In this document: positions 1-64,000 of the stretch, one piece after another | How the letters are laid out: every line of letters begins with the position of its first letter | Position numbering within the stretch: position 1 is the first letter of the stretch | Assembly: GCA_024571205.1 (NCBI GenBank) | Contig: GCA_024571205.1_4523.1 | DNA length: 64,000 nt | Source of the DNA: a phage | Reading direction: 5' to 3' (one strand) | Made by a program: the position numbers and the translations under genes | Notes under the pieces: model-generated | Database searches by the model: none | What the model saw: the letters and a program-made list of their open reading frames with translations, nothing else | Told to the model about the DNA's origin: nothing

Positions 1-41
1 AAAAAAAAACCATCGCATCAATTAACGCGAGATGCAAAAAA

Positions 42-1202
42 ATGAATACTTTTAAAATCGGAACGAATTTTGATTTAGCTCTTCTTGATAAAATCGTAGA
101 GCTCAATAAAACCTATCCTAATAGCTTGATAAACGAAGTATATGGCTCTACAAGAGAAATGGCTTTTGTAGCAGCCAGACCTGATTTTAGGCTTCCTGAC
201 GTTGACAAAAAGATGTTAGAAGACTACGTTAAACGTTGTAACGAATTAGGTATTTGCTTTAACTATACACTCAACACGATAAATCCTGGTTCAAAAAGAG
301 AACTAGTTGAGTGGAAGAAGAAAGCTATTCAGGATTATGTTCAGTATCTTTGGTCAATAGGCGTATGGCGTATTACTATCGCTAACCCTGTTGTTATGGA
401 AATTGTTCGTGAAGTCAATAAAGATATTGAGATTGAAGTTTCAACAATTCTACATGTCGATGCTGTAACTCAAATCAAATACTTGCATGACCAATATAAC
501 ATCAAAAAAGTCTGTTGCGGAATTCATAAGAACCGTTCAGTTTCTTTCCTGAAGCGTGCAGCAGAGTTTTGCAATAAGAACAATATAATATTTGAAGTTC
601 TTGTAAATGAGTTCTGTTCTAATGCTGGTAAAGGGTATACAACACATTGTAGCTATCGTGACTCTTGCTATATTTTCCATAGTACTGATGTTACCGCTGA
701 TGATGCTAAATCCTTAAATGGATATCCAATGCAGCACTGTATTAAAGCTCGTGATACAGACCCATTTAACTGGCTGAGAACTCGTTTTGTTCGTCCTCAA
801 GATTTGAAACTTTATAATGATATTGGTATCACTCAATTCAAAGTTTCAGGACGTACAGGTAGCACAGACTACATTTTGAAAGTTCTTGAAGCATACGCTT
901 CTGAAAAGTTTGAAGGTAATTTGTTAGAACTGTGGAAGCCTTTAGAGACTATTTTCACTCTTGAAAATGAGACTGAGTTTTCACATACAGTAAATATTGA
1001 AACCTCTTTGTTAGATGGCTTTTTAGAAAAAAGGTGGTTCAGACATCCAGATTTTGATTGTGCTAATGAAATCTGTGGGTCAACGTGTACATATTGTGAA
1101 AGGTATTATAAACGTCAATTATCTAAAAACGGGTTAGCAGAAAACTCCATATCTATTATTGATATAACTAACTCTGATGACGCTTTGAGGTACCCTGAAT
1201 GA
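42..1202 (+). CDS. U32-family protein (peptidase U32 / Fe-S O2-independent hydroxylase family), 386 aa
   Basis: Long ORF; motifs YTLNT, ITIANPVVMEIVRE, IEIEVST and Cys-rich FEVLVNEFCS..HCS..SCY resemble the U32 TIM-barrel core (recalled E. coli YegQ/TrhP: VVVN..DPGLIMLVRE..EIFVHGALC); C-terminal CGSTCTYC. Only 41 nt upstream are in the window. Confidence 0.55.
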   Translation: MNTFKIGTNFDLALLDKIVELNKTYPNSLINEVYGSTREMAFVAARPDFRLPDVDKKMLEDYVKRCNELGICFNYTLNTINPGSKRELVEWKKKAIQDYVQYLWSIGVWRITIANPVVMEIVREVNKDIEIEVSTILHVDAVTQIKYLHDQYNIKKVCCGIHKNRSVSFLKRAAEFCNKNNIIFEVLVNEFCSNAGKGYTTHCSYRDSCYIFHSTDVTADDAKSLNGYPMQHCIKARDTDPFNWLRTRFVRPQDLKLYNDIGITQFKVSGRTGSTDYILKVLEAYASEKFEGNLLELWKPLETIFTLENETEFSHTVNIETSLLDGFLEKRWFRHPDFDCANEICGSTCTYCERYYKRQLSKNGLAENSISIIDITNSDDALRYPE

Positions 1203-1438
1203 TTTCTAGAAAAAGTTTTAATTATAAACTTAACGAAGAGATTTTGACTATGAAACTGAACACTAACGAACAAATTCTTAAAAAGGCCCTTATGGGCCTG
1301 TTTGAAACCAAAGCGGCTAAAGTGATTAAAGAACCTGTTCAATTGGAATACTACACTGATGCATTCCTTCATAGTGTTCTTGGAAGTATAGATTCTGAAG
1401 CTTTACGTTATATCAACATTGTCAAGAAATTCAAATAA
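1199..1438 (+). CDS. hypothetical protein, 79 aa
   Basis: ATGA start/stop overlap with upstream gene; soluble, no recognisable motif; internal GGCCC-TTAT-GGGCC hairpin at 1285-1298. Confidence 0.45.
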   Translation: MISRKSFNYKLNEEILTMKLNTNEQILKKALMGLFETKAAKVIKEPVQLEYYTDAFLHSVLGSIDSEALRYINIVKKFK

Positions 1439-1453
1439 GCTTTATGAATTGAG

Positions 1454-1480
1454 TATATAATAAATTGTATTGAGGTAAAC
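1454..1480 (+). promoter_or_regulatory. -10-like TATATAAT plus RBS GAGG ahead of the ThyA-like gene
   Basis: tatataat at 1454-1461, gaggtaaac before ATG 1481; no clean -35 seen. Confidence 0.3.
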
Positions 1481-2197
1481 ATGGGAAAACATAACACAAT
1501 GAAATATATCAAAGCCGCAGATTTTCAAACCGCATTTAAAGCAGTCAATCGTGAAATTTTAGAAAACCCCGAATTCGTAACTGATTCTCGTATTGGACGT
1601 TGTAATGAAATTGGGTCTATGACAGTAGTTGTTGACACTCCATCATCATTCAAAATGACCGACCCACGTATTAACCGCATCTCTTATGAATATGCCGAAG
1701 ACTTCTGGAAGTTTATGATTTCTGGTGGTACCAACGCAGAAGAAGCGTTTAAGGCATATCCTAATGTCGCTAAATTTATTTCTAAACCAAAATCAGATGT
1801 TTTGCCGGCGAACTTCAACACTTTCTATGGCCCTCGCATTGCGGCCCAATTACCAACTCTTCTAAAAGAACTTAAAGAAAAACCTAACTCTCGAAGAGTT
1901 GTGTTCCAAATTCTAGAAAGTTCTGATCAGGCTTTGCTTGATTCGGACGAAACACTTGAATATCCATGTACTGACTCAGTAACTTATTATATTCGTGATG
2001 GTAAGCTTTATACCCACTGTCATATGCGTTCTCAGAACTGTGCTGTTGTTATGCAGTTGGATTTTTATCTCCAAGGAAAATTACTTCATTATATCGCTAA
2101 CGAATGCGGTGTAGAAGTTGGTGATTATACTCATACCATGGTAAGCGCCCATGTGTTTGAACGTGATTTTGATTATGTTAAAGGATTCCTTGACTAA
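1481..2197 (+). CDS. ThyA-superfamily deoxypyrimidylate hydroxymethylase-like protein (gene 42 candidate, dCMP hydroxymethylase)
   Basis: 238 aa; NSRR, catalytic-type Cys in EYPCTDSVTYYIRDGK, RSQN and an Asp (QLD) at the position that is Asn in thymidylate synthase and Asp in dCMP hydroxymethylase; sits upstream of uvsX as gene 42 does in T4. Confidence 0.7.
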   Translation: MGKHNTMKYIKAADFQTAFKAVNREILENPEFVTDSRIGRCNEIGSMTVVVDTPSSFKMTDPRINRISYEYAEDFWKFMISGGTNAEEAFKAYPNVAKFISKPKSDVLPANFNTFYGPRIAAQLPTLLKELKEKPNSRRVVFQILESSDQALLDSDETLEYPCTDSVTYYIRDGKLYTHCHMRSQNCAVVMQLDFYLQGKLLHYIANECGVEVGDYTHTMVSAHVFERDFDYVKGFLD

Positions 2198-3096
2198 TGG
2201 CTATTTTCCGCGTACCAATCTTGAGTATGCGGTCTTATGAAACTGGACAGTATGCTATCCTTAAGGATGGCAACTTCCAACTTCATTTGCACCGTGCTAA
2301 TCCGGGTGATGTGATTACATATCCACGTAATGCATCTGATATTAAAGAATGCGAACGTCTTTTCCCAGAATTTAAGTTTGTTCCATTATGGTATAAAGAT
2401 AACGCGTATAACACTCGTAAATATTTCTGGACTGAAAATGAATTTGTGGTTGATTCATTAATTGATTATTATGATTGTGATTTTCTAATCACAGATATCA
2501 CTGGTTATGGCGGCGCTTTTGATGTAGAATTCAATTTCAATATCACTGCAGACCCTAATAAACCACGTTTTTATATTGACGAATTCTTAAAAACCGATAT
2601 GTTGTCAGTTAATCGTTCACTTCAAACTACCGTGTTGAATGAACGTCAAAAAGAAGTGCTGGTTAACGCAGGTGCAGATGGTAATAAGATTATCGTAACT
2701 CAGAAAGTTATACGTCCTTCCATCATGCAGCGTCTTGTAGGTGATTTGGCTCCTATTCATCTAGATGGTATTTTTCATCCATTTCGAATTAGTGACCCAT
2801 GTTATCGTTTTGAACAAGTGGTTGAATGTGCAATTCAATTAGGTCAACCGCTTTATATAACCGATCCAAATAATAGCTTCGACAGAAATAAGTATCCTGA
2901 AGAAGCGCTGATTCGAATTTTTAAACCAACTAAAACTGAGTACTATCAAATTCTTAAAGGACGCCCGAAGATTCAATATTTCGAAAATCCTGAAGAAGTA
3001 TTCCATCCAGGTCTTGGTGAGTTCATCTACTTTAATGCTTTAATTTCTTCACCATATAATATACCTAAATACGAAGATGTCGTAATCGAGGAATAA
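2197..3096 (+). CDS. hypothetical protein, 299 aa (in the slot where T4 has beta-glucosyltransferase)
   Basis: Start overlaps upstream stop (TAATG); no motif recognised. Confidence 0.6.
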   Translation: MAIFRVPILSMRSYETGQYAILKDGNFQLHLHRANPGDVITYPRNASDIKECERLFPEFKFVPLWYKDNAYNTRKYFWTENEFVVDSLIDYYDCDFLITDITGYGGAFDVEFNFNITADPNKPRFYIDEFLKTDMLSVNRSLQTTVLNERQKEVLVNAGADGNKIIVTQKVIRPSIMQRLVGDLAPIHLDGIFHPFRISDPCYRFEQVVECAIQLGQPLYITDPNNSFDRNKYPEEALIRIFKPTKTEYYQILKGRPKIQYFENPEEVFHPGLGEFIYFNALISSPYNIPKYEDVVIEE

Positions 3097-3097
3097 A

Positions 3098-3646
3098 ATG
3101 GCTAAAATTATTTTAGTAGACGGCCCAGATAATGCTGGTAAAACAACTTTCATTAATGACATAATGGAAATTAGTGAAAGATATGTAAAGATTGATTTTC
3201 CTAAACGAACAGTTGATGGACGTTTCGATGTTAAGTCTCGAAATGAAGTTGGCTGTTTCGAAACGATGTTGAATTATTTAGACCCTACTAAGATTTATCT
3301 GTTAGACCGTGGATATATTAGTAACTGGGTTTATGGACGTATTCGGCAAGATGCGGACTCTGTTCTTGATGTTTATGAACAGGACTATGTTCGTCTTTGC
3401 CAAAACCATGATGTGTTCACAATTATTTTAACACGTAATGAAATGACTGAAAGTTTTGAAGACGACCTTATTACTTTGTCTTCATTCGGTTTTAATACAG
3501 TCATTTCACATTTTGAAGAGTTTGCAATTCATAACAAAATCCAAACGTATCAATTACTTAATCATGATGGTGCTAACAAAATTATAGGATTTAATGCAAG
3601 CGAACGTAATGGTTTGATTACAGAAATCATCAAATGGGCTCGTTAA
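3098..3646 (+). CDS. P-loop kinase, thymidylate-kinase-like (nucleotide/nucleoside kinase family)
   Basis: Walker A GPDNAGKTT near N-terminus; LLDRGYISNWVYG resembles the TMPK DRx..S..Y motif; 182 aa. Confidence 0.6.
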   Translation: MAKIILVDGPDNAGKTTFINDIMEISERYVKIDFPKRTVDGRFDVKSRNEVGCFETMLNYLDPTKIYLLDRGYISNWVYGRIRQDADSVLDVYEQDYVRLCQNHDVFTIILTRNEMTESFEDDLITLSSFGFNTVISHFEEFAIHNKIQTYQLLNHDGANKIIGFNASERNGLITEIIKWAR

Positions 3647-3663
3647 GAGCCATTTAAAGTTTT

Positions 3664-3691
3664 AAATGCTGTATAACCCTTAGTATATAAT
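3664..3691 (+). promoter_or_regulatory. possible MotA-dependent middle promoter upstream of uvsX
   Basis: aaaTGCTgtA box about 12 nt upstream of -10 tatataat (3684-3691). Confidence 0.35.
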
Positions 3692-3744
3692 CGTCTTATC
3701 TTTTAAACATGAGTAAAATATAATGATGCCTATGGAAAAATACA

Positions 3745-4917
3745 ATGTCTGATTTAAAATCTCGTCTGATTAAAGCTTCTACTTCTAAAATGACTGCAGA
3801 CTTGACTAAGTCTAAGCTGTTTAATAATCGTGATGAAGTCCCTACTCGTATTCCGATGTTGAATATCGCACTAGGTGGTGCTCTGAATGCAGGATTGCAA
3901 TCAGGCTTAACTATTTTTGCTGCTCCTTCTAAACACTTTAAAACATTGTTTGGGCTGACTATGGTTGCAGCGTATATGAAGAAATATAAAGATGCAATCT
4001 GTTTGTTTTATGACTCGGAATTCGGTGCTTCAGAATCTTATTTTCGTTCAATGGGTGTTGATTTAGACCGTGTAGTTCATACTCCGATTCAATCTGTAGA
4101 ACAACTTAAAGTTGATATGACTAATCAGCTTGACGCTATTGAACGCGGTGATAAAGTTATTATCTTTATCGATTCAATCGGTAATACTGCATCTAAGAAA
4201 GAAACCGAAGATGCATTGAACGAGAAAGTCGTAGGTGATATGTCTCGTGCTAAGGCACTTAAATCTCTGTTCCGTATTGTGACTCCTTATCTGACTATTA
4301 AAGATATTCCGTGTGTTGCAATCAACCATACAGCAATGGAAATCGGCGGACTATATCCTAAAGAGATTATGGGTGGTGGTACAGGTATTCTTTACTCTGC
4401 TAACACTGTATTCTTTATCTCTAAACGTCAGGTTAAAGAAGGTACAGAATTGACCGGTTATGACTTCACGTTGAAAGCAGAAAAATCTCGTACAGTTAAA
4501 GAGAAATCTACTTTCCCAATCACGGTTAATTTTGACGGCGGTATCGATCCATTCAGTGGCTTGTTAGAAATGGCAACTGAAATTGGATTTGTTGTTAAGC
4601 CTAAAGCTGGTTGGTATGCTCGTGAATTCCTTGACGAAGAAACAGGTGAAATGATTCGTGAAGAGAAATCGTGGCGTGCTAAAGCTACTGATTGTGTAGA
4701 ATTCTGGGGACCGTTGTTTAAACACAAACCTTTCCGAGATGCAATTGAAACTAAATATAAACTAGGCGCTATCTCTTCTATTAAAGAAGTTGATGACGCT
4801 GTTAACGACCTTATTAATTGCAAAGCAACAACTAAAGTTCCGGTTAAAGCTTCTGATGCTCCGTCTGCAGCAGATATTGAAAACGACCTTGACGAAATGG
4901 AAGATTTCGATGAATAA
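3745..4917 (+). CDS. uvsX: UvsX RecA-like recombinase
   Basis: 390 aa; RecA-fold ATPase motifs and acidic C-terminal tail; T4 gene order uvsX-40-41. Confidence 0.92.
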   Translation: MSDLKSRLIKASTSKMTADLTKSKLFNNRDEVPTRIPMLNIALGGALNAGLQSGLTIFAAPSKHFKTLFGLTMVAAYMKKYKDAICLFYDSEFGASESYFRSMGVDLDRVVHTPIQSVEQLKVDMTNQLDAIERGDKVIIFIDSIGNTASKKETEDALNEKVVGDMSRAKALKSLFRIVTPYLTIKDIPCVAINHTAMEIGGLYPKEIMGGGTGILYSANTVFFISKRQVKEGTELTGYDFTLKAEKSRTVKEKSTFPITVNFDGGIDPFSGLLEMATEIGFVVKPKAGWYAREFLDEETGEMIREEKSWRAKATDCVEFWGPLFKHKPFRDAIETKYKLGAISSIKEVDDAVNDLINCKATTKVPVKASDAPSAADIENDLDEMEDFDE

Positions 4918-5251
4918 TCTCGATGATTTAAATCTAGAAATCGTTGATGAATCCCCTTCTTCGGAAGGGGAAGACATTCGCAAAGAACGAGTGTTTAATG
5001 AATCTCTTAAAATTATCCGTTCAGCAATGGAAAATGTCATTCAAGAGATTCTGATTACACTTGAAGATGGTTCTCATCATATAGTCTATATTACAAAACT
5101 AGACTGGGTTGATGGTAAAATCGTAATGGACTTTGCAGTTCTTGACCAGGACAGAAAAGCAGAACTTGCACCACATGTTGAAAAATGTGTTACAATGCAA
5201 GTACAACAAGCTTTTAATGAACGGACCAAGAAAAAATTTAAATTCTTTTAA
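4910..5251 (+). CDS. 40: gp40 head vertex assembly protein
   Basis: 113-aa ORF starting MNNLDD, overlaps uvsX stop by 8 nt; position between uvsX and 41. Confidence 0.6.
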   Translation: MNNLDDLNLEIVDESPSSEGEDIRKERVFNESLKIIRSAMENVIQEILITLEDGSHHIVYITKLDWVDGKIVMDFAVLDQDRKAELAPHVEKCVTMQVQQAFNERTKKKFKFF

Positions 5252-5260
5252 GGAGTTATC

Positions 5261-6703
5261 GTGGTAGAAATTATTTTGTCTCATCTAGTATATGACCAGG
5301 CTTATTTTTCTAAGGTCTGGCCTTATATGGATTCTGAGTATTTTGAGCGTGGACCGGCAAAAAATGTCTTTAAAATTATAAAGAGCCACGTTAACGAATA
5401 TAATGCAATGCCATCTATCAATGCATTAAAGGTGGCTTTAGATAACAGTTCTTTAACTGAAGCCGAATATAAAGGAACTTCGGACCTAATTGAAAAATTG
5501 GCTGATACTCCTGAAGACCACGAATGGTTGGTTAAAGAAACTGAGAAATATGTCCAGCAAAAAGCGATGTATAATGCTACATCCAAAATCATTGAGATTC
5601 AGTCTAATGCTGAACTACCTCCAGAACAACGTAACAAGAAAATGCCTGACGTAGGAGCTATTCCTGATATTATGCGTCAAGCACTTTCAATTTCGTTTGA
5701 TAGTTATGTTGGTCATGACTGGATGGAAGACTATGAAGCACGCTGGCTTTCTTATCTAAATAAAGCACGTAAGGTCCCGTTCAAATTAAACATTTTGAAT
5801 AAAATCACCAAAGGCGGTGCAGAAACAGGTACACTGAACGTTTTAATGGCCGGTGTTAACGTTGGTAAATCTTTAGGCCTTTGTTCACTTGCTGCAGATT
5901 ATCTTCAAACAGGACATAATGTTCTTTATATTTCCATGGAAATGGCTGAAGAAGTTTGTGCTAAGCGTATAGATGCAAACATGCTTGACGTATCACTCGA
6001 TGATATCGATGATGGTAATGTATCTTATGCTGAATATAAAGCCAAGATGGAAAAATGGCGTTCAAAATCAACATTAGGACGTTTAGTAGTCAAACAGTAT
6101 CCTACTGGTGGAGCTAATGCTAATACATTCCGTGCATTGCTTAATGAATTGAAACTCAAGAAGAACTTTGTGCCGTCTGTAATCATAGTCGATTACTTAG
6201 GTATTTGTGGGTCTTGTCGTATCAGAGTTTACACTGAAAATAGCTACACATTAGTTAAAGCTATCGCAGAAGAACTTCGTGCATTAGCAGTAGAATCTGA
6301 AACAGTTCTATGGACTGCAGCTCAAGTAGGACGTGCAGCATGGGATGCTTCAGACATGAACATGAGTGATATCGCAGAATCAGCAGGTTTACCAGCAACG
6401 GCAGATTTCATGTTGGCTGTAATTGAAACCGAAGAACTTGCACAAGCTGAACAACAACTTATCAAACAAATCAAATCACGATACGGTGATAAGAATAAGT
6501 GGAACAAGTTCTTGATGGGTGTACGTAAAGGCAATCAGAAATGGGTTGAGATTGAGCAAGAAGGCATGAACACACCTAACACGGTAAATGAAAACGCAGG
6601 TGCTCAGATGCGTCAGGCAGAGGTGAATCGCACGGAACGCGTAGGTAAAGCCAAAGCAACACGGGCGGACCTAGATAGCTTAGCCAATGAGTTAAAATTT
6701 TAA
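5261..6703 (+). CDS. 41: gp41 replicative DNA helicase (DnaB-like)
   Basis: GTG start after RBS AAGGAG; Walker A GVNVGKSLGL; N-terminus MVEIILSHL closely matches T4 gp41. Confidence 0.95.
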   Translation: MVEIILSHLVYDQAYFSKVWPYMDSEYFERGPAKNVFKIIKSHVNEYNAMPSINALKVALDNSSLTEAEYKGTSDLIEKLADTPEDHEWLVKETEKYVQQKAMYNATSKIIEIQSNAELPPEQRNKKMPDVGAIPDIMRQALSISFDSYVGHDWMEDYEARWLSYLNKARKVPFKLNILNKITKGGAETGTLNVLMAGVNVGKSLGLCSLAADYLQTGHNVLYISMEMAEEVCAKRIDANMLDVSLDDIDDGNVSYAEYKAKMEKWRSKSTLGRLVVKQYPTGGANANTFRALLNELKLKKNFVPSVIIVDYLGICGSCRIRVYTENSYTLVKAIAEELRALAVESETVLWTAAQVGRAAWDASDMNMSDIAESAGLPATADFMLAVIETEELAQAEQQLIKQIKSRYGDKNKWNKFLMGVRKGNQKWVEIEQEGMNTPNTVNENAGAQMRQAEVNRTERVGKAKATRADLDSLANELKF

Positions 6704-6706
6704 TAA

Positions 6707-6730
6707 AAAGGAGACTTCGGTCTCCTTTCG
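6707..6730 (+). terminator. intrinsic terminator hairpin (UUCG tetraloop)
   Basis: aaaGGAGACttcgGTCTCCttt directly after gene 41 stop. Confidence 0.6.
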
Positions 6731-6732
6731 GG

Positions 6733-6762
6733 GTTTACATCTTCCTCTAGGCATGATATGAT
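6733..6762 (+). promoter_or_regulatory. T4-early-type promoter
   Basis: GTTTAC at 6733, then tatgat -10 region; about 55 nt upstream of ATG 6792. Confidence 0.5.
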
Positions 6763-6791
6763 GAACTTACACCAACCAAGAGGAAAACATT

Positions 6792-7166
6792 ATGAATATG
6801 TCTCAAGCAATTTTTACTGCAATCACCGAAAACACAACTGTTGAAGTAGTTTCTCCACTGGCAACCTACGTTATTCTTGCTCCTAAAACTATTGTATCTC
6901 GTATGGAAAACATGGGCAAACGTATCGTACAAATAGTTGGAGCTGGAAATCAAAAACTTGATTATCTGCGAACCATCAAAGCTTATGAACATTTCCAACT
7001 CGAAAAAGGTTCTCCTATCCAGGTAGAACTCGTAAATGGTGATATCGTTCGAGCAATGTTCCATCATTTCTATGCATTGAATGACCCATCTAAAGCGGTT
7101 CGTTTAATTGCATACGACGCAAACCAAAACGAAATCAACGCAGATATATCTAAATTACGTTTTTAA
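6792..7166 (+). CDS. hypothetical protein, 124 aa
   Basis: ORF with RBS GAGGAAAA; first gene of the 41-61 variable region. Confidence 0.6.
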   Translation: MNMSQAIFTAITENTTVEVVSPLATYVILAPKTIVSRMENMGKRIVQIVGAGNQKLDYLRTIKAYEHFQLEKGSPIQVELVNGDIVRAMFHHFYALNDPSKAVRLIAYDANQNEINADISKLRF

Positions 7167-7195
7167 GTTTACTTCTCCAGTAGTTGTGTTATTAT
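7167..7195 (+). promoter_or_regulatory. T4-early-type promoter with flanking inverted repeat
   Basis: GTTTAC 7167-7172, 17-nt spacer, tattat 7190-7195; arms ttctccagtagttg (7173-7186) and caactactggagaa (7204-7217). Confidence 0.6.
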
Positions 7196-7221
7196 AGACC
7201 TATCAACTACTGGAGAACAAA

Positions 7222-7539
7222 ATGAAAACCATCGATTGTAAAGCAGAATTTAAGATTTTTTATCACGGTTCAAGTAGTTCAGCTAAAATCGAAAACATGC
7301 TTTGTCCTCCTGAAGAAACAGGAGTTCTGTCTGAAACCGGACGTAAGAAAAACTTGAATCGTGTATTCTTTACTGAAGATATCGGTTTAGCAAAGATTTA
7401 CGCAGGACGAGCAGCACGCTCTTATGGAGGTGAACCACGTCTCTATCGAGTAATTTCTCCGGTAGATGTAGTTCAAATGAATGATACTAAAGGTGCTAGC
7501 GTATACCACGCAACCTGGGCCTTCTGCGAGGAAATATGA
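7222..7539 (+). CDS. hypothetical protein, 105 aa
   Basis: ORF following a promoter; RBS GGAGAAC inside the downstream repeat arm. Confidence 0.6.
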   Translation: MKTIDCKAEFKIFYHGSSSSAKIENMLCPPEETGVLSETGRKKNLNRVFFTEDIGLAKIYAGRAARSYGGEPRLYRVISPVDVVQMNDTKGASVYHATWAFCEEI

Positions 7540-7748
7540 ACATTGTAGTATTTAAACCATCAACATACGAATTTGCATCAACTACACAATGGAAAGCTCT
7601 TATTCAGGAAGGATGGGAACTAATGATGGACTGCGAAGCATCTGAAAAGTTTCCACACGGCAAAGTGGACTTCGTTAAATTTGCTGTACGTCCGACCAAA
7701 CGTCAAATTCGTCAAGAAAAACGCAAATTTCGCAAAAGTTTAAAATAA
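7536..7748 (+). CDS. hypothetical protein, 70 aa, basic C-terminus
   Basis: ATGA overlap with upstream gene; C-terminal RQIRQEKRKFRKSLK. Confidence 0.5.
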   Translation: MNIVVFKPSTYEFASTTQWKALIQEGWELMMDCEASEKFPHGKVDFVKFAVRPTKRQIRQEKRKFRKSLK

Positions 7749-7750
7749 CC

Positions 7751-7780
7751 GTTTACAAGCACCACATACTGTGTTACTAT
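7751..7780 (+). promoter_or_regulatory. T4-early-type promoter
   Basis: GTTTAC 7751, 18-nt spacer, tactat 7775-7780; precedes ATG 7809. Confidence 0.6.
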
Positions 7781-7808
7781 CTTTCTATCAACTACAGAGG
7801 AAATTGAA

Positions 7809-8177
7809 ATGAAAAAATTAATCGCTTTAGCAATGGTATTCGGATTAACTGGATGTGGTGCTCATGGCTTTATTCCTAATAACGTAGGGCAACTGATTTA
7901 CAATCCAAATGTTAAACAGTATGAACAACCTAAAGTTGAAGTGGAAGACCCGGTTACTGTAGGTAATCGAATGATTCAAGCTGATGAACGTGCTCAAAGA
8001 TATCGTGACTCTGATACCGTAGCATTGTCAAAAGAACAACGTGTTCAAGAGCATTGTTTACAGGCCACTGAAATCGCATTTATTCGTTATGTTGAAACAA
8101 CAGGTAAAGAGCCTACTCAGCAACAAATCATGGCTAACTACGTCCAATGTATTGAACGTTTAAACAAATTTAATTAA
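7809..8177 (+). CDS. putative lipoprotein, 122 aa
   Basis: N-terminal signal peptide with lipobox LTGC. Confidence 0.65.
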   Translation: MKKLIALAMVFGLTGCGAHGFIPNNVGQLIYNPNVKQYEQPKVEVEDPVTVGNRMIQADERAQRYRDSDTVALSKEQRVQEHCLQATEIAFIRYVETTGKEPTQQQIMANYVQCIERLNKFN

Positions 8178-8180
8178 TTA

Positions 8181-8210
8181 GTTTACATCCAATTTAAAAC
8201 AAGATACTAT
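8181..8210 (+). promoter_or_regulatory. T4-early-type promoter
   Basis: GTTTAC 8181, 18-nt spacer, tactat 8205-8210; precedes ATG 8239. Confidence 0.6.
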
Positions 8211-8238
8211 AAACATATCAAATCAAGAGGAAATTATC

Positions 8239-8487
8239 ATGGAATTATTAGTAGTTAGTTCAGTAGCAGTTTTGATCGCAGGTATCGGTTCAATTATCAT
8301 TTACATGTTGCCTTGGGTTATCGCACTTATTCGTGGCACCAAAAGCACAACAGCAATCTTCTTCGTATCCTTACTCTTTAACTGGACGATGATTGGATGG
8401 ATTGGAACTTTAATTTGGTCTATCGCAGCAGAAAAGAAATCTGCCCAACAGACACAACAAGTAATTATTATTCGCGAAAAAGAATAA
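8239..8487 (+). CDS. small two-pass membrane protein, superinfection-immunity (Imm)-like
   Basis: 82 aa, two hydrophobic helices; motif YMLPWVIALIRG..IFFVSLLFNWTMIGWIGTLIWS resembles the Imm-type superinfection immunity family pattern as I recall it. Confidence 0.55.
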   Translation: MELLVVSSVAVLIAGIGSIIIYMLPWVIALIRGTKSTTAIFFVSLLFNWTMIGWIGTLIWSIAAEKKSAQQTQQVIIIREKE

Positions 8488-8491
8488 AACA

Positions 8492-8521
8492 GTTTACAAC
8501 GTTGATAGGTCATGTTACTAT
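8492..8521 (+). promoter_or_regulatory. T4-early-type promoter with flanking near-inverted repeat
   Basis: GTTTAC 8492, 18-nt spacer, tactat 8516-8521; arms gttgataggtc / gacttatcaac. Confidence 0.6.
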
Positions 8522-8548
8522 AGACTTATCAACTAATGGAGAACAAAA

Positions 8549-8707
8549 ATGAAACCTTCAAACTACGCAGTAAAAATTTGGAACGAAGTTAACGGTAATC
8601 GTGATGAATTTTTCAAAGTCATGATTGAGAAATTAGGTAAAAGTTTTAGCATTACAGAACGCAATTATTACGCTATTAAATCCACCCAATATAATCGTTA
8701 TGCTTAA
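8549..8707 (+). CDS. hypothetical protein, 52 aa
   Basis: Below the ORF-track cutoff; RBS GGAGAAC 7 nt before ATG; follows a promoter. Confidence 0.5.
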   Translation: MKPSNYAVKIWNEVNGNRDEFFKVMIEKLGKSFSITERNYYAIKSTQYNRYA

Positions 8708-8717
8708 GGAGAATATC

Positions 8718-9011
8718 ATGAAAAAGTTAACATTAGCAGCAATCTTACTAGCAGTGTCATGTGCACCAGCTCCAGTTACTGCCGGTTATGACAAAGACCT
8801 CTGTGAATGGTCAATGTCAGCAAATCAAGAAGATGTTGAACATCAAATCTTTGCCGATATCATGAACATCACTAAACGTGATCGCCCTAATATGGTTAAT
8901 AAAGTTGTAGAACAACTTCAGTCTGGTGGTATCATGCAGTACAACTATGTTTTGTATTGTGACCCTAATTTCGATAACAAAGATATCGTAACTGAAATCA
9001 CAGGTGAATAA
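8718..9011 (+). CDS. putative secreted protein or lipoprotein, 97 aa
   Basis: Start chosen at MKKLTL after RBS AAGGAG; signal peptide with AVSC lipobox-like cysteine. Confidence 0.6.
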   Translation: MKKLTLAAILLAVSCAPAPVTAGYDKDLCEWSMSANQEDVEHQIFADIMNITKRDRPNMVNKVVEQLQSGGIMQYNYVLYCDPNFDNKDIVTEITGE

Positions 9012-9663
9012 TATGATTTATTATATGCACAAAAATCCACCGTTTAAATACGGTAAATTTCCTGATGCACAATGTTATAATATAACGCCTGATGAAAATA
9101 ACCGTGGATATCTTATTGGCACAATTTTTGTAATTGTTAAAGATAACGAAATCGTTGCCTGGGCAGATTTTAAAGGTACAACACATGATGTTAATCCGGT
9201 GCCTTTCACATATTACAATATAATGGATTTGGCATACGATTATAATTGGTTTAATCATGACACGTTGGCTTATATTGAAGGTGTAGGATTTGATATCTCT
9301 TATTCTAGTTATTCATTATGTCCTATGAGCCGAGCACACGGTAAAGATACCTCATATTTTTCATTTAGGAAACGTGTGAACTTCAAACGTAGCACAGAGT
9401 ATGTCGGTGGAATATTTGTTAAAGATAATCGAATTACTCGTATTAGTTACCCTTTGAGCTGTGGCCAAAAAGATATTGACGTCGATTTAGACTTCACTGA
9501 AAATGTCATTAATCATATTGCTTCCGTATATTTTGACATCGATGAAAAAATTGTAGTGTGCGGTTACGAATTGCCACCGGAAGAAAAGATCGAAGCAATT
9601 GAAGTCGAATTAAAAGTTTCTATTGATGACCAAATCTTTAACGCATTTATGAATCGAGGTTAA
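9004..9663 (+). CDS. hypothetical protein, 219 aa
   Basis: Long ORF, AT-rich, no recognised motif. Confidence 0.6.
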   Translation: MNNMIYYMHKNPPFKYGKFPDAQCYNITPDENNRGYLIGTIFVIVKDNEIVAWADFKGTTHDVNPVPFTYYNIMDLAYDYNWFNHDTLAYIEGVGFDISYSSYSLCPMSRAHGKDTSYFSFRKRVNFKRSTEYVGGIFVKDNRITRISYPLSCGQKDIDVDLDFTENVINHIASVYFDIDEKIVVCGYELPPEEKIEAIEVELKVSIDDQIFNAFMNRG

Positions 9664-9664
9664 T

Positions 9665-9862
9665 ATGATTACTGCAACTTGTGCCGGCTCAAAAATTGAT
9701 GTGTTTCAATTGTTTGAAGAATATGAAATTGTTTCTAAGAACAAAGACTTTATTCAAGTTCGTGCTGACGATGGTACTGTCTGGAACATCCCCCATTATA
9801 ACGACGAGACCTATGAAGTCACAGATGCAAATGGTGACAAAGCAATCTTTGTGATTGATTAA
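9665..9862 (+). CDS. hypothetical protein, 65 aa
   Basis: Tightly packed downstream ORF (TAATATG junction). Confidence 0.5.
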   Translation: MITATCAGSKIDVFQLFEEYEIVSKNKDFIQVRADDGTVWNIPHYNDETYEVTDANGDKAIFVID

Positions 9863-9881
9863 ATATACTCAGGAGGTACCT

Positions 9882-10349
9882 ATGGGTATTATTAACACTG
9901 CAATAGATTCAGTTTATGCATATAAGTTTATTCGACTAATGCAAAAACCTTTTACCGAATGGAAAGCATACGAAGCCAAAATCATCGACGAACGTGGAAG
10001 TGTTCTTAAACGTCCTTCTACTCCTGAAGAGAAAGCGGCTTATACACCTTTCCATGCTTCAGTTCGTTCAATGAAACGAATGTTGAGCACTGTTCCCGGT
10101 CTTAATGGAATGGCCTCAATGATGTCCGCCTGGAGTGCTGTAGCATCCCGCTATAACATCACAGAAGAACAACAGAAAGAAATATTTAAAGAACTCCCTT
10201 TATTTGAGGATATGGTTGCTGGTGATTCAGGTGGCAGTCCTCAAGCTATTGCATCAGGAACTACTACAGGTGCAGTTGTAAATAAAGGTCCAGAACAAAT
10301 TCCTTCCAAGAAAAGAAAGCGAATTAAAGTAAATATCAATAAGTTGTGA
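9882..10349 (+). CDS. hypothetical protein, 155 aa
   Basis: Start moved to ATG 9882, which follows RBS AGGAGG; basic C-terminus KKRKRIK. Confidence 0.55.
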   Translation: MGIINTAIDSVYAYKFIRLMQKPFTEWKAYEAKIIDERGSVLKRPSTPEEKAAYTPFHASVRSMKRMLSTVPGLNGMASMMSAWSAVASRYNITEEQQKEIFKELPLFEDMVAGDSGGSPQAIASGTTTGAVVNKGPEQIPSKKRKRIKVNINKL

Positions 10350-10356
10350 TATGATG

Positions 10357-10376
10357 GCCTTATTAATTTAAGGCCT
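10357..10376 (+). promoter_or_regulatory. stem-loop immediately upstream of the gene 61 RBS
   Basis: GGCCTTA-ttaatt-TAAGGCC, then tctGGAGaatactATG. Confidence 0.4.
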
Positions 10377-10388
10377 CTGGAGAATACT

Positions 10389-11411
10389 ATGGCTGAATGG
10401 ATAGATAATGAATTTGCTTATCGTGCGTTTTCTCACCTACCTCGTTTTAGACAAATCAATAATTCAAGCACATTTAAATTAACGTTTCGTTGTCCAGTTT
10501 GTGGCGACTCTCAGACAGATGCAATGAAAGCCCGCGGATGGTATTATGGCGGTACTCCAGGTAATGTGCATTGCTATAACTGTCAATATCATAATACGAT
10601 TTCCGGATACTTAAAAGAGTATGACGAAGAGCTTTATCGTGAATATCTAATGGAAGTTCGTAAAGAAAAAGCTAGAATGGAACCAAAGATTGAAAAGGTT
10701 CCTGAACATAAACCAGAACCGGAGAAAAAGACTATAAATTCTTTGCCGTCTTGTTCTCGTCTGGACAAGTTGCCTGAAGAGCATCCTATTGTGAAATATG
10801 TTAAGTCTCGGTGTATTCCTAAAGAATCGTGGAACAGATTATGGTTCACATTAGAATGGCCTAAATTGGTCAACAAGATTCAACCAGGCACGTATAAGAA
10901 AGAGATTCCAGAACCGCGTTTAGTGATTCCTATTTTTAATAAAGACGGGAAGGCTGAGTCATTTCAAGGACGTGCACTTCGCAAAGATGCTCCTCAGAAA
11001 TATATAACTATTAAAGCGTTTGAGTCTGCAACAAAAATTTATGGTGTTGAACGTGTTAAGGAAGGAGACGTCTGGGTAATGGAAGGCCCTATTGATAGTT
11101 TATTCATACCCAATGCAATCGCTATTACAGGCGGTTCAATAGATTTAGATGTGGTACCATTTAAAGAACGTCGGGTATGGGTGATGGATAATGAACCTAG
11201 GCATCCGGATACTATAGCTCGTATGAAGCGATTAGTAGATGCAGGCGAACGTGTTATGTTCTGGGACCGAGCTCCATGGAGTTCAAAGGATGTGAATGAT
11301 ATGGTAATGAAAGAAAATGCAACACCACAAGAAATTTTAGAATATATGAAACAGAATATTTCAAGTGGGTTGCATGCTAAAATGAGATTATCTCGTTATT
11401 CGAAGATTTAA
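10389..11411 (+). CDS. 61: gp61 DNA primase
   Basis: N-terminal zinc ribbon CPVCGDS..CYNC and TOPRIM-like C-terminal part; strong match to recalled T4 gp61. Confidence 0.9.
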   Translation: MAEWIDNEFAYRAFSHLPRFRQINNSSTFKLTFRCPVCGDSQTDAMKARGWYYGGTPGNVHCYNCQYHNTISGYLKEYDEELYREYLMEVRKEKARMEPKIEKVPEHKPEPEKKTINSLPSCSRLDKLPEEHPIVKYVKSRCIPKESWNRLWFTLEWPKLVNKIQPGTYKKEIPEPRLVIPIFNKDGKAESFQGRALRKDAPQKYITIKAFESATKIYGVERVKEGDVWVMEGPIDSLFIPNAIAITGGSIDLDVVPFKERRVWVMDNEPRHPDTIARMKRLVDAGERVMFWDRAPWSSKDVNDMVMKENATPQEILEYMKQNISSGLHAKMRLSRYSKI

Positions 11412-11605
11412 ACAAGCCCTATAATAGCAAAGGCCAAATCAACTACAGTATCCAATGGAACAGAAGGAACTATAATACCATGGGCAACTAACAATGGTGC
11501 AATCCCGAAGTTCCATGAAATAATGCCACCTACAACTATTGCGGCGATAGCAGTTTTCTTTTTATTGCCTTTAATAGCGTTGATTAACGATGGAAGTTTA
11601 AACAT
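11408..11605 (-). CDS. small hydrophobic membrane protein, 65 aa, convergent with gene 61
   Basis: Minus-strand ORF with strong RBS (taAGGAGatatt-ATG); two hydrophobic segments; LPSLINAIKGNKKK motif loosely Imm-like. Confidence 0.5.
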   Translation of the reverse strand: MFKLPSLINAIKGNKKKTAIAAIVVGGIISWNFGIAPLLVAHGIIVPSVPLDTVVDLAFAIIGLV

Positions 11606-11693
11606 AATATCTCCTTAGTTACCTATTATTTATTACGCTTTATAAAATTAATGTTAGAATTAACTCTCTTATACTGAATTGAAAGGAAAAATA

Positions 11694-12215
11694 ATGGCGC
11701 ACTTTAATGAATGTTCACAACTTATTTCTGGTGTTGATAAAGCAGAAGAAGCTTATTTTAATGCTCTGATTCACGAAGATAAAGACCCACTGCAGGTAAT
11801 GCTTGATATGCAGAAATCTTTACAGGTTCGTCTGGCAAATGACAAGCCTGAACATAACAAACATCCTGATGAATTGGCTACTGCTGGTGATGTTGTTGAT
11901 TGGCTGCGTAATCAGAAAGATTATATTGATGATGAATTCCGTGAACTGCTGACTTCACTTGGTGGTATGAGCAATGGTGAAAAAGCCGCTAGCAGTGTAT
12001 GGAAGCCATGGAAAGCACAACATGCTGAATATCGAAATCGTCGTATCGATGAACTGTCTCCTGAAGACCAGCTTGAAATTAAATTTGAAATGATTGATAT
12101 TCTGCATTTCGTTCTAAATATGTTCCAAGGTCTTGGTCTTTCTGCTGAAGAAATCTTTAAACTTTACTACTTGAAAAACCAACACAACTTTGAACGTCAG
12201 GATAATGGTTACTAA
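11694..12215 (+). CDS. 56: gp56 dCTPase/dUTPase (dCTP pyrophosphatase)
   Basis: MAHFNEC start after RBS AGGAAA; MazG-like motifs; matches recalled T4 gp56. Confidence 0.85.
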   Translation: MAHFNECSQLISGVDKAEEAYFNALIHEDKDPLQVMLDMQKSLQVRLANDKPEHNKHPDELATAGDVVDWLRNQKDYIDDEFRELLTSLGGMSNGEKAASSVWKPWKAQHAEYRNRRIDELSPEDQLEIKFEMIDILHFVLNMFQGLGLSAEEIFKLYYLKNQHNFERQDNGY

Positions 12216-12221
12216 TTAAGT

Positions 12222-12229
12222 TATAAATA
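12222..12229 (+). promoter_or_regulatory. late promoter TATAAATA upstream of soc
   Basis: Exact TATAAATA about 30 nt upstream of soc ATG. Confidence 0.5.
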
Positions 12230-12260
12230 CACCTGTAATTAAACAACAAAGGAGTTAATT

Positions 12261-12497
12261 ATGGGTGGTTATGTAAACATCAAAACCTTTACGCATCCTG
12301 CTGGTGAAGGCAAAGAAGTTAAAGGTATGGAAGTTTCTGTTCCGTTTGAGATTTATTCAAACGAACATCGGATTGCAGATTCTCATTATCAGACTTTCCC
12401 GTCTGAAAAAGCTGCTTACACTACTGTGGTGACTGACGCAGCAGATTGGCGTACTAAGAACGCTGCAATGTTTACCCCTACACCAGTAAGTGGTTAA
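12261..12497 (+). CDS. soc: Soc small outer capsid protein
   Basis: 78 aa; YVNIKTF..HYQTFPSEKAAYTTV matches recalled T4 Soc. Confidence 0.8.
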   Translation: MGGYVNIKTFTHPAGEGKEVKGMEVSVPFEIYSNEHRIADSHYQTFPSEKAAYTTVVTDAADWRTKNAAMFTPTPVSG

Positions 12498-12505
12498 ATA
12501 ATTTA

Positions 12506-12531
12506 AGGAATCCTTCGGGATTCCTTTTTTC
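12506..12531 (+). terminator. intrinsic terminator (UUCG tetraloop)
   Basis: AGGAATCCttcgGGATTCCT followed by TTTTTT. Confidence 0.75.
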
Positions 12532-12540
12532 GTTTCTAGA

Positions 12541-12570
12541 GTTTACATCCACTAAAAACTATGTTAAGAT
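12541..12570 (+). promoter_or_regulatory. T4-early-type promoter
   Basis: GTTTAC 12541, 18-nt spacer, taagat; precedes ATG 12599. Confidence 0.55.
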
Positions 12571-12598
12571 ATTCTTACTTACTCAAGAGGAGAACATT

Positions 12599-12826
12599 AT
12601 GTTAAATCGTTGGATTAAACCTAATAACACATTAGGCGCTTTGATTGCACAAGAAGTTTCGTTGAAATACGGACTTGGATATTATGATGACGTAGTCGTA
12701 CACTCATTCATGATGGATGGTGAAGACGTCAAATTTAATGCCGAAATCCGTTGGGATGATGGTGGTGTTCGTTTTGTTCGAGGAACAATTAATGCTTACG
12801 ATACTGAAGAAGTTATTTGCTGTTAA
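12599..12826 (+). CDS. hypothetical protein, 75 aa
   Basis: RBS GAGGAGAA; follows a promoter. Confidence 0.55.
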   Translation: MLNRWIKPNNTLGALIAQEVSLKYGLGYYDDVVVHSFMMDGEDVKFNAEIRWDDGGVRFVRGTINAYDTEEVICC

Positions 12827-12839
12827 ACCAGGCGAAGGT

Positions 12840-13028
12840 ATGATGCCTATTCCTGATACACACGAAAAAAGTTGGGAATACATTGGTGACGGCATGATGG
12901 AAGAAGTTATTCGTCCTAAGTCTGCTTCAAGCTCTTCAAGTTATAATCATTCATACGTATCGTCTTGGCCTGGTGATTCCGGGTCAAGTTATTCTGATTG
13001 TGGTTCAAGCTCAGGGAGCTGCGAATGA
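12840..13028 (+). CDS. hypothetical Ser-rich small protein, 62 aa
   Basis: Start trimmed to ATG 12840 (the track N-extension overlaps the previous gene); C-terminus SASSSSSYNHSYVSS..GSSSGSCE. Confidence 0.45.
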   Translation: MMPIPDTHEKSWEYIGDGMMEEVIRPKSASSSSSYNHSYVSSWPGDSGSSYSDCGSSSGSCE

Positions 13029-13204
13029 ACAAGATAGTTAAATGGTTTAAAAGCTGGGACGATGGTGTCGGTCCAGAAGATTGGTTAGATGTTCTTGAAG
13101 AGAATATGGCTAAAGAATTCCAGAAACATGAAGAAAAGCTCGTCGAAGATGAAGGCGAACGTATTGTAAAACTTTATATGGGTGAACCATCGAGGAAATT
13201 ATAA
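13025..13204 (+). CDS. hypothetical protein, 59 aa
   Basis: ATGA overlap with upstream stop; start MNKIVKWFK. Confidence 0.45.
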   Translation: MNKIVKWFKSWDDGVGPEDWLDVLEENMAKEFQKHEEKLVEDEGERIVKLYMGEPSRKL

Positions 13205-13668
13205 TGGATGCTATGTTATTTAAAATGTATTTGCTTGAAGCCAAGTCATTTAAACATATACCAGTAGAAGATAAGACTCCACTAGAAATAGCTATTCTCA
13301 TTAACAAAAGTCTAAATAATCCGCAATATATCGTAGAAGAATTCTGCAAATTGCAGATTCCTAAAGGTTACAAAATTCGTGTAGAGCGAGTTGGAGCTAT
13401 TACTCATTCTAAAAATTCTCCGTTTAGTCTTGAAGAAGGCATAAAGGACTTAGGTTATGAATCTACAGAAAATGCTGTTTATGTGAATCCTGAAAAGCGT
13501 TTAGACCTGTTTGAAAAGCGAGACCATACGTATTTTGCCAAAAAATACTTTATTACATCATTAGCAGATTTAATCCATTTGCAACGAGCTATTTGGAAAT
13601 TTTTTAAGACAAAAGGTGTAGCACTAGAAACATTCTCTGAACCTGCTAGTTTTTATTTAGGTGAATAA
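13204..13668 (+). CDS. hypothetical protein, 154 aa
   Basis: ORF in a tightly coupled array. Confidence 0.6.
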   Translation: MDAMLFKMYLLEAKSFKHIPVEDKTPLEIAILINKSLNNPQYIVEEFCKLQIPKGYKIRVERVGAITHSKNSPFSLEEGIKDLGYESTENAVYVNPEKRLDLFEKRDHTYFAKKYFITSLADLIHLQRAIWKFFKTKGVALETFSEPASFYLGE

Positions 13669-13849
13669 TATGGACCTTATGAGTATGTTTGATGAGCCTG
13701 AAGTCAAGGCTCCTAAAGTGCATCATAGTGAACTTGTTGATGAACTAGATAGTATTATACAACGACACGGCTTTAGTTTACCTGTTGAAGCCCTGAAAGA
13801 CCTTGCCTCTTATTATGACGACCCTCCACCATGGAGTCCTTGGAAATGA
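13661..13849 (+). CDS. hypothetical protein, 62 aa
   Basis: Overlaps upstream stop; acidic. Confidence 0.45.
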   Translation: MNNMDLMSMFDEPEVKAPKVHHSELVDELDSIIQRHGFSLPVEALKDLASYYDDPPPWSPWK

Positions 13850-14010
13850 AAGAGAAATTTAAAGAGAAATTCTTACTAGAAATCAAGGAAAAAGACTTTG
13901 AGACATGGTATCGAATGGTGAAAGGGTTAACATTGCTTTTTAAAGCATCGTTATTCATGTTAGAACAACCTGGCCCTGATGGACCTTTAGTAGGAAAGCT
14001 TAAAAAGTAG
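13846..14010 (+). CDS. hypothetical protein, 54 aa
   Basis: ATGA overlap; below the ORF-track cutoff. Confidence 0.4.
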   Translation: MKEKFKEKFLLEIKEKDFETWYRMVKGLTLLFKASLFMLEQPGPDGPLVGKLKK

Positions 14011-14038
14011 TTTACATTCCCTCCTCTCGTGTTATGAT
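14010..14038 (+). promoter_or_regulatory. T4-early-type promoter
   Basis: GTTTAC 14010, 17-nt spacer, tatgat 14033-14038; precedes ATG 14066. Confidence 0.55.
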
Positions 14039-14065
14039 AGGCTTATCTTTAAATGGAGGTCTATC

Positions 14066-14647
14066 ATGACATGTCAATCTGAACTTCAAGAACGCGAATA
14101 TCTCGCAGCACTAATTGATGATAAATTCACTAAACAAGAACAAAACATTCTCTGGGCTTGCACTGATTATAAGGAAGACCCAGATTTCCACTATGAATTA
14201 GACCGTCTTGTTCGTAAGCATATGACTTCTACAGTACCAGTAGAACTCTACCGTGGTGTAACTCCAGAAGAAGTAGAACATCTTTCATTGTTATCTGTAG
14301 GATGCCATTGGTCTCCTGGACGAGTAACATCGTTTACAACAGACTTTGGTACGGCCAGACAGTTCTCTGGGAGTTGGGAATATCAAACGTACACTATTCT
14401 TAGTCTCAGGAATGCTCCGTTCATTTTCGATTACTACCAAAACATGGTTAACATTGTACTCGCCGGAAAGAACCCTAAGCATGTTATGGAAGAAAAACGT
14501 GTTGACGTCCTAGATATGATTGAATCTGAACAAGAATACATGGTCTCAGGTATCTCTAGATTTGAGATTGTAGAAATTGAAGACTTAGAATATGACCCTT
14601 TATCTCGGTTATACAAAATCATTCATTTGAAAATGTTGAATTTTTAG
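14066..14647 (+). CDS. Mod-type ADP-ribosyltransferase (R-S-E class), 193 aa
   Basis: R (ELYRGV), S-x-T (TSFTT) and E-x-E (EQEYMVSG) motifs; tandem paralog follows, as with T4 modB/modA. Confidence 0.75.
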   Translation: MTCQSELQEREYLAALIDDKFTKQEQNILWACTDYKEDPDFHYELDRLVRKHMTSTVPVELYRGVTPEEVEHLSLLSVGCHWSPGRVTSFTTDFGTARQFSGSWEYQTYTILSLRNAPFIFDYYQNMVNIVLAGKNPKHVMEEKRVDVLDMIESEQEYMVSGISRFEIVEIEDLEYDPLSRLYKIIHLKMLNF

Positions 14648-14676
14648 TGTACAAACTCTTCCGATGATGATACTAT
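14647..14676 (+). promoter_or_regulatory. T4-early-type promoter (GTGTAC variant)
   Basis: gtgtac, 18-nt spacer, tactat; precedes ATG 14705. Confidence 0.5.
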
Positions 14677-14704
14677 ACCTTTATCAACCACAGGAGAAAC
14701 CTAA

Positions 14705-15313
14705 ATGTTTATGCCGTATAACGAGTGTGAAATTGAAGAAATGGTTCGTCGTGCTCAATGCCCTGAATATCAAGATGAATTGCAGTACGAAATTGATAGT
14801 CAATTCAGCGACATTGAACAAAGTGTACTATGGCAGTGTATGGAAAACAAGCCTGATAGCATCCAACAAGATTTAAGTGCAATTGTTCGTAGAAATTGGA
14901 CGTCTTCTGTTCCTGAGACAATGTATCGTGGAATCTCTAAGAAAACTATGGCCACACTCGATGATAAAGGCATTGGTAGTATTATTAAATTTGACAGAGT
15001 AATGAGCTTTAGTCCAGTGTTCGGTGTAGCACGTAACTTTGCTTCGTATAATTTTTACGGAACATTTAATATGTTCTGCATCAAAGATGCACCATTTGCT
15101 TTCAACTTCCGTGAACATATGCTTAACATGATTCTGGCTGCGCCATCTTGTGAGTTCAATGGAGCTTTCCCTGAAGCGACAAGACGGTCTAATGCTAGAC
15201 TTATATCTGACGAATGTGAATTTATGCTCCCTATAGGGACTACACTGCGTGTAGATTCTATTATTCAAGATGGAAATTATACAATCTGGAATCTGTCTAT
15301 TGTCGGTTACTGA
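14705..15313 (+). CDS. Mod-type ADP-ribosyltransferase (R-S-E class), 202 aa
   Basis: TMYRGIS, MSFSP, ECEFMLP motifs; paralog of 14066-14647. Confidence 0.75.
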   Translation: MFMPYNECEIEEMVRRAQCPEYQDELQYEIDSQFSDIEQSVLWQCMENKPDSIQQDLSAIVRRNWTSSVPETMYRGISKKTMATLDDKGIGSIIKFDRVMSFSPVFGVARNFASYNFYGTFNMFCIKDAPFAFNFREHMLNMILAAPSCEFNGAFPEATRRSNARLISDECEFMLPIGTTLRVDSIIQDGNYTIWNLSIVGY

Positions 15314-15387
15314 CTGGATTGGAATAACCGGATGGAACTCAGAACCATTATAACACATAAAAAATTAAAGCATTTTACGAAAAAAGA

Positions 15388-15416
15388 GTGTACACTACCT
15401 GAGGGCATGATATTAT
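15388..15416 (+). promoter_or_regulatory. T4-early-type promoter (GTGTAC variant)
   Basis: gtgtac 15388, 17-nt spacer, tattat 15411-15416. Confidence 0.5.
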
Positions 15417-15466
15417 AAGCTTATCAGCTAAATGACCTTAACGTCCGTAAGACAGAGGAAAATATT

Positions 15467-16213
15467 ATGTTATCAAATAATAAAATTAACAAAATCAATC
15501 GTCGTCTTGACCACACCAGAGCTTCTGCGAAGAGACGCTCTAAGGATTTTAACTTAGACTTTAATTACCTTAAAAACATTCTTGATCAAAAGGTCTGCGC
15601 TTACTCAGGTGAATCTTTCAATAACTCTGTTGAAGGTGAGAAATTATCCTTAGAACGTTTTGATAACGATATCGGCTACATTAAAGGTAATGTTATCCCA
15701 GTTAAGAAAAAATATAACACGGCTCGTTCCGATTTAACATTAGAAGAACTTATCGAGAAACGTGATGCCATTGCAAGGCGTATCGCTAATCCTTCTGCCC
15801 GTAAAGTAGAGAAACTTAATCTCGACGAGAAGAAATGGGCCCAAATCAAAAAGGTTTATGATACTATTTTAAAAATCCGAGCAAAACGTGAAAATCGTGT
15901 TAAGCATATGACGAACATGATGAAAAATCAACCTTTATCTAACGAATCTAAACTTAGAATTGTTGCTTTGAAAGCACGCATTAATGGCTCGCATCAAGCA
16001 GAAGGCCATGAACTTACTAAACTCAACGTTCTTCTTAAAGGCTCTGACTGGAAAACTAAAACTAAATTAACTGACGCTGAATCGCTTTTCGATACATATG
16101 ATAAAGTTATCCAAGGTCTGCAACGTTTTGAAAAGATTGGTTTCATTGGTAAATTAAAATTGAAACGTGGCCTACCACTTAGCGCATCATTATTCCAACT
16201 GATTAAAGGTTAA
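15467..16213 (+). CDS. hypothetical basic protein, 248 aa (srd position)
   Basis: Lys/Arg-rich; lies between the mod genes and dda, where T4 has srd. Confidence 0.55.
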   Translation: MLSNNKINKINRRLDHTRASAKRRSKDFNLDFNYLKNILDQKVCAYSGESFNNSVEGEKLSLERFDNDIGYIKGNVIPVKKKYNTARSDLTLEELIEKRDAIARRIANPSARKVEKLNLDEKKWAQIKKVYDTILKIRAKRENRVKHMTNMMKNQPLSNESKLRIVALKARINGSHQAEGHELTKLNVLLKGSDWKTKTKLTDAESLFDTYDKVIQGLQRFEKIGFIGKLKLKRGLPLSASLFQLIKG

Positions 16214-16215
16214 TT

Positions 16216-16527
16216 ATGGTTTATGTATATGCAATAGTTTATCGAGATATGGAAGGATTTACTGTCCCAGTTCCACTTGATGAACATCGTCCTGCAGTAT
16301 TTTTTAGAAAGGATATTGCAGATAAAGTTTTCGATACTTTGAAAACACAGTATAAAACAGATTTAAAAATGGGAGTTCTAAGAATGGTCGAAACTCCGCG
16401 TAAGTTCTGGTTTAATAAGCTTGAAATGAAACACATTAAACTAGATGCGGAGACGCAAAGATTGTATCAACGAATTCTAGATACTGGCCGTATTGTTAGT
16501 ATTCCAATTGCAGGGACTTTACGATGA
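16216..16527 (+). CDS. hypothetical protein, 103 aa (dda.1 position)
   Basis: ORF directly upstream of and overlapping dda. Confidence 0.55.
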   Translation: MVYVYAIVYRDMEGFTVPVPLDEHRPAVFFRKDIADKVFDTLKTQYKTDLKMGVLRMVETPRKFWFNKLEMKHIKLDAETQRLYQRILDTGRIVSIPIAGTLR

Positions 16528-17837
16528 CATTTGATGATTTGACTGAAGGCCAGAAAAACGCCTTCAACGTTGTTATGAAAGCTATTAAAGAAAAGAAACA
16601 TCACGTAACTATTAACGGGCCTGCTGGTACAGGTAAAACAACCCTTACTAGATTCATCGTTGAAGCCCTTATTTCTGCCGGAGAATCAGGTATTATTTTA
16701 GCAGCCCCTACACATGCTGCTAAAAAGGTTCTAAGCAAACTTGCGGGTCAAGAAGCATCGACTATTCATAGCATTCTTAAAATCAACCCAACTACATACG
16801 AAGAAAACGTATTATTTGAACAGAAAAAGGTTCCAGACTTAGCCTTGTGTCGTGTACTGTTATTTGATGAAGCATCAATGTGTGACCGTTCTCTGTTTAA
16901 AATAATGTTAGCTAGTATCCCTAAATGGTGCACAGTAATTGGAATTGGTGACCGATGCCAGATTCGTCCGGTAGACCCAGGCGAATCCACTGCGTATCTA
17001 AGTCCTTTCTTCACTCACAAAGACTTCGTGCAATGCAACCTTACAGAAGTTAAACGTAGCAATGCACCAATTATTGATGTTGCGACTGATATTCGTAATG
17101 GCAAATGGATTTATGATAAAGTAGTTGATGGGCACGGTGTTCATGGATATACAGACCTTAAATCGTATATGATGAACTATTTTAATGTCGTTAAAACTCC
17201 TGAAGACCTTTTCGAAAATCGAATGATGGCATTCACAAATAAGTCGGTGGACAAGTTAAATTCAATTATTCGCCGAAAACTTCTTGAAACAGAAAAGCCA
17301 TTTATTAAAGACGAAGTCATTGTTCTACAAGAGCCGTTTACCAAGACGTATAAGCTAGATGGCAAAAATATGACCGAAATGCTTTTCAATAACGGGCAAT
17401 TCGTTCGTATTCGAGATGCTGTAGAAACGTCTACATTCGTTAAAGCACGTGGTGTTTCAGGCGAATATATGATACGATACTGGAATCTTACAGTAGAAAC
17501 ATATGGGGATGATGAAGAATACGTCCGCGAGGATATAAAGGTTATTTCTTCCGAAGAAGAGCTTTATAAATTCAATTTGTTTTTGGCTAAGACCGCAGAA
17601 ACATACAAATTCTGGAATAAAGGTGGTAAAGCTCCATGGAGTAAATTCTGGGATGCTAAACGCATGTTCACTAAGGTGAAGGCGCTACCTGTATCAACCT
17701 TCCATAAGGCTCAGGGTATGTCTGTTGACACGGCCTTTGTTTATACACCGTGTATCCATTATGCCGATTCAGAATTAGCTAAACAGCTATTGTATGTCGG
17801 CACAACTCGTGGTCGTTTTGACGTCCATTTTATTTGA
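16524..17837 (+). CDS. dda: Dda SF1 DNA helicase
   Basis: Walker A GPAGTGKTT; 437 aa; strong match to recalled T4 Dda. Confidence 0.9.
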   Translation: MTFDDLTEGQKNAFNVVMKAIKEKKHHVTINGPAGTGKTTLTRFIVEALISAGESGIILAAPTHAAKKVLSKLAGQEASTIHSILKINPTTYEENVLFEQKKVPDLALCRVLLFDEASMCDRSLFKIMLASIPKWCTVIGIGDRCQIRPVDPGESTAYLSPFFTHKDFVQCNLTEVKRSNAPIIDVATDIRNGKWIYDKVVDGHGVHGYTDLKSYMMNYFNVVKTPEDLFENRMMAFTNKSVDKLNSIIRRKLLETEKPFIKDEVIVLQEPFTKTYKLDGKNMTEMLFNNGQFVRIRDAVETSTFVKARGVSGEYMIRYWNLTVETYGDDEEYVREDIKVISSEEELYKFNLFLAKTAETYKFWNKGGKAPWSKFWDAKRMFTKVKALPVSTFHKAQGMSVDTAFVYTPCIHYADSELAKQLLYVGTTRGRFDVHFI

Positions 17838-17846
17838 GAGAAAATT

Positions 17847-18524
17847 ATGAGCACTGATGTTATTATAGACTTTGAAACATTCGGCAATACATCAAAAGCG
17901 GCTGTTATTGACCTTGCGGTTATTGCATATAATTCAGACCCTGAAGTTGTTGAATCATTCGAAGAACTTGTTCAACGAGGTAAGCGAATTAAATTTAATT
18001 TAGCTTCTCAAAAAGGGAAGCGAGTTTTCGCTAAATCCACCATGAAATGGTGGAAAGAACAATCGGCTGAAGCACGTAAAAACTTGGCCCCATCTGAAGA
18101 CGATGTCACTACGCTTGATGGCATTAAAATCTTTTTAGATTATTGTCGAGCTAATAAAGTTGACCAATGGAAATCACAAATGTGGTGCCGTGGTATGAGT
18201 TTTGACTTCCCAATCTTGGTCGATTTGATTCGTGACCTCTATCGTGATGAAGGTGTTCTTGAACCAGATATTGATACTGATAAATTAGAACCGGTTAAAT
18301 TCTGGGCTCAACGCGATATTCGTACGGCAATCGAAGCTTACTCGTTGACGCGAGGATTAAGTATGTGTCCGTTACCAATGGGTACGCTAAAAGGATTCGT
18401 TGCCCATGATAGTGTTCATGATTGTGCTAAAGATATTTTGATGTTAAAATATGCTCAGCGTTATGCGCTTGGCCTTGAAGATGTCCCTGAGAATCCTGAC
18501 CCGTTAAGTGTAAAACAGCGATAA
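17847..18524 (+). CDS. dexA: DexA exonuclease A (DnaQ-like 3'-5' exonuclease)
   Basis: 225 aa; IIDFETFG exonuclease motif I; position after dda. Confidence 0.85.
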   Translation: MSTDVIIDFETFGNTSKAAVIDLAVIAYNSDPEVVESFEELVQRGKRIKFNLASQKGKRVFAKSTMKWWKEQSAEARKNLAPSEDDVTTLDGIKIFLDYCRANKVDQWKSQMWCRGMSFDFPILVDLIRDLYRDEGVLEPDIDTDKLEPVKFWAQRDIRTAIEAYSLTRGLSMCPLPMGTLKGFVAHDSVHDCAKDILMLKYAQRYALGLEDVPENPDPLSVKQR

Positions 18525-18529
18525 AATCA

Positions 18530-18559
18530 GTTTACAACCAAGGATGGTTGGAGTATAAT
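18530..18559 (+). promoter_or_regulatory. T4-early-type promoter
   Basis: GTTTAC 18530, 18-nt spacer, tataat 18554-18559. Confidence 0.6.
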
Positions 18560-18590
18560 CTTTCTATCTTAACCAAACAGGAAAAACATT

Positions 18591-19085
18591 ATGAATATCA
18601 ATACTACGGCTACTTATATCCTGAAAGACGAAAAACAAATCAACTGGTACAGTGCTTCAGTGCGAGCTTATGAAAAGTTTTGCGAAATTTTAGGTGCCAC
18701 TCAAGGTAATAGTTTCACTATTGTTAACTTCATCAAACAAGTTGAAGGCCCTTGGTTATTCTTAGAAATTAAAAATTCATATGGTACAATTTCTACCACC
18801 GCCCTTCCAAGCACCGACTTTGAACTGTTGATTGAAGAAGTAGAACCCGTTAAAGATATCTGTATTGATATGGATATCGCTTGTATGTACGGTACTCTGA
18901 TTAAGCCTATTGAGCCTACCGATTTGTTGTGTAAATATGTTTCAATTCGACGCCCATTCGCTGGTCCAGTAAATGGATGGGTGACTGATCAGTGGATTGA
19001 AGACGGTGTTGAACTTCTGAACGTTGTTCATGCAGGTGATTTTAGTGTAGTTCCACGTAGTGCTGTGGTTAATATCCTTAATTAA
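18591..19085 (+). CDS. hypothetical protein, 164 aa, paralog family member A
   Basis: C-terminal GWVTDQWIEDGVELLNVVHAGDFSVV shared with the next two ORFs. Confidence 0.6.
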   Translation: MNINTTATYILKDEKQINWYSASVRAYEKFCEILGATQGNSFTIVNFIKQVEGPWLFLEIKNSYGTISTTALPSTDFELLIEEVEPVKDICIDMDIACMYGTLIKPIEPTDLLCKYVSIRRPFAGPVNGWVTDQWIEDGVELLNVVHAGDFSVVPRSAVVNILN

Positions 19086-19086
19086 T

Positions 19087-19117
19087 GTTGTACATCCAAG
19101 GACGGATGGAGTATAAT
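19087..19117 (+). promoter_or_regulatory. T4-early-type promoter (variant -35)
   Basis: gttgtac, 18-nt spacer, tataat 19112-19117. Confidence 0.5.
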
Positions 19118-19146
19118 GAATTCAACTTAAACAAAGAGAGAAAATT

Positions 19147-19632
19147 ATGAATCTTGGTATTATTGGTGAAATCGTTCGCGTATCTAACAAATCTCGTTCT
19201 AAAGCAGCAGGAAAATTGGTCGAAGTTGTAAGTATTCAACTTAAAGAAGGTGTTAAAGATGAAGATTCTGAGGTAAAAGTTCGTATTATTCCTAGTCTTG
19301 GGTCAATGGAAACCCAATTTGCTTATGTTCGTGCAAAGTTCTTGGAAACTCCTGTGAGTGGTGCTTTTGCTTCAAGAGAAAAAGTTGAATCCACAGAGCC
19401 TAATGCACAGTTCAAATGGGCCTTGTGTAAAGGTGTTGAATTCCAGACTGATAAAGAATTTGACTTCATCGATGAATACGGTTATCCAAGCAAAACTGAT
19501 ACTATGTGTGGCTTCATTAGTGACCAATGGGTAGAAGATGGTGAAAAGTTATACAATATCGTATTCTTAGGTGACTTCCGAGTTGTTAAAGAATCTGAAA
19601 TCACTCGCTATGTGTCTCCTCGTAAAGCTTAA
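19147..19632 (+). CDS. hypothetical protein, 161 aa, paralog family member B
   Basis: Shares N-terminal SRSKAAGKLVEV and C-terminal GFISDQWVEDGEKLYNIVFLGDF with member C. Confidence 0.65.
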   Translation: MNLGIIGEIVRVSNKSRSKAAGKLVEVVSIQLKEGVKDEDSEVKVRIIPSLGSMETQFAYVRAKFLETPVSGAFASREKVESTEPNAQFKWALCKGVEFQTDKEFDFIDEYGYPSKTDTMCGFISDQWVEDGEKLYNIVFLGDFRVVKESEITRYVSPRKA

Positions 19633-19641
19633 GGAATTATT

Positions 19642-20061
19642 ATGAATATTGTAAATCTCTCTACAGGTGATTACGTATATGTATCTGTTGCTTCTCGCTC
19701 TAAAGTTGCCGGGAAGTTGGTTGAAGTTCTTTCTGTGAGCGATCCGGTTTTTGGACGTAATGAAGTTAAAGTTCGTGACGCCGATGGTAACATTGGCTAT
19801 GTCTCAGGCCAATTCATTGAACCGGAAGAAAAAGCGTTCAAATGGGGACTATGCAGATCAGTTTCTGTTGAAAAAGACCATGAATTCACTATTGCTGCGG
19901 CAACTGATGGAACGCCATGGAAAACTAAGCAAATTGCTGGTTTTATTAGCGACCGTTGGGTAGAAGATGGTGTTAAGCTTTATAACATCGTTTTCGCTGG
20001 ACAGTTCATGGTAGTTCCTGAACTCCAAATTAAAAAATATAGCCCAGCTGCTTTCGCATAA
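19642..20061 (+). CDS. hypothetical protein, 139 aa, paralog family member C
   Basis: SRSKVAGKLVEV, GFISDRWVEDGVKLYNIVFAGQF. Confidence 0.65.
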   Translation: MNIVNLSTGDYVYVSVASRSKVAGKLVEVLSVSDPVFGRNEVKVRDADGNIGYVSGQFIEPEEKAFKWGLCRSVSVEKDHEFTIAAATDGTPWKTKQIAGFISDRWVEDGVKLYNIVFAGQFMVVPELQIKKYSPAAFA

Positions 20062-20065
20062 AGTT

Positions 20066-20094
20066 GTTTACTTCTCCTCTGGTTTTGATATTAT
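20066..20094 (+). promoter_or_regulatory. T4-early-type promoter with perfect flanking inverted repeat
   Basis: GTTTAC 20066-20071, 17-nt spacer, tattat 20089-20094; arms ttctcctctggtt (20072-20084) and aaccagaggagaa (20104-20116), the latter containing the RBS. Confidence 0.6.
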
Positions 20095-20120
20095 AACCAT
20101 ATTAACCAGAGGAGAATAAT

Positions 20121-20645
20121 ATGTTAGTTTACCGCGTAGAACGTAGTTTTTGTACTCAACGTGAATCATTACCAGGAATTGCTATCGAAGACGGTAAAGC
20201 CGTCAGAATTTGGGAAACCTCTTGGAATAAAGAACCACGCTCACCTTACGGTTGGTCTGGCACTGACAACTCTGAAGAAACATGGGAGTTCCTTGATAAA
20301 CATGGAATAATCTCAGGTAACTTCTACCATCACGGCGACAACTATAATGTCCCTAATCGTCCTACAGTAAATGAAGACAAACTTCTTGAACAAAATATCT
20401 TAAGATACCATAGAATTGAGTACACATTTGAATTGAGTGAAGATTGGGCTCAAGGGTTCTATTTTGGATTTGAAAGCGTTGACGCGGTTTATGCATGGTT
20501 TGATGACCAGGTGGATGTTGAACTCTTGAAAGCTAAAGGATACTACATCGCGGTCTATGAAGCACCTGATTTCATCCTCGGAAGTTGTCAATTAATGTTT
20601 AGACGTTCATTGGCAGAACAAGTTGATTTTATTTTGCTAAAATGA
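20121..20645 (+). CDS. hypothetical protein, 174 aa
   Basis: ORF after a promoter; RBS GAGGAG. Confidence 0.6.
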   Translation: MLVYRVERSFCTQRESLPGIAIEDGKAVRIWETSWNKEPRSPYGWSGTDNSEETWEFLDKHGIISGNFYHHGDNYNVPNRPTVNEDKLLEQNILRYHRIEYTFELSEDWAQGFYFGFESVDAVYAWFDDQVDVELLKAKGYYIAVYEAPDFILGSCQLMFRRSLAEQVDFILLK

Positions 20646-20674
20646 TGTACAACAACTATGGTCTATGATACTAT
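20645..20674 (+). promoter_or_regulatory. T4-early-type promoter (variant -35)
   Basis: atgtac, 18-nt spacer, tactat; inverted repeat ggtctat / atagacc around the -10. Confidence 0.5.
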
Positions 20675-20702
20675 AGACCTATCAAAACAAGAGGAGAATA
20701 TT

Positions 20703-20930
20703 ATGAAACGTCAAATCATTAAAAACGTAACTACTGATTCAAACATCGATGAGTTTGAAGATGTTCTGTTTAATCCTGATTTAGTTGTTGTACAGAAAAA
20801 CTGGACTGAATTTTTATGCTACACTGAAGTGGTTTACGTTTACGAAAAACTCGGTGATGAAATGCCTATCTATGGTATCTTCCGTGAAATCACTGAAAAC
20901 GGTACAACTTATTGGAAGGAAACTTACTAA
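20703..20930 (+). CDS. hypothetical protein, 75 aa
   Basis: Start trimmed to ATG 20703 after RBS GAGGAGAA (the track start lies inside the promoter). Confidence 0.55.
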
Positions 20931-21334
20931 TGGCTAATAAATTCCGCGTTAACTCATGGTACCAATTTAAAGATAAACGTGCCCAAGAAGAGTTTATTAA
21001 AAACCACACTGATAATGGGATTTATGCACGACGTCTTGGCATGGAACCATTTAAAGTATTAGATGTTGACCATCTTGGACGACCTACTAAAATTGTGACA
21101 TCTACTGGCATGGTTGGATACGCAACTGGTGGTGATATTCTTGATGAAAACTTTATCTGGCTCTCTACTAGTGAAGCAGAGTTTTTTGATGAAGTTGGAA
21201 ATCCATATCAAGCATCTGAAGAGCAAGAACAGATAGAAGATTTCACAGAATTCCCAGTAATGAAAGTTACTATCGAAAATAACGACCAGGCATGGTCTTT
21301 GTATCAAATGTTGAAAGCACATTTTAAGGAATAA
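20930..21334 (+). CDS. hypothetical protein, 134 aa
   Basis: TAATG overlap start at 20930. Confidence 0.55.
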
Positions 21335-21336
21335 TA

Positions 21337-21516
21337 ATGCCGTTATATGACTATAAATGTCAATCTGAAGATTGTGGCCATGAATATGAAAAAATTAAAA
21401 GGATTTCTGAACGAGAAAACGATGTTTGCCCTGAATGTCATCGTCTGTCTACTCGTCGGGTTTCTGCTCCTAAACATGTGAATGGTGGTTTTTACGACTT
21501 ACTTAAGAAGGGATAA
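21337..21516 (+). CDS. zinc-ribbon small protein, 59 aa
   Basis: YDYKCQSEDCGHEYE...CPECH: two CxxC pairs; below the ORF-track cutoff. Confidence 0.5.
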   Translation: MPLYDYKCQSEDCGHEYEKIKRISERENDVCPECHRLSTRRVSAPKHVNGGFYDLLKKG

Positions 21517-21518
21517 TT

Positions 21519-21941
21519 ATGGCTTTTAAAGGTTTTGAAGTTGGTAAGAAATATCGTATTATCAAAGGTCAAGAAGATAATTTCTTGAGAATTCTTAATA
21601 CAACTGGTAAACGTCTTAACACTACTCTGCATACAGTTTTATTATCAAGAGATTTTATTGTAGAAGAGATGATTGGCTACGGTGTTTCAATGATTGCCGC
21701 TGAAACCGATGGACCTGGACGTACAATCATTAGTATGCAAGGTGATATTCTGATTTATGGTGCAGAATTTAAATTCTTTGAAGAAGTTCCGGAATCAGAT
21801 ACAGCTGTCGATTTCAAAAAAGGCTCTATAGAATTTGTTGATGGTTCAGTGATCGTATCAGGTGATGTGGTCATTACGGTTAAAAGTGAACAAGGGCGTT
21901 TGGCTGCAATTGATGCACTTCAGAAAATTAAATTTAAATAA
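21519..21941 (+). CDS. hypothetical protein, 140 aa
   Basis: ORF ending at a strong terminator. Confidence 0.6.
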   Translation: MAFKGFEVGKKYRIIKGQEDNFLRILNTTGKRLNTTLHTVLLSRDFIVEEMIGYGVSMIAAETDGPGRTIISMQGDILIYGAEFKFFEEVPESDTAVDFKKGSIEFVDGSVIVSGDVVITVKSEQGRLAAIDALQKIKFK

Positions 21942-21959
21942 GGGCTTCGGCCCTTTTTG
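21941..21959 (+). terminator. intrinsic terminator (UUCG tetraloop)
   Basis: aGGGCttcgGCCC followed by TTTTT. Confidence 0.75.
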
Positions 21960-22004
21960 CTTTAGATTTCGGATGATAGAATACCTTCATAACGAGGAGA
22001 CAAC

Positions 22005-23822
22005 ATGATTAAAAATGAAATTAAGGTATTGTCAGATGTAGAACATATTAAGAAACGTAGTGGTATGTATATTGGTTCTTCTGCTAAAGAAGCCCACGAG
22101 CGTTTTTTGTTTGGTAAATATCAACAAGTTGAATATGTTCCTGGCCTGGTTAAATTAATCGATGAGATTATTGACAACTCGGTTGATGAAGCTATTCGTA
22201 CATCATTTAAGTTTGCAAATAAAATTGATGTGCAAATTAAAAATAATCAAGTTTCGGTGGAAGATAACGGACGTGGTATTCCTCAAGGTTTAGTTACCGA
22301 CCAAACAGGTGAACAAATTCCTGGGCCTGTAGCAGCCTGGACTATTCCAAAGGCCGGTGGTAACTTTGGTGATGACTCTGAACGCAAGACTGGTGGTATG
22401 AACGGCGTCGGGAGTAGTTTAACTAATATCTTCTCTACGTTGTTTACAGGCATCACGTCAGATGGCGAAAATGAAATCACTGTTAACTGTTCAAACGGAA
22501 TGGAAAACAAATCATGGTCTTCTAAGAAATCTAAAGGTAAAGGCACTAAAGTAATCTTCACTCCTGATTTCACTTCATTTGAAGAGCATAATTTATCTCA
22601 AATTTATTTAGATATTACTTTAGATCGACTTCAAACATTGGCAGTCGTTTATCCTGATATCAAGTTCACATTTAATGGTAAAAAGGTCGATGGTAATTTT
22701 AAACGATTTGCTAAACAATTTGGTGAAGATAACATCATTCAAGAAAATGATAAAGTCTCTATAGCATTCACAACATCACCAGATGGCTTCCGTCATTTAA
22801 CTTATGTGAATAACATCCATACTAAAAATGGTGGTCATCATGTTGAATGTGTAATGGATGATATCTGCGAACATCTTTTGCCAGGTATTAAAAAGAAATA
22901 TAAGGGTATTGAAGTCACTAAAGCTCGTGTTAAAGAATGCCTCACAATGTTGATGTTTATTCGAGACATGAGCAACATGCGTTTTGATTCTCAGACTAAA
23001 GAACGTTTAACGTCAACGTATGGTGATATTCGTAATCATATCCAATTAGATGCTAAGAAAATTGCCCAGGCACTTCTTAAAAACGAAGCCTTGATTATGC
23101 CTATTGTTGAAGCAGCATTAGCTCGTAAATTGGCAGCAGAAAAGGCTGCAGAAACTAAAGCAGCTAAAAAGGCAACTAAAGCTAAGGTTCATAAGCATAT
23201 TAAAGCTAACCAATGTGGTAAAGATGCAGATACGACATTGTTCTTAACAGAAGGTGATTCGGCAATTGGATATCTCATTGATGTTCGTGACCGTGAACTA
23301 CACGGTGGATTCCCATTACGTGGTAAGGTGATGAATAGCTGGGGTATGTCATATGCTGATATGATGAAGAACAAAGAGTTATTCGATATCTGTGCTATCA
23401 CAGGTCTTATTCTTGGTGAAAAGGCAGAGAATACGAACTATCGTAATATTGCAATTATGACCGATGCCGATCATGACGGTCTTGGAAGTATCTATCCGGC
23501 TTTGCTTGCTTTCTTTAGTAATTGGCCTGAATTGTTTGAACAAGGACGTATTCGCTTTGTTAAAACACCTGTAATTATTGCACAAATTGGCAAAACTCAA
23601 AAATGGTTTTATACTGTAGCTGAGTATGAAGAAGTTAAAGATACACTGCCTAAGCATAGTATTCGATACATCAAGGGATTAGGCTCCCTTGAAAAGTCAG
23701 AGTATCGTGAAATGATTCAGAACCCTGTGTACGACGTAGTTAAACTTCCTGAAAATTGGAAAGAACTCTTTGAAATGTTGTTGGGTGATGATTCAGAACT
23801 TCGTAAAGAATGGATGTCCTAA
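22005..23822 (+). CDS. 39: DNA topoisomerase II large (ATPase) subunit, fused gene 39 (39 plus 60 equivalent)
   Basis: 605 aa; GHKL ATPase and TOPRIM motifs; single uninterrupted ORF. Confidence 0.9.
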   Translation: MIKNEIKVLSDVEHIKKRSGMYIGSSAKEAHERFLFGKYQQVEYVPGLVKLIDEIIDNSVDEAIRTSFKFANKIDVQIKNNQVSVEDNGRGIPQGLVTDQTGEQIPGPVAAWTIPKAGGNFGDDSERKTGGMNGVGSSLTNIFSTLFTGITSDGENEITVNCSNGMENKSWSSKKSKGKGTKVIFTPDFTSFEEHNLSQIYLDITLDRLQTLAVVYPDIKFTFNGKKVDGNFKRFAKQFGEDNIIQENDKVSIAFTTSPDGFRHLTYVNNIHTKNGGHHVECVMDDICEHLLPGIKKKYKGIEVTKARVKECLTMLMFIRDMSNMRFDSQTKERLTSTYGDIRNHIQLDAKKIAQALLKNEALIMPIVEAALARKLAAEKAAETKAAKKATKAKVHKHIKANQCGKDADTTLFLTEGDSAIGYLIDVRDRELHGGFPLRGKVMNSWGMSYADMMKNKELFDICAITGLILGEKAENTNYRNIAIMTDADHDGLGSIYPALLAFFSNWPELFEQGRIRFVKTPVIIAQIGKTQKWFYTVAEYEEVKDTLPKHSIRYIKGLGSLEKSEYREMIQNPVYDVVKLPENWKELFEMLLGDDSELRKEWMS

Positions 23823-23850
23823 GCTCCTTTAGGAGCTTCATTTTAATTTT
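23822..23850 (+). terminator. possible terminator hairpin after gene 39
   Basis: AGCTCC-ttta-GGAGCT followed by tcattttaatttt. Confidence 0.45.
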
Positions 23851-23864
23851 AATAAGGCTTAATT

Positions 23865-24965
23865 ATGAAAGTTATGTTTATCCCATCTCGTGCAGTCCCA
23901 TTTAATCCTGAACGTGTACAAGGTGGTCTTGAAGCAGTACATTTAAATGTGTTGAAATATTTAGTTTCTATCGGTGCCGATATTGATTATATCGGTTTTG
24001 ATAATGACACATTTGGTGATTGGAAGGTTAATCATCATCCTGTTGGTCATCTGACTAAATTCAGTCTAGGTATGAGTTATACTATGGCTCGTAAGATTGT
24101 TGAACTAGCCGGCATTAATGAGTACGATTTCGTTGTTACAATGGAACCGACCAAACTAACCGTTCAGGCAATTAAAGACGCAGGTCTCTCTAAAGTTCAT
24201 AAGAATTTTATGGCAACACCATTTGAACCGGTATCTCGTGGTATTGTTCAAATTTGGGACCAGACTATTCAAATTCATAAGAACGGTGGTAAGAGTTATG
24301 CTCCTACTAAAGCCTTCCGTGAATTTGAACGCAAATATTGTTATATGACTTCAGGTCTGACTGACAAAATTGATTATGATTATTGGCGAGCAAATCCGTT
24401 GTTTGAAGCCGAAGATTATCCGGTTATTTGTTTGAATGAGAAACCTGAAGTTCTTCCGGCGACTGATCTGATTATTAGTGCACAACGTTATGACACTAAA
24501 ATGCGTCGTACTGATGTTGCTCTTGAAGCGATTAAAGCACTAGGCGAAAATGGTGCAGGATACTGTCCTAGTAAATGGGCACCACCGGCTAAGTATCCTG
24601 TTATTATTGATGCTCCACACAGTGAAATCATGGAACGTCTTAAAACAGCTAAAGCACTTATCAATACGTGTCCTGACACGGGTACGGTAGAGAATAGTTC
24701 TATTGAAGCCATCTCTAAAGGTGTCCCTGTGATTCAGTTAGTTTTTAAGGATTATCCGCACGCGACATTCGAATATGACCCAGATACTGTGCGTGTAGAA
24801 ATTGATTCCTCTACTCCTAAGAAAGAAGTAGTTGCGCTTTACACAAAAGCTGTATTAGAATTCACTGACACATACGAAGCTCGAGTTAAACGTGCTGAAG
24901 CCGTATGGAAGAAGTATAACAGAGATGCAGTTGTTGCGATGTGGGATAAAATCTTCACAGCGTAA
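23865..24965 (+). CDS. GT-B fold glycosyltransferase-like protein, 366 aa
   Basis: C-terminal GTVENSSIEAISKGVPVI resembles the GT-B E..(7)..E / EA..G.PVI donor-binding motif; N-terminal MKVMFIPS..GGLE; inserted between gene 39 and rIIA. Confidence 0.6.
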   Translation: MKVMFIPSRAVPFNPERVQGGLEAVHLNVLKYLVSIGADIDYIGFDNDTFGDWKVNHHPVGHLTKFSLGMSYTMARKIVELAGINEYDFVVTMEPTKLTVQAIKDAGLSKVHKNFMATPFEPVSRGIVQIWDQTIQIHKNGGKSYAPTKAFREFERKYCYMTSGLTDKIDYDYWRANPLFEAEDYPVICLNEKPEVLPATDLIISAQRYDTKMRRTDVALEAIKALGENGAGYCPSKWAPPAKYPVIIDAPHSEIMERLKTAKALINTCPDTGTVENSSIEAISKGVPVIQLVFKDYPHATFEYDPDTVRVEIDSSTPKKEVVALYTKAVLEFTDTYEARVKRAEAVWKKYNRDAVVAMWDKIFTA

Positions 24966-24981
24966 ATCCTGAATCGCCTGA

Positions 24982-25032
24982 GGCACTATTACACATAAGA
25001 TGATAGATTATATGGTCTTTAGTAATAGTGCC
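24982..25032 (+). promoter_or_regulatory. inverted repeat enclosing a -10-like element upstream of the rIIA.1-like ORF
   Basis: ggcactattac (24982-24992) / gtaatagtgcc (25022-25032) flanking gatagattatat. Confidence 0.35.
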
Positions 25033-25057
25033 CTAGGAATCTACTGAAGAGAATATT

Positions 25058-25258
25058 ATGAGAACGTATAACGTGGACTTGGAACTTTTTGATAAAGCAG
25101 TGCTCCGGGAATTCCGGCTTATCCAAAGATTTTTTGATATCGAATCAGCAGAGTCCTTTAAAGAACGCTTTAAAGAAATTCGATATAAAATACAAACCGA
25201 TACAGCTACTAAAGAAGAACTTCTTGAAGTAGCAGAAATTTTTAAACGTAACTTGTGA
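25058..25258 (+). CDS. hypothetical protein, 66 aa (rIIA.1 position)
   Basis: Small ORF immediately upstream of rIIA. Confidence 0.5.
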   Translation: MRTYNVDLELFDKAVLREFRLIQRFFDIESAESFKERFKEIRYKIQTDTATKEELLEVAEIFKRNL

Positions 25259-25270
25259 TGAGAGAAAAAT

Positions 25271-27484
25271 ATGATTATTGAAACGGCTAAAGAAACGATT
25301 ATTGGTTCAGGCGGTAAGAGCACAGCATTCACTATTCAAGGCAATAGCAAAGTTTATAAGATTTTGTCTAATGACCTTTATACAAACAAAGAATTGGCTT
25401 GTGTACGTGAATTAATTACAAACTGTATCGATGGACAAATTCTTAACGGTTGCACTGATAAGTTTATTGTTCAGGCTCCAGGTCGTTTAGACCCACGTTT
25501 TGTAGTTCGAGACTTTGGTCCTGGTATGAGTGATTTCACCATTAGAGGTAATGACGAAGAGCCAGGAATCTATAACTCATATTTTGCTTCAACTAAAACA
25601 TCGAGTAACGATTTCATCGGTGGATTCGGACTCGGCTCTAAAGCTCCGCTAGCATATACCGATACGTTTAACCTTACGTCTTATCACAATGGTGAAGTTC
25701 GTGGTTACGTAATCTACCAAGATGACACGGGTCCACAAATTAAGCCGACCTTTGTAGATAAGATGGGTCCTGATGACCGTACGGGTGTAGAAGTAGTCGT
25801 ACCGGTTAACCCGGAAGATTTTGAAAAGTTTGCATCCGAAATTGCATATGTTATGCGTCCTCTAGGTGATATTGCAGAAGTTCGTGGTGTTAAAGATATC
25901 AAATACTTCCCGGAATTTGACGATGTATATTTGGCCAAGGAAGCTCCATGGGGTGAACGTGGTAATATCATGGCTGTTTATGGTGGTATTGTATATCCGA
26001 TCGGAAGTGTTATTAAAGAACAAACATGGATGATGACGCGATGCACTACAGCTTATATTAAATTCCCTATGGGTGAACTAGATGTAGCCCCGTCTCGTGA
26101 AGCATTGTCATTTGATAAACGTACAGTAGCAAATATCCATAAACGTGTTGCAGAAATCGATGCTAAATTGTTCGCTGAAGATTCTAAGAAATGGATTGAT
26201 TGTAAATACCCACGCCATGTGTTCCGTGAAATTGATTCTCTTGGCTATACCGCTCGTAAATACATGGAAAAGGCCGGGTCCAATATTGAATCACTGAAAT
26301 ACTCTAAAGAACAACTAACTTATTCTGAGTTGTACAAACGTTTTAAAATGGGGCCTGAGTGGTGTAATCTTGGCGTCGTATACGATATCGTTGAATCCCC
26401 TCGTCTTCGTCGTATTCGTGAAAGTGGTAGCTCAACGACAACCATTTCAATTAACAGTTTGATTGGCATTAACATTAAAAACGTTGAAATTGTTATTGAC
26501 GACGTTAAGGGACGCGTTCCATTAATGCGAGCTCTTAATTCAATTGAAATGTCTAAAGACGAGGTTAAATTAACTGGTAAAGTTCCACGCGGTTTTGGTA
26601 AAAGTGTACTATTCGTTGACCCTACAGACGAAGATGCAATGAAACTTCTGGAACGCCTTAAAGTTATCTTTGATGGCGACAACATTAACATGTACAAGAC
26701 TTCAGAGCTTTTACAAATCGTTAAGCCATGGATTGAAGTCAGGAAACGGACTAATGAGCCTCGTCCTAAATCGCCAAGTGCTCATCGATTCTTTAAGAAT
26801 GAAAACGATGTTTGGGTATCAGAAGACCTCTTTATTTCGGCAAGTGAAGCAGATGAAATCCAAGGTTATGCTATAGTTCGTAATCGTTCTAATGCTGAAT
26901 GTCTTGACGCAGATAAAGGTTGGTTGAACTATGATTCTAATTTCTTGACTCGTATTGCCGATTTGTCAGGTATTAAAGAGTTCACTGTAGTTCGCCCACA
27001 GATTGCTAAGAAAGTTCGTAAACTTGGTGAAGTAGAATGTTTGTTTGAAAAATCAATTAACGACTATATTATGCTAATCGATAAAGTAGATTATGATGAG
27101 TATGTATCACCAAGTCGTAGAGCTCAACCTTATTTGAATCATATTACTCGTAATGAAGAGCTTAACTTCCTTAGTAAGTATTTTAGCTCTAAAAACAAAG
27201 AAATCAGTAAAGATTTTGCAAAACTCTCAACAGTAAATAATCGTTGGGGATGGAATCGATTCTCAGGTGCTACTAACAGAGAACTGAATAAAAAGTTAGA
27301 ACTATGTGCTAAAATTTTCGATAAGCTTAAAGATAACGCTTACGATAATGATGATAAAATGGTTATTGAATTCGAAACCAATTATCATATTGTGTCAGAA
27401 TACATGGGACGACGTGGTACTCTTTCTAAAGAACAGGTCGCTCAAATCGTTAAATTCATGAAGGCCGTGGAAGCGGCCAAATAA
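25271..27484 (+). CDS. rIIA: rIIA protein
   Basis: 737 aa; N-terminus MIIETAKETIIGSGGKS..VRELITNCIDG (GHKL-like), matches recalled T4 rIIA. Confidence 0.9.
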   Translation: MIIETAKETIIGSGGKSTAFTIQGNSKVYKILSNDLYTNKELACVRELITNCIDGQILNGCTDKFIVQAPGRLDPRFVVRDFGPGMSDFTIRGNDEEPGIYNSYFASTKTSSNDFIGGFGLGSKAPLAYTDTFNLTSYHNGEVRGYVIYQDDTGPQIKPTFVDKMGPDDRTGVEVVVPVNPEDFEKFASEIAYVMRPLGDIAEVRGVKDIKYFPEFDDVYLAKEAPWGERGNIMAVYGGIVYPIGSVIKEQTWMMTRCTTAYIKFPMGELDVAPSREALSFDKRTVANIHKRVAEIDAKLFAEDSKKWIDCKYPRHVFREIDSLGYTARKYMEKAGSNIESLKYSKEQLTYSELYKRFKMGPEWCNLGVVYDIVESPRLRRIRESGSSTTTISINSLIGINIKNVEIVIDDVKGRVPLMRALNSIEMSKDEVKLTGKVPRGFGKSVLFVDPTDEDAMKLLERLKVIFDGDNINMYKTSELLQIVKPWIEVRKRTNEPRPKSPSAHRFFKNENDVWVSEDLFISASEADEIQGYAIVRNRSNAECLDADKGWLNYDSNFLTRIADLSGIKEFTVVRPQIAKKVRKLGEVECLFEKSINDYIMLIDKVDYDEYVSPSRRAQPYLNHITRNEELNFLSKYFSSKNKEISKDFAKLSTVNNRWGWNRFSGATNRELNKKLELCAKIFDKLKDNAYDNDDKMVIEFETNYHIVSEYMGRRGTLSKEQVAQIVKFMKAVEAAK

Positions 27485-27493
27485 GGAAACATT

Positions 27494-28429
27494 ATGTACA
27501 ATATCAAATGCTTGTCCCAAGAAGAACAGTTAGAAGCTTACGGCCTGGTTGAATCAGGCAAATGGACCCGTCGGGAAATTGCTGATTACTTCAATATTTC
27601 CACTGACACTCTTCGTAAGATTGTTAAGAATTTTAAAGCTGAAGAGAAAGCCGCTGAATTTGAAGACGAAGAACAAGTCCAAGAAAATGATGAACCTATT
27701 ATTGGCGGACATCGTCCAGAAATCGTATGGAATGCATCATCTAAATTTATTTCAATCATTGAAGGACGCGTAGCATACAATGCGACCCCATCAAGTCATG
27801 CAAATTTTGAAGAAATTAAAGCTAATTTGGTCGCAGGAAACCTTAGTAAAGCTGTCGAACTTATTAACATCAAGAAAGCTATTACTAAGTTTGTTGACGG
27901 TAATGTTACTATTGAAGGTGGTAGTTTATTTTATCAAGGTATAGAAATTCGTTCAGGACTGGTTAATCGTATTATTGATTCTATGGAAAAAGGCGAAGAC
28001 TTTAAATTCTATCTGCCGTTCCTTGAAAACCTGTTAGAAAACCCAAGCGAAAAAGCTGTACAACGTTTATTCGACTTCTTGGTTGCAAATGATATTGAAA
28101 TCACCGAAGACGGGTATTTCTATGCGTGGAAAGTAGTTCGTAAAGACTATTTAGATTGTTATAGCGGTACATTTGATAACTCCCCAGGTAAAGTTGTTTC
28201 AATGCCTCGTACTCGAGTTAACGACGATGATACTCAAACCTGTTCTCGCGGTCTCCACGTTTGTGCTAAATCTTATATTCGCCACTTTGGTTCAAGCTCA
28301 GATAAAGTTGTTAAGGTTAAAGTTCATCCACGCGATGTTGTATCCATCCCGGTTGACTACGGTGATGCTAAGATGCGTACTTGTCGTTATGAAGTAATTT
28401 CAGACGTTACTGAATTATTTGCAGAATAA
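27494..28429 (+). CDS. rIIB: rIIB protein
   Basis: 311 aa; MYNIKCL..., C-terminal PRTRVNDDDTQTCSRGLHVC matches recalled T4 rIIB. Confidence 0.9.
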   Translation: MYNIKCLSQEEQLEAYGLVESGKWTRREIADYFNISTDTLRKIVKNFKAEEKAAEFEDEEQVQENDEPIIGGHRPEIVWNASSKFISIIEGRVAYNATPSSHANFEEIKANLVAGNLSKAVELINIKKAITKFVDGNVTIEGGSLFYQGIEIRSGLVNRIIDSMEKGEDFKFYLPFLENLLENPSEKAVQRLFDFLVANDIEITEDGYFYAWKVVRKDYLDCYSGTFDNSPGKVVSMPRTRVNDDDTQTCSRGLHVCAKSYIRHFGSSSDKVVKVKVHPRDVVSIPVDYGDAKMRTCRYEVISDVTELFAE

Positions 28430-28434
28430 TAATT

Positions 28435-28457
28435 GGGGACTTCGGTCCCCTTTTTTC
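28435..28457 (+). terminator. intrinsic terminator (UUCG tetraloop)
   Basis: GGGGACttcgGTCCCC followed by TTTTTT. Confidence 0.8.
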
Positions 28458-28470
28458 TTTAGGGGTAATT

Positions 28471-28758
28471 ATGATTCATCCATTTGACGTATCAGAATCC
28501 AAAATTGCTAATCTTCGTGGTCATCATAAGTGTAAATCAGTTTATTGTGCTAAATTGGTAAAACATCCTGGTGATGCACACTACGGCTGGTTAGAATGCG
28601 ACGAAGTTGTTATTGAAATCCCACAGGTAGATGCTAACTATCTTGAAGAAGGAGACCGCATTTATTTTGGCGAACTACACATCAGAGGTATCTATGGTAA
28701 AGACGAACTTGGGACTGTTGAGACTGAAGAATCTTCCGACATTTATCCTGTCGAATGA
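28471..28758 (+). CDS. hypothetical protein, 95 aa
   Basis: ORF with RBS AGGGGTAA. Confidence 0.55.
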   Translation: MIHPFDVSESKIANLRGHHKCKSVYCAKLVKHPGDAHYGWLECDEVVIEIPQVDANYLEEGDRIYFGELHIRGIYGKDELGTVETEESSDIYPVE

Positions 28759-28774
28759 GTTTTTGACTAGTGAA

Positions 28775-29251
28775 ATGAAAGTGAAGATTGCTGACACCGC
28801 TCGGTATTCCCTGAGCCAAAATCCAGACCAAAACAAAGAAGATGTAGTTCGACGGTGTAAGGTTGCAGTTTTTGCAGAGTATGTAGTAGCAAATTGGCTA
28901 GACGGATATGTTAATAAAGGTAATGAAGACGTAGAAGACCCGTACACATATGCATGGGACGTGTTAGCTCATCCTAAATACTGCGGGTTGCGTGTCGAAG
29001 TCAAGACGCACCAGATAGATTCTAAATGGATTTCTGTTACCACAGGATACAGTGGTGATTATCCGGGTGGCAACGGAATCAACATAGGGCCCTTCCTTAA
29101 TCATCGAGTCGCTGACTGTATTATTATATTGAATGTCAAAGAAACCTCACCTGACGTCTTCTCTTATTCTATAAAGTTCGTGGGAGACCATGAAGACCTA
29201 AAGAAAATCGTCCGCAAGAGCAACTACAACGGGTGGTATCTTCATCTTTAA
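28775..29251 (+). CDS. hypothetical protein, about 158 aa (denB region)
   Basis: Start trimmed to ATG 28775, because the track N-extension overlaps the upstream ORF. Confidence 0.5.
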   Translation: MKVKIADTARYSLSQNPDQNKEDVVRRCKVAVFAEYVVANWLDGYVNKGNEDVEDPYTYAWDVLAHPKYCGLRVEVKTHQIDSKWISVTTGYSGDYPGGNGINIGPFLNHRVADCIIILNVKETSPDVFSYSIKFVGDHEDLKKIVRKSNYNGWYLHL

Positions 29252-29263
29252 TTTCATAAAAGT

Positions 29264-29293
29264 GTTTACAACTAAGTAGGACTATGATACAGT
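29264..29293 (+). promoter_or_regulatory. T4-early-type promoter with inverted repeat
   Basis: GTTTAC 29264; taggacta / tagtccta arms flank the -10 region. Confidence 0.5.
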
Positions 29294-29319
29294 AGTCCTA
29301 TCTAAAAGAGGATAACATC

Positions 29320-29583
29320 ATGAAATTTAAATTTTTCTACGCAAAACATAAAGTAACAGGCGAATTTGTTTCAATGTACAACACGGCAGATGACGAAGGG
29401 ATGATTTATACCCATTTAGGTCTATCTCATTGGGACTCAGACGTGCCTTATATGTCATCTGAAGCCGAAATAACTCGTTTAGTTAATGGACATATGAACG
29501 ACCATTTTGGTGTTATTCTTTCTAAAGACCTTAAAGAGGTTATCAACAAAGGATATATGGAACTCACGGAAGTTGAGATATGA
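29320..29583 (+). CDS. hypothetical protein, 87 aa
   Basis: ORF after a promoter; RBS AGAGGATAA. Confidence 0.55.
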   Translation: MKFKFFYAKHKVTGEFVSMYNTADDEGMIYTHLGLSHWDSDVPYMSSEAEITRLVNGHMNDHFGVILSKDLKEVINKGYMELTEVEI

Positions 29584-29775
29584 GCTCTAAAATGTGGATA
29601 GGAATATGGTTGCTTAGTATCCCAATGATTTGTATAATATTTTCAATTGTGTTGAGGTACTTATGAAAAATGCACTTCTTATTGTACTAAGAACATTTTG
29701 TGATACGGTTTTTTACATTGCATGTTCGTTCACTGGAACATGGTTGGCTTTAACATATTTTAATGTAATTTAATT

Positions 29776-29805
29776 GTTTACAACACAGTAGGATTATGGT
29801 ATAGT
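29776..29805 (+). promoter_or_regulatory. T4-early-type promoter with inverted repeat
   Basis: GTTTAC 29776, 18-nt spacer, tatagt 29800-29805. Confidence 0.5.
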
Positions 29806-29834
29806 AGTCCTACTTAAACATGAGGAATACAAAA

Positions 29835-30035
29835 ATGGCTAAGCTTTTTAAAGATGTTGAAATTGGTGAAAAATTTGTCCTGAATAATGGACAGCAGCTT
29901 ATTCGTGTAGCTTCTATAGCTGGACAAACTCATAACTGCATCGCCCCAACGTGTTGGACCCGATTCTTTATCGAGGATGACACTGAATGTTTAACTGTTG
30001 AAGAGCTTTTTGAACGTTCTGATATGGCCGAATAA
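29835..30035 (+). CDS. hypothetical protein, 66 aa
   Basis: Start trimmed to ATG 29835 after RBS GAGGAATA. Confidence 0.55.
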   Translation: MAKLFKDVEIGEKFVLNNGQQLIRVASIAGQTHNCIAPTCWTRFFIEDDTECLTVEELFERSDMAE

Positions 30036-30037
30036 AA

Positions 30038-30067
30038 TTGTACAAACTCTTGAGAGCAGAGTATAAT
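30038..30067 (+). promoter_or_regulatory. T4-early-type promoter (variant -35) with inverted repeat
   Basis: ttgtac, 18-nt spacer, tataat 30062-30067; arms gagagca / tgctctc. Confidence 0.5.
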
Positions 30068-30111
30068 GCTCTCATGGATTACAAAAACATTAATCAATTG
30101 AGGAAATTAGC

Positions 30112-30558
30112 ATGTCCAAATATTTAACTCGTAAAGACCTTCTGGCAGTTGGCGGTGAAGTTGTTGCAGTAGTTCGTAATGGCGAATACGGTTCTGAAGT
30201 TTCTAAAGAGTTTCGTTCTCGTGAAGGTTTTTACTTCTTTGTTAAAGGTTCATCTGACTGGCGACAAGTAGCAGCACGATTCTTTGTAGGACGTCAACGT
30301 TCTAAACAAGGGTTGGATGCAATTCTTTCTCACATTCGTCAAGGCCGTTCGCAACTAGCCCGTACCATGGGCACTAATAATATTGAATATGACGTAATCT
30401 TTGTTTCAGCCAAGAACATGAAACCCCTGACTACTGGTTATGGTAAAGGTCAATTGGCTCTGGCATTCACTCGCAACCATACATCAGAATATCAAACACT
30501 CACTGAAATGAACCGTCTTCTGGCAGATAATTTCAAATTTATTCTGCAGAGTTACTAA
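30112..30558 (+). CDS. ndd: Ndd nucleoid disruption protein
   Basis: 148 aa; [31 protein letters not shown] and C-terminal [12 protein letters not shown] match recalled T4 Ndd. Confidence 0.75.
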
Positions 30559-30565
30559 TTTATAC

Positions 30566-30597
30566 AGGCCTATTAAGTTAGGCCTTTAATTTATTTG
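30566..30597 (+). terminator. possible terminator hairpin
   Basis: AGGCCT-attaagtt-AGGCCT followed by ttaatttattt. Confidence 0.4.
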
Positions 30598-30610
30598 TGA
30601 GGTAATTAAA

Positions 30611-30757
30611 ATGGTATCATGGATTATTGCATTGTTGTGTTGGTCGTTTTTATTCGTTAACACTTTAGTTACAGGCGAAACAACGGTATTTCAACAGGCC
30701 GTATCACAAGGTACCTTAGCGGTCTTAGCTCTTTTTAACGTGTTAAAAGGCGAGTAA
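30611..30757 (+). CDS. small hydrophobic peptide, 48 aa
   Basis: RBS GAGGTAA; hydrophobic WIIALLCWSFLFV; below the ORF-track cutoff. Confidence 0.4.
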   Translation: MVSWIIALLCWSFLFVNTLVTGETTVFQQAVSQGTLAVLALFNVLKGE

Positions 30758-30897
30758 TGATTAAGAAAATCTTAGCAGGAGCCTTCGGGCTCTTGTTGTT
30801 GCTTACGGTTCTGTACTACGGTGTGATGTTTGGACTAATCCAAGTAGTGCTTTTCATTTCAGATGTTATAATGGATATTCGTTCATTAATATGGTGA
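30757..30897 (+). CDS. small hydrophobic peptide, 46 aa
   Basis: TAATG overlap; LAGAFGLLLLLTVLYYGVMFGL. Confidence 0.4.
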   Translation: MIKKILAGAFGLLLLLTVLYYGVMFGLIQVVLFISDVIMDIRSLIW

Positions 30898-30901
30898 AAA
30901 T

Positions 30902-32227
30902 ATGCAATTGAATTCTCGTAATCTAAAAAGTATTATTGATAACGAAGCCTTAGCATATGCGATGTACACCGTTGAAAACCGTGCAATCCCAAACATGATT
31001 GATGGATTTAAGCCGGTTCAACGTTTTGTGGTCCATCGTGCGTTAGATTTGGCTCGTGGTAATAAAGAAAAATTTCATAAACTTGCGTCAATTGCAGGCG
31101 GTGTTGCAGATTTAGGTTATCACCATGGTGAATCTTCTGCACAAGATGCAGGTGCATTGATGGCTAACACATGGAACAACAACTATCCACTGTTAGATGG
31201 CCAAGGCAACTTTGGTTCTAGAACAGTCCAAAAAGCTGCAGCATCTCGTTATATTTTTGCTCGTGTAAGTAAAAATTTCTATAACGTATATAAAGATACT
31301 GAATATGCTCCAGCTCATGAAGATAAAGAACACGTTCCACCAAAATTCTATCTTCCTATTATTCCGACAGTTCTTTTGAATGGTGTATCTGGTATTGCAA
31401 CCGGTTACGCAACAAATATTCTGCCTCATAGTTTTAAATCGGTAAAAAAGGCTGTATTACAAGCTCTTCAAGGTAAAAATGTCACTAAGCCAAAAGTTGA
31501 ATTCCCGGAATTCCATGGTGAAGTACATGAAGTTGATGGGCGTTATGAGATTCACGGAACATATAAGTTCACATCTCGTACTCAAATGCAGATAACTGAA
31601 ATCCCATATAAATTCGACCGTGAAACGTATGTGAGTAAGGTTCTTGACCCGTTGGAAGACAAAGGTCTAATCTCATGGGAAGATGATTGTGGTGAACACG
31701 GCTTTGGGTTTAAGGTGAAGTTCCGTAAAGAGTACTCGCTTCCAGATGACGAAGAGCTACGTCATGAAAAAATCATGAAAGATTTTAGTCTCATCGAACG
31801 TCGTTCACAAAACATCACAGTGATTAATGAAAAGGGTAAATTAGCGGTCTACGATAATGTAGTAGACTTAATCAAAGATTTTGTTGAAGTCCGTAAGACT
31901 TACGTTCAGAAACGTATTGACAACAAAATCATTGAATCTGAAAAAGCATTTAAACTGGCTTTTGCTAAGGCACGCTTCATCAAAAAAGTTATCAGTGGCG
32001 AAATCGTGATTCAGGGCAAGACTCGTAAAGCTTTGACTGAAGAGCTAGCACAAATCGAAATGTACAAAGAACATGTCGATAAACTGGTGGGTCTTAACAT
32101 CTTCCATATCACTTCCGACGAAGCACGTAAACTAGCAGAAGAAGCTAAAGCTAAGAAAGAAGAAAATGAGTATTGGAAGTCTACTGATGTTGTGACAGAG
32201 TACACTAAAGACTTGGAGGCACTTTGA
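30902..32227 (+). CDS. 52: DNA topoisomerase II medium subunit gp52 (GyrA-like)
   Basis: 441 aa; N-terminal MQLNSRNLKSIIDNEALAYAMYT..; catalytic Tyr region. Confidence 0.9.
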   Translation: MQLNSRNLKSIIDNEALAYAMYTVENRAIPNMIDGFKPVQRFVVHRALDLARGNKEKFHKLASIAGGVADLGYHHGESSAQDAGALMANTWNNNYPLLDGQGNFGSRTVQKAAASRYIFARVSKNFYNVYKDTEYAPAHEDKEHVPPKFYLPIIPTVLLNGVSGIATGYATNILPHSFKSVKKAVLQALQGKNVTKPKVEFPEFHGEVHEVDGRYEIHGTYKFTSRTQMQITEIPYKFDRETYVSKVLDPLEDKGLISWEDDCGEHGFGFKVKFRKEYSLPDDEELRHEKIMKDFSLIERRSQNITVINEKGKLAVYDNVVDLIKDFVEVRKTYVQKRIDNKIIESEKAFKLAFAKARFIKKVISGEIVIQGKTRKALTEELAQIEMYKEHVDKLVGLNIFHITSDEARKLAEEAKAKKEENEYWKSTDVVTEYTKDLEAL

Positions 32228-32303
32228 GTGCCCTAGCCTTAGGATTTCTCGGTGCAATAGCTGCACTAGTGATTTGGCTGTATTGGTTGGACAAACATGA
32301 TTA

Positions 32304-32324
32304 GGGAGCTTCGGCTCCCTTTTG
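32304..32324 (+). terminator. intrinsic terminator (UUCG tetraloop)
   Basis: GGGAGCttcgGCTCCC followed by TTTTgtg. Confidence 0.6.
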
Positions 32325-32345
32325 TGCATTTTTTCTCACAAAACA

Positions 32346-32374
32346 GTTTACATGTGCTTCAAACATGATATTAT
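32346..32374 (+). promoter_or_regulatory. T4-early-type promoter
   Basis: GTTTAC 32346, 17-nt spacer, tattat 32369-32374; conserved leader atagacctatcaa. Confidence 0.6.
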
Positions 32375-32413
32375 AGACCTATCAAAACAAAACAGCCAAA
32401 TTGGAGAAATAAA

Positions 32414-32629
32414 ATGTCTAAAATGAAATTAACCCAAAACACAACTACTCGTTTCGGTAAAGTTAAACCTGGTATGAATGCTCTCCGTAAAGCACTTGTT
32501 GAAGAATTAAATTTCTTAGAAGTTGAAATCAATTCTTTAGTGGTTCGCGGTTCAAATGGACATCATTTAGAAAAGCTTCGTTCTAAAAAGGCAAAACTTA
32601 TTAGCCTTATTAAAGAAATGAGTTTGTAA
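32414..32629 (+). CDS. hypothetical protein, 71 aa
   Basis: RBS TGGAGAAATAA; follows a promoter. Confidence 0.55.
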   Translation: MSKMKLTQNTTTRFGKVKPGMNALRKALVEELNFLEVEINSLVVRGSNGHHLEKLRSKKAKLISLIKEMSL

Positions 32630-32666
32630 ATTTTACCAGGGCTTTTGAAAAAGAGCCCAAAATAAA

Positions 32667-32695
32667 GTTTACTTTTGCTTCAAACATGATATTAT
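32667..32695 (+). promoter_or_regulatory. T4-early-type promoter
   Basis: GTTTAC 32667, 17-nt spacer, tattat 32690-32695; leader nearly identical to 32346 promoter. Confidence 0.6.
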
Positions 32696-32731
32696 AGACC
32701 TATCAAACAAATACTAATTTGGAGAAATAAA

Positions 32732-33364
32732 ATGTCTAAAGTTACTTACATCATCAAAGCTTCTGAAAACGCTCTGAATGAAAAAACTGCTGCAATAATG
32801 GTTTATATCATTAAGAACAACTTCACCACTGCTGCCAATGTCCGTGAAGCTCTGAAAGCGGAATACAATGCATCGGTTGTTAACTCTAACATTGGTGTAT
32901 TGATTAAGAAAGGTTTAGTCGAAAAATCCGGTGATGGACTTGTGGCAACCGGCGAAGCAATGGATATTATCCAAAAAGCTGCAGACCTCTTTGCCCAAGA
33001 AAATGCTCCAGAACTTCTTCAGAAACGTAACACCAGAAAAGCACGTGGAGTTACTCCTGAAATGCATGAATTAGCAAACTTTGTTTTTGAAAATATTAAA
33101 GATAAAGTTGAAGTTAAAGAAATCGGTGAAAACCGTAGTAACTTAGAAGTTCGATTCGCTAAACGAGTTCTAGGCATTCGCCAAATTGAAATTCGACGAG
33201 ATGGCGCTCTTAGAATCTTTGCATACAACATGTCAGAAACTGAATCAAAGCTGTTTACTTCTCTTGAAAATGATGTTAAGATTAAGATCGGTGGTAAATA
33301 TACTTACATTGACTTCCCTAATGTGTCTAAAGAAATCATTACCCTTGTAACTAACGTACTGTGA
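32732..33364 (+). CDS. motA: MotA middle-transcription activator
   Basis: 210 aa; MSKVTYIIKAS..SNIGVLIKKGLVEKSGDGL matches recalled T4 MotA. Confidence 0.85.
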   Translation: MSKVTYIIKASENALNEKTAAIMVYIIKNNFTTAANVREALKAEYNASVVNSNIGVLIKKGLVEKSGDGLVATGEAMDIIQKAADLFAQENAPELLQKRNTRKARGVTPEMHELANFVFENIKDKVEVKEIGENRSNLEVRFAKRVLGIRQIEIRRDGALRIFAYNMSETESKLFTSLENDVKIKIGGKYTYIDFPNVSKEIITLVTNVL

Positions 33365-33374
33365 GGAATACATA

Positions 33375-33704
33375 ATGAATAAGCTGAATATTATTAACGA
33401 ACTTCGTAAATGTGCAGAACCTACTCAGGAAGGATGGGATATTTGGTACCACGGGGCTTATTTAGGGACAATTGTAAAGATTAAAGCAGGCCAATATACG
33501 GTTATTCGTGAAAATAATGACGCGCCATTTGGCCTTCGTAAAAACTACATGGCAGCGATCAGTTCATTTGTTGATGCAGCTTACGAAATCTATAAAGAAG
33601 ATTATAAAGAATATCAGCAGTCACAACCGGTTATTCGTTCGATTGGTGTAAATAAACAAGCACAAAAATCTATTTGGCAACGTATTAAGGAATGGTTTAA
33701 ATGA
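33375..33704 (+). CDS. hypothetical protein, 109 aa
   Basis: ORF between motA and asiA. Confidence 0.55.
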
Positions 33705-34162
33705 AAACTTTTAAAGAACGTTTAGCTCTGTTAGATAAAGCTTTGTCGCGTGAGACTCCGGAAAGTCTGGCTGCTAAATTAGCTTCTTACGGTGGTGAAT
33801 ATACAGAACAAAATGTTTTAGACGAAGTTCCTGAAATCTGTTGGCAGACTCTGTATTGGGATGAAAACCAAAAGTATCAACGACGAATTGTCTGCGCAGC
33901 CAACCGTTTTAAATTAAAAGATGGACGAACTCTTATTATTCCAGGTGCTCGTCATTATTCTAAAGATATGGCAGAAGTTTTAGATGTAGTTAAACCTCAA
34001 TTAGTTACTCAACAAGTTTGTGATGATGACCAAGGGTTTATTGACCAATATAGTAATTATTGGACACGTGAAGAAGCAATGATTATTGCAACTTACGCTG
34101 GACAAGTACGTATTGAACGTGGTGGTAATGAAAAAGAACTTTACTCTGAGGACCTTTACTAA
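33701..34162 (+). CDS. hypothetical protein, 153 aa
   Basis: ATGA overlap with upstream gene. Confidence 0.6.
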
Positions 34163-34443
34163 TGAATCTTAAACAACTCCAGATTGATGCTATTGAAGCC
34201 CACATTAATCATATCAAACGCCTGAATGTTATGATGGAAGAAAATTATGGTATGTATGCTAATCAGCCTGGTTGGGATGCTTTAGATCATCCTTATTTGG
34301 TTAATTTATGTAAAGGTGATACGTTAGCAATTATTCGTGATGGGTTAAAACCTTTCTTGCGCGACATGTATATTAAAATGAACGAAGAAATTATTAGCTC
34401 GTTGCAATATCAATTAAGGAAATTAGATGATGAGAATAATTGA
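34162..34443 (+). CDS. hypothetical protein, 93 aa
   Basis: TAATG overlap; in the arn region of T4. Confidence 0.55.
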   Translation: MNLKQLQIDAIEAHINHIKRLNVMMEENYGMYANQPGWDALDHPYLVNLCKGDTLAIIRDGLKPFLRDMYIKMNEEIISSLQYQLRKLDDENN

Positions 34444-34654
34444 TTCTAAAGCAGATTATTTTAATTCTGTTAATGATAAGAATAAAGCTTTAATTCGCCA
34501 CTTTATTACTGAGATGGGTTATACTGACTCTAAAGATTTGAAAGAGCACATTATCGAATGTTCTGTGGCTAAAAAGTTTTCTTTCACAGACAAATGTTTA
34601 AATGAGGTTATAAATCATTATGAACAATCTTGTAGCAAAACACGATTTCAATAA
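34427..34654 (+). CDS. hypothetical protein, 75 aa
   Basis: Overlapping start; weak support. Confidence 0.45.
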   Translation: MMRIIDSKADYFNSVNDKNKALIRHFITEMGYTDSKDLKEHIIECSVAKKFSFTDKCLNEVINHYEQSCSKTRFQ

Positions 34655-34728
34655 GGCTTCTGTCCATAAGGACAAGAAGAAATCAGAACTTCAATCTAAA
34701 CGCAAACAAAAACATAAGGGTAAAGACT

Positions 34729-35028
34729 ATGCTTACTAAAATCAAAGAAAATCCTGCCACTGAACTTGTTATTCGATGTGAAGAACTTGCAGAGCTTTAT
34801 CAGGTTAACCGAGAAGTGTGTCGTAGTGTTATCGTAGATATGGAAGATGAAGTCTGTTCTCGTATTCCTTTTAGTGTCGATTTCAACCATATGAAGCCTG
34901 GTGAAATCACTATCGTCTTTGGTTCTGACTATACTGAAGAACGGGCTCTTAATGTCCTAGAATATGAAATGTCGTTCTTTGACATACAGGACTACATTGA
35001 TAGTTATAAGGAACAATATGAGTCATAA
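34729..35028 (+). CDS. hypothetical protein, 99 aa
   Basis: RBS AAGGGTAAAG. Confidence 0.55.
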   Translation: MLTKIKENPATELVIRCEELAELYQVNREVCRSVIVDMEDEVCSRIPFSVDFNHMKPGEITIVFGSDYTEERALNVLEYEMSFFDIQDYIDSYKEQYES

Positions 35029-35179
35029 TCTTCAGAACGTAGTAGAGGCCGAACGTGAGCGTGAGGCTTTAATCTATGATGAACTATTGGCCTCGTTCTT
35101 AGCCTTACACTCGTACGAACAGGAAGACTACATTGATTACGTTAAAAGCGTAGAAAAAGCCGTTTACAATCAACACTGA
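35018..35179 (+). CDS. hypothetical protein, 53 aa
   Basis: Start trimmed to ATG 35018 after RBS AAGGAACA; overlaps the upstream stop by 11 nt. Confidence 0.45.
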   Translation: MSHNLQNVVEAEREREALIYDELLASFLALHSYEQEDYIDYVKSVEKAVYNQH

Positions 35180-35225
35180 TAATGGTACTATACTCCTAAC
35201 AATTAAGTGGAATGAATAAAACGTT

Positions 35226-35498
35226 ATGAATAAAGACATTGAAATCGTACGTGAAATTATTACTATTGCTTCTATTTTGATTAAATTCTCTAGGGAAGAT
35301 ATTGTTGAAGACCGAGCAAATTTCATCGGATTCTTGAATGAGATTGGAATTAAAAAAGATGGTCGGCAGCTAAATCAGAATTCGTTCAGAAAACTAATTA
35401 CAAATTTAACTGCCGAAGAAAAGAAAACACTGATTAGTGAATTCAATGAAGGTTTTGAAAATATTTATCGCCATTTGACGATGTATTCTAACAACTAA
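35226..35498 (+). CDS. asiA: AsiA anti-sigma-70 factor
   Basis: 90 aa; MNKDIEIVREIITIASILIKFSREDIV matches recalled T4 AsiA. Confidence 0.88.
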   Translation: MNKDIEIVREIITIASILIKFSREDIVEDRANFIGFLNEIGIKKDGRQLNQNSFRKLITNLTAEEKKTLISEFNEGFENIYRHLTMYSNN

Positions 35499-36158
35499 TT
35501 ATTTAGCCCGCCCTAATATCCTTGCTGCTTGGTTGCATATTGCAGCCAAGCGTTCTTCATTTAGCACATCCGATCCCTTATACCAATACATAGAAACAGT
35601 TCCCGCATATATGTTATCCAAATTGAAGTAAGGACAACTATACATATACGCCAGTTCCGGAGTTTTTGATTTGGTAGGTAAGAAAGCAAAATCTGTTTTA
35701 GAAGTAAAGTGAAGTCCACTTAAATGGACCGAATATTCTGCTGTCGTTTTATCAACAGGAAATCCTCCCATAGATTTTTCAGTTACTGTGCTAGGTAACT
35801 TACCTTCATACGCAATAAGGTCGACGAAATAATTTAGATTTTTAGGTCTGAAAGAATACACCGAACTAAAATCCGCCCTTGATGTGACGTGGACTATTTG
35901 TAGTTGTTCTAAAGCCGCAGATTCAAATCGTGTATTTCTTTCTTTTTGAATTACTTCTGTGTAAGTATCATATTTCGACCTCACGTAATAATCCATAAAA
36001 ATATTCCCTTTGTACCATATTAGTGCCATTAGGAACAAAAGAACTACAACAGCAACTCTTGAAATAAGAATATTTCCAGAGGCGTTATCTTTGAAAATGC
36101 GGTCTAGCAACCCAAATAAAATATCACTAGGCGAAAATGATACTTTTGGTGCTGCCAT
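35499..36158 (-). CDS. t: holin T
   Basis: Start set at MAAPKVSFSPSD (second ATG, preceded by GGAGG); matches recalled T4 holin. Confidence 0.85.
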   Translation of the reverse strand: MAAPKVSFSPSDILFGLLDRIFKDNASGNILISRVAVVVLLFLMALIWYKGNIFMDYYVRSKYDTYTEVIQKERNTRFESAALEQLQIVHVTSRADFSSVYSFRPKNLNYFVDLIAYEGKLPSTVTEKSMGGFPVDKTTAEYSVHLSGLHFTSKTDFAFLPTKSKTPELAYMYSCPYFNLDNIYAGTVSMYWYKGSDVLNEERLAAICNQAARILGRAK

Positions 36159-36177
36159 ATTACCTCCCATTTATCAA

Positions 36178-36185
36178 TATTTATA
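36178..36185 (-). promoter_or_regulatory. late promoter TATAAATA for t
   Basis: Minus strand reads caatTATAAATAttgataaatGGGAGGtaatATG. Confidence 0.55.
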
Positions 36186-36203
36186 ATTGAGAGGTATTAT
36201 CGT

Positions 36204-36983
36204 TTAAATCCAGGAGCCGTAGATTGTGCCTGTAGCACCCCATGACGGTGAACTTCCGAATACTGCTCTGCCAGGAGCACCACCGCCAGATCTAGATAAG
36301 TGATTACCCCATCCATCTCCGCCACGACCTCCAGCATCACCGCCATTGCCTCCGCCGAATTGGGAAGTGTAACCGGCCCCGCCCGGGGCGTCATAACTAG
36401 CATTACCACCCGGCCAATTAACGCCACCTCCGCCGATGCCAAATGGTCTACCACCACCGCCACCTGCTGTAGCATTTGGCGCCCAGCTATTCTGTAATGA
36501 CACTGCACCACCTCCGCCACCGCCTGATGCAATAACACCATAGTTCCAAATACGAAGTCTTCCGCCGATATCATTTTGGATTACATCGCCACCATTAGTG
36601 CCTGGGTTTCCGTTTACAGTACCGTTACCACCTCGTCCCCACATATGAACTCCACCATGAATATTCAAAGTAACATATTCATTTGGCGTATCGCCATACA
36701 TAAAGAATAATGGAACATCTTTACTATATGATACCAAATTTCCGGTGATATTAAACACTATAGGTGCACTACCTGCCTCAAAACATCTATCTCGGAACCA
36801 TTGACCGTTGAAGTTATGGTCTGCTCCAAGTGTGTGAATTATTTCTCTTGAACGGCCCGCGAATTGGGACATCCATGAAGGGTTTCCTAAACGAAGTTCC
36901 CTTGAAGCAGCCGTCATCCATCTTTGTCCCGTTTCAGCAACGGCTGAAGTCCCAATCCAACCAGGGATTCCTACTACTGCCAT
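36204..36983 (-). CDS. 38: gp38 receptor-recognising adhesin of the long tail fibre (T2/T6 type, glycine-rich motifs)
   Basis: 259 aa with several poly-Gly segments ([34 protein letters not shown]); position between 37 and t. Confidence 0.8.
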
Positions 36984-36993
36984 ATAAACCTCC

Positions 36994-37009
36994 AGGGCCC
37001 GAAGGCCCT
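36994..37009. promoter_or_regulatory. GC hairpin between genes 37 and 38
   Basis: AGGGCC-cgaa-GGCCCT; a T-run follows on the + strand, the gp38 RBS GGAGG follows on the - strand. Confidence 0.5.
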
Positions 37010-37013
37010 TTTA

Positions 37014-40000
37014 TTATTTTATCAATGATTTAATTAATGCTTTCAATTCGGTAATTTCAGATTTCAATTCCTTGATTTCATCTGTATGCTCGTTTATTGC
37101 AGCTGTATTTAAACCAATAATACCGTTATAGTTCAAACGAAGCAGTCCGGTCTCTTTATCTTCAGAAACAAGTTCAGGTAATACTTCTTGAACTTCCTGA
37201 GCAATTAAACCTGCGGACGGTTTAACTTCGTCTGTAACAGAGTTTTTAAGCAGATAAGTATAACCGCCCAATAGTTTAGATTTCTCTTGAGCGTTCTTAA
37301 TAAGCTTAATTTCCGACTTACAACGAATATCAGAACGAATATAAACGTCGTTAACATCAATGTTATCACGAACATACATACCTGCATTACAGTGGAAGTT
37401 AACATCACCGAATGTCTGAGCTAAACCAGGTCTAAAACTAAACACACCTTGGCCGTTTGCATATGCGTTGAAAATACCATCGTTTTCCCAAAGCAAACCG
37501 GTATCGTTATCTCCAAGTACAATACACGGCCCGCCCCATGCAGGGTCACCACCACCAGCTGATACTCTACTGCTCTTAAGTAAGCTTGGAGCATAAAAAG
37601 TACCGTTATGATGGAATTCATATACAGCTTGTGGGTCGTAACCGTTTTCCTGATTACCTACACGAATAATACCTTGTGCCCATGTATTAGTAATGCGTCG
37701 CATACCAAAATCTACACCAGATATGTATCCTTCATTAGTAATACCGGATTTTCCTTTAATAATAGGATAATAACTATCATTACCAACATTACCAAAATCT
37801 ACAAATACCGGTGCTTCTTGATTCCATTGATTTCCCCAACCACCGCCCTGGTGTGCGGCCCATTGTGTACCGTTTATATGGAGGCGGTCTCTATTAAAAT
37901 TAAATGTTCCTTGGCCTTGAGGAGAAAGTGATATTTCTCCGTTATTTGTTATATATACACCGCCTTGTGTAACATAACTGTAAAAACCTAGACCATTGTC
38001 GGCACCGCCTTTACCAATATACCAATTATTGGCCCCGGCCGTATCAGAACGAATAAATGATGAATCACTGGTCAAAGGAGGATTAAGAACTATTCCAGCG
38101 GCATCTTTATTAATCCAAAGAGTGCCGGTCATCGTGTCGCCTTCTTTCGAAACACGAGTCGCAATAGCATCGCGAATATTTGTAGTATCACCGGCAGAAG
38201 TAAACGTTTTCCAGATATCAGACCAGATATTACCATTGCGAGCAATAGTAGCTTCACCGCCGCCAACAGAAACGTTATCTGGGAAGTTAACAGTACCGTC
38301 TTGATTAAAACGAGACGTATGGCCTTGTGATCCATCTTCTTTCAGATGATGAATAACGAATGTACCCGAATTAATTTCAGTACCTAAAGACCAAACGGCT
38401 TTACCATTTAAAAACTTCTGTTTAACAATAGGATAATATTTGCTTACAGCATCATCATCAATTTCCTGGAAAATAGGAGCCGCTTGGGCATATTGAATAT
38501 CATATCCACCTGCGCCAGCGCCATGTCCAACAAATTTAATATATCCGTTTGCTGCGAACGTATTGTAACTTGATTGTAAATCTGGAATAGTAACTTTACC
38601 AGTATCTAAAGCCAAACTAAACGGGCGAAGTGGGCCGATATCACCATTTTTGCCTTCGCCATAAGCAGTTGGAATAATATGAAGACTTCCTTCTGAACGT
38701 CTAAAAATGGCTCCATAATCTGCGTTCCAAATACGAAGAGCATTCACTGCTCCAGATGAAATTTCACCTGTTGTGTGAACTCCTCTATCTCCAGCAGTAA
38801 CACCAGATGATTCAAATGAACCATTAACGTTCATTTCTACTTCGCCAGTAGTAAGTCTTTGAATATAGCTCATCCAGCTAGTTGCATCAGAAATTTCCAT
38901 AACGTTTTTACGGATACCTCCGCTTGGATCAACAAACGTATTACCCCAAACTTTAATATCCATATTATCAACCGAGCTGTATCCTGTTGTGTTGCCTCTA
39001 AACATTAGTGTAGAAGAATTATTTCTACCATCTATATTTACAGAACCGCCAATAACGTCAATATTACCAGGAGTAACTAACAAACCGCCGTGAGTATTAA
39101 TGTTTGTAGTACCCTTGCCGCGGAAATAATGATGATAGTTACCGCCTTGATAATATCCCAAAAGAGTCTGACCATCTCCAAACGCGTTATTATCGTGATA
39201 TGTCACAACAGTAGCAAGAGCATAGTTTTCAGTTGGAGGAGTAGTTAAATCGGTTCCATTAGTAGAATATCCAGCTACAAATTTTCTTAGGCTAGTTGTT
39301 TCGCTAGGATTAAATAAAAACGTTTTTGTTCCATTATTAACGCTGAAATAATATCCGTCTTGATGCCATTTAAATCCAGTATCATTATCTCCTAAAGCAA
39401 TGCTAGATGGTCCTAATATTGAATAATCTTTATTACCTGGTGTTAAACCGATAGAAATTGAGTGACTTGATTTAATTCCGCCGCTCCAGGTAAATGACCA
39501 AAGATAAGCATCTAATCCATCTCCACTATACCAAGTTATTCCATCATTATCTTTAACTTCATGGAAAATACCAGAACCAACGGCATTACGCATGACACGA
39601 AGATGATTAATAGCAGTAGTGCTTTCAGACAATGGAACATTGTCTGCCATCGAATAGATGTCATAATCACCCGTAGATTTATTATTAGTAATGACTTTGT
39701 TGGTTAGAATTTGTGGAGACGAAATAGATTTCCATGCTGATACTTCAGGTGAAGTAAATAGTCCACTGCCTGAAAATGCATAAGTGCTTTCGCTACCAGC
39801 GGCATAGTCTTGAACCCTGATATTAAGTACTTGTGTAGTTAAACCATCATTAGCCGGGGCATAAATGATTCCGCGTTCGCGACTATTGTTATCGAAAAAA
39901 CGAACATGTGCTGTGCCTGAACTTTTTGTAATAAGTTCACCGCCTTCAGTCATAATCTGCCCGGCGGCAATAATATCGCGAGTTACTCGAGCAATACCAG

Positions 40001-40265
40001 TTAAATTAAAATTACCCGTCTGTGTGAAGACGCCATTTAAAGTATAATCACCAGTTTGGTTGTAATTGCCAGTATGAATAACATTCCCGTCAATACTACC
40101 ACCTTTAGCAAAACCTAGATCAATAATATTTCCTTGGTCATCTTTAGTAAAAAGTACACGGTCTTTTAAGTTTATAGCCAATTCACCTTCGGCTAATACT
40201 GAAGCGGCAGGACGTGCTCCTGCAGTTTTGCTTCTTTTAAATTGTATTTGTTTTAAAGTAGCCAT
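37014..40265 (-). CDS. 37: gp37 long tail fibre distal subunit
   Basis: 1083 aa; C-terminal coiled-coil/intramolecular chaperone-like segment; gene order 34-35-36-37-38. Confidence 0.85.
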   Translation of the reverse strand: MATLKQIQFKRSKTAGARPAASVLAEGELAINLKDRVLFTKDDQGNIIDLGFAKGGSIDGNVIHTGNYNQTGDYTLNGVFTQTGNFNLTGIARVTRDIIAAGQIMTEGGELITKSSGTAHVRFFDNNSRERGIIYAPANDGLTTQVLNIRVQDYAAGSESTYAFSGSGLFTSPEVSAWKSISSPQILTNKVITNNKSTGDYDIYSMADNVPLSESTTAINHLRVMRNAVGSGIFHEVKDNDGITWYSGDGLDAYLWSFTWSGGIKSSHSISIGLTPGNKDYSILGPSSIALGDNDTGFKWHQDGYYFSVNNGTKTFLFNPSETTSLRKFVAGYSTNGTDLTTPPTENYALATVVTYHDNNAFGDGQTLLGYYQGGNYHHYFRGKGTTNINTHGGLLVTPGNIDVIGGSVNIDGRNNSSTLMFRGNTTGYSSVDNMDIKVWGNTFVDPSGGIRKNVMEISDATSWMSYIQRLTTGEVEMNVNGSFESSGVTAGDRGVHTTGEISSGAVNALRIWNADYGAIFRRSEGSLHIIPTAYGEGKNGDIGPLRPFSLALDTGKVTIPDLQSSYNTFAANGYIKFVGHGAGAGGYDIQYAQAAPIFQEIDDDAVSKYYPIVKQKFLNGKAVWSLGTEINSGTFVIHHLKEDGSQGHTSRFNQDGTVNFPDNVSVGGGEATIARNGNIWSDIWKTFTSAGDTTNIRDAIATRVSKEGDTMTGTLWINKDAAGIVLNPPLTSDSSFIRSDTAGANNWYIGKGGADNGLGFYSYVTQGGVYITNNGEISLSPQGQGTFNFNRDRLHINGTQWAAHQGGGWGNQWNQEAPVFVDFGNVGNDSYYPIIKGKSGITNEGYISGVDFGMRRITNTWAQGIIRVGNQENGYDPQAVYEFHHNGTFYAPSLLKSSRVSAGGGDPAWGGPCIVLGDNDTGLLWENDGIFNAYANGQGVFSFRPGLAQTFGDVNFHCNAGMYVRDNIDVNDVYIRSDIRCKSEIKLIKNAQEKSKLLGGYTYLLKNSVTDEVKPSAGLIAQEVQEVLPELVSEDKETGLLRLNYNGIIGLNTAAINEHTDEIKELKSEITELKALIKSLIK

Positions 40266-40273
40266 AAGTCCTC

Positions 40274-40930
40274 TTAATAATAGCCGAAATCTTGAACAGA
40301 ATCCTTAATAACAATTTGGTCAAATCGTGGAACATGCGAGGGTTGAGATGCAGGATTCTGTGAGAAAAAGTTTGGGGCGGTTAGCGCGCCGGTCATCGTA
40401 TCTCCTGAACGGAGTACACGACTGTTTGCATTAGCATTAACTGTATTTATTTGACTATCAACATAATCTTTGCGAGTAAGGTCGTAATTATTTAAAGGTG
40501 CTAACGTTGTGGCTCTGAATTGAGATGCTTCAATAACGCCTTTAGAACTTATATTACCGGTGCGAGTATCAATTACAGCGGTTCTTTCACCTGTACCTTG
40601 AGATGATTTAAACCCAATACCATACCACGAAACAATATCCATGTTTGTTTGGTCGAATGTCGCGGCGTCACCACCACCAGAAAAAATACCATTCGTTTGG
40701 TCATCTGCTGTTTTGACTGCAACACCTTCATTAAAGATTACCTTTTTGAGATATGCCCCACCGTTTGCTTTAGATACGAAATCGTTATCAGCAGCCTGTG
40801 GTTTATTGTATTCAGTATATAATTTAAATGTTTTGTATAAGATGTCATCGCCAGCTGGCATTAAAGGAAAATTGCCTTGATGCCATATGACGGAACCACC
40901 AATTGTACTTCCGGCTTTTAAATCGGCCAT
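40274..40930 (-). CDS. 36: gp36 long tail fibre distal connector
   Basis: 218 aa, upstream of 37. Confidence 0.8.
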   Translation of the reverse strand: MADLKAGSTIGGSVIWHQGNFPLMPAGDDILYKTFKLYTEYNKPQAADNDFVSKANGGAYLKKVIFNEGVAVKTADDQTNGIFSGGGDAATFDQTNMDIVSWYGIGFKSSQGTGERTAVIDTRTGNISSKGVIEASQFRATTLAPLNNYDLTRKDYVDSQINTVNANANSRVLRSGDTMTGALTAPNFFSQNPASQPSHVPRFDQIVIKDSVQDFGYY

Positions 40931-40956
40931 TTCGTGTCTCCTTATTAATATTAAAG

Positions 40957-40964
40957 TATTTATA
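40957..40964 (-). promoter_or_regulatory. late promoter TATAAATA for gene 36
   Basis: Minus strand TATAAATA about 28 nt upstream of the gene 36 ATG. Confidence 0.55.
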
Positions 40965-40972
40965 CGCGAAAA

Positions 40973-40988
40973 GGAGACCGAAGTCTCC
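40973..40988 (-). terminator. terminator hairpin after gene 35 (UUCG tetraloop; functions on both strands)
   Basis: GGAGACttcgGTCTCC followed by TTTT on the - strand and tttatt on the + strand. Confidence 0.55.
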
Positions 40989-40989
40989 T

Positions 40990-42114
40990 TTATTCTGTAT
41001 ACTCTTTAAACTCTTGTCCAAATACCTTACCTGTATCAACAGATAACTGAGTAGGCAAATCCATTATATCATTGTCGGTTAATGATTCATCAATGTAATT
41101 AACGCGAATACCGTTTAGGCCGAACTCTGCTGGTTTTGCTATACTTCCGTTGCATGATACTTCGGTGAAAATGACATTTCGTAAACCACCTTGACCGACT
41201 GGGGCCGTACGATAACAATATACTGTAAAGCCGTCAGCTTCGGCTGGTATTTCGACATACTCTTCATATAACTTCCATTCACCAGCAGTTCCATCAAAGT
41301 TTATATCTTTAGATGATATAGGAGAGCTAGATGGAGTCTTAAAGAAACGAATTGAAAGTCTTGTGGTTCCTTCCTCTAATAATTCTTCATCAGCCATTAA
41401 TTGAAATTTCAGATAAAGAAAATCTGTAGGCTTTAATCTATAGTTTGCTAGAGGAGTAACAAGGGATGACGTAGGCATCCTTTTTATTTCATTGTTAGTT
41501 CCTCCAACAGGAGATAAAAACGTTTCCAATGCTTCGTATGTACGACTAGGGTAGCCGGTAGCACCTATATCAGCAATAGAGTCATAAACTATATCCAATG
41601 GGGTCCCATAATCTGCAATTGTTTTCTTATTACTGTATTTTATATGTTCTAACGCAATAGAATTTTTACCAGACACATAAAACGCCGAATATGAAATATC
41701 AACAAGATTAGCAACTTCAATCGAAGGTATAACTGAACTCCCTGCGGCTTTAAACCATGCAATTATTTCGGGTGGTAAATTAAATTTGTTATTAGAAATA
41801 AATGCGAAAATGAAATTATTTGCATACGTATTAACAAACGAAATAAATGCAGCTGAAGTGGCATTATTTGTTGGTGCAAAATTGTATAATTTACTATCAA
41901 CTATAGTCCCATTTTCCGGATTTATCACCCTAACATTTAGCCCAATACCAAAAGACTGCAGTCCTAAAGGCTCGTTTTGGAACAAAATATATGGATTAGA
42001 TGTTGAAAGCGGGCATGAACCCGCTATACTTAACTTAAATCTAACCGAATTGCTTTCCGATAAAAATGGCGTTTGGACGTATCCTTGTCCAAACCTTGCC
42101 ATAAATTTTTCCAT
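40990..42114 (-). CDS. 35: gp35 long tail fibre hinge connector
   Basis: 374 aa; between 34 and 36. Confidence 0.8.
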   Translation of the reverse strand: MEKFMARFGQGYVQTPFLSESNSVRFKLSIAGSCPLSTSNPYILFQNEPLGLQSFGIGLNVRVINPENGTIVDSKLYNFAPTNNATSAAFISFVNTYANNFIFAFISNNKFNLPPEIIAWFKAAGSSVIPSIEVANLVDISYSAFYVSGKNSIALEHIKYSNKKTIADYGTPLDIVYDSIADIGATGYPSRTYEALETFLSPVGGTNNEIKRMPTSSLVTPLANYRLKPTDFLYLKFQLMADEELLEEGTTRLSIRFFKTPSSSPISSKDINFDGTAGEWKLYEEYVEIPAEADGFTVYCYRTAPVGQGGLRNVIFTEVSCNGSIAKPAEFGLNGIRVNYIDESLTDNDIMDLPTQLSVDTGKVFGQEFKEYTE

Positions 42115-42122
42115 ATAACCTC

Positions 42123-45100
42123 TTATTCAACCCATATAAATTTAACGGTTTTGTTGACCGGGTCCGGAACAATTCTCACATTTCCTAATTGTAAGAAGTC
42201 TCGAACAGTAAGGTTTCCGATTACCGCGTTATCAGATGGGATAGCACCGACATCGCTAGGTGAAGGTGGGTTGCCGCTATCAAACACCATTGCAAATGAC
42301 GTCCAAGCGTCTTTGTTTTTCTGCCAGGTACGAGTGTAGCGAATACTACCACCATTTGCACCTGTAGGATAACAAATCCAATCCTGATAAAGCGAATCTA
42401 AACTATTACCAAATTGGGTCAAAGTACCAGGATATTTAATCTCTTGGTCACGGTTACCTTGGTTATCACGAGTCCAATACCCCGGGAATTGACTATATGT
42501 TGCAGAATCATTGATATCAATAGACCAAAAACCTACAGTAGAAGCAGTTGGCTTATCAGTATAAACGGTTGTTGTTTTAACACCATTAGAAATAATTCTG
42601 TTGTTTACAGTTAATCCACCAGTAGTTATTGTTGCACCACTTGTGATTTGAACACCATTATCCAAACGAACAAGACCAGTGGCATTGTTAATCGTGATTG
42701 GACGTAAGTTATTAAATGTCCCGGTTTGGTCACCTGAGTTAGTTAATGCGATATAAGAACTGTTGCCAGCGTTATAAAGCATAACACCATAGTTACCATT
42801 AATAGCTCTGAATGCAATAGGAGAACGAGAAACAATTTCACCTGTAGCAGTAATAGACCCGGTAAATGTCGAAACACCTGTAACGTTTAAACCATTTGTA
42901 GAAACAACACCAGCAGAATAAAGCGTTCCATTAACATTGAATGATACTTTACTGTCTGCGGCACGCTGAGAATAGAAATGATAGCCGGTTGTATCGCCAG
43001 CTTCAAATACTGTATCACGTCCACCAGTGGTAACGCTATTACCCCATACTCTAACAACAAAATCCTCTTTATTACTAAGAGGTTGGGTTCCTTTGGTGAA
43101 AAAGATTTCAGAACCACTAGAGTCATTGAGAGTTAATCTACGAGTAATAGATGCCTCGGAACCAAAAGAAGCAGTGCTTGTAGATACTAAAGGGGCACTC
43201 AGGTTGGTCTGCTTAGTAAGACTTAAAGAACCATTAACAGTCTGGTCGATGTCTCGACGGATGAACTGAAGAGAATCTAGCCCATCTAACAAATTGCTAT
43301 CTACGGCTTTAGCTTTCAATGGGAGATAGTTAGCAAGCACACGGTTTAATTCATATGGTGAAATAGCATAACCGTTTTTAGCGTATATGTCCAGGTCCTG
43401 CGTATTACCTTGGGTATCGTCACCAACAAATGTAATAGAGCCAGATGAAGTTCTTACAAATCCACGTTGAGATGTTGTTGCTTCCCATGTTGCTTCAGAT
43501 TGGACGATCCATTTTAAATTCTTAGGTGATACAGCGGTATTAGCAGAAGTTCCTGTTACAGTTTCTGCCTGAGTAGCAACCTTAATTACACCTTCAGACG
43601 TTTCAGTGGACTTAGTCCCTAAAAGCTTTTTAGGAGTAATAAGAACATCATCTAAAGTTCCTGCATTAGATTCTGCCTGGGTCGCTACGCGAAGTGTACC
43701 ACGCTGTGTTTCATTTGCTTTAGAAATATCAAGAGTATAATGGTTCCATAAGGTTCCTTCTTCAATAAGTCCGGAATCAGAATTAACACTGGTACGGCCA
43801 GAAGAATCAAAATGAGTTTTAATTTTCAGTGGAGTCGAGATACGAATATCATCAGTTCCAGTATCAAATTCAACTTGCGTAGCAATTTCGGCTATGCCGG
43901 ATAATCCTTCCGTAGCTTTCCTATCATTTAACGTCTTAGGCGTTACTGCTCTAGTATAATCAGCCCCAGCGTCAGTTTCTGCTTGCGTAGCAATTTCAAT
44001 TAAACCAATACGTCCATCGGTAGAAGTTTTCTTATGCAGAGTTTCAGGAGTCACTACAGCATTAGCCCAGCCGGTTTGCGATTCACCAGCGATAACTTCA
44101 CTTTCAATAGCAAGAATTACTGCACCCTGTTGAGTAGGGGTAGCTTTATACTGGTCAAGAGCCTTTGGAGAAATAGTTAAATTATCTACGGCTTTGTTAT
44201 AAACGTTAGTCCCGGCATTACCACGAATAGTAGCAGCTGTAGTACCAGTCGTAGATGTGTATTTTACAATACCAGATAAAACTTCAGAACCTTGACGTGC
44301 ATCCAATTTCTTAGGAGTAATAATAGTAGTATCATCAGTCCCAGCGTTAGTTTCTGCTTGCGTAGCAATTTCAGCGACACCTCTACGTGTTTCTGTTGCA
44401 GTACGTTCATTTAATTTCTTAGGAGAAATAATTAAATCATCCTGGAAAGCAAAATCGGTGTTCTGATTAACTTGTGTAGTTGTTGCAATACGGGCAATAC
44501 CACGCCGAGTTTCGGTTGCCGTACGATTTGCTAATGTTTCAGGCGTAATAGCAAGTTCTTTACCCGGAGAATTTTCTAAATCAACATTAGCTTGAGCCTG
44601 AGATGCTAGAGCAATAACACCTACTCGAGCTCTAGTTACATCACTAGTTGCATCAACACGTTCTACTGTGACAACATTTTGTTGTACAACCCAATAACTA
44701 GTTAAAGTGGACGTATCTTCGATGTATGCCAATTCAAGAACTGGAACATAAGATGTATCCCCATTGAATTCCAATTCAGGTACAGAAACCCATTGTGTTT
44801 CAGGTGGATAAGAAGAACGTTTAGGAAACTGGAGCAAGTTAATATTTGTTGCTATAACATCACCGACAGCCGCTTTAATTTTTACAGTTTGCCCTTTTCT
44901 CATATAATTCAGAGAAATTTTAACTGTATCACCGTTTGAAATACTAGTAGGCAAATTAAGATTTACCGTAGAAGACGTAGCGTTGTCGGTACCAAAAATG
45001 AGAACTTCTTCATTAGGACGAAGATTTGTATCGTTTCTAATAATACGAAGTCTTGCTTTCTGGTCGCCTTCCCATACACGCCATAAACTATTGGCGGCAT

Positions 45101-45956
45101 CATATACAAAAAATGCATCTGCAGAAGTACGTCCTTCAGCACGATGGGTGCCTATTTCTTTAATTGATGTCGTATCATCAAAAGTTTCAACAATCGTATG
45201 GTACAATGGGTTTAATTTGTCCAAATCAACAAGATTAATAATATCTCCATTGTTAGCATTACGCGGAAGTTTAATGTTGATTGGTTCACCTGAAGTAAAG
45301 CGTCGTATAATAAAATCATTTGCTTGGGCCTGATAAGCTGCTGCCGGAGTTACGGTAACAGTATTACGTCCATAATCCGAAATATACATCTGCCACAAAC
45401 GATTACTAAAAACAAAAACAATCTGGGATTTAGGATGGGTCATTAAAACAGAACGAACTTGTTGACCTCTAAAATTGACAATACTTTGAACTGGAGCTAT
45501 GATTTGGACTTTAACATATCCTACACGTCCACCTATATCAGATAAAATTAACGTATCACCGTCTAATGGGTTAGGAGGAAGAGTGAAATTAATATCAGTG
45601 CCTGCCGAAGTATCAACAGATATAGAGTTACCTACAGATAATTGGAAATCACCACCTGAAACAGTAATCCATTGGGCATCAGTACGGACTGCTTTCCATT
45701 TAACAGAGTCAAAGGTGCCCGCTGGTGCCGGAATATCACTTAAAGCCTGATAAAAACGATTATCATAAAGAACAATAAAATCTTTAGTATACGCGCGCAA
45801 CGCGTCATAATTCTGTACGGTGTTTTCTTGCACTAAGAAGTCAACGTTCACGCCATCGGTGCCAACTGTGCGGTCAGCAAGCGCAACGTTAACTATCTTA
45901 TCACCGCCTGCGTCAAGACCATCTTCGGCCCTGAACTTACGTTTGATGTCAACCAT
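42123..45956 (-). CDS. 34: gp34 long tail fibre proximal subunit
   Basis: 1277 aa; internal tandem repeats of ATETRRG.A.IAT.AE.NAGTDD..ITPKKL. Confidence 0.85.
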   Translation of the reverse strand: MVDIKRKFRAEDGLDAGGDKIVNVALADRTVGTDGVNVDFLVQENTVQNYDALRAYTKDFIVLYDNRFYQALSDIPAPAGTFDSVKWKAVRTDAQWITVSGGDFQLSVGNSISVDTSAGTDINFTLPPNPLDGDTLILSDIGGRVGYVKVQIIAPVQSIVNFRGQQVRSVLMTHPKSQIVFVFSNRLWQMYISDYGRNTVTVTPAAAYQAQANDFIIRRFTSGEPINIKLPRNANNGDIINLVDLDKLNPLYHTIVETFDDTTSIKEIGTHRAEGRTSADAFFVYDAANSLWRVWEGDQKARLRIIRNDTNLRPNEEVLIFGTDNATSSTVNLNLPTSISNGDTVKISLNYMRKGQTVKIKAAVGDVIATNINLLQFPKRSSYPPETQWVSVPELEFNGDTSYVPVLELAYIEDTSTLTSYWVVQQNVVTVERVDATSDVTRARVGVIALASQAQANVDLENSPGKELAITPETLANRTATETRRGIARIATTTQVNQNTDFAFQDDLIISPKKLNERTATETRRGVAEIATQAETNAGTDDTTIITPKKLDARQGSEVLSGIVKYTSTTGTTAATIRGNAGTNVYNKAVDNLTISPKALDQYKATPTQQGAVILAIESEVIAGESQTGWANAVVTPETLHKKTSTDGRIGLIEIATQAETDAGADYTRAVTPKTLNDRKATEGLSGIAEIATQVEFDTGTDDIRISTPLKIKTHFDSSGRTSVNSDSGLIEEGTLWNHYTLDISKANETQRGTLRVATQAESNAGTLDDVLITPKKLLGTKSTETSEGVIKVATQAETVTGTSANTAVSPKNLKWIVQSEATWEATTSQRGFVRTSSGSITFVGDDTQGNTQDLDIYAKNGYAISPYELNRVLANYLPLKAKAVDSNLLDGLDSLQFIRRDIDQTVNGSLSLTKQTNLSAPLVSTSTASFGSEASITRRLTLNDSSGSEIFFTKGTQPLSNKEDFVVRVWGNSVTTGGRDTVFEAGDTTGYHFYSQRAADSKVSFNVNGTLYSAGVVSTNGLNVTGVSTFTGSITATGEIVSRSPIAFRAINGNYGVMLYNAGNSSYIALTNSGDQTGTFNNLRPITINNATGLVRLDNGVQITSGATITTGGLTVNNRIISNGVKTTTVYTDKPTASTVGFWSIDINDSATYSQFPGYWTRDNQGNRDQEIKYPGTLTQFGNSLDSLYQDWICYPTGANGGSIRYTRTWQKNKDAWTSFAMVFDSGNPPSPSDVGAIPSDNAVIGNLTVRDFLQLGNVRIVPDPVNKTVKFIWVE

Positions 45957-45990
45957 GGTAGTCCTCTTATCATTATGTGTTCTATTTTAC

Positions 45991-45998
45991 TATTTATA
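45991..45998 (-). promoter_or_regulatory. late promoter TATAAATA for gene 34
   Basis: Minus strand TATAAATA about 35 nt upstream of the gene 34 ATG. Confidence 0.55.
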
Positions 45999-46005
45999 AA
46001 TGAAG

Positions 46006-46035
46006 TAAAAGTCCTGTTTACGCTTTCAAGTGAGT
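46006..46035 (+). promoter_or_regulatory. T4-early-type promoter
   Basis: GTTTAC 46006, 18-nt spacer, tactat 46030-46035; precedes rnh. Confidence 0.6.
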
Positions 46036-46077
46036 GTGTTACTATAGACACGTTGACTAACTGAACAAGAGGTTCAT

Positions 46078-46995
46078 ATGGATTTAGAAATGATGTTAGA
46101 TGAAGATTACAAAGAAGGTATTGCACTTGCCGACTTTAGTAACATTGCATTGGCTGCTGCATTAAACAACTTTGAAGATGGTGATAAAATTACTATTCCA
46201 ATGGTTCGCCATGTAATCTTGAATTCAATTCGTAAAAACGTAGTGATGTTTCGTAAACAAGGTTATACGAAATTTGTATTGTGTATGGATAATGCTACTT
46301 CTGGCTATTGGCGTCGTGACTTTGCTTACTACTACAAGAAAAATCGTAAAACCGATCGTGAAGCTTCGAAGTGGGATTGGGAAGGATATTTCACTGCACT
46401 TCGTCAAGTTGTTGATGAGCTCAAGAAATATATGCCTTATGTTGTAATGGACATTGATAAGTATGAAGCGGATGACCACATTGGTGTTCTCTCTAAACAT
46501 TTATCTCTGGCTGGATATAAGGTATGTATCGTTGCATCAGATGGTGACTTTACCCAATTACACAAATATCCAAATGTTAAACAGTGGTCACCGCCCCAGA
46601 AAAAGTGGGTCAAAACTAAGAATGGTTCTGCTGAAATTGATTGCATGACTAAAATTCTTAAAGGTGACCGTAAGGATGGTGTTGCATCTGTTCGAGTTCG
46701 TGGTGACTTCTGGTTTACTCGAGTTGAAGGTGAACGAACTCCAAGCATGAAAACTTCAATTATTGAAGCAATTGCTAATGACCGTTCTCAAGCTGAAGTA
46801 TTATTAAGCCCTGAAGAATATAAACGTTATCAAGAAAACCTGGTTCTCATTGATTTCGATTATATCCCTGATAATATTGCTTCAAATATTATAGAGTATT
46901 ATAACTCATACAAACCACAACCTAAAGGCAAGATTTATTCATATTTTGTGAAATCTGGTCTTTCCAAATTAACAAGTGTAATTAACGAATTCTGA
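46078..46995 (+). CDS. rnh: RNase H (5'-3' exonuclease, FEN-1 family)
   Basis: 305 aa; flap endonuclease acidic motifs; position next to gene 34. Confidence 0.9.
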   Translation: MDLEMMLDEDYKEGIALADFSNIALAAALNNFEDGDKITIPMVRHVILNSIRKNVVMFRKQGYTKFVLCMDNATSGYWRRDFAYYYKKNRKTDREASKWDWEGYFTALRQVVDELKKYMPYVVMDIDKYEADDHIGVLSKHLSLAGYKVCIVASDGDFTQLHKYPNVKQWSPPQKKWVKTKNGSAEIDCMTKILKGDRKDGVASVRVRGDFWFTRVEGERTPSMKTSIIEAIANDRSQAEVLLSPEEYKRYQENLVLIDFDYIPDNIASNIIEYYNSYKPQPKGKIYSYFVKSGLSKLTSVINEF

Positions 46996-47002
46996 GGTAA
47001 AC

Positions 47003-47272
47003 ATGGCTAAGAAAGAAGCAGTCGAATTTAATCAAGATGTACACGGTGACGAACTGGCTAAACTAGTCAAGGAAGCTTCCGATAACAAACTTAAAATCTC
47101 TGGCTACAACGAACTGATTAAAGACATTCGTACTCGTGCTAAAGAAGAGCTTGGCGTCGATGGAAAAATGTTTAATCGTCTGTTGGCTCTTTATCATAAA
47201 GATGCTCGTGACCAATTTGAAGCTGAAAACGAAGAGGTGGTAGAGCTTTATGACACTGTTTTCACTAAGTGA
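47003..47272 (+). CDS. dsbA: DsbA double-stranded DNA binding protein
   Basis: 89 aa; MAKKEAVEF..KISGYNELIKDIRTRAKEELGVDGKMFNRLLALYHKD matches recalled T4 DsbA. Confidence 0.8.
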   Translation: MAKKEAVEFNQDVHGDELAKLVKEASDNKLKISGYNELIKDIRTRAKEELGVDGKMFNRLLALYHKDARDQFEAENEEVVELYDTVFTK

Positions 47273-47588
47273 TATTAAACCGGCCGATGAGGCCGATCTC
47301 TCTGAAAAAGAGTTAGCTATTAAACATGATAAAGACGATATTGCTAAATTGCTTGATCGCCAAGAAAATGGGTTCATTATCGAATCTATGGTCGAACAAT
47401 TCGGTATGTCTTATTTAGAAGCAACAACTGCTTTCTTGGAAGAGAACTCCATCCCCGAAACTCAGTTCGCTAAATTTATTCCTACAGGAATTGTTGAAAA
47501 AATTACAAGCGAAGCAATTGACGAAAACATGCTTCGCCCATCAGTTGCTCGTGGCGAAAAAACTAATACGTTAGATTTCTTATTATGA
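47250..47588 (+). CDS. 33: gp33 late transcription co-activator
   Basis: 112 aa; C-terminal IPETQFAKFIPTGIVEKITSEAIDENMLRPSVARGEK. Confidence 0.8.
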   Translation: MTLFSLSDIKPADEADLSEKELAIKHDKDDIAKLLDRQENGFIIESMVEQFGMSYLEATTAFLEENSIPETQFAKFIPTGIVEKITSEAIDENMLRPSVARGEKTNTLDFLL

Positions 47589-48238
47589 TTAAAATACGCA
47601 TGCCTCCTGACGGAGAACGTTATATTAACGGAAAATCGGTATACAAACTATACTTGATGTGCAAACAACATTTTAATGGTCGGTATGACGTAATCAAATA
47701 TAACTGGTGCATGCGTGTTTCGGATAATGCGTATCAAAAACGCCGAGATAAATATTTCTTTGAGAAACTAGCAGAGAAATATAAGTTAAAGGAACTCACC
47801 TTGATATTCATCAGTAACTTAGTTGCTAACCAAGACGCGTGGATTGGTGAGATATCAGACGCTGATGCATTAGTTTTCTATAGGGAATATATTGGACGTC
47901 TCAAACAAGCCAAGGAGACGTTTGCTGAAGATGTACGTAACATCTACTATTTCAGTAAGAAAGTGGAAGTTAGTGCGCTTCAAGAGATATTTGATTATAA
48001 TAATAAAGTTCAGTCGAGCTACATATTTAAATTGCTACAAAGCAATATAATTTCATTTGAAACCTTCTTGTTGTTGGATTCATTCTTGAATATTATAGAT
48101 AAGCACGACGAACTCACCGACAATTTAGTCTGGCAAAATTATTCTACCAAATTAAAGGCATATCGAAAAATACTTCAAATCGATGGAAATGCTGCTAAGA
48201 AATTGTTCATAGAAACAATCAAATCATGTAAGTATTAA
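47585..48238 (+). CDS. 59: gp59 helicase loader
   Basis: 217 aa; MIKIRMPPDGERYINGKSVYKLY..; closely matches recalled T4 gp59. Confidence 0.9.
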   Translation: MIKIRMPPDGERYINGKSVYKLYLMCKQHFNGRYDVIKYNWCMRVSDNAYQKRRDKYFFEKLAEKYKLKELTLIFISNLVANQDAWIGEISDADALVFYREYIGRLKQAKETFAEDVRNIYYFSKKVEVSALQEIFDYNNKVQSSYIFKLLQSNIISFETFLLLDSFLNIIDKHDELTDNLVWQNYSTKLKAYRKILQIDGNAAKKLFIETIKSCKY

Positions 48239-48267
48239 GCTTTATTTCTTGTGTGTTAAAATTACTT

Positions 48268-48275
48268 TATAAATA
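48268..48275 (+). promoter_or_regulatory. late promoter TATAAATA upstream of gene 32
   Basis: Exact TATAAATA in the gene 32 leader. Confidence 0.5.
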
Positions 48276-48282
48276 AATCATA

Positions 48283-48354
48283 CCAGCTACGAGGTATAAG
48301 TGTCGTAGCAACCAACTGTAAATAAATTAAATAATCTAAATAAAGGTAAATATA
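48283..48354 (+). promoter_or_regulatory. gene 32 translational operator candidate (stem-loop plus AU-rich unstructured tract)
   Basis: GCTACGA-ggtataagtg-TCGTAGC at 48286-48309, then AU-rich aaataaattaaataatctaaataaa before the ATG. Confidence 0.45.
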
Positions 48355-49257
48355 ATGTTTAAACGTAAATCTACTGCTGACCTCGCTGCTCAAATGGCTA
48401 AACTGAACGGTAACAAAGGTTTCTCTTCAGAAGATAAAGGCGAATGGAAGCTGAAGCTAGATGCATCAGGTAATGGTCAAGCGGTAATTCGTTTCTTGCC
48501 AGCAAAAACTGATGATGCACTACCATTTGCAATTCTTGTTAACCACGGTTTCAAGAAAAATGGTAAATGGTATATTGAAAATTGCTCTTCTACACATGGT
48601 GATTACGACTCTTGTCCTGTATGTCAGTACATTAGTAAAAATGACCTGTACAATACCAACAAAACTGAATATTCTCAACTGAAACGTAAAACTTCTTATT
48701 GGGCTAATATTCTGGTTGTTAAAGACCCTCAAGCTCCAGATAACGAAGGTAAAGTATTTAAATATCGTTTCGGTAAAAAGATTTGGGACAAAATCAATGC
48801 AATGATTGCAGTTGATACCGAAATGGGTGAAACTCCAGTTGATGTTACTTGTCCGTTTGAAGGTGCTAACTTCGTTCTGAAAGCTAAGCAGGTTTCTGGT
48901 TTTAGCAACTATGACGAATCTAAATTCTTGGGTCAATCTGAAATTCCTCGTATTAATGACGAAGCATTCCAGAAAGAACTATACGACCAGATGGTAGACC
49001 TTACTACTTTGACGGCTAAAGACCAGTTCAAATCTTTTGAAAAATTAAATGAATCTTTCGCTAAGGTTCTTGGTACTGCCGCTCTTGGTGGTGCAGCAGC
49101 CGCAGCAGCTTCTGTTGCAGATAAAGTTGCTTCTGACCTTGACGATTTTGATAAAGACATGGAAGCCTTTAGTTCTGCAAAAACTGAAGATGACTTCATG
49201 AGCTCTACCTCATCCTCTGATGATGGCGACCTCGATGACCTGTTAGCTGGTCTATAA
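48355..49257 (+). CDS. 32: gp32 single-stranded DNA binding protein
   Basis: 300 aa; zinc-binding [11 protein letters not shown], acidic C-terminus; closely matches T4 gp32. Confidence 0.95.
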
Positions 49258-49263
49258 TAAATC

Positions 49264-49286
49264 GGGAGACTTCGGTCTCCCTTTTG
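49264..49286 (+). terminator. intrinsic terminator (UUCG tetraloop)
   Basis: GGGAGACttcgGTCTCCC followed by TTTT. Confidence 0.8.
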
Positions 49287-49312
49287 AGTATCTGTAAATT
49301 ACTGAAAAAGTT

Positions 49313-49341
49313 GTTTACTTCTTCCATGGATGTGTTAGTAT
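49313..49341 (+). promoter_or_regulatory. T4-early-type promoter
   Basis: GTTTAC 49313, 17-nt spacer, tagtat; leader atagacctatcaa. Confidence 0.6.
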
Positions 49342-49370
49342 AGACCTATCAACAACATGAGGAAATCAAA

Positions 49371-49763
49371 ATGGAAATCGGAAAATCTTATATCATTAAC
49401 CCTTTATTTAAAGACGACTTTGTTCAAGAAGCACCACATAATAACGCTAAGATGTTAAAATTGATTGAACTCCATGGGCCTAGTTTTGTTGTAAACGGAA
49501 TGGAACCTGATTATGATAGCGATACGCCAAACGTAGTAAGTGTAACTATGGAAGATGGTACTGTATGTTCTGCCGGTGGTGAAATTGGAACTTATTTTGA
49601 GATTTATCCTGACGAGTTCAAATACTTTACTGAGGTAGATTTAGTAAAGCCTCAAACTACTAACGAAGGTATAACTTTAGGTGTAACAAAAATCCATTGT
49701 ATCGTAGATGAAACCAACGTCGACGAAATCATCGAACTTTTGCAAAAAACTTTTAAAAAGTAG
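49371..49763 (+). CDS. hypothetical protein, 130 aa
   Basis: ORF after a promoter; RBS TGAGGAAA. Confidence 0.6.
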   Translation: MEIGKSYIINPLFKDDFVQEAPHNNAKMLKLIELHGPSFVVNGMEPDYDSDTPNVVSVTMEDGTVCSAGGEIGTYFEIYPDEFKYFTEVDLVKPQTTNEGITLGVTKIHCIVDETNVDEIIELLQKTFKK

Positions 49764-49792
49764 TGTACAATCAGATAGGGTTATGTTATAGT
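49764..49792 (+). promoter_or_regulatory. T4-early-type promoter (GTGTAC variant) with inverted repeat
   Basis: gtgtac 49764, 17-nt spacer, tatagt; arms ataggg / ccctat. Confidence 0.5.
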
Positions 49793-49825
49793 AGCCCTAT
49801 CAAATCAAAAGTGAAGGAGAATAAA

Positions 49826-50074
49826 ATGAGATTGCAACGTCAGAGCATCAAAGATTCTGAAGTTAGAGGTAAATGGTACTTCAACATCGTCGGTAAAGAC
49901 GCTGAACTCCTTGAACAAGCTGAAGAAGCTTTACGTGAAATGGGTTGGAACGAAGAATGTGATGGATGTCCACTCTATGAAGATGGTGAAAGTGCAGGAT
50001 TCTGGATTTGCCACTCTGACGTTGAAATGTTCAAAGCTGATTGGAAGGTTGTTAAGAAAAATCTGAGGAAATAA
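49826..50074 (+). CDS. hypothetical protein, 82 aa
   Basis: Start trimmed to ATG 49826 after RBS AAGGAGAA. Confidence 0.55.
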   Translation: MRLQRQSIKDSEVRGKWYFNIVGKDAELLEQAEEALREMGWNEECDGCPLYEDGESAGFWICHSDVEMFKADWKVVKKNLRK

Positions 50075-50076
50075 AA

Positions 50077-50664
50077 ATGCTTAAATTAGTATTCGCATGC
50101 GCACCATCTAAAACAGTTGATGATAAACTGGAATATGCTTTTGGATTAGGTGATGGACTTCCATGGAAGCATATCAAACAAGATATGAGTAACTTTGTTG
50201 CTCGCACTAAAAACACTGTATTGGTTATGGGTGCTAAGACTTTTGCATCATTACCTCGTCTACTACCAGATCGTACTCATGTGGTTGTCACTGATATGGC
50301 CAGAAAACTGCCTAGGACTAAAACTGATGAACTTGCACGGTTCTATATCACCCAAGCAGAATTTATTACCCTGGTGACTGGTAGTGAAATTAACTTGTTC
50401 AGCCCTTCAACAGACGTACCGTTTAAACTTTCTACTGAACATGTTGATGTATCTGTTATCGGCGGTCCTGCCTTATTAAAACAAGCACTGCCTTATGCCG
50501 ATGAAATTGTGATGACTAAAATCATTAAGAAATGTCGTGTTAATTCCGATGTTCAACTTGATAAAGATTTCATCCAAGATATTATGCTTCAACGTTCTAT
50601 GGTAGAATCTCATTACTACAGAATCGATGAACTCACCGAAATTACTGAGAGCGTATATAAATGA
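50077..50664 (+). CDS. frd: dihydrofolate reductase
   Basis: 195 aa; FGLGDGLPW, VIGGPALL motifs; matches recalled T4 Frd. Confidence 0.9.
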   Translation: MLKLVFACAPSKTVDDKLEYAFGLGDGLPWKHIKQDMSNFVARTKNTVLVMGAKTFASLPRLLPDRTHVVVTDMARKLPRTKTDELARFYITQAEFITLVTGSEINLFSPSTDVPFKLSTEHVDVSVIGGPALLKQALPYADEIVMTKIIKKCRVNSDVQLDKDFIQDIMLQRSMVESHYYRIDELTEITESVYK

Positions 50665-51521
50665 AACAATACCAATACCTGATTAATGATATCCTAGAAA
50701 ATGGCTACGAAACAGACAACCGTACAGGCACAGGAACAATTGCCCTGTTCGGAACTAAATTACGTTGGGACCTGACTAAAGGATTCCCTGCAGTAACAAC
50801 TAAGAAATTAGCATGGAAAGCTTGTATTGCCGAGTTACTGTGGTTCATGTCCGGTTCTACTAATGTTAATGAATTACGTCTTCGTACTCATGGTAGTCTA
50901 ATTGAAGGTAAAACTATTTGGGACGATAATTACGAAAATCAGGCAAAAGACCTTGGTTATCATAGTGGTGAACTTGGTCCTATATATGGTAAACAATGGC
51001 GTGATTTCGGTGGTGTGGACCAATTAGTTGAAACAATCGACCGTATTAAAAAATTACCAACTGATCGTCGTCAAATTGTTTCTGCCTGGAACCCTGCCGA
51101 AATTGACCAAATGGCTCTTCCTCCTTGTCATATGTTCTATCAATTTAATGTGCGTAATGGTCATCTTGATTTACAATGGTATCAACGCAGTGTAGATGTT
51201 TTCTTGGGCCTGCCGTTCAACATTGCCTCGTACGCTGCCTTGACGCATATTGTGGCTAAGATGTGTAATCTTATCCCGGGTGATTTAGTATTCTCAGGCG
51301 GCAATACGCATATCTACAGCAACCATGTAGAGCAGTGCAAAGAAGTTCTTCGTCGTGAGCCTAAAGAACTGTGTGAACTTAAAATTGATTGGCCTGAAGG
51401 ATTCTCTGATTGGAGCACGACATTACAGCTTCATTGGGTAACAGAGCATATGAATCCGAGTGATTTCATTCTTAAAAATTACGAATCTCATCCAACTATC
51501 AAAGCTAAAATGGCGGTATAA
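50661..51521 (+). CDS. td: thymidylate synthase (uninterrupted, no intron)
   Basis: 286 aa; PPCHMFYQFNV..., RSVDVFLGLPFNIASYA; continuous ORF. Confidence 0.95.
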   Translation: MKQYQYLINDILENGYETDNRTGTGTIALFGTKLRWDLTKGFPAVTTKKLAWKACIAELLWFMSGSTNVNELRLRTHGSLIEGKTIWDDNYENQAKDLGYHSGELGPIYGKQWRDFGGVDQLVETIDRIKKLPTDRRQIVSAWNPAEIDQMALPPCHMFYQFNVRNGHLDLQWYQRSVDVFLGLPFNIASYAALTHIVAKMCNLIPGDLVFSGGNTHIYSNHVEQCKEVLRREPKELCELKIDWPEGFSDWSTTLQLHWVTEHMNPSDFILKNYESHPTIKAKMAV

Positions 51522-51776
51522 ATGATTTTACGTTTTATTAATTCATATGGCACCACAATTTTTGAAATGAAAAATCCAAGTGAACTGGATATCCCTTCAC
51601 CAAATAGTGAAATCACGGTTAAAGGTGAACGATTCGTTTGTTATTCACATGAACGAATTTATGAATATCGTGAATTTTGTGGTGGTTACGGTATGGAAAA
51701 AGAACCATTGGTTTATTTCGATATCACGGTCTTGACTCCTAAAGAATACAAAGAAATTATTGCTAAGAATAATTAA
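51522..51776 (+). CDS. hypothetical protein, 84 aa
   Basis: ORF between td and nrdA. Confidence 0.5.
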   Translation: MILRFINSYGTTIFEMKNPSELDIPSPNSEITVKGERFVCYSHERIYEYREFCGGYGMEKEPLVYFDITVLTPKEYKEIIAKNN

Positions 51777-51865
51777 CGCTTCAGTTTAAAAGTGTATAAT
51801 AAATTAACGGGATAAATACTATCCCCCGTTTGGAGTAATGTCTATCAACCTATACCGAGGAATAT

Positions 51866-54121
51866 ATGCAAGTAACTAAGAGCAGTGGGGTATCCCAAAA
51901 TTTTGATGCACAGAAAATTATTCAAGTATTAACGTGGCAATGTGAAGGAACACAAATCGACCCATATGAATTGTACGAAGAAATTAAGACCCATCTTGTT
52001 GACGGGATGAGCACCAAAGATATTCAGAAGATTTGTATTAAAGTTGCAGCCAACTCGATTTCTGTCGAAGAACCTGATTATCAATATGTTGCCGCTAAAG
52101 GATTAATGTTTGCACTTCGTAAAGATGTGTACGGACAGTTTGAACCTCCTGCTTTTATCGACCATATCTCGTATTGTGTTAATGAAGGCAAATACGATCC
52201 TGAGTTGTTGTCTAGATATTCTGCAGAAGAAATCATTTATCTTGATTCTCGGATTAAACATGAGCGAGATTTTGATCTGACTTATGCTGGTGCTATGCAG
52301 CTTAAAGAAAAATACCTGGTTAAAGATAAAACAACTGGGAAGATTTATGAAACTCCACAGTTTGCTATCATGGCTATCGGTATGGCCTTACATCAAGACG
52401 AAACTCATGACCGTTTGAAACATATTATTCGTTTTTATGATGCCGTTTCTACTCATCAAGTTTCATTGCCTACTCCAATTATGGCAGGTGCTCGTACTCC
52501 AACTCGCCAGTTCTCTAGTTGTGTAGTTATTGAAGCCGGCGATTCGTTAAAATCTATTAACAAAACTTCAGCATCAATTATTGAATATATTTCTAAACGA
52601 GCTGGTATCGGTATCAACGTTGGTATGCTTCGTGCAGAAGGTTCTAAGATCGGTATGGGTGAAGTTCGACATACAGGTGTTATTCCATTCTGGAAACATT
52701 TCCAAACTGCAGTAAAATCTTGTTCTCAAGGTGGTATTCGTGGTGGTGCTGCTACAGCGTATTATCCAATGTGGCACTTAGAAGTAGAGAACCTATTAGT
52801 TCTGAAAAATAACAAAGGCGTGGATGAAAACCGTATTCGACATATGGACTACGGAATTCAGATTAATGACCTCATGATGGAACGCCTTGGTAAAAATGAT
52901 TATATTACTTTATTTAGCCCTCACGAAATGTCAGGCGAACTATATTACTCATTCTTTGAAGATCAAGATAAATTCCGTGAGCTTTATGAGAAAGCTGAAA
53001 AAGACCCAACAATCAGAAAGAAAAGAATCAAAGCACTAGAACTCTTTGAATTGTTCATGACTGAACGTTCTGGTACTGCTCGAATTTATCCACAGTTTGT
53101 TGATAACACGAATAACTACACTCCATTTATTCGTGAAAAAGCTCCAATTCGTCAGAGTAACTTATGTTGTGAAATCGCTATTCCAACTAATGATGTGAAT
53201 GGCCCTGATGCTGAAATTGGTTTATGCACGTTATCTGCTTTTGTATTAGATAAATTTGATTGGCAAGACCAAGATAAAATTAATGAACTTGCTGAAGTAC
53301 AAGTACGTGCACTTGATAACCTGTTAGACTATCAAGACTATCCGGTTCCAGAAGCTTTAAAAGCCAAAAAGCGTCGAAATCTCGGTGTTGGTGTGACGAA
53401 CTATGCTGCATGGTTAGCTTCTAACTTTGCTTCATATGAAGACGCTAACGATTTGACTCATGAATTGTTTGAGAGATTGCAATATGGCCTTATCAAAGCA
53501 TCAATCAAACTCGCCAAAGAAAAAGGATGTTGCGAGTATTATTCAGACACTAAATGGTCTAGAGGCGAATTACCTATCGACTGGTACAATAAAAAGATTG
53601 ACCAAATCGCAGCCCCGAACTACGTCTGTGACTGGGAAGAACTTCGAGCTGAACTCAAAGAACACGGAATTCGTAACTCAACGTTGTCTGCACTCATGCC
53701 ATGCGAATCAAGCAGCCAGGTCTCAAATAGCACAAACGGTATTGAACCACCTCGTGGCCCAGTAAGTATTAAAGAATCTAAAGAAGGTAATTTCCGTCAA
53801 GTAGTTCCTAATATTGAACACAACATGGGTCTTTATGACTATGCGTGGAAACTTGCTAAGAAAGGTAATAAACCTTATTTGACCCAAGTTGCTATCATGT
53901 TGAAATGGGTGTGCCAATCTGCTTCTGCTAATACTTACTATGATCCTGCAGTATTTGAGAAAGGTAAAGTGCCAATGTCAGTAATGCTTGACGATCTGCT
54001 TTACTTCTGGTACTTTGGCGGAAAAAACCTCTACTATCATAACACTCGTGATGGGTCAGGTACAGATGACTATGAATTAGAAACACCTAAAGCTGAAGAT
54101 TGTTCTGCTTGTAAGCTTTAA
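51866..54121 (+). CDS. nrdA: ribonucleotide reductase large subunit (class Ia)
   Basis: 751 aa; catalytic NLCCEI and C-terminal Tyr/Cys motifs. Confidence 0.95.
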   Translation: MQVTKSSGVSQNFDAQKIIQVLTWQCEGTQIDPYELYEEIKTHLVDGMSTKDIQKICIKVAANSISVEEPDYQYVAAKGLMFALRKDVYGQFEPPAFIDHISYCVNEGKYDPELLSRYSAEEIIYLDSRIKHERDFDLTYAGAMQLKEKYLVKDKTTGKIYETPQFAIMAIGMALHQDETHDRLKHIIRFYDAVSTHQVSLPTPIMAGARTPTRQFSSCVVIEAGDSLKSINKTSASIIEYISKRAGIGINVGMLRAEGSKIGMGEVRHTGVIPFWKHFQTAVKSCSQGGIRGGAATAYYPMWHLEVENLLVLKNNKGVDENRIRHMDYGIQINDLMMERLGKNDYITLFSPHEMSGELYYSFFEDQDKFRELYEKAEKDPTIRKKRIKALELFELFMTERSGTARIYPQFVDNTNNYTPFIREKAPIRQSNLCCEIAIPTNDVNGPDAEIGLCTLSAFVLDKFDWQDQDKINELAEVQVRALDNLLDYQDYPVPEALKAKKRRNLGVGVTNYAAWLASNFASYEDANDLTHELFERLQYGLIKASIKLAKEKGCCEYYSDTKWSRGELPIDWYNKKIDQIAAPNYVCDWEELRAELKEHGIRNSTLSALMPCESSSQVSNSTNGIEPPRGPVSIKESKEGNFRQVVPNIEHNMGLYDYAWKLAKKGNKPYLTQVAIMLKWVCQSASANTYYDPAVFEKGKVPMSVMLDDLLYFWYFGGKNLYYHNTRDGSGTDDYELETPKAEDCSACKL

Positions 54122-54176
54122 GACTTTTGATTATAATTTACTCATGGATGAGTTAATAACTAAGTGAGAAAATATA

Positions 54177-55355
54177 ATGAGTACAGTTTTTAACACGCAA
54201 CAAGTCGATGTTTTGAATGAACCGATGTTCTTTGGTTCTGGTCTTGGCCTCGCACGGTATGATATTCAGCGTCATAAAGTTTTCGAAGAACTTATAGAAA
54301 AATCCTTGTCATTTTTCTGGCGTCCAGAAGAGGTAAACTTGATGTTGGACTCTGCGCAGTTCAATAAGCTTCCTCAGTTCCAACAGGACATCTTTACAAA
54401 CAATCTTAAGTATCAATCATTATTAGATTCTATCCAAGGCAGGGCCCCATCTGCGGTACTTATGGCACTGATTTCTGACCCTTCATTAGATACATGGGTC
54501 GCAACATGGACATTCAGTGAAACTATTCACTCTCGTTCGTATACTCATATTATGCGAAATCTTTATACTGATCCATCGAAGGTATTTGATGAAATTGTAT
54601 TAGATGAAGCTATTATGAAACGCGCTGAATCCATTGGACGTTATTATGATGACGTTTTGATTAAAACCCGTGAATGGGAAAATGCTAAAGAAATTTTTAA
54701 GTGTTTTTCCGAAAATGAATATGATTTAGATGCATATTCAAATAGTCTTATGCACATTGAAGAATGTAAACATGACCTAATGAAGTCTCTTTATCTCTGT
54801 TTGCATGTTATCAACGCCTTAGAAGCTATTCGTTTTTACGTATCATTTGCATGTACTTTCAACTTCCATAAAAATATGGAAATTATGGAAGGCAATGCAA
54901 AGATTATGAAGTTCATTGCTCGTGACGAACAACTCCATCTCAAGGGTACTCAGTACATTATCCGTCAACTTCAATCTGGTACTGACGGTGATGAGTGGGT
55001 TCAAATTGCTAAAGAATGTGAACAAGAAGCAGTTGACATTTTTATGGAAGTAAATAGTCAAGAGAAGGAATGGGCTGCACACCTTTTTAAAGATGGTACA
55101 TGTCCAGGTATCAATACTCAGAGTATGTGTGCTTTTGTTGATTACTTGACTGTGTCTCGTATGAAACAGTGCGGTTTGCCATGCCCAATCACTGACGCTC
55201 CGACCAAGCATCCGTATCCTTGGATTCGTGAATATCTGAACTCTGATTTAGTTCAAGCAGCTCCTCAGGAAGTTGAAATCAGTTCTTATCTTGTTGCACA
55301 AATTGATAATGATGTAGACCAAAATGTAATCAATTCATACAAAAAATATTTCTAA
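54177..55355 (+). CDS. nrdB: ribonucleotide reductase small subunit (uninterrupted, no intron)
   Basis: 392 aa; di-iron ligands and tyrosyl-radical region; continuous ORF. Confidence 0.95.
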   Translation: MSTVFNTQQVDVLNEPMFFGSGLGLARYDIQRHKVFEELIEKSLSFFWRPEEVNLMLDSAQFNKLPQFQQDIFTNNLKYQSLLDSIQGRAPSAVLMALISDPSLDTWVATWTFSETIHSRSYTHIMRNLYTDPSKVFDEIVLDEAIMKRAESIGRYYDDVLIKTREWENAKEIFKCFSENEYDLDAYSNSLMHIEECKHDLMKSLYLCLHVINALEAIRFYVSFACTFNFHKNMEIMEGNAKIMKFIARDEQLHLKGTQYIIRQLQSGTDGDEWVQIAKECEQEAVDIFMEVNSQEKEWAAHLFKDGTCPGINTQSMCAFVDYLTVSRMKQCGLPCPITDAPTKHPYPWIREYLNSDLVQAAPQEVEISSYLVAQIDNDVDQNVINSYKKYF

Positions 55356-55359
55356 GGAC

Positions 55360-55381
55360 GGGACTTCGGTCCCACTTTATT
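55360..55381 (+). terminator. possible terminator hairpin (UUCG tetraloop)
   Basis: GGGACttcgGTCCC followed by actttatt (weak T-run). Confidence 0.45.
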
Positions 55382-55792
55382 ATGAAAGATATTGCCGCCG
55401 AATATTCCTTTATTAAATATATAGAATTGGAGCTATTAGAAGATGCAACAATTAAAACCATTGATGCCCCTAATAAGAAAAATGTCATATACGCTATTGC
55501 TATAGATGACGAACTTGTGTATATTGGTAAAACCAAGAATTTAAAGAAACGCATTAACTATTATCGAACAGCCATAAATCGAAAAGACCAGACTTCAGAT
55601 TCAAGAAAATCACTTATGATTTTGGATGCCTTAATGCAAGGCAAAAAGGTTGAATTCTGGGCCCGCCAATGTTTTGACCTTTCAGTCACTAACGAACTTG
55701 GTTCAATGACCATTGCAACAATGGACCTTGAAGAACCACTTTTTATCAAAAAGTTCAACCCGCCTTGGAATATCCAACATAAGAAAAAGTAG
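55382..55792 (+). CDS. denA: endonuclease II (GIY-YIG family)
   Basis: 136 aa; GIY-YIG-like VIYAIAI..VYIGKTKNLKKRINYYR; T4 gene order nrdB-denA-rnlA. Confidence 0.75.
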   Translation: MKDIAAEYSFIKYIELELLEDATIKTIDAPNKKNVIYAIAIDDELVYIGKTKNLKKRINYYRTAINRKDQTSDSRKSLMILDALMQGKKVEFWARQCFDLSVTNELGSMTIATMDLEEPLFIKKFNPPWNIQHKKK

Positions 55793-55821
55793 TTTACATA
55801 CCACAAGGATTGTGGTACAAT
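55792..55821 (+). promoter_or_regulatory. T4-early-type promoter with inverted repeat
   Basis: GTTTAC 55792, 18-nt spacer, tacaat; arms accaca / tgtggt. Confidence 0.55.
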
Positions 55822-55839
55822 TTAAAAAAAACTAACTGA

Positions 55840-56973
<1,134 letters not shown>

Positions 56974-56975
56974 TG

Positions 56976-57005
56976 GTTTACAAACACCAAGGATGGTGTT
57001 ACTAT
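56976..57005 (+). promoter_or_regulatory. T4-early-type promoter with inverted repeat
   Basis: GTTTAC 56976, 18-nt spacer, tactat; arms acacc / ggtgt. Confidence 0.55.
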
Positions 57006-57035
57006 GGTTTTTATCAACAACACGAGGAGAAAATT

Positions 57036-57536
57036 ATGAATATGCAATTGATTACTAACGATATGGTTGTGGCAGCATTTGGTGATTCTACAGATGGAAT
57101 CCGGGTCTTTAAGAAAGGACGTCCAGTTGGTTATCTTACTGACCTCCGTGTTACACTGGCCAAAAATCTTAAAAAGAAAGTAAAACAAAAAGAGTATTCC
57201 ACCCGATACGCTGAAGAGAAACGCGAAGCGATGCCAGAAGCAGTTAATGCCATGGTAGAATTTCTTCAAAACAATTTGACTAAATACGACGCTAATGTGT
57301 TCATTAATATTAGTCAACCAAACGTACATATCGCAGGTATAAAATTCTACATCATTTGCGACCCTCTTACCGACAAATTCAACCGTCTCGGAATTTCAAG
57401 CCCGTATCATACAGCAGAAGAGTTGTGTGTATTGTTTGAATCGTACAAAATCCAGTGTGATGGTTTGAAAACCGTTCTTATCAATGGATTATCCCGAGAT
57501 GAAATCATTGAGATTATTAAAACATGCTTAAAGTAA
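57036..57536 (+). CDS. alc: Alc-like protein (inhibitor of transcription from cytosine-containing DNA)
   Basis: 166 aa from ATG 57036 after RBS GAGGAGAA; position between rnlA and pseT as in T4. Call rests mainly on position and size. Confidence 0.6.
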   Translation: MNMQLITNDMVVAAFGDSTDGIRVFKKGRPVGYLTDLRVTLAKNLKKKVKQKEYSTRYAEEKREAMPEAVNAMVEFLQNNLTKYDANVFINISQPNVHIAGIKFYIICDPLTDKFNRLGISSPYHTAEELCVLFESYKIQCDGLKTVLINGLSRDEIIEIIKTCLK

Positions 57537-57880
57537 ATCCGATTTATGCTATAGTAGCAGCTTTTGCTCTAGTTTCTACGGTAACAATAGTGGTCTTAAA
57601 CAACAAAGTTGATTCGTTGAATACTGAATTGGCCTCTGTTAAAGAGGCTGCTAAAAACAATGCTAAAGTATTAGACGACTTCAAAGTTCAATATCAGTCA
57701 ATCGAAGAAATGACTTATAAGAACCGTGTTTTAGTTGACCAACTTAAGGCTGAAAATGAAAAGCTCCGTAAGGATTCGAAGAAGAAGAACGTGGTGGCAA
57801 GTAAACCAGGATTGGTCGAAAAACAAATCAACAGGTCCTTCGATTCCTTTGCAGAAGACCTCAGGAAGCTCTCAGAATGA
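57524..57880 (+). CDS. i-spanin-like protein (N-terminal TM helix plus coiled coil)
   Basis: 118 aa; hydrophobic IYAIVAAFALVSTVTIVVL then heptad-rich region; overlaps the downstream lipoprotein gene. Confidence 0.6.
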   Translation: MLKVNPIYAIVAAFALVSTVTIVVLNNKVDSLNTELASVKEAAKNNAKVLDDFKVQYQSIEEMTYKNRVLVDQLKAENEKLRKDSKKKNVVASKPGLVEKQINRSFDSFAEDLRKLSE

Positions 57881-58167
57881 TTAAATTAACCGCAGTTGTA
57901 TTATCTATTGGCATTTTGGCTGGATGTGCCCAGGATGTGCCCTTAAGCCCTAAAGAAACTTTACATCCGCAATGGCCTGAATCTATTGCTGAATATAACC
58001 AGAAATGGCAAGTAAAGGTTATTGATGGTAATCCATGGGTTGGAATGCCATTTGAAGACTCTCAAGAATTTCGTATCTGGTTAAACGACGTAAAAAGATA
58101 TGTACATGACCAGAAGACTATGTTATGTTATTATCGTAGTGGTTTAAAAGAGGAAAAATGCCAATGA
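57877..58167 (+). CDS. o-spanin-like outer-membrane lipoprotein
   Basis: 96 aa; signal peptide with lipobox LAGC; ATGA overlap with the i-spanin-like gene. Confidence 0.6.
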   Translation: MIKLTAVVLSIGILAGCAQDVPLSPKETLHPQWPESIAEYNQKWQVKVIDGNPWVGMPFEDSQEFRIWLNDVKRYVHDQKTMLCYYRSGLKEEKCQ

Positions 58168-58382
58168 CTAAAGAACAGCATGAATACATTAAAGGGCTTA
58201 TCTATGAATCTGAAATGGCGGCTATGATTTATGGGCGCCAGATTCAACGATTAGAATCTTTGCCTCCGACTAATGACCGCTTGTTAGTTCAGTCTCGTGC
58301 TAATCTGAAAAATGAATACCAAAACAAGTGGGCAGTAGCGACTAAAGCTCTTCATGAGTATATCGAATCTTTAGTAAAATAG
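58158..58382 (+). CDS. hypothetical protein, 74 aa
   Basis: Overlapping ORF in the pseT-upstream array. Confidence 0.5.
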   Translation: MPMTKEQHEYIKGLIYESEMAAMIYGRQIQRLESLPPTNDRLLVQSRANLKNEYQNKWAVATKALHEYIESLVK

Positions 58383-58411
58383 TTTACAAACTCTCAGGAG
58401 CAGAGTATAAT
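58382..58411 (+). promoter_or_regulatory. T4-early-type promoter with inverted repeat
   Basis: GTTTAC 58382, 18-nt spacer, tataat 58406-58411; arms ggagca / tgctcc. Confidence 0.55.
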
Positions 58412-58439
58412 GCTCCTATGGATAATTGAGGAAATCTAA

Positions 58440-58738
58440 ATGAAAATATTACTAGAGAATTACATCAAACGGTCTGATGAGTATATTGATATCTGCCGTG
58501 GAACGTCACTTGACAATTATGACAAAGATGCTGCAAAGGCACTAGATGAAGCAGGTAAAGCTCTTCGTAAAGCGGCTAAAGAAAAAGGGTTGGATTTGCA
58601 ACAACTCAAAAGTCATATGATTAAATTTATTTCTTCAAACGTTAGAAGTACGTCAATTAATAAAAACGTTGCTGAAATTAATAAAGACCGGCGCGAGCAT
58701 AACATTCGTATTCTTGAAACTTTCTTAGGAATAAAATA

Positions 58739-58739
<1 letters not shown>
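58440..58739 (+). CDS. hypothetical protein, 99 aa
   Basis: RBS TGAGGAAAT. Confidence 0.55.
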
Positions 58740-59825
<1,086 letters not shown>

Positions 59826-59826
<1 letters not shown>

Positions 59827-60017
59827 TGAAACGATTATATGAAGTGATTGAGGCCATCGAACAGCATAAAGAATATTTGTTTGTAGCCTGGCCTTTAGTA
59901 AATGGACAGTTCGGTATTGATGTGCTGGACTATGAGCATGAAGAACGTTTGGACGGTGGTATATTTGATAACGTCGACCAGGCAATTGAATGGTTAAATG
60001 AAAACTATGTACGATAA
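59826..60017 (+). CDS. hypothetical protein, 63 aa
   Basis: TAATG overlap with pseT. Confidence 0.45.
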
Positions 60018-60222
60018 ACATCATGAAATCGAAGATGAAGCATACAAAATGCTTCGTAAACTAGTGGGACTTAATATGAGTTCTACATTAATCAACAAGC
60101 TTACCGAAATTCGTAACGACCTGAATACTCGTTACAAAGGCGAATATCATGTAGAGTTTGTTCCTGTAGGCGAACCGACCGAGCAATTTGTTGTTCGAGT
60201 TAAAGTAAATACTGTACACTGA
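59998..60222 (+). CDS. hypothetical protein, 74 aa
   Basis: Overlapping small ORF. Confidence 0.45.
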   Translation: MKTMYDKHHEIEDEAYKMLRKLVGLNMSSTLINKLTEIRNDLNTRYKGEYHVEFVPVGEPTEQFVVRVKVNTVH

Positions 60223-60229
60223 GGTAATT

Positions 60230-60505
60230 ATGTTCCCTAAATATTCTGAAATTGTAAAGGTCGTTTTTAGTCAGATTATCGCAAATCATTTCTTTGATAA
60301 GCTGGATACTGCTACTGAGCTTAAGGTCCACTCTGAACTACTCTACGTTTTGAATACTCTGGTGCCTGACCAAGTGGATTCTGTGTCTGTTACATTGCTG
60401 CCCAGCTCGGCTCATTCGATTGTTGTGTTTGGTCTTGATGCTGAACTAGTAATTCAGTGTGAAGTTGATTTCGATTCACAAGAAATTAAATGTTTTGCAA
60501 TTTAA
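60230..60505 (+). CDS. hypothetical protein, 91 aa
   Basis: RBS GAGGTAATT. Confidence 0.5.
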   Translation: MFPKYSEIVKVVFSQIIANHFFDKLDTATELKVHSELLYVLNTLVPDQVDSVSVTLLPSSAHSIVVFGLDAELVIQCEVDFDSQEIKCFAI

Positions 60506-60535
60506 GTTTACAACATGGTGGAGTTGTGATACTAT
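60506..60535 (+). promoter_or_regulatory. T4-early-type promoter
   Basis: GTTTAC 60506, 18-nt spacer, tactat 60530-60535. Confidence 0.55.
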
Positions 60536-60563
60536 AACTCTACCAACAAATGAGGAAATTGAA

Positions 60564-60800
60564 ATGCTAAGTGAAAATCCAATTACAGTACACGAATTTC
60601 AGATTAAAGTAAAAGAATTTGCTCAAGCACTCATCAATAAAGTGTCTGAACGTTTCCAAGATGCAACATTACGAGTTATTCAAGAATCTCCACGTTCTTT
60701 TCTCATAATCGTTAATCCTAAAGATGGTGACCAAATTACTAATCTTAAATTAGGCAGTGATGGTCTTGTTGAAGCAACTCGAGTATATGGAACACTATAA
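60564..60800 (+). CDS. hypothetical protein, 78 aa
   Basis: Start trimmed to ATG 60564 after RBS TGAGGAAAT (the track start lies inside the promoter). Confidence 0.5.
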   Translation: MLSENPITVHEFQIKVKEFAQALINKVSERFQDATLRVIQESPRSFLIIVNPKDGDQITNLKLGSDGLVEATRVYGTL

Positions 60801-60920
60801 TGAGAGCTATCTCATTACTATCGAGAATGGTCATAAATCTGAGCACTACCAACTTAGCCTGTCTAATCCGGTTAAAGGTATTGTTGAATCAGAATCTGTT
60901 TATATCTCCTAAGGATTGTT

Positions 60921-61913
60921 ATGTTACCTGTTGTCGGAAAACTTATTTCTCCAAAAGAACTGGCTGAGATTATTCCTTTGTCGGAAGCTTACGCATCACA
61001 AGTGGCTTCTCATCGCGAACAAGTTAATTCGATTATGAATGGTGAAGACCCACGCAAACTTATTGTTGTAGGTCCTTGTTCAATTCATGACCCTATTGCT
61101 GCTGTTGAATACGGCAAACGTCTGGCTGAACTTCAAACTCGTCTTCCTAATGTTCTGTTAGTGATGCGCGTTTATTTTGAAAAGCCTCGAACTACCGTAG
61201 GTTGGAAAGGTCTTGTAAATGATCCATATCTTGACGGAAGTTTTGATATGAACCACGGTCTTATAGTTGCACGAACATTGTGTCGTAAACTTCTACGTAT
61301 GGGACTTCCATTAGCAACTGAAGTATTAGACCCATTCACGATTAAGTATCTTTCTGGTATTTTCTCATGGGTTGCTATTGGCGCCCGTACGACTGAAAGT
61401 CAGACACATCGTGAAATTGCTTCAGGTCTACCGATGTGCGTAGGCTTCAAGAACGCAACCAATGGTTCTATTAAAGTAGCTACAGACGCGATGTATAGTG
61501 CCGCCTGGCCTCATCGGTATATTGGTATGGACGTCGATGGTACTGTAGGCATTGTTGAAGCTGAAGGTAATCAGAATACGCATATCGTATTGCGTGGCGG
61601 GACCAACGGCCCGAACTATCATTCTTCTGATATTCAAGAAGCTTCTAACAAAGCAAGGGCAGTAGGTCTGAATCATTATGTAATGGTTGACTGTAGCCAT
61701 GCAAACGCTGAAGGGCATTATAGCAATCAAATTGGTATTGGTAAAAATTTAGCAGCTAATGATTTGGTCAAAGGAATTATGATAGAATCGTTCCTACATG
61801 AAGGAAATCAAAAAATTTCTGATAATATGTCCTATGGCGTTTCCGTTACCGATGCGTGCATCAGTTGGGAACAAACTAAAGAGCTGTTAACTTATATTAA
61901 TAAGGTTCAATAA
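60921..61913 (+). CDS. 3-deoxy-D-arabino-heptulosonate-7-phosphate (DAHP) synthase, class I (AroG/AroF/AroH-like)
   Basis: 330 aa; KLIVVGPCSIHDP, VMRVYFEKPRTTVGWKGLVNDP, GARTTESQTHREIASGL, MIESFLHEGNQ match the recalled E. coli AroG core nearly motif for motif. Confidence 0.85.
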   Translation: MLPVVGKLISPKELAEIIPLSEAYASQVASHREQVNSIMNGEDPRKLIVVGPCSIHDPIAAVEYGKRLAELQTRLPNVLLVMRVYFEKPRTTVGWKGLVNDPYLDGSFDMNHGLIVARTLCRKLLRMGLPLATEVLDPFTIKYLSGIFSWVAIGARTTESQTHREIASGLPMCVGFKNATNGSIKVATDAMYSAAWPHRYIGMDVDGTVGIVEAEGNQNTHIVLRGGTNGPNYHSSDIQEASNKARAVGLNHYVMVDCSHANAEGHYSNQIGIGKNLAANDLVKGIMIESFLHEGNQKISDNMSYGVSVTDACISWEQTKELLTYINKVQ

Positions 61914-62494
61914 TGAAAGCTAGCACATACCTTCAGATTGCATATCTGATTTCTCAAGAATCAAAATGTTGTTCATGGAAAGTTGGTGCCGTCATTGAAA
62001 AAGATGGACGCATTATCTCTACTGGATATAACGGTTCACCTGCAGGTGGCGTTAACTGTTGCGAACATGCATCTGAAAATGGTTGGTTGAAGAATAAACC
62101 AATCCCAGTCATCGTTGCTGGACATAAAGAAGGCACTACAGCATTTGGACGGGTAGATAATTTTGTTTTAGCCAAAGAACATCGAGCTGCTCATAGTGCA
62201 TGGTCTGCTAATAATGAAATCCATGCAGAATTGAATGCAATTTTGTTTGCCGCTCGTAAAGGTAATTCTATTGAAGGTGCTACGTTATATACGACGCTTT
62301 CTCCATGTCCTGATTGTACTAAAGCTATTACGCAGTCAGGTATTAAAAAGGTCGTATACGCAGAATTATACGACCGATCTCCTGAAAATTGGGCAGATAT
62401 TCTAAAACAAGCTGGTATTGAAGTAATTCAGTACTCTCGTAATAATCTTCGTTCTCTGAATTGGGAACAAATCCGAAACTTTTGTGGTGAATAA
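61913..62494 (+). CDS. cd: dCMP deaminase
   Basis: 193 aa; zinc-binding HAELNAI and SPCPDC motifs. Confidence 0.9.
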   Translation: MKASTYLQIAYLISQESKCCSWKVGAVIEKDGRIISTGYNGSPAGGVNCCEHASENGWLKNKPIPVIVAGHKEGTTAFGRVDNFVLAKEHRAAHSAWSANNEIHAELNAILFAARKGNSIEGATLYTTLSPCPDCTKAITQSGIKKVVYAELYDRSPENWADILKQAGIEVIQYSRNNLRSLNWEQIRNFCGE

Positions 62495-62495
62495 T

Positions 62496-62792
62496 ATGAT
62501 TTTAACTGAACAAAAAACTATGGTTCTTCGTGAACGTATTAAAACTATTCTGTCTGTAGGCGTTCATTGTGTTGTATTTGAAAAGGCTAACGGTGATGTA
62601 CGCACTATGTTTGCTTCGCGCGATGAACTTGAAGTCAAATATGAAAATAACAATCCGGCAACAGAAGTTCGTTATGAACCTCGTGAATCAGTTCGAGCAT
62701 TCGATACCAAGTTAGGTCAGTGGCGTTCTTTCCGCCTTGATAAAGTAATTTCGGTTGATGGTACTCCGGTCGAACGTTTGCTTCTTATGTAA
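62496..62792 (+). CDS. hypothetical protein, 98 aa
   Basis: Start trimmed to ATG 62496 (TAATATG junction with cd). Confidence 0.5.
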   Translation: MILTEQKTMVLRERIKTILSVGVHCVVFEKANGDVRTMFASRDELEVKYENNNPATEVRYEPRESVRAFDTKLGQWRSFRLDKVISVDGTPVERLLLM

Positions 62793-62849
62793 TATGCTTT
62801 ACGAATAGTATGGTATTATTAATCTATCGTCAAACAACAAGGAAATAAG

Positions 62850-63182
62850 ATGTCTGAAGTACAACTCCCAATTCGTGCTGTTGGTGAATATGTCATTCTG
62901 GTTTCTGAACCCGCTCAAGCAGGTGATGAAGAAGTTACCGAATCAGGACTTGTGATTGGTAAACGTGTTCAAGGTGAAGTTCCTGAACTATGTGTAGTTC
63001 ATTCTGTAGGTCCTGATGTTCCTGAAGGTTTTGTTGAAGTCGGTGATTTGACTCCACTACCAGTTGGACAAATTCGAAATGTTCCACATCCATTTGTGGC
63101 TTTAGGTCTTAAACAACCTAAAGAAATTAAACAGAAATTCGTAACATGCCACTATAAAGCTATTCCGTGTCTTTATAAGTGA
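62850..63182 (+). CDS. 31: gp31 co-chaperonin (GroES-like)
   Basis: 110 aa; [34 protein letters not shown] nearly identical to recalled T4 gp31. Confidence 0.92.
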
Positions 63183-63306
63183 TATAAATAACTATATGAA
63201 GAGAACACTCTTCTAAGCGGTAGCCTACAACTGAGAGACTTGTCGAAAGAAGGTGAAATTCAGACGAACGTGGCTACTAAATATTATCTCGAATTGAGAA
63301 TTTAAA

Positions 63307-63555
63307 ATGATTAAACAATTACAACACGCTCTTGAACTGCAACGCCATGCATGGAATAATGGTCACGAAAACTACGGCGCGTCAATTGATGTTGAAGCCG
63401 AAGCACTGGAAATCTTACAGTATTTCAAACATCTGAATCCAGCACAGGCCGATCTTCGTGATGTACTGGCTCAGAAAGATGAATTGAAATATGCTAAGCC
63501 TCTGGCTTCAGCAGCTCGTAAAGCAGTTCGTCATTTTGTTATTACCCTGAAGTAA
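63307..63555 (+). CDS. rIII: rIII lysis-inhibition accessory protein
   Basis: 82 aa; MIKQLQHALELQR.AWNNGHENYGASIDVEAEALEIL matches recalled T4 rIII. Confidence 0.85.
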   Translation: MIKQLQHALELQRHAWNNGHENYGASIDVEAEALEILQYFKHLNPAQADLRDVLAQKDELKYAKPLASAARKAVRHFVITLK

Positions 63556-63577
63556 GTTAAATCGAGGAGCCGTCGAA

Positions 63578-63781
63578 TTGTCTGATTATCGATTTGCGAA
63601 TCGGTATGTTTTAGAAGTACCGCCCCGACAATTTTACGGTGTACCTCTTGAATGTTATTCTTATAGCGGCAAGTGCATGCTACCCCGAGGTGATGGCCAA
63701 TCGGGAGTACGCCTCAAGGCCTATATATCCATCAGTATATATCTTATCCTCGAGAAATCGAACCCGGAACCTTTAAGCTAA
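63578..63781 (+). CDS. possible small ORF, 67 aa (weak)
   Basis: ORF without a clear RBS in an otherwise unassigned 370-bp region. Confidence 0.3.
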   Translation: MSDYRFANRYVLEVPPRQFYGVPLECYSYSGKCMLPRGDGQSGVRLKAYISISIYLILEKSNPEPLS

Positions 63782-63925
63782 CGGTGTGCAACAGATAAGA
63801 GCTATAAGGTATGATGACGGGTTTATGGTTATCCTGTCGTTAAATATCCAAAACCTATGTTCCCCATGAGGGCTTGCGCAGGCAATGTCAATAAGTCCTG
63901 CATTTTCATTTAAAGAGAATTTATA

Positions 63926-64000
63926 ATGGCAAAACAAGCTAAAGCAAAGAAAGCAGTTGAAAAGAAAGTTGATGGTACCTCTAAACGCGCTGGATACAAG
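63926..64000 (+). CDS. 5' end of a CDS truncated by the window edge (Lys-rich N-terminus)
   Basis: ATG 63926 with upstream AAAGAGAA; MAKQAKAKKAVEKKVDGTSKRAGYK; runs off the window. Confidence 0.4.
   Translation, partial: MAKQAKAKKAVEKKVDGTSKRAGYK

Follow-up and report, generated by a model that had tools for sequence, protein, structure and literature searches.

A T4-type superinfection-immunity gene between 61.4 and sp in a Mosigvirus genome: a lineage-wide arrangement that differs from T4

The window, by which we mean the whole 64-kb stretch of phage DNA analysed here, is 98.8% identical over its first 25 kb to Escherichia phage PECP20 and approximately 96% identical to many other RB69-like phages; on this basis it is assigned to a Mosigvirus (RB69-like T-even phage) genome, with the genus Mosigvirus and the subfamily Tevenvirinae taken from the classification of HX01 and RB69. 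All features described below lie on the plus strand, where the gene order runs in the direction of early transcription. Near the left end, a U32-family ORF (42-1202; Pfam PF01136, 42.2 bits) and a 79-aa ORF with no Pfam match (1199-1438) precede the thymidylate-synthase-like homologue of "gene 42" (1481-2197), an order that the preliminary description of this DNA had given correctly. Two further ORFs follow, then uvsX, 40 and 41 (gene 41 at 5261-6703) and two small ORFs. The segment of interest begins with a 61.4 homologue (7536-7748; DUF7279), followed by imm.1, encoding a 122-aa predicted lipoprotein (7809-8177; DUF5481, phrog_1754), imm (8239-8487), a 52-aa ORF (8549-8707) and sp, also called 61.3 or spackle (8718-9011; Pfam PF25676 T4_Spackle, E=7.5e-42; phrog_1586). 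Beyond these lie a homologue of 61.2, which encodes AdfA (9013-9663), a 65-aa ORF, 61.1 and the primase gene 61 (10389-11411), which forms the right end of the 41-61 interval. Spackle is the next recognisable gene after imm, at a distance of about 230 bp.

The imm gene starts with ATG and is predicted to encode an 82-aa inner-membrane superinfection-immunity protein. The preliminary description had named the family from two strings close to the consensus of the superinfection-immunity (Imm) family, YMLPWVIALIRG...IFFVSLLFNWTMIGWIGTLIWS, which are present exactly in the translated ORF at 8239-8487, and the profile search that it proposed as a check upheld the assignment. Pfam model PF14373 (Imm_superinfect) matched with E=1.4e-15 and 57.3 bits against a gathering cut-off of 27.9, with model positions 1-42 of 42 covered by residues 21-62, and PHROG 1039 ("immunity to superinfection") matched with E=6e-30. 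In BLASTP, the protein was identical to T4 Imm (NP_049660.1) at 54 of 83 positions (65%, E=8e-37), in an alignment that runs end to end (residues 1-82 against 1-83, with one gap). Such full-length, collinear similarity indicates an orthologue rather than a relative that shares only a domain, and we annotate the ORF as the orthologue of T4 imm and a member of the Imm family. A tblastn search found one copy of imm in the 64-kb window. The family itself is broad: a single-sequence search of a large protein database returned 12 close homologues, and a profile search extended the set to 604 proteins at E<=0.001, among them products of chromosomal genes in Maricaulis, Oceanicaulis and Pseudomonas. 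A sequence search of the PDB with the window Imm gave no match at E<=1, and a PADLOC-DB scan of Imm.1, Imm, the 52-aa ORF product, Sp and the products of two upstream ORFs gave none at E<=0.01.

In hydropathy analysis of the window Imm, residues 3-31 and 39-64 stood out as hydrophobic, with the sequence RGTKSTT between these two stretches and a polar tail after them; the 19-residue Kyte-Doolittle means reach 2.69 within residues 3-31 and 1.64 within residues 40-59. The earlier characterization as a two-helix membrane protein agrees with this profile, but it is only approximate, since an AlphaFold2 model built with 41 homologues (mean pLDDT 81.6) splits the hydrophobic stretches into four short helices (2-22, 24-32, 37-47 and 51-63). 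T4 Imm is described as having an N-terminal helix with a periplasmic N-terminus and a conserved hydrophobic helical core (bioRxiv 10.64898/2026.03.06.709160), and the four-helix model is in agreement with this helix-1-plus-core arrangement. The window Imm is accordingly modelled as a small integral membrane protein with an N-terminal transmembrane helix and a hydrophobic helical core. Residues R33 and W50 of T4 Imm are both retained, as R32 and W49; R32 does not vary in either of two family alignments (16 and 41 homologues), and W49 reaches a conservation of at least 90%.

For T4, a recent preprint reports that Imm co-purifies with a fragment of the tape-measure protein, gp29(205-518), that the bound complex was reconstructed by cryo-EM, and that the substitutions R33A and W50A lower exclusion (bioRxiv 10.64898/2026.03.06.709160). 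The tape-measure mechanism comes from this one T4 preprint, in which the dimer map is at ~6 Å and the models are of low resolution (bioRxiv 10.64898/2026.03.06.709160). The second T4 factor, Spackle, acts in the periplasm, where it inhibits the tail lysozyme gp5 (PMC7677548). By analogy, we infer that the window Imm has exclusion activity and a tape-measure target, with the same mechanism as in T4. The gene would be transcribed early from its own sigma-70-type early promoter, and the 82-aa product would insert into the inner membrane of the infected cell, with an N-terminal transmembrane helix that leads into a compact hydrophobic core of three helices. There it would prevent related phages that arrive later from passing their DNA across the inner membrane, presumably by attaching to the helical-bundle domain of their gp29 and thus keeping the translocation pore shut, and Spackle would act alongside it by inhibiting the gp5 tail lysozyme in the periplasm. 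We found in the literature no experiment on this Imm or on any Mosigvirus Imm. RB69 gp29 is 59% identical to T4 gp29 overall and 63% identical over residues 205-518, a divergence about equal to that of Imm (65% identical); with Imm at 65% and gp29 at 59% identity to T4, neither target range nor cross-exclusion is predictable. RB69 is also described as lacking lysis inhibition (PMC6832632), which implies that phenotypes linked to secondary adsorption differ from those in T4.

The strongest competitor to a block of DNA entry is that, in Mosigvirus, this Imm-family protein mainly protects the membrane against secondary traumatization or sets the timing of lysis. Imm is reportedly holin-like and imm mutants are partly defective in lysis inhibition (PMC6832632), the same review offers the speculation that Imm guards the membrane against damage by secondary adsorption (PMC6832632), and the window Imm is indeed small and very hydrophobic. 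Against this, the T4 preprint offers direct tape-measure binding together with exclusion-reducing point mutants, and the residues concerned are conserved in the window Imm; moreover, RB69 shows no lysis inhibition at all (PMC6832632), which makes a role dedicated to lysis inhibition unlikely in this lineage. Membrane protection and a DNA-entry block are not mutually exclusive, but as the main role of the protein we consider the former improbable.

Turning to gene order, the T4 gene was found between genes 43 and 42, so that it does adjoin gene 42 as had been stated, whereas the window imm sits between 61.4 and sp, which bears out its description as relocated to the 41-61 region. The T4-type order 43-imm.1-imm-42 was not seen in the window. 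The order present is 41...61.4-imm.1-imm-sp-61.2...61, the same as in RB69, HX01 and PECP20, with two local departures from the RB69 type: dmd is missing, and the extra 52-aa ORF lies between imm and sp. In the RB69 reference NC_004928, the genes annotated between gp61.4 and sp are imm.1 (RB69p037) and imm (RB69p036), and the label "immunity to superinfection" stands at the same place in the records of HX01, PECP20, moskry, vB_Eco_mar005P1 and others that we examined. In the phage collection, positions 7400-8800 of the window were matched by 155 records at 90-95% nucleotide identity, and an Imm at least 80% identical to the window Imm was likewise encoded in 155 records; given that the two counts are equal, the 61.4-sp context appears to be the consistent location of the Mosigvirus-type Imm. 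From these comparisons, the relocation relative to T4 is judged real but lineage-wide, the normal Mosigvirus arrangement and not a peculiarity of the window. Both the gene and its RB69-type position are already known from reference annotation. Our literature search found no published statement of an imm relocation, the position being documented by database annotations only, and imm, spackle and superinfection all go unmentioned in a comparison of five genomes, RB69 among them (PMC1524935). Genomic position is not a defining feature of the Imm family; it defines the T4-like arrangement only.

To judge which position is the older one, we compared other genera. The gene directly follows gene 43 in T4 (Tequatrovirus), JS98 (Dhakavirus), S16 (Gelderlandvirus), CJ20 (Gaprivervirus) and Klebsiella phage Roth76, and it lies within the 43-42 interval in Serratia phage PS2 (Muldoonvirus). 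With six sampled non-Mosigvirus lineages holding imm in the 43-42 interval, parsimony points to that slot as ancestral and to the Mosigvirus position as derived. A 36-aa hydrophobic mini-ORF with the consensus M..IYW....P.MIPT.I.GW......Q.KYECFN follows imm in T4, JS98 and CJ20. In RB69, ORF055c directly follows gene 43 and the mini-ORF, as ORF054c, then follows ORF055c; the RB69 DNA at the mini-ORF retains 65 bp that are 75% identical to the T4 imm-42 spacer. The mini-ORF is annotated in JS98 as orf44, "similar to RB69 orf054c", and is unannotated in T4 and CJ20; from its conservation, it is probably a real gene for a small membrane protein. The T4 copy (NC_000866), MIIISIYYSVTVPLMIPTIILGWSLLLLQVKYECIN, lies at 26220-26372 inside the "imm-42 intercistronic region", and the CJ20 copy is at 3217-3364. 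By its neighbours, the mini-ORF is taken to mark the vacated imm slot next to gene 43. The exact T4 slot, after gene 43 and upstream of the mini-ORF, falls just outside the left end of the window.

What now occupies that slot in RB69 is part of the DNA-hypermodification machinery. [quoted passage not shown] This region lies between the ancestral imm slot and the gene-42 homologue, and the window starts inside it. The window's U32-like ORF (42-1202) is the counterpart of RB69 ORF050c, within the gp45-gp55 region. The "gene 42" homologue (1481-2197) is the counterpart of RB69 gp48, which was shown in a 2026 NAR paper to be a 5-hydroxy-dCMP synthase, not a dCMP hydroxymethylase (PMC13326640). Because the RB69 slot is filled by a DNA-hypermodification gene while imm.1 and imm are found elsewhere, displacement rather than loss is indicated; the preliminary description had left it at "displaced or replaced", and only the first of these holds, as imm moved together with its partner imm.1. 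In the proposed scenario, a two-gene unit imm.1-imm would have left the slot downstream of gene 43 in the Mosigvirus lineage and entered the plastic 41-61 region, with 61.4 on one side and sp on the other.

A move in the reverse direction, with the 61.4-sp position beside spackle ancestral and imm carried into the 43-42 interval in T4 and other genera, has some appeal in that both exclusion genes would stand side by side in a tidy functional cluster. However, all six sampled lineages (T4, JS98, S16, PS2, Roth76 and CJ20) hold imm between 43 and 42, so this direction needs several independent moves of imm into the same slot, and RB69 keeps the 36-aa mini-ORF that flanks imm elsewhere, now beside ORF055c, as fits excision or replacement in RB69. 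We regard it as very improbable. Our overall reading, which we hold to be very likely, is instead that the Mosigvirus imm is an early gene for an inner-membrane protein that blocks entry of the superinfecting genome by binding the tape-measure protein, and that its position is derived, having moved as imm.1-imm.

The window Imm.1 is 33% identical to T4 Imm.1 (E=1e-19) and matches DUF5481 in Pfam with 38.9 bits against a cut-off of 27; read from the translation, it carries the lipobox LTGC with Cys16. Its lipoprotein signal, MKKLIALAMVFGLTG then C, is of the textbook type with Gly at +2. A DUF5481 gene precedes imm in both T4 and the window, and the genes upstream of imm in S16, Roth76 and PS2 gave no DUF5481 match, which limits the imm.1-imm pair to Tequatrovirus and Mosigvirus among the sampled phages. 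As the pair is common to these two genera at different places, the most economical explanation is a joint move of both genes as one unit.

Early-promoter-like motifs were found ahead of both genes. A consensus scan placed one for imm.1 at 7752-7780, and the one for imm at 8182-8210, (G)TTTACA-N17-TACTAT, is a consensus match only; a Shine-Dalgarno sequence, GAGGA (8227-8231), was read 7 nt before the imm ATG. These belong to a module of about 60 nt that is present in every intergenic gap of the 41-61 interval and consists of GTTTAC, 17-18 nt, TA(c/t)TAT, ...TATCAA..., GAGGA and ATG. Across the region, the consensus scan returned 21 T4-early-type promoter-like matches against 13.7 expected. A GGAGAC-TTCG-GTCTCC stem-loop after gene 41 (6708-6730) is the only clear stem-loop among the junctions. 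Within 6708-6762, this stem-loop is followed at once by a promoter-like motif, GTTTACA-N17-TATGAT, giving a terminator plus promoter in the layout of a PeSL. In T4-type phages, promoter/stem-loop cassettes (PeSLs) have been shown to mediate insertion, loss and exchange of small early genes (PMC2839356, PMC4122927), and by analogy PeSL-type recombination is most likely the route by which imm.1-imm was relocated; the exchange would have used the early-promoter modules, nearly identical to one another, that lie between all genes of the region. The 63-nt module of imm.1 is 78% identical to the module in the JS98 43-imm intergenic region, against a background among modules of 54-78%. Comparison of the ~60-nt modules did not identify the recombination junctions: all pairs from different sites are 54-78% identical, and the top pair between genomes (window 61.4-imm.1 against JS98 43-imm, 78%) does not surpass the top pair of unrelated modules within the window. 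This similarity is too uniform for the actual junctions to be identifiable. When the window cassette was aligned to the T4 43-42 interval, only 136 bp aligned (76%), inside the imm coding region, so the flanks are uninformative.

Within this lineage-wide arrangement, the window carries an unusual allele of the segment. Roughly 3 kb (~7450-10350) diverged from PECP20, while the flanking genes uvsX, 40, 41, orf124 and 61 are 99.7-100% identical. Nucleotide identity to PECP20 is 92.5% for 61.4, 90.2% for imm.1, 92.8% for imm, 92.9% for sp, 88.8% for 61.2, 73.7% for orf65 and 95.3% for 61.1, and we interpret the segment as a recombinant patch, the result of an exchange with an unsampled relative that took in the whole block of exclusion and counter-defence genes. 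Between the window imm and that of PECP20, 12 codon differences are synonymous and 4 non-synonymous, as expected under purifying selection on imm. None of the records in the phage collection covers 80% or more of window positions 7400-8800. An identical Imm with the same neighbours was found on a 53-kb Logan contig from run SRR20718339, and this contig, having the same arrangement, indicates that the arrangement in the window is real.

The first of the two local departures concerns dmd, the antitoxin gene against RnlA/LsoA, which tblastn with PECP20 and T4 Dmd did not find in the 64-kb window. It lies between orf105 and 61.4 in RB69, HX01 and PECP20, and the window has instead a junction at 7539/7548; unless a dmd gene is encoded beyond the window, this phage may be sensitive to hosts with rnlAB/lsoAB. 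The second is a 206-bp insertion (8499-8704) between imm and sp that carries the 52-aa ORF and has its own promoter-like module, GTTTAC-N17-TACTAT at 8493-8521, 78% like the module at 7167-7221. The 52-aa product had no match in Pfam, PHROG or PADLOC, and its homologues (54% identical) occur only in about 20 phage records; in the one Gaprivervirus vB_EcoM_RZ record examined, the homologue lies in the rIIB-denB-ndd region. From its makeup, the insertion looks like a mobile early-gene cassette. In the same patch, the window AdfA (61.2) has His at the equivalent of RB69 AdfA Arg164, a position at which RB69 and PECP20 have Arg. The T4-type His allele of AdfA is reported to neutralise DarT1, Arg being the inactive type (PMC11257639). 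That imm itself is a decaying or non-expressed remnant left after relocation might be suspected from its place in a hyperplastic region of gene gain and loss, with dmd missing and an ORFan inserted next to it, but this is the least credible of the alternatives, given an intact, full-length reading frame with start and stop both conserved across the examined Mosigvirus records and homologues, an Imm type carried by 155 records with mostly synonymous substitutions and conserved key residues, and a promoter-like motif and ribosome-binding site of its own.

As annotated, Imm.1, Imm and Spackle form a predicted early cluster of envelope proteins, with promoter-like motifs assigned by consensus, that is interrupted by the 52-aa ORF. 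The pair imm.1-imm was kept together through relocation and now stands near sp, which could mean that Imm.1 is the working partner of Imm and that the two form a three-layer exclusion module with Spackle, each expressed from a separate early promoter; we think this doubtful. If true, the module would combine a lipoprotein anchored on the periplasmic side, a protein of the inner membrane and a soluble inhibitor in the periplasm. There is also a possibility that the window allele, lying in the 3-kb recombinant patch, differs in exclusion specificity from those of other Mosigviruses. Nothing in the sequence demands either a partnership with Imm.1 or an altered exclusion range.

The identification of imm in this genome is correct but ordinary, and it matters little beyond correct annotation. 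It does provide a clear case, with well-defined limits, of the shuffling of small early-gene cassettes by T-even phages. Where phage cocktails are concerned, the Imm of a Mosigvirus (65% identical to that of T4) may or may not cross-exclude Tequatroviruses (gp29 59% identical), and now that the target of T4 Imm has been identified, cross-exclusion between Mosigvirus and Tequatrovirus is directly testable.

Among known systems, the closest are the other Mosigvirus genes. In RB69 (NP_861726.1), HX01, PECP20, p000v and others, imm is the same 82-aa gene with the same neighbours 61.4, imm.1, imm and sp, and their Imm proteins are 91-96% identical to that of the window. Compared with these, the window imm is a divergent allele, 92.8% identical in nucleotides to PECP20 where the flanking 41 and 61 are 99.7-100% identical, and the phage-collection records contain no identical Imm protein, the best match being 96.3%. 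T4 Imm shares with the window Imm the hydrophobic pattern, the conserved motif YxLPW...R-G/K...W...GW...W, to which T4 R33 and W50 belong, and the upstream partner imm.1, but the order is 43-imm.1-imm-42 in T4 and 41...61.4-imm.1-imm-(ORF52)-sp...61 in the window phage. The spacing between imm.1 and imm also differs, at 11 bp with no promoter between the genes in T4 and 61 bp with a promoter-like module in the window. In addition, T4 has a 94-aa form of Imm, whereas the window imm has no comparable upstream in-frame start, as its ORF begins at the first start codon after a stop. T4 Spackle (gp61.3), an early envelope protein and the other superinfection-exclusion factor of T4, has its counterpart next to imm in the window phage, yet it is unrelated to Imm, being a soluble periplasmic inhibitor of the gp5 lysozyme that does not act at the inner membrane. 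Finally, the analogous membrane proteins discussed in the T4 preprint block a membrane-inserting partner, either a tape-measure protein or a colicin pore domain, and are likened to Imm for their mechanism only.

Follow-up and report, generated by a model that had tools for sequence, protein, structure and literature searches.

T4-type phages have the holin T, and the lysis genes of T4 are scattered. The C-terminal domain of holins is typically hydrophilic and highly charged. Descriptions of T4 Imm generally give it two transmembrane helices; imm is an early gene, and the T4 counter-defence genes are mostly early as well. Closest to the gene considered here is a family of hypothetical proteins represented by RB69ORF029w and by RB32ORF030w, the record of which is annotated 'similar to RB69ORF029w'. 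The family has been known at the level of a hypothetical protein since the RB69 genome, its members are annotated in many phage genomes, and it defines a PHROG, phrog_2024. Searches of the literature found no mention of RB69ORF029w or ORF030w, nothing on the locus in the HIDEN-SEQ preprint, and nothing useful in T4 Ribo-seq or small-ORF work.

The window, by which we mean the whole stretch of 64,000 nucleotides that was analysed, is a Mosigvirus (RB69-like) genome, and the locus of interest is 100% identical to that of phages CAU_ECP01 and PECP20. The ORF at 11408-11605 on the minus strand corresponds to the hypothetical protein XLQ29135.1 in CAU_ECP01 and to NP_861719.1 (RB69ORF029w) in RB69, and its product matches the phrog_2024 HMM over the full length (residues 1-65 on profile positions 1-65 of 65; E 1.9e-27, 95.8 bits). 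What is new about phrog_2024 is that it comprises two paralogous subfamilies (A and B), a few non-T4 metagenomic members and an unannotated member in T4 itself.

Organization of the Locus

The ORF occupies the 282-nt gap between genes 61 and 56, which is otherwise without coding. It begins with an ATG (MFKLPSLINAIKGNKKKTAIAAIVVGGIISWNFGIAPLLVAHGIIVPSVPLDTVVDLAFAIIGLV) and encodes a predicted bitopic membrane microprotein. The initial annotation had described a hydrophobic minus-strand ORF of 65 aa with a strong ribosome-binding site, converging on gene 61 with a short overlap in otherwise plus-strand surroundings, and this description holds in every part. The product has a GRAVY of 1.24, and a Shine-Dalgarno sequence, AAGGAG (11611-11616, minus strand), lies 5 nt 5' of the ATG, an (A)GGAGG-type sequence being found in the equivalent position in all T4-like homologs. 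The primase gene 61 (10389-11411, plus strand) is convergent with the ORF, and their stop codons overlap by 4 nt (11408-11411, within TTTAAA at 11407-11412). All annotated neighbors of the ORF are on the plus strand, the genes around it and its homologs being those for primase, dCTPase and soc. The 4-nt stop overlap is also found in T4, RB32, RB69, the Klebsiella phages and the L027 lineage. In L025, L031 and L033, the ORF and gene 61 are separated instead by 7-18 nt, indicating that the overlap reflects genome compaction and not a functional requirement.

The length of the ORF alone is within chance, since antisense ORFs of 79-86 aa are present nearby inside plus-strand genes. What sets it apart from such chance ORFs is that it fills a gap, has the codon usage of the phage, has its own Shine-Dalgarno sequence and promoter-like element, and encodes a protein conserved across genera. 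Phage-like codon usage is seen in the ORF frame alone, which scores +0.19 bits/codon vs -0.11 to -1.40 for the other five frames (the training genes have a mean of 0.33 and a minimum of 0.06 bits/codon).

Conservation and Distribution

Homologs convergent with the primase gene are present across several genera, as a comparison of the same intergenic region in related phages, suggested in the initial annotation, makes clear. The arrangement is the same in RB69, RB32, T4, Gaprivervirus, the T4-like phages of Klebsiella, and metagenomic lineages. Even two members with only 25-30% identity (P0109 and P0113) are again found between genes 56 and 61 and converge on the primase gene. The reading frame is also conserved: dN/dS is 0.09-0.17 in unsaturated homolog pairs, substitutions are distributed 49:10:123 over the three codon positions (chi-square p 3e-24), and the ORF frame is the only one open in 16/16 lineages checked. 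The ORF is thus under purifying selection, and its frame and synteny are maintained across several T4-like genera; on these comparative sequence grounds we take it to be a genuine gene that encodes a small membrane protein.

By tblastn, homologs of the ORF are present in 693 phage records, and in 686 of these at least 80% of the protein is covered in one piece. With identities falling to 25-30%, the A-type homologs (about 700 records) and further B-type records come from T4-like phages that infect Enterobacterales; the B-type and distant members add T4-like phages of Klebsiella, Enterobacter, Citrobacter, Salmonella, Edwardsiella, Kosakonia, and Pectobacterium. Tandem paralogs, each with its own Shine-Dalgarno sequence, are present in Gaprivervirus and ESCO47-like phages. 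The small gene is found in Enterobacterales phages alone, unlike the gp61-type primase, whose 2,387 phage records take in cyanophages and phages of Vibrio, Aeromonas, and Acinetobacter.

Two metagenomic contigs outside the T4 group (L028 and L029) carry true phrog_2024 members (E ~6e-11), flanked by tail or host-specificity genes and homing-endonuclease genes, which are uninformative on function. P0118, itself a weak family match, adjoins a RelA_SpoT gene. When these members were used as tblastn queries, the cultured phages found were T4-like ones only. A scan of GTDB species genomes for bacterial or prophage homologs gave two marginal matches, in Acidimicrobiaceae MAGs, both probably due to chance.

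In T4 the homolog is 66 aa long (17738-17938, plus strand) and has no gene call in the reference NC_000866.4, from which it follows that annotation-based T4 omics and knock-down screens would not report it. The RefSeq annotation of ATK47 likewise omits its homolog. Copies of the gene in T4_ev240 and ERS-1 are frameshifted, which suggests, if these are not sequencing errors, that the gene may be dispensable in the laboratory.

Predicted Membrane Protein

The product is predicted to be a single-pass membrane protein with its N-terminus inside and its C-terminus outside. The AlphaFold2 model (pLDDT 83) has helices at residues 4-11, 15-41, and 51-62, and the hydropathy profile agrees with the helix at 15-41, giving the product the at least one transmembrane domain expected of a holin. 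The N-in orientation obeys the positive-inside rule in 113 of 117 members, the mean net charge being +3.6 on the N-terminal side vs -1.5 on the C-terminal side. Lys and Arg are rare in the last 24 residues (a mean of 0.16 Lys+Arg over the 117 members), a stretch that is hydrophobic or weakly acidic.

The conserved part of the family is the transmembrane segment together with a juxtamembrane motif. A signature, W-N-x4-P-x5-G-x3-P, is present at the end of the transmembrane helix. In one alignment (A2), W31, N32, P37, G43, and P47 are invariant; in a wider one (A3), P37 remains invariant and W31 and N32 are at least 90% conserved.

Putative Late Promoter Element

A putative T4-type late-promoter -10 element is present at 11627-11634 on the minus strand, 21 nt 5' of the ATG. 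It is the variant AATAAATA, with A at -13, and matches the late-promoter motif at 7/8 positions. No deviation is commoner among T4 late promoters than A(-13), which occurs at 9 of the 50 listed (PMC2988020). From this element, transcription is predicted to start near 11621. In nearly all T4-like lineages, NATAAATA is found 14-22 nt 5' of the ATG of the first gene of the unit, with diverging flanks, and in the Klebsiella-phage lineage a perfect TATAAATA is present upstream of the gene. Among these lineages a single exception was seen, L033, where the ATAAATA heptamer is missing upstream, and NATAAATA is absent upstream of the gene in the non-T4 members. Conservation of the element suggests that the gene is probably switched on late in infection in a gp55-dependent manner. 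Upstream of the ORF the only promoter element evident is of the late type, judging by motif, and it is oriented opposite to the early genes. The proposal of a genuine antisense-oriented membrane protein stands as to the protein-coding gene, for which selection, frame and synteny supply comparative evidence; its orientation is better described as that of a transcription unit of the late type that carries NATAAATA as a conserved element. A T4 dRNA-seq preprint reports 150 transcription start sites, of which 22 are antisense (bioRxiv 10.1101/2024.04.04.588121).

Could the ORF be spurious, as the initial annotation had allowed, or the transcript matter more than the peptide? Chance antisense ORFs of comparable length or longer are frequent in the window, and the T4 and ATK47 RefSeq annotations do not include the gene, as might be expected if the AT-rich spacer between the genes happened to contain a spurious open frame. 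However, conservation, selection, coding potential and the expression signals refute this explanation, leaving it next to no chance. That the locus acts mainly as a late antisense transcript silencing the primase mRNA, the peptide being incidental, would fit the convergence of the unit with gene 61 and the finding of no intrinsic terminator on the minus strand downstream of the ORF (10800-11408); there is precedent in T4, where some sites are transcribed on both strands, though not at the same time (PMC2988020). Yet the constraint is on the protein, as the dN/dS values indicate, and the amino-acid motif is invariant at 25% overall identity; the Shine-Dalgarno sequence and start codon are conserved, and each of the duplicated paralogs has retained a Shine-Dalgarno sequence of its own. 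A mainly antisense-RNA role is thus highly improbable. An antisense effect could add to the role of the protein, yet cannot explain the protein-level features. A candidate non-coding RNA was also sought with an Rfam scan of 10800-12600 (E<=1), which gave one noise match to a miRNA elsewhere, and was discarded. Taken as a real, late-type gene for a membrane microprotein, the locus is in our judgment likely to be correctly described, a confidence that does not cover the specific cellular role.

Possible Functions

Database searches gave no functional match. The window protein is matched by neither Pfam nor NCBIfam families, the PADLOC matches were limited to GajB at noise level (one member each), a sequence-profile search of the PDB found nothing, and Foldseek against the PDB and BFVD retrieved nothing beyond members of the family itself.

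Tentatively, we propose that the microprotein binds a larger membrane protein and thereby may tune a late event at the envelope, lysis timing and lysis inhibition being the most plausible candidates. The gene would be transcribed as a unit of its own, on the other strand from the early genes. Its late promoter would be AATAAATA, recognised by gp55 RNA polymerase together with gp33 and gp45, and translation would follow from the strong Shine-Dalgarno site. The 65-residue product would span the inner membrane once, holding a short basic N-terminal tail (an amphipathic helix and KGNKKK) in the cytoplasm and, on the periplasmic side, some 24 C-terminal residues that include a short acidic-capped helix. 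Between them, a single transmembrane helix at about residues 15-41 would bear W31-N32...P37...G43...P47. The conserved Asn-containing transmembrane segment would then bind the membrane-embedded part of a larger protein, polar Asn32 in a conserved helix being fitting for such helix-helix binding, and in Enterobacterales phages the binding would tune the late event, with holin T, RI and RIII as the most plausible context. The restriction of the late microprotein unit to Enterobacterales points to a late function specific to the host envelope. It is rather doubtful that the protein is an unrecognised, Enterobacterales-phage-specific component of T-even lysis timing, lysis inhibition or envelope control that binds holin T or a host membrane protein. 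A lysis or holin-modulating role, the latter offered as an example in the initial annotation, is possible and amounts to a weak lead: the gene adjoins none of t, e, rI, rIII, and the spanin genes.

Three other roles deserve to be weighed against this proposal. The product could itself form holes in the manner of a small holin or pinholin, or could serve as an antiholin, being a holin fragment with a dominant-negative effect, since it is small, predicted to be membrane-embedded and, from its promoter element, probably late. One homolog, in phage OE5505, was labelled 'Holin' by its depositors; the papers citing this phage are collection papers, and no experimental basis for the label was found in them. 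Three of 19 members (P0107, P0113, and P0118) have weak matches to PF11351 (GTA_holin_3TM), but these score 13.6-15.3 bits (E 0.03-0.1) against a gathering threshold of 24.8 bits and cover only positions ~66-117 of 123. The window protein has no match to PF11351, and the family has one transmembrane helix, not three. Further, in place of a charged hydrophilic tail the C-terminus is hydrophobic and slightly acidic, the gene is not next to lysis genes (a weak test, given how these are scattered in T4), and T4-type phages already possess a holin, so that a hole-forming role is quite unlikely. Alternatively, the target could be a host inner-membrane protein, such as a transporter, sensor, protease or membrane-bound defence effector, modulated in the manner of MgrB or AcrZ. 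The confinement of the family to T4-like Enterobacterales phages, set against the many host groups of the primase records, is in keeping with a host target, as is conservation centered on the transmembrane segment and the juxtamembrane motif; the cytoplasmic tails are not alike in the paralogous subfamilies A and B, a difference to be expected if partner recognition were diversifying. PADLOC and Pfam give no such signal, however, and late timing would be unusual for a counter-defence gene; modulation of a host protein is on balance unlikely. The third candidate, an Imm-like superinfection immunity or exclusion protein, originates in an Imm-type pattern noted in the initial annotation. Both are small membrane proteins, and pairwise BLASTP of the ORF product against the Imm of the window (8239-8487) aligns 9/20 residues with Imm residues 21-40 (E 3e-4). 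The matching stretch, however, lies wholly within the N-terminal tail, in the Mosigvirus version only, and conservation of its residues does not extend to the homologs of T4, Gaprivervirus or the B type. No match to PF14373 (Imm_superinfect) was found for the window protein at E<=1, or for the T4 and B-type homologs and 19 A3 members at E<=10, in scans where the Imm of the window matched at 1.4e-15. By hhalign the family profile has a probability of 0.09% against Imm, and hmmsearch with the profile over all window ORFs does not find the Imm ORF. Homology to Imm, resting on a 20-residue pairwise match, was rejected on these negatives. One transmembrane helix is predicted for the ORF product as against the two of T4 Imm, and the late-type promoter differs from the early expression of T4 imm; late timing argues against an early exclusion role of this kind. 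An Imm-like function is accordingly very unlikely.

Comparison with Known Systems

The analysis indicates a late monocistronic membrane-microprotein unit in hundreds of T4-like Enterobacterales phages that is absent from the T4-like phages of other hosts. The gene is ordinary in kind and the sequence feature itself is not new. If the tentative lysis-circuit reading were true, the T-even lysis and lysis-inhibition system would have an unrecognised small component, missing from the T4 gene list.

With respect to the RB69ORF029w/RB32ORF030w family, the window gene is an ortholog with no substantive difference, sharing the length (65-66 aa), position, orientation, Shine-Dalgarno sequence, and late-promoter-like element. 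T4 Imm (PF14373) is comparable as a small phage inner-membrane protein, with local similarity in the Mosigvirus version only, but it differs in genomic unit, in its early promoter and in its two hydrophobic helices, and has no HMM or profile similarity to the family. The holins and antiholins, represented by T and RI of T4, are alike in being small, late and membrane-embedded, and the predicted N-in/C-out topology is that of T4 T. However, T has a large periplasmic domain, which is absent from the window protein, and RI has a releasable SAR anchor, against which the basic N-terminal tail of the window protein argues. MgrB and AcrZ offer a functional analogy only, without any sequence relationship detected or claimed: like the window protein, they are of 50-70 aa and single-pass, with a conserved transmembrane or juxtamembrane segment, which in the window protein carries the polar Asn32.

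Identity and genomic setting of the small gene

The small gene occupies 11408-11605 (-) and comprises 65 codons. Its ATG lies at 11605-11603 (-), with a Shine-Dalgarno sequence, AAGGAG, at 11616-11611 (-), five bases 5' of the ATG, exactly as the initial annotation had described. The plus strand carries, in order, dmd, imm, sp, three hypothetical genes, primase gene 61 (10389-11411), dCTPase gene 56 (11694-12215) and soc (12261-12497). The small gene is convergent with gene 61, and the four-base overlap noted earlier is present: its TAA (complement of 11410-11408) and the TAA of gene 61 (11409-11411) together fall within the palindrome TTTAAA. Over the surrounding 2.1 kb, the window is a 100% match to Escherichia phages CAU_ECP01 and PECP20, and many Mosigvirus (RB69-like) genomes reach 97-99% identity. 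The megablast match to OLB35 is in two pieces because that phage has an additional 162-nt ORF, absent from the window, between gene 56 and soc (locus L003, 3010-3171). In CAU_ECP01 (locus L001), two ORFs bear implausible names: 'capsid vertex protein' for 78 aa at 5404-5640 (window about 12790-13030) and 'molybdenum ABC transporter periplasmic molybdenum-binding protein' for 59 aa at 6282-6461 (window about 13670-13850).

ORF length by itself is no evidence for a gene, because antisense ORFs of 79-86 aa arise by chance within the adjacent plus-strand genes. Without the small gene, a non-coding gap of 282 nt would be the largest across the annotated 8-kb neighbourhood. A model of codon usage, with 33 long window ORFs as its training set, scores the coding potential of the small-gene frame at +0.19 bits/codon and that of the other five frames at -0.11 to -1.40 (known genes: mean 0.33, minimum 0.06). 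One frame on the primase strand over 11408-11605 is also stop-free in Mosigvirus and Tequatrovirus copies, not in other lineages; a negative coding potential (-0.11 bits/codon) marks it as a side effect of the codon pattern, not as a further gene.

From end to end the protein matches phrog_2024 ('unknown function'; E 1.9e-27); searches of Pfam and NCBIfam gave no family. Members of this gene family have been annotated before, as hypothetical: the gene is RB69ORF029w (NP_861719.1) in the type phage RB69, RB32ORF030w is annotated as 'similar to RB69ORF029w', and the CAU_ECP01 and OLB35 records list a 'hypothetical protein'. The ATK47 RefSeq record leaves it out. In the T4 reference (NC_000866.4), the 310 nt that separate dam (16846-17625) from gene 61 (17935-18963) carry no annotation. 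An unannotated 66-aa ortholog lies there, at 17738-17938 (+; locus L004, 3239-3439); its Shine-Dalgarno sequence is AAGGAGG, and its stop codon overlaps that of gene 61 by 4 nt.

Distribution and conservation

By tblastn, 693 phage records hold the protein; in 686 the match is a single uninterrupted piece with at least 80% coverage. Identity is about 54% for Tequatrovirus copies and 45-49% for Gaprivervirus copies. When 1.84 billion representative proteins were searched exhaustively with an HMM, only 16 matched at E<0.001. Profile searches separate two subfamilies, A (N-terminus M-x-KL..LI.AIKGNKK; Mosigvirus, Tequatrovirus and Gaprivervirus) and B (MGTLFYQIWKL..KKD; Klebsiella, Enterobacter and Dhakavirus-type phages), with W31, N32, P37, G43 and P47 invariant. 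Depositor names across the family are unsupported and disagree with one another: P0070 of phage OE5505 is called 'Holin', and several records of Klebsiella and Escherichia phages give the name 'DNA packaging ATPase' to B-type copies of 66 aa (P0096 of Klebsiella phage SAKp28; H147, H155, H158).

The same intergenic region in relatives holds homologs at the same site and in the same orientation, down to 25-30% identity: members P0109 and P0113 at that level, and likewise the Klebsiella-phage members, occupy the interval between genes 56 and 61 and are encoded on the opposite strand, convergent with the primase. Tandem paralogs occur in Gaprivervirus (A then B; L008, 2501-2698 and 2707-2907) and in ESCO47-like phages (B then A with an 8-nt overlap; L031/L032, 2805-3008 and 3001-3198). 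In L018 the B copy is truncated at its N-terminus and in CJ20 (L007) it is missing, suggestive of redundant copies or of copy turnover. Frameshifts are seen in T4_ev240 (LR597657.1, L050 about 1445-1450; a 1-nt deletion in the A6 run encoding the KGNKKR cluster) and near the 3' end in ERS-1 (PP337211.1, L009; an UNVERIFIED record). Either these reflect sequencing errors at homopolymers, or the gene may be dispensable in the laboratory. Non-T4 members were detected on only two or three metagenomic contigs. The two clear ones, P0114 and P0117 (phrog_2024 E about 6e-11), are on temperate-phage-like contigs (L028, 2553-3210; L029, 1669-3213), near tail or host-specificity genes and genes of homing-endonuclease type (Endonuclease_7; SegE-like GIY-YIG). 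The 56-61 interval of T4-like phages is similarly an insertion hot spot, with dam and segF in T4 and extra ORFs in Klebsiella phages.

The protein is under purifying selection. In unsaturated pairs dN/dS (Nei-Gojobori) is 0.09-0.17, for example 0.094 for the window lineage against L011 (Sd 12, Nd 4), 0.107 against ESCO47, 0.12 for T4 against L014 and 0.089 for Potts1 against Marfa. Substitutions at codon positions 1:2:3 number 49:10:123 (p about 3e-24), and of all frames only that of the small gene is stop-free in 16 of 16 lineages examined. Together with the conserved synteny, these results rule out the spurious ORF that had been offered as an alternative. They support the other proposal, a genuinely expressed membrane protein, which the promoter comparisons refine to a probable late gene.

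A predicted late-type promoter

In nearly all T4-like lineages, an NATAAATA octamer lies 14-22 nt 5' of the ATG of the unit's first or only gene. It takes the form AATAAATA at 11634-11627 (-) of the window and in RB32-type phages, GATAAATA 21 nt upstream of the T4 ortholog, CATAAATA in Gaprivervirus and ESCO47-like phages, and perfect TATAAATA in Klebsiella-phage lineages; the flanking sequence is otherwise unalignable between lineages. The octamer was not found in one T4-like lineage (L033), the downstream paralog of tandem pairs or the non-T4 members. Among 50 listed T4 late promoters, 32 have perfect TATAAATA and nine have A at -13, the commonest variant, and late transcripts are of either polarity (Geiduschek and Kassavetis review, PMC2988020). 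From the motif and its conservation, we infer a late, monocistronic unit dependent on gp55/gp33/gp45; its transcription would start near 11621 and give a leader of about 16 nt. The clean promoter signature and the absence from the T4 reference annotation make the small gene a cheap, well-defined knockout target.

Since no intrinsic minus-strand terminator was detected downstream within 10800-11408, the transcript may run on antisense into gene 61. Such a run could have a secondary regulatory effect but is unable to explain the protein-level constraint. Directly adjoining the late -10 element (11627-11634), a MotA-box-like CGCTTTA, a 12-nt spacer and TAGAAT at 11636-11660 (+) make up an element that resembles a middle promoter and would serve gene 56; RB32-type phages have the late element within the spacer of an TTGCTTTA-11 nt-TATAAT middle promoter. 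The predicted promoters stand back to back, point away from each other and belong to different temporal classes. The corresponding neighbourhood in T4 has oriA (annotated at 16763). Perfect TATAAATA also occurs ahead of soc (12222-12229). Just 3' of soc, a perfect 9-bp hairpin, AAGGAATCC-TTCG-GGATTCCTT (12505-12526, both strands), is followed by a T-run on the plus strand, scores terminator-like on the minus strand as well, and looks like a bidirectional terminator.

Predicted topology and possible role

The protein is hydrophobic (GRAVY 1.24), and hydropathy agrees with an AlphaFold2 model built from the family alignment (mean pLDDT 83). From the N-terminus, residues 4-11 are predicted as a short helix followed by a basic cluster, 15-41 as one long helix, 42-50 as a loop containing Gly and Pro, and 51-62 as a last helix. 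Across 117 members, the segment N-terminal to the hydrophobic helix has a mean net charge of +3.6 (4.6 Lys+Arg) and the C-terminal segment -1.5 (0.16 Lys+Arg), so that N-in/C-out is favoured in 113 by the positive-inside rule. The conserved block WN-x4-P-x5-G-x3-P-x4-(D/E) corresponds to the outer half of the predicted transmembrane helix and the juxtamembrane turn. Conserved Asn residues inside transmembrane helices classically drive helices to associate, and on this basis the protein is proposed to act through oligomerisation or through binding to a different membrane protein. Searches of solved and predicted structures found nothing similar outside the family. The proposed resemblance to Imm, the superinfection immunity protein (8239-8487; Pfam PF14373), failed every test applied: pairwise comparison, Pfam scans, profile comparison with Imm and a profile search of window ORFs.

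The small gene described in the initial annotation is confirmed. Its detected range, T4-like phages of Enterobacterales and the few metagenomic contigs, is narrower than that of gp61-type primases, for which 2,387 phage records were found, with cyanophages and phages of Vibrio, Aeromonas and Acinetobacter among them. This distribution argues for a host-envelope-specific accessory role, not a core virion or replication function. The inferred late timing and predicted membrane location point to late envelope events. An accessory role in lysis timing or lysis inhibition ranks first, as a tentative suggestion; next, and somewhat more doubtful, is that it modulates a membrane protein of the host. 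Direct evidence for a holin is weak. One homolog, from phage OE5505, is labelled as such by its depositors, and distant members P0107, P0113 and P0118 weakly match Pfam PF11351 (GTA_holin_3TM) at 13-15 bits (cut-off 24.8; E 0.03-0.1). These matches consistently fall on the C-terminal third of the profile (positions about 66-117 of 123), and could reflect remote homology or an artefact of transmembrane composition. However, the C-terminal tail is not charged, no lysis genes are nearby, and these phages already have holin T.

Follow-up and report, generated by a model that had tools for sequence, protein, structure and literature searches.

Two tandem genes in a 64,000-nucleotide stretch of phage DNA (hereafter, the window) very likely encode ADP-ribosyltransferases (ARTs) of the Mod family, within the R-S-E clade, with the upstream gene (ORF1) being of the modB type and the downstream gene (ORF2) of the modA type. 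This explanation as a whole draws on sequence similarity, profile matches, predicted fold and synteny. The modB-modA pair is already known, as it is annotated in RB69 and in some 150 genomes of closely related phages, and its presence here is an ordinary finding. The first-pass annotation had described the region 14066-15313 as two tandem ModA/ModB-like R-S-E ARTs on the basis of Arg, Ser-x-Ser/Thr and Glu-x-Glu motifs. All six of the motifs it quoted are present, and the reading is upheld by sequence, by matches to PHROG 832, by the predicted folds and by synteny.

Locus and genome context

Both ORFs lie on the plus strand in one reading frame, with 57 nt between them, and their ends in the ORF list coincide exactly with those first annotated (Table 1). 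A megablast search with positions 13000-17000 retrieved Escherichia phage PECP20 at 99.7% identity, in which both proteins are encoded with 100% identity, and a further approximately 150 genomes at 95-99% DNA identity (about 97%). Among these matches is Shigella phage Shf125875, which is classed as a Mosigvirus, the RB69 group of Tevenvirinae. Judged from its sequence, the source genome of the window is a Mosigvirus (RB69-like) T-even phage. Both ORFs are intact in about 150 Mosigvirus genomes. In Shf125875, the upstream ORF is labeled "ModB" and the downstream ORF "ModA", by similarity to RB69 modB and modA.

Neighboring genes include mrh (Pfam T4_MRH, 7e-38), srd (PHROG 1400, 6e-100) and dda.1 (Pfam Phage_Y01A), as well as small modA.2-type ORFs, dda and dexA. 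The order in the window, mrh-modA.2-ORF1-ORF2-srd-dda.1-dda-dexA, mirrors that of the T4 early region (...mrh...modA.2-modB-modA-srd-dda.1-dda...dexA). In keeping with the Mod family, both ORFs are located in the early region, flanked by modA.2 and srd, and encode single-domain proteins of about 200 amino acids. Gene order is identical in the Dhakavirus Bp7, and is thus common to Tequatrovirus, Mosigvirus and Dhakavirus. In a Karamvirus, this slot contains only one Mod gene, which shows that the number of copies is not constant across the subfamily.

Each ORF is preceded by a Shine-Dalgarno sequence, and promoter-like sites are located 5' of ORF1 and in the intergenic spacer. A consensus scan of the region returned seven promoter-like sites, compared with a mean of 5.8 in shuffled sequences. 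Since this count is not above that of the shuffles, we regard both promoter-like sites as leads only.

Table 1. Features of the tandem Mod genes and their candidate expression signals (positions within the window; aa, amino acids).
Feature	Position	Strand	Basis
Promoter-like site (sigma-70/T4-early type), 5' of ORF1	14011..14038	+	TTTACA, 16 nt spacer, TATGAT, TG before -10; consensus scan 10/12 plus extended -10 TG
Shine-Dalgarno GGAGG of ORF1	14055..14059	+	6 nt before ATG; read from sequence
ORF1, 193 aa, probable modB-type Mod-family ART (RB69 modB slot)	14066..14647	+	PHROG 832, BLASTP, synteny, fold
ORF1 R63-G64 codons (predicted NAD-binding Arg, strand beta1; motif ELYRGV)	14252..14257	+	invariant column; predicted strand 60-64
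ORF1 S89-F90-T91 codons (S-x-S/T motif; TSFTT)	14330..14338	+	S89, F90 invariant in 34 sequences; predicted strand 88-91
ORF1 E155-Q156-E157 codons (predicted catalytic Glu-x-Glu; EQEYMV)	14528..14536	+	both Glu invariant
Intergenic spacer, 57 nt	14648..14704	+	weak promoter-like site and ORF2 Shine-Dalgarno; read from sequence
Weak promoter-like site in spacer	TGTACA 14648-14653, 17 nt, TACTAT 14671-14676	+	8/12, under scan threshold
Shine-Dalgarno AGGAG of ORF2	14692-14696	+	read from sequence
ORF2, 202 aa, Mod-family ART in the modA slot	14705..15313	+	PHROG 832, BLASTP, synteny, fold
ORF2 R75-G76 codons (motif TMYRGIS)	14927..14932	+	invariant; predicted strand 72-76
ORF2 S101-F102-S103 codons (S-x-S; MSFSP)	15005..15013	+	S101, F102 invariant, S103 at least 90% conserved; predicted strand 100-103
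ORF2 E170-C171-E172 codons (predicted catalytic Glu-x-Glu; ECEFML)	15212..15220	+	both Glu invariant; immediately before predicted strand 173-175

Family membership, predicted fold and catalytic residues

Both proteins match PHROG 832, "RNA polymerase ADP-ribosylase" (ORF1, 1.1e-36; ORF2, 3.7e-38), and both are similar to T4 ModA and ModB in BLASTP searches, with E values ranging from 2e-09 to 5e-34. ORF1 matches T4 ModB with 90 bits, 36% identity and E = 3e-27, and T4 ModA with 41 bits and 26% identity. For ORF2, the corresponding values are 107 bits, 31% identity and E = 5e-34 with T4 ModB, and 72 bits, 34% identity and E = 3e-20 with T4 ModA. The two ORFs match each other with 87 bits and 32% identity. 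Previous work has placed the Mod family in the R-S-E clade (PMC9503650).

Local scans with Pfam-A and NCBIfam matched neither ORF. NCBIfam also misses T4 ModA and ModB themselves; because these libraries lack a matching model, the blank result does not speak against membership. A precomputed PF26816 label is carried by all 32 of the homologues drawn from a large protein collection. Since a word-index protein search returned 12 and 20 homologues for the two ORFs, breadth was assessed by searching 1.84 billion representative sequences exhaustively with a profile. This search identified only 133 clusters at E <=1e-3, with 16 at E <=1e-30, which shows that the family is small and carried for the most part by phages. 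Among the weaker matches to the Mod profile are several proteins with Pfam ADPrib_exo_Tox (PF03496) or ART (PF01129) domains, two of which are very large (2060 and 3416 amino acids). Through these proteins, the Mod profile is linked by sequence to the classical R-S-E toxins. Sequence searches of the PDB with both ORFs gave only chance-level matches (trigger factor, nucleophosmin and Cas9; E >=0.02), and therefore a relative of solved structure is not detectable by sequence. According to a 2025 preprint, a crystal structure of ModB is unavailable. By both accounts, the Mod enzymes have yet to yield a solved structure.

Structures were predicted with AlphaFold2 by using 34-sequence alignments. 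The models have high confidence (ORF1, pLDDT 89.7 and pTM 0.84, with two loops at lower confidence; ORF2, pLDDT 94.5 and pTM 0.88), and in both, a beta-rich core comes after three to four helices at the N terminus. In each model, one strand bears the Arg and the following conserved strand the Ser-x-Ser/Thr motif, with the Glu-x-Glu motif just ahead of a strand. Members of the R-S-E clade carry an Arg on strand beta1, Ser-x-Ser/Thr on strand beta2 and either Glu-x-Glu or Gln-x-Glu at the ARTT loop, and both ORFs have all three, on the strands where they are expected. All of the PDB matches listed by Foldseek for either model are R-S-E ARTs, with E values of about 1e-5, probability 1.00 and TM scores of 0.4-0.55. 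They include Certhrax, CDTa, C3larvin and Tre1 for ORF1, and C3, Certhrax, iota Ia and Vis for ORF2; VIP2, HopU1 and SpvB are also among the listed matches. When the ORF2 model was compared with predicted viral structures in BFVD, a phage ModB (Serratia phage CBH8) and a Tequatrovirus ModA (Shigella phage Sf22) were matched with a TM score of 0.85.

The first-pass annotation had proposed alignment with T4 ModA and ModB as a check of its reading, with loss of the Glu-x-Glu motif as the result that would speak against it. In a MAFFT alignment with both T4 proteins, the Arg-Gly pair, the Ser and both Glu residues occupy invariant columns, and the reading stands. The Arg-Gly, Ser-Phe and Glu-x-Glu residues are also invariant in 34 homologues that reach down to about 28% identity. 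Specifically, the Glu pairs E155/E157 of ORF1 and E170/E172 of ORF2 align with E163/E165 of T4 ModA and E171/E173 of T4 ModB, and R63/G64 of ORF1 and R75/G76 of ORF2 align with R73/G74 of T4 ModB. Mutants of T4 are informative about these columns. The T4 ModB R73A/G74A mutant carries out neither ADP-ribosylation nor RNAylation (PMC10468400), and the T4 ModA E165A mutant, altered in the column occupied by E157 of ORF1 and E172 of ORF2, is inactive (PMC11404850). Both ORFs are real genes, and the enzymes that they encode are probably active.

Assignment of the two copies and alternative readings

The first-pass annotation also held that sequence alone does not allow one to say which copy is modA and which is modB. 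This statement agrees with raw BLAST scores and with a neighbor-joining (NJ) tree, but gene order and a four-cluster bootstrap favor an assignment. In plain BLAST comparisons, T4 ModB outscores T4 ModA for both ORFs. With T4 ModB as the query, ORF2 scores 102 bits versus 90 bits for ORF1, and the best Mosigvirus match of T4 ModA is likewise ORF2. When 68 family members were placed in an NJ tree, the shallow ORF1 clade (100%) and ORF2 clade (99%) were well supported, but the deep nodes had values of 7-37%, and the tree thus cannot assign orthology.

In a comparison by segment, the N-terminal helices of ORF2 are 33% identical to ModB versus 19% to ModA. From the Arg motif onward, identities of the successive segments of ORF2 are 40/33/38% to ModA versus 35/29/32% to ModB. 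ORF1 is ModB-like in segments 1-3 of 4, and about equally similar to both in the last. In the four-cluster bootstrap (1000 replicates, three distance corrections), ORF1 pairs with ModB and ORF2 with ModA in 87-90% of replicates, versus 7-9% for independent duplication and 2-5% for the swapped pairing. Based on gene order in three genera, similarity by segment and this bootstrap, we assign ORF1 to the modB type and ORF2 to the modA type with moderate confidence, in agreement with the GenBank and RB69 labels. ORF1 has ModB as its best T4 match, occupies the same slot and is paired with ModB in the bootstrap, and we take it as the orthologue of T4 ModB. ORF2 as the orthologue of T4 ModA is favored by synteny and the bootstrap, but its bit score is higher to ModB and the deep nodes of the NJ tree are unsupported.

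These mixed signals allow for an arrangement in which orthology is swapped or is not one-to-one. ORF2 would then be the functional counterpart of T4 ModB, acting on translation factors and in RNAylation, ORF1 would act on other targets as a paralogue particular to the lineage, and Mosigvirus would lack a true RNA polymerase alpha-specific ModA. The BLAST scores noted above, by which ORF2 is the best cross-lineage partner of both T4 proteins and itself prefers ModB, are in line with this arrangement, as is the sequence F(S/T)D-EQSVLWQCME common to ORF2 and ModB. There is also a gap among relatives of T4 ModA: about 500 phage records are at least 95% identical to it and three are 60-95% identical, with the other 431 below 60% and at most 37.9% identical among the matches listed. 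Moreover, because some Tevenvirinae have one Mod gene, the duplications could be independent. However, both swapped pairing and independent duplication are recovered far less often in the bootstrap than positional orthology, ORF2, starting at the Arg motif, resembles ModA more closely than ModB, and identical gene order is kept in three genera. We consider the swapped or non-one-to-one arrangement rather unlikely.

Two further readings accept the fold but question the activity. One of the copies might be a catalytically dead pseudo-enzyme, serving as a decoy or binding protein, that was kept after duplication. Decay is frequent in tandem paralogues, and ORF1 is the shorter protein and has the two loops of lower model confidence. 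Nonetheless, the Arg, Ser and Glu-x-Glu residues are intact in both copies and invariant in each clade across the 34 sequences, even at about 28% identity, and two intact ORFs are conserved in about 150 Mosigvirus genomes. We consider this reading highly improbable. Alternatively, the proteins might not modify protein arginine but use the ART fold for other chemistry, acting as NAD+ glycohydrolases or ADP-ribosylating small molecules or nucleic acids. Such activities are known for the fold elsewhere, and Vis, a modifier of small guanidino compounds, is among the structural matches. This possibility is extremely doubtful. Both the Glu-x-Glu motif and the homology with T4 ModA and ModB over the full length indicate ARTs that act on protein arginine, and the listed structural matches include no DNA-modifying ART of the H-Y-E clade such as DarT. 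Because all catalytic residues are invariant, we rejected the readings as a pseudo-enzyme and as an enzyme with non-protein targets.

We thus return to the reading of two active protein-arginine ARTs of the modB and modA types, for which a mechanism can be proposed. ORF1 and ORF2 would be translated separately, each from its own Shine-Dalgarno site, and, by analogy with T4, sigma-70 early promoters would probably drive their transcription shortly after infection. Each protein is predicted to be a single-domain mono-ADP-ribosyltransferase of the R-S-E clade, in which three to four N-terminal helices form a bundle packed on a split beta-sandwich. NAD+ would be held by the Arg of strand beta1 and the Ser-x-Ser/Thr motif of strand beta2, and the Glu-x-Glu motif at the ARTT loop would catalyze the attachment of ADP-ribose to the side chains of arginines in host proteins.

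T4 ModA and ModB have been shown biochemically to be protein-arginine ARTs (PMC10468400, PMC3014915). T4 ModA modifies both RNA polymerase alpha subunits at Arg265 (PMC2988021). The targets of T4 ModB include S1, EF-Tu and trigger factor, and the enzyme RNAylates S1 and L2 (PMC10468400, PMC3014915). A literature search found no enzymatic or target data on RB69-type Mod enzymes. Family membership, predicted fold, conserved catalytic residues and synteny follow directly from the comparisons above. Since identity to the T4 enzymes is only 31-36%, we infer the enzymatic activity, timing and targets of the present pair from the work on T4. By this analogy, RNA polymerase alpha at Arg265 is the most likely target of the downstream enzyme. 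The upstream enzyme would most likely modify translation factors (S1, EF-Tu and trigger factor), and may use NAD-capped RNA as a substrate (RNAylation).

Given this level of identity, and given that the N-terminal helix motif of ORF2 is ModB-like and its catalytic half ModA-like, the division of labor may differ from that in T4. NAD-capped RNA might, for example, be a substrate of both Mosigvirus enzymes, or strict specificity for RNA polymerase alpha might be found in neither. We put this forward tentatively, as an idea with a modest chance of being correct. If it is true, the Mosigvirus pair would provide natural variants for mapping the determinants of target choice and RNAylation. Why only T4 ModB RNAylates efficiently is not understood (PMC10468400). 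The discovery value of the pair is small, and its residual value is comparative: the two homologues are modeled with confidence, have the same catalytic residues at 31-36% identity and show a reshuffling of ModA-like and ModB-like segments, so that studies of specificity could use them as natural chimeras.

Comparison with known systems

The closest known counterparts are the RB69/Mosigvirus modB and modA genes in GenBank (for example, Shf125875 AIM50600 and AIM50599; PECP20). These are the same genes, with no substantive difference, and their labels were assigned by similarity only.

T4 ModB (NP_049636, 207 amino acids), an arginine-specific ADP-ribosyltransferase and RNAylating enzyme, has PHROG 832 membership, size and the R-S-ExE residues in common with the ORFs. 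It occupies the same upstream slot as ORF1, to which it is 36% identical. Unlike T4 ModB, ORF1 lacks approximately 14 N-terminal residues, as well as the acidic eight-residue insertion YEDTDGLD that precedes the ExE helix in the T4 protein. ORF2 resembles T4 ModB over its full length at 31% identity, with a near-identical N-terminal EQSVLWQCME. The modB and modA genes of T4 overlap by 4 nt, whereas a 57-nt gap separates the genes here.

T4 ModA (NP_049635, 200 amino acids), the ADP-ribosyltransferase that acts on Arg265 of RNA polymerase alpha, is encoded in the downstream slot beside srd, as is ORF2. The overall identity of 34% between these proteins rises to 38-40% in the catalytic half, and both have L(V/I)SDE before the catalytic Glu. 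A Tequatrovirus ModA model also matches the predicted fold of ORF2 with a TM score of 0.85. The proteins differ in the serine motif (S-A-S in T4 ModA, S-F-S in ORF2) and in the N-terminal helix motif (SEIELLIHC versus EQSVLWQC), and ORF2 has the higher bit score to ModB.

T4 Alt is a virion-packaged ART of 682 amino acids that belongs, like Mod, to the R-S-E clade (PMC9503650). PHROG 832 spans long proteins too, and the ORFs map to positions of about 1250-1440 in its 1480-position profile. Alt is three times larger than the ORFs and is injected with the DNA. BLASTP detected no significant similarity between T4 Alt and the ORFs (E >=0.78), and a tblastn search of the window with T4 Alt revealed no Alt homologue. 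Membership of the ORFs in the Alt family was rejected on the basis of their size (193 and 202 amino acids) and these E values.

More distant relatives are the C3-like and binary-toxin R-S-E ARTs (C3bot, Certhrax, iota Ia, CDTa, VIP2, Vis, HopU1 and Tre1), whose fold and arrangement of the catalytic triad match the predicted models of the ORFs, at 9-16% sequence identity and TM scores of 0.4-0.55. In contrast to these toxins, the ORFs carry no secretion or translocation domains; as probable phage early proteins, they would act inside the infected cell.

Mod gene number and giant Mod-profile matches

The Tevenvirinae differ in the number of genes for ModA/ModB family (Mod) ADP-ribosyltransferases (ARTs) that they carry, with one in Karamvirus and two each in Dhakavirus, Mosigvirus and Tequatrovirus. 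The window's ORF1 (probably modB-type) and ORF2 (probably modA-type) both match one and the same single gene in Karamvirus, as they likewise do in Klebsiella T-even phages. The loci of a Karamvirus and a Dhakavirus are listed in the table.

In giant proteins of 2000-4000 aa (P0058, P0068, P0071 and other long matches from the exhaustive profile search), the Mod profile matches several stretches per protein. In P0071, one of these proteins, ADPrib_exo_Tox occurs together with HipA-like kinase and APH domains. The giant matches appear to be polyvalent or polymorphic toxin proteins in which ART modules are repeated.

Features of the window and of related Mod loci
Feature	Sequence	Coordinates	Strand	Description
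103-aa ORF	window	12717-13028	+	from ORF list
Promoter-like site	window	15389-15416	+	TGTACA, 16-nt spacer, TATTAT, with TG; consensus scan and sequence reading
srd (product Srd)	window	15467-16213	+	248 aa; PHROG 1400 'Srd anti-sigma factor', 6e-100
Single Mod gene	L005 (Cronobacter phage Pet-CM3-4, Karamvirus)	2411-3088		225 aa; between modA.2-like ORF and srd
Two Mod genes	L004 (Bp7, Dhakavirus)	2465-3703		

Srd and the region upstream of its gene

The promoter-like site falls within the 153 nt that separate ORF2 from srd, and a GT(T/G)TACA motif is repeated 5' of ORF1, ORF2 and srd. In a PHROG profile comparison, the N-terminal 100-150 residues of Srd also match HNH endonuclease and endonuclease VII families (phrog_3322, 5.6e-19; phrog_3118, 3.6e-15; phrog_1035, 1.4e-11). 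These matches suggest that Srd contains a nuclease-like domain or has arisen from one.

Other features of the window and comparison with T4

The 103-aa ORF overlaps an mrh.2-like ORF (12599-12826) and has a Ser-rich, low-complexity C-terminal tail (…SASSSSSYNHSYVSSWPGDSGSSYSDCGSSSGSCE). A shorter version is annotated in the related Shigella phage Shf125875 (Mosigvirus) as similar to RB69ORF025c. Negative GC skew (-0.20 to -0.03) is confined to the block at 36000-46000, and GC content reaches 0.42 at 36-38 kb; this shift in composition is consistent with a possible run of opposite-strand genes there.

A comparison of the ORF list with T4 shows that segF, the homing endonuclease gene that in T4 lies between gene 56 (dCTPase) and soc (12215-12261 in the window), is missing from the window, as are dexA.1 and dexA.2, which in T4 separate dda from dexA (17837-17847 in the window). 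Between mrh and ORF1, the T4 genes srh, modA.3 and modA.4 appear to be missing or replaced.

Follow-up and report, generated by a model that had tools for sequence, protein, structure and literature searches.

Among the few phage proteins shown to behave like nucleoid-associated proteins and to counter H-NS silencing is MotB of phage T4. T4 MotB binds DNA non-specifically, co-purifies with H-NS and StpA, is toxic in E. coli and doubles the burst size (PMC6070864). Son et al. 2021 NAR (reference 23 of PMC12152347) report that MotB compacts DNA and derepresses genes silenced by H-NS. Published attempts to detect a DNA-independent contact between MotB and H-NS failed. The DNA-binding, H-NS/StpA, toxicity and burst-size properties are known for T4 MotB only (PMC6070864, PMC7827196). 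Patterson-West et al. 2021 (PMC7827196) described a C-terminal domain that is shared between proteins with differing N-terminal domains, likely through duplication, and recorded two motB genes and one motB.1 in RB69 (section 3.2 of that paper). In the same study, HHpred predicted the C-terminal domain of MotB to be an OB-fold of the cold-shock DNA-binding-like type. Paralogy and domain swap are thus already on record, in print and in annotation, as is the extra RB69 copy. Kim et al. [quoted passage not shown]

We analysed a window of phage DNA, that is, one whole stretch of 64,000 nucleotides, that belongs to a Mosigvirus, an RB69-like relative of T4. A preliminary description of this DNA had pointed to three consecutive ORFs of 164, 161 and 139 aa downstream of dexA, and their exact coordinates on the plus strand were confirmed (Table 1). 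Across this trio the window matches phage PECP20 at 100% identity, and nucleotide identity to Mosigviruses, the RB69 cassette included, is 93-97%. The dexA homologue, with ORF1 directly downstream of it, is the upstream anchor of the cluster and lies outside the paralogous family. The position of the trio between dexA and cef matches the order of the Tevenvirinae early region in T4, RB69, Shf125875 and CAM-21, in a comparison that also took in 50 dexA-anchored loci, and the setting is the early, non-essential dexA-to-gene-39 region. An Rfam scan of positions 16000-22500 returned zero matches at gathering score, and NCBIfam returned zero matches for ORF1-4. We considered ORF4 as a fourth paralogue and rejected it, as it has no PF17613 match and no similarity to ORF1-3 and falls into a separate PHROG. 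This motB.2 homologue lies past the second motB in the window, whereas in T4 motB.2 is placed ahead of motB.1.

Table 1. Features of the trio locus and its flanks, in positions of the 64,000-nucleotide window.
Feature	Position	Strand	Basis
dexA (exonuclease A) homologue, 225 aa	17847..18524	+	ORF; exonuclease/DexA annotation in identical or near-identical phages
T4-early-type promoter-like site ahead of ORF1, TTTACA-N17-TATAAT, 11/12	18531..18559	+	consensus match; conserved in Mosigvirus loci
54-nt promoter-plus-leader direct repeat, copy 1	18533..18586	+	76% identity to 19091-19144
ORF1, motB.1 orthologue, 164 aa, pI 4.5	18591..19085	+	phrog_2333, PF17613, T4 MotB.1 similarity
ORF1 linker motif DMDIACMYGTLIKP, residues 93-106	18867..18908	+	alignment; pLDDT <50 in model
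ORF1 C-terminal domain, MotB.1 subtype (PTDLLC ... ELLNVVH)	18909..19082	+	alignment; omega 0.043 among Mosigviruses
T4-early-type promoter-like site ahead of ORF2, TGTACA-N17-TATAAT, 10/12	19089..19117	+	consensus match
54-nt promoter-plus-leader direct repeat, copy 2	19091..19144	+	76% identity to copy 1
ORF2, motB orthologue, 161 aa	19147..19632	+	PF17613, phrog_1671, T4 MotB similarity
ORF3, second motB copy, RB69ORF010c type, 139 aa	19642..20061	+	PF17613 76.2 bits; phrog_1671 E=3.9e-51
Weaker promoter-like site ahead of ORF4, TTTACT-N16-TATTAT, 9/12	20067..20094	+	consensus match only
ORF4, motB.2 homologue, 174 aa	20121..20645	+	phrog_1106 E=1e-45; 33% identity to T4 MotB.2, E=1e-15

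The three ORFs had been described as tandem paralogs, and formal alignment bears this out. BLASTP gave E=3e-10 for ORF1 and ORF2 (16 of 36 residues identical, at the C-terminus only), E=2e-11 for ORF1 and ORF3, and E=8e-30 for ORF2 and ORF3 (43% identity over 153 columns). All three ORFs also exceed the PF17613 (MotB) gathering cut-off of 25 bits. Chance similarity among ORF1-3 is excluded by BLASTP values of 1e-10 to 1e-30 together with the Pfam and PHROG matches. The C-terminal motif on which the paralogy had been proposed has exactly three matches when the window is translated in six frames, one per ORF, provided that its end is spelled F.VV; the original spelling, F..VV, needs this correction. 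The N-terminal SRSK[AV]AGKLVEV is confined to ORF2 and ORF3, as had been observed. Homology reaches beyond the C-terminal motif and spans the whole C-terminal domain, about 58-74 aa, in which D, Q, W, E, G, L, N and V are invariant and basic residues are not. A KOW-like N-terminal domain followed by this C-terminal domain is found in ORF2 and ORF3. On these similarities, we assign ORF1-3 as motB.1, motB and a second motB of the RB69ORF010c type, in line with the annotation of RB69 and Shf125875, where the three genes are named motB.1, motB and 'similar to motB'. Because ORF1 has the C-terminal domain alone in common with the others and its N-terminal domain is unrelated, the arrangement points to domain shuffling and not to simple amplification.

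ORF1 is matched over residues 1-164 by phrog_2333 (E=1.2e-82) and shares 37% identity with T4 MotB.1 across 134 residues (E=4e-27). PF17613 matches residues 84-159 with 35.3 bits, and does so through the C-terminal half of the profile only (78-153). Since the N-terminal domain of ORF1 is unrelated to the KOW-like type of MotB, with its SRSKAAG motif, we file ORF1 as MotB.1 and not as MotB. Its layout comprises an N-terminal beta-rich domain (residues 1-85), a low-confidence linker (86-106) and a MotB-type C-terminal domain (107-164); the residues that mark the MotB.1 subtype (PTDLLC ... ELLNVVH ... VVPRS) are invariant in the alignment that includes ORF1. In the ORF1 model the beta-rich N-terminal domain leads into a flexible linker, a predicted likeness to T4 MotB.1. 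T4-type MotB.1 lacks the 20-residue linker insert (DMDIACMYGTLIKP) found in ORF1. The DMDIACMYGTLIKP motif is also present N-terminally in other proteins that bear the same C-terminal domain.

The motB.1 gene is frameshifted in the reference records of T4 (NC_000866) and RB69 (AY303349), and other isolates are intact. The annotated T4 MotB.1, at 119 aa, stops within the C-terminal domain owing to an extra G (complement positions 7304-7305 of NC_000866), whereas the C-terminal domain of ORF1 is complete. The intact T4 allele, for example ADJ39729 from T4T, encodes 143 aa. In the RB69 record, two single-T insertions cut the gene into a 132-aa ORF and the 29-aa RB69ORF012c. Among ten Mosigvirus loci, nine carry motB.1 intact at 164 aa, the window copy is intact, and the T4-type MotB.1 is found in intact form on 256 contigs versus two with the truncated form. 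Experiments and structure predictions built on the motB.1 of NC_000866 or AY303349 employ a truncated protein. As a corollary, published negative results for T4 MotB.1 concern a reference-strain allele without most of the C-terminal domain, not the intact protein.

ORF2 matches PF17613 with 180 bits over profile positions 5-157 of 162 and phrog_1671 with E=7e-69, and it is 58% identical to T4 MotB over the full length (E=8e-60). The statement that the function of the family is unknown is thus outdated, as ORF2 is the orthologue of the characterised T4 MotB, which binds DNA and modulates H-NS (PMC6070864, PMC7827196). The protein consists of a basic KOW-like N-terminal domain (residues 1-67, pI 9.2), a disordered linker (68-87) and a C-terminal domain (88-161, pI 4.7). 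It is also a mosaic, with an N-terminal domain 79% identical to that of T4 and a C-terminal domain 96% identical to that of RB69. Over its full length ORF2 has an acidic pI of 5.2, owing to a C-terminal domain of the acidic RB69 type, whereas T4 MotB is basic (pI 9.2); this difference in overall charge makes it unsafe to transfer non-specific DNA binding from T4 MotB to ORF2. A terminator-like hairpin at 19298-19317 falls within ORF2, and we give it no weight.

The layout of ORF3 is a KOW-like N-terminal domain (residues 1-60, pI 5.2, no net positive charge) followed, with next to no linker, by the C-terminal domain (61-139). Its counterparts in RB69 and Shf125875 are annotated 'similar to motB'. 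ORF3 starts 9 nt past the ORF2 stop, for which reason the two genes are probably co-transcribed, and no promoter-like site specific to ORF3 was found.

ORF1 and ORF2 each lie behind a related putative early promoter, in agreement with the early promoters previously proposed for these two genes. The consensus promoter-like motif is kept in all ten Mosigvirus-type loci examined. The repeat spacer CCAAGGAnGGnTGGAG occurs in the window at these two sites only, against a chance expectation of 0, and both copies of the 54-nt repeat hold a short dyad within the spacer. The MotA-box middle-promoter consensus has no match within 18480-20120.

It had been proposed that the trio is a locally amplified, diverging family of the kind typical of proteins under host-interaction selection. 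In its strong form this would mean recent amplification, with copies born in this lineage and driven apart by positive selection. The tandem layout and the duplicated promoter-and-leader element would fit such a history, as would the pace of divergence: pooled omega is 0.14 for ORF1, 0.29 for ORF2 and 0.15 for ORF3, 4-14 times the values of dda and dexA (0.02-0.035), and within ORF2 it reaches 0.34-0.61 in the linker and the N-terminal domain. However, the dS between ORF2 and ORF3 is about 2.2 and saturated, that between the C-terminal domains of ORF1 and ORF2 is fully saturated, and orthologues of each paralogue occur in other genera. Pooled and domain-level omega give no indication of positive selection on the trio: every value is below 1, and constraint is strongest in the shared C-terminal domain (0.04-0.14). 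The ORF2 N-terminus, moreover, is highly divergent because allele types have been swapped, as the T4-like and RB69-like halves of this protein indicate. We therefore regard a recent, positively selected amplification as very improbable. What stands of the earlier proposal is that divergence of the three genes outpaces that of the housekeeping genes beside them, and that they are of a host-takeover class; the duplication itself is ancient, and every copy is held under purifying selection.

The opposite reading, in which one or more copies are decaying, non-functional duplicates, could draw on the dispensability of the region in T4, on the frameshifted motB.1 of the T4 and RB69 reference records and on the lack of a phenotype in motB.1-deleted T4, an allele that was already truncated. 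All three ORFs of the window are intact, however, and intact motB.1 is the prevailing form both among the Mosigvirus loci and among the T4-type contigs. The omega values of 0.14-0.29, with strongly constrained C-terminal domains, refute decay for the window phage, and we find this reading hardly credible. The breadth of the family is also evident from its distribution. A MotB-family match is present in 768 phage records, 208 of which hold the ORF3 type (at least 80% identity), the ORF1 type is found in Mosigvirus and some Tequatrovirus, and the cassette is shuffled among T4-like genera. A profile of the C-terminal domain searched against 1.84 billion representatives gave 28 hits, about 26 of them genuine clusters, all of small phage proteins. 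Two large hits that are not phage-like (570 and 842 aa) come from repeat proteins and align in seven short stretches; we regard them as spurious.

Structure prediction had been suggested as a follow-up to the preliminary description, and the AF2 models of ORF1 and ORF2 (mean pLDDT 78.9 and 77.6, respectively) show two beta-rich domains, each with a short helix between its last two strands, on either side of a disordered linker. A helix between strands 4 and 5 is characteristic of SH3-like barrels, and one between strands 3 and 4 of the five-stranded OB barrel. What the models suggest is a linked pair of small SH3-like beta-barrels. Searches for a solved relative gave no match of the C-terminal-domain profile in the PDB at E<=10, and only a spurious match (E=0.25) in a single-protein sequence search for a solved MotB structure. 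By hhalign, comparisons of the C-terminal domain with the KOW domain and of the MotB.1 N-terminal domain with GoF gave probabilities of 0.3-4%, not significant; the value for GoF was 4%, and the published link between the two is structural only.

These models bear on whether each of the three proteins binds nucleic acid independently through a C-terminal OB-fold, with N-terminal domains that direct it to its target: DNA or RNA polymerase in the case of KOW, RNA in that of the LSm-like MotB.1 domain. Such a scheme would accord with the HHpred cold-shock/OB assignment and the published view that either domain could bind DNA, with the description of the MotB.1 N-terminal domain as LSm-like, and with the C-terminal domain being the most conserved part. 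It is at odds with the charge of that domain, which is acidic in most family members (net -3 to -6) and whose invariant residues are not basic, with the SH3-like placement of the helix predicted in the models, and with the finding that MotB.1, tested as the truncated T4 allele, had no RNA effect in a reporter assay. We consider it unlikely. Charge is distributed differently over the N-terminal domains, which have a pI of 9.2-10.7 in the MotB family and 5.2-6.5 in the ORF3 type. The MotB.1 family is acidic as a whole, with a pI of about 4.5-6.8 (most below 5.4) and a C-terminal net charge mostly of -3 to -5.

The explanation that we favour, and that taken whole we consider probable, is that of a MotB-family trio with a takeover role like that of T4 MotB and a C-terminal partner module. 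By analogy with T4 MotB, ORF2 would be abundant from the first minute of infection, would coat and compact the DNA of host and phage irrespective of sequence, and may alter the seating of H-NS and StpA on DNA, relieving H-NS silencing and modestly raising phage yield. Judging from charge and conservation, the likelier DNA contact would be the conserved basic KOW-like N-terminal domain, and the acidic, aromatic-rich C-terminal barrel could be a common self-association or partner-binding module. The failure of the DNA-independent contact assays makes direct binding of H-NS by the C-terminal domain less likely. ORF1, which is acidic throughout, and ORF3, whose N-terminal domain is not basic, may act via MotB's partner or complex and not as independent non-specific DNA binders. 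We propose more tentatively, as a possibility with the balance against it, that the C-terminal domain is an SH3/Tudor-like barrel for homo- or hetero-association or for binding a host partner, and not a DNA-binding OB-fold, and that the three proteins form one interacting system. In that case, the basic KOW domain of MotB would tether the complex to DNA, and the other paralogues would bring their own N-terminal modules or modulate it. Three conserved genes of RB69-like phages with a common C-terminal module help to frame how this module works.

Several described systems resemble parts of this locus. The PeSL cassettes of T4-like phages (Arbiol et al. 2010; Comeau et al. 2014, PMC4122927) place repeated early-promoter elements, TTTACW-N17-TAYWAT, on the flanks of small ORFs that are non-essential and lie in a plastic region; their defining feature is a terminator-like stem-loop, whereas the likeness here lies in the promoter repeat and spacer dyad alone. 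Tudor, chromo, PWWP and KOW barrels have five strands and a short helix ahead of the last strand, as do the MotB models, a resemblance in the fold of the models only and not family membership, with no sequence similarity. Tudor and other 'Royal family' readers are marked by an aromatic cage that binds methylated Lys or Arg, whereas the likeness here is one of predicted fold. With two barrels in a row, the MotB models also recall tandem Tudor domains, such as that of 53BP1, and KOW-KOW arrangements; a KOW domain is known from Spt5/NusG as well. The closest likeness is to the T4-like phages themselves. T4 MotB has the same architecture as ORF2 and the same early dexA-to-cef position behind an early-type promoter-like site. 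ORF3 shares this architecture with T4 MotB at 38.5% identity but is without the linker and the basic N-terminal domain. The cassettes of RB69 and Shf125875 have the identical trio order, followed by motB.2, cef, goF, 39.2, ORF005c and the fused gene 60plus39, and RB69 differs from the window in the N-terminal allele of ORF2, which in the window is T4-like.

The preliminary description of this region had placed three related reading frames in tandem downstream of dexA, with coordinates and lengths that proved exact, and formal alignment bears out the relationship among them. BLASTP pairs ORF1 (motB.1) with ORF2 (motB) at E=3e-10 over 36 C-terminal residues with 44% identity, ORF1 with ORF3 (the second motB) at E=2e-11, and ORF2 with ORF3 at E=8e-30 with 43% identity across the whole length. 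The N-terminal sequence SRSK[AV]AGKLVEV is found, as described, in ORF2 and ORF3 only. The C-terminal motif is present in all three ORFs, with one slip in its wording (F..VV should read F.VV); when corrected, it has three matches in a six-frame translation of the window, one per ORF. The homology extends past the motif and spans an entire C-terminal domain (CTD), 58-74 residues long; compared with the MotB.1 type, the MotB type has 15 additional residues inserted. The ORF1 linker also contains the motif DMDIACMYGTLIKP, at low model confidence; in other CTD-bearing proteins this motif is found at the very N-terminal end or immediately ahead of the PTDLLC with which the CTD starts, and the T4-type 143-aa MotB.1 is without it.

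Features of the region in window coordinates, with omega (dN/dS) pooled among Mosigvirus-type loci
Feature	Position	Strand	Omega	Remarks
dda	16524-17837	+	0.021	ORF reading of window
dexA	17847-18524	+	0.035	ORF reading of window
Promoter-like site	18531-18559	+		TTTACA-N17-TATAAT; consensus match, upstream of ORF1
ORF1	18591-19085	+	0.14	164 aa
ORF1 segment, charge pattern	18591-19082			
ORF1 linker motif	18867-18908			
Promoter-like site	19089-19117	+		TGTACA-N17-TATAAT; consensus match, upstream of ORF2
ORF2	19147-19632	+	0.29	161 aa
ORF2 segment, charge pattern	19147-19347			
ORF3	19642-20061	+	0.15	139 aa
ORF3 segment, charge pattern	19642-19821			
ORF4	20121-20645	+	0.10	174 aa; motB.2 homologue
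cef		+	0.05	downstream of ORF4
goF	20912-21334	+	0.13	downstream of ORF4
39.2		+		downstream of ORF4
140-aa ORF	21519-21941	+	0.20	RB69ORF005c-like
GC-rich hairpin	21940-21955			terminator score on both strands
MotA-box consensus	21958-21982			TGCTTTA-N12-TAGAAT
Fused topoisomerase II large-subunit gene	22005-23822	+		605 aa; 60plus39 type, as in RB69
Early-promoter-like site	30039-30067			spacer AAACTCTnnGAGCAGAGTATAAT
Early-promoter-like site	58383-58411			spacer AAACTCTnnGAGCAGAGTATAAT

Together with BLASTP and the motif scan, Pfam and PHROGs matches confirm the observation of three related tandem ORFs. Against PF17613 (MotB, "modifier of transcription"; cut-off 25 bits), ORF2 scores 180 bits over the full profile, ORF3 76 bits, and ORF1 35 bits over the C-terminal half of the profile only, and PHROGs assigns both ORF2 and ORF3 to phrog_1671 (MotB-like) and ORF1 to phrog_2333. 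ORF2 is 58% identical to T4 MotB (E=8e-60) and is its orthologue, ORF3 is also a MotB but more diverged (38.5% identity to the T4 protein), and ORF1 is 37% identical to T4 MotB.1 (E=4e-27). ORF4 has only 33% identity to T4 MotB.2, yet hardly varies among Mosigviruses (dN 0.0075); considered as a relative of ORF1-3, it proved unrelated to the other three. By sequence, the three genes are motB.1, motB and the second motB as already known from RB69-like phages. The annotations of RB69 and Shf125875 name the four genes motB.1, motB, "RB69ORF010c similar to motB" and motB.2. According to Patterson-West et al. 2021 (PMC7827196), one of motB and motB.1 is possibly a duplicate of the other, several phages carry extra copies, and two motB genes occur in RB69 alongside one motB.1 and one 29-aa peptide. 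Because this paper and this annotation already contain it, the finding is already known.

All genes across 16.5-22 kb of the window are on the + strand. Between 17800 and 20700 the window matches Escherichia phage PECP20 at 100% identity and Mosigviruses such as Shf125875, phiE142, a20, JS09 and RB69 at 93-97%, and because of these identities its source is an RB69-like member of the Tevenvirinae. The early-promoter-like sites that had been described before ORF1 and ORF2 are true consensus matches. Both lie inside a 54-nt direct repeat (76% identity) reaching from the -35 region to the ribosome-binding site, the spacer of which has no further occurrence in the window (0 expected by chance), and the promoter motif is kept in 10 of 10 fetched Mosigvirus-type loci. 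ORF3 starts 9 nt after the ORF2 stop and is preceded by AAGGA, and no MotA-box middle-promoter consensus was found in front of ORF1-3. Such a consensus does stand just upstream of the fused topoisomerase gene, with a GC-rich hairpin before it. Two early-promoter-like sites elsewhere in the window have in common a different conserved spacer, AAACTCTnnGAGCAGAGTATAAT, which resembles the promoter upstream of T4 motB; this suggests families of related promoter cassettes.

We estimated dN/dS by the Nei-Gojobori method with orthologues from nine other Mosigvirus-type and two Tequatrovirus loci. The CTD is the most constrained part of the proteins, with an omega of 0.043 in ORF1, 0.085 in ORF2 and 0.136 in ORF3, whereas constraint is looser in the linkers (0.36 and 0.61) and in the N-terminal domain (NTD) of ORF2 (0.34). 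Between ORF2 and ORF3 dS is about 2.2, so that synonymous sites are saturated, and between the CTDs of ORF1 and ORF2 synonymous divergence is beyond correction. It follows that the copies are old and that each has been maintained. The earlier interpretation holds as far as a paralogous host-takeover family is concerned; "locally amplified" is wrong for old, maintained copies, and "function unknown" does not apply to an orthologue of T4 MotB, a studied protein.

The ORF2 NTD shares 79% identity with T4 MotB against only 63% with RB69 MotB. In the CTD the reverse holds, with 96% identity to RB69 and 49% to T4; the high divergence of this NTD is allele mosaicism. When the window is compared with CAM-21, a Tequatrovirus, dS is 0.18 for ORF1, 0.59 for ORF3 and 0.84 for ORF2, against 2.4-2.6 for the flanking dda, dexA and cef. 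This difference between cassette and flanks indicates that the motB.1-motB-second motB cassette has been exchanged between genera, namely between this Mosigvirus and some Tequatroviruses (CAM-21 and Ac3). The same early region holds a second paralogue pair, goF and the 140-aa ORF, separated by the zinc-ribbon gene 39.2; both match phrog_622, and their NTDs align by hhalign at E=8e-5 with a probability of 61%.

The reference records of motB.1 differ from the intact gene. In T4 NC_000866 (complement 7221-7665; L001:4222-4666 in our locus set) a single extra G at about 7304-7305, inside the CTD, truncates the product to 119 aa with a stop inside the CTD, and the remaining CTD (EDGVELLNVVHAGEYSVVPRSAVVAILN) is intact in the next frame. 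The T4 records OZ209023 and KJ477685 (strain 147) have the identical stretch minus one G and encode an intact 143-aa MotB.1; contigs with this intact form number 256, and those with the truncated form 2. The literature consulted makes no mention of the extra G. Compared with the window and other Mosigviruses, RB69 AY303349 (L054:3244-3740) carries two insertions of a single T, spaced about 50 nt apart, which yield a 132-aa MotB.1 and the 29-aa RB69ORF012c, whereas motB.1 is an intact 164-aa gene in 8 of 8 other annotated Mosigvirus loci. Because these insertions split motB.1, the 29-aa peptide that Patterson-West 2021 placed in Category 3 is the displaced end of the MotB.1 CTD. T4 and RB69, both old laboratory references, are disrupted within the same stretch of about 60 nt, which could reflect either sequencing error or loss in laboratory stocks. 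Kim et al. 2025 (PMC12152347) studied the 13.8-kDa (119-aa) form without mention of the frameshift, and their negative results for MotB.1 may therefore be inapplicable to the intact protein. These alleles are a modest practical point.

Among 50 dexA-anchored IMG/VR loci, CTD-bearing genes vary from none detected in a locus to as many as three, with N-terminal parts of several different kinds. By tblastn of ORF3, a family member is present in 768 phage records, 208 of which have an ORF3-type copy (at least 80% identity). A profile of the three window CTDs gave only 28 matches among 1.84 billion cluster representatives; about 26 are genuine, every one a small phage protein, and two large repeat proteins, matched in seven short pieces, are regarded as spurious.

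AlphaFold2 models built with family alignments (mean pLDDT 78.9 for ORF1 and 77.6 for ORF2) have two beta-rich domains and, between them, a linker of low confidence, at residues 86-106 in ORF1 and 70-86 in ORF2. By DSSP, the final two strands of the ORF2 NTD and of each of the two CTDs are separated by a short helix. A helix in this position is a signature of SH3-like small barrels; OB-folds instead have it between strands 3 and 4. The CTD had been assigned to the OB-fold by HHpred (Patterson-West et al. 2021, PMC7827196), an assignment that the modelled helix position calls into question without refuting it. PDB sequence searches gave no match, and hits in a viral structure library were confined to family members and other phage proteins with two barrels.

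[quoted passage not shown] DNA compaction and derepression of H-NS silencing by MotB are attributed to Son et al. 2021 as cited in PMC12152347. By orthology we assign this role, shown for T4 MotB only, to ORF2 as a putative function. Throughout the family the KOW-like NTD of MotB is basic (pI 9.2-10.7) and the CTD is in most cases acidic (net charge -2 to -6), with invariant D, Q, W, E, G, L, N and V, none of them basic. The NTD of the ORF3 type is not basic (pI 5.2-6.5), and the MotB.1 proteins range from acidic to near-neutral, with a pI of about 4.5-6.8 that is below 5.4 in most of them. Because of this charge pattern, we think that the MotB NTD may be the DNA contact and the common CTD an association or partner-binding module. 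Association through the CTD would provide the multivalency that MotB needs for compaction, and ORF1 and ORF3 could act on the same complex or partner. A DNA-independent contact between MotB and H-NS was looked for and not detected (PMC7827196), which argues against H-NS as the direct partner of the CTD. We offer this domain-by-domain split of roles as a testable suggestion.

The window differs from T4 in the charge of MotB and in gene order. T4 MotB is basic overall (pI 9.2), whereas ORF2 has a pI of 5.2. The order is motB.2-motB.1-motB in T4 and motB.2-motB.1-motB-second motB in CAM-21 and Ac3, whereas it is motB.1-motB-second motB-motB.2 in the window, the motB.2 homologue following the second motB rather than preceding motB.1.
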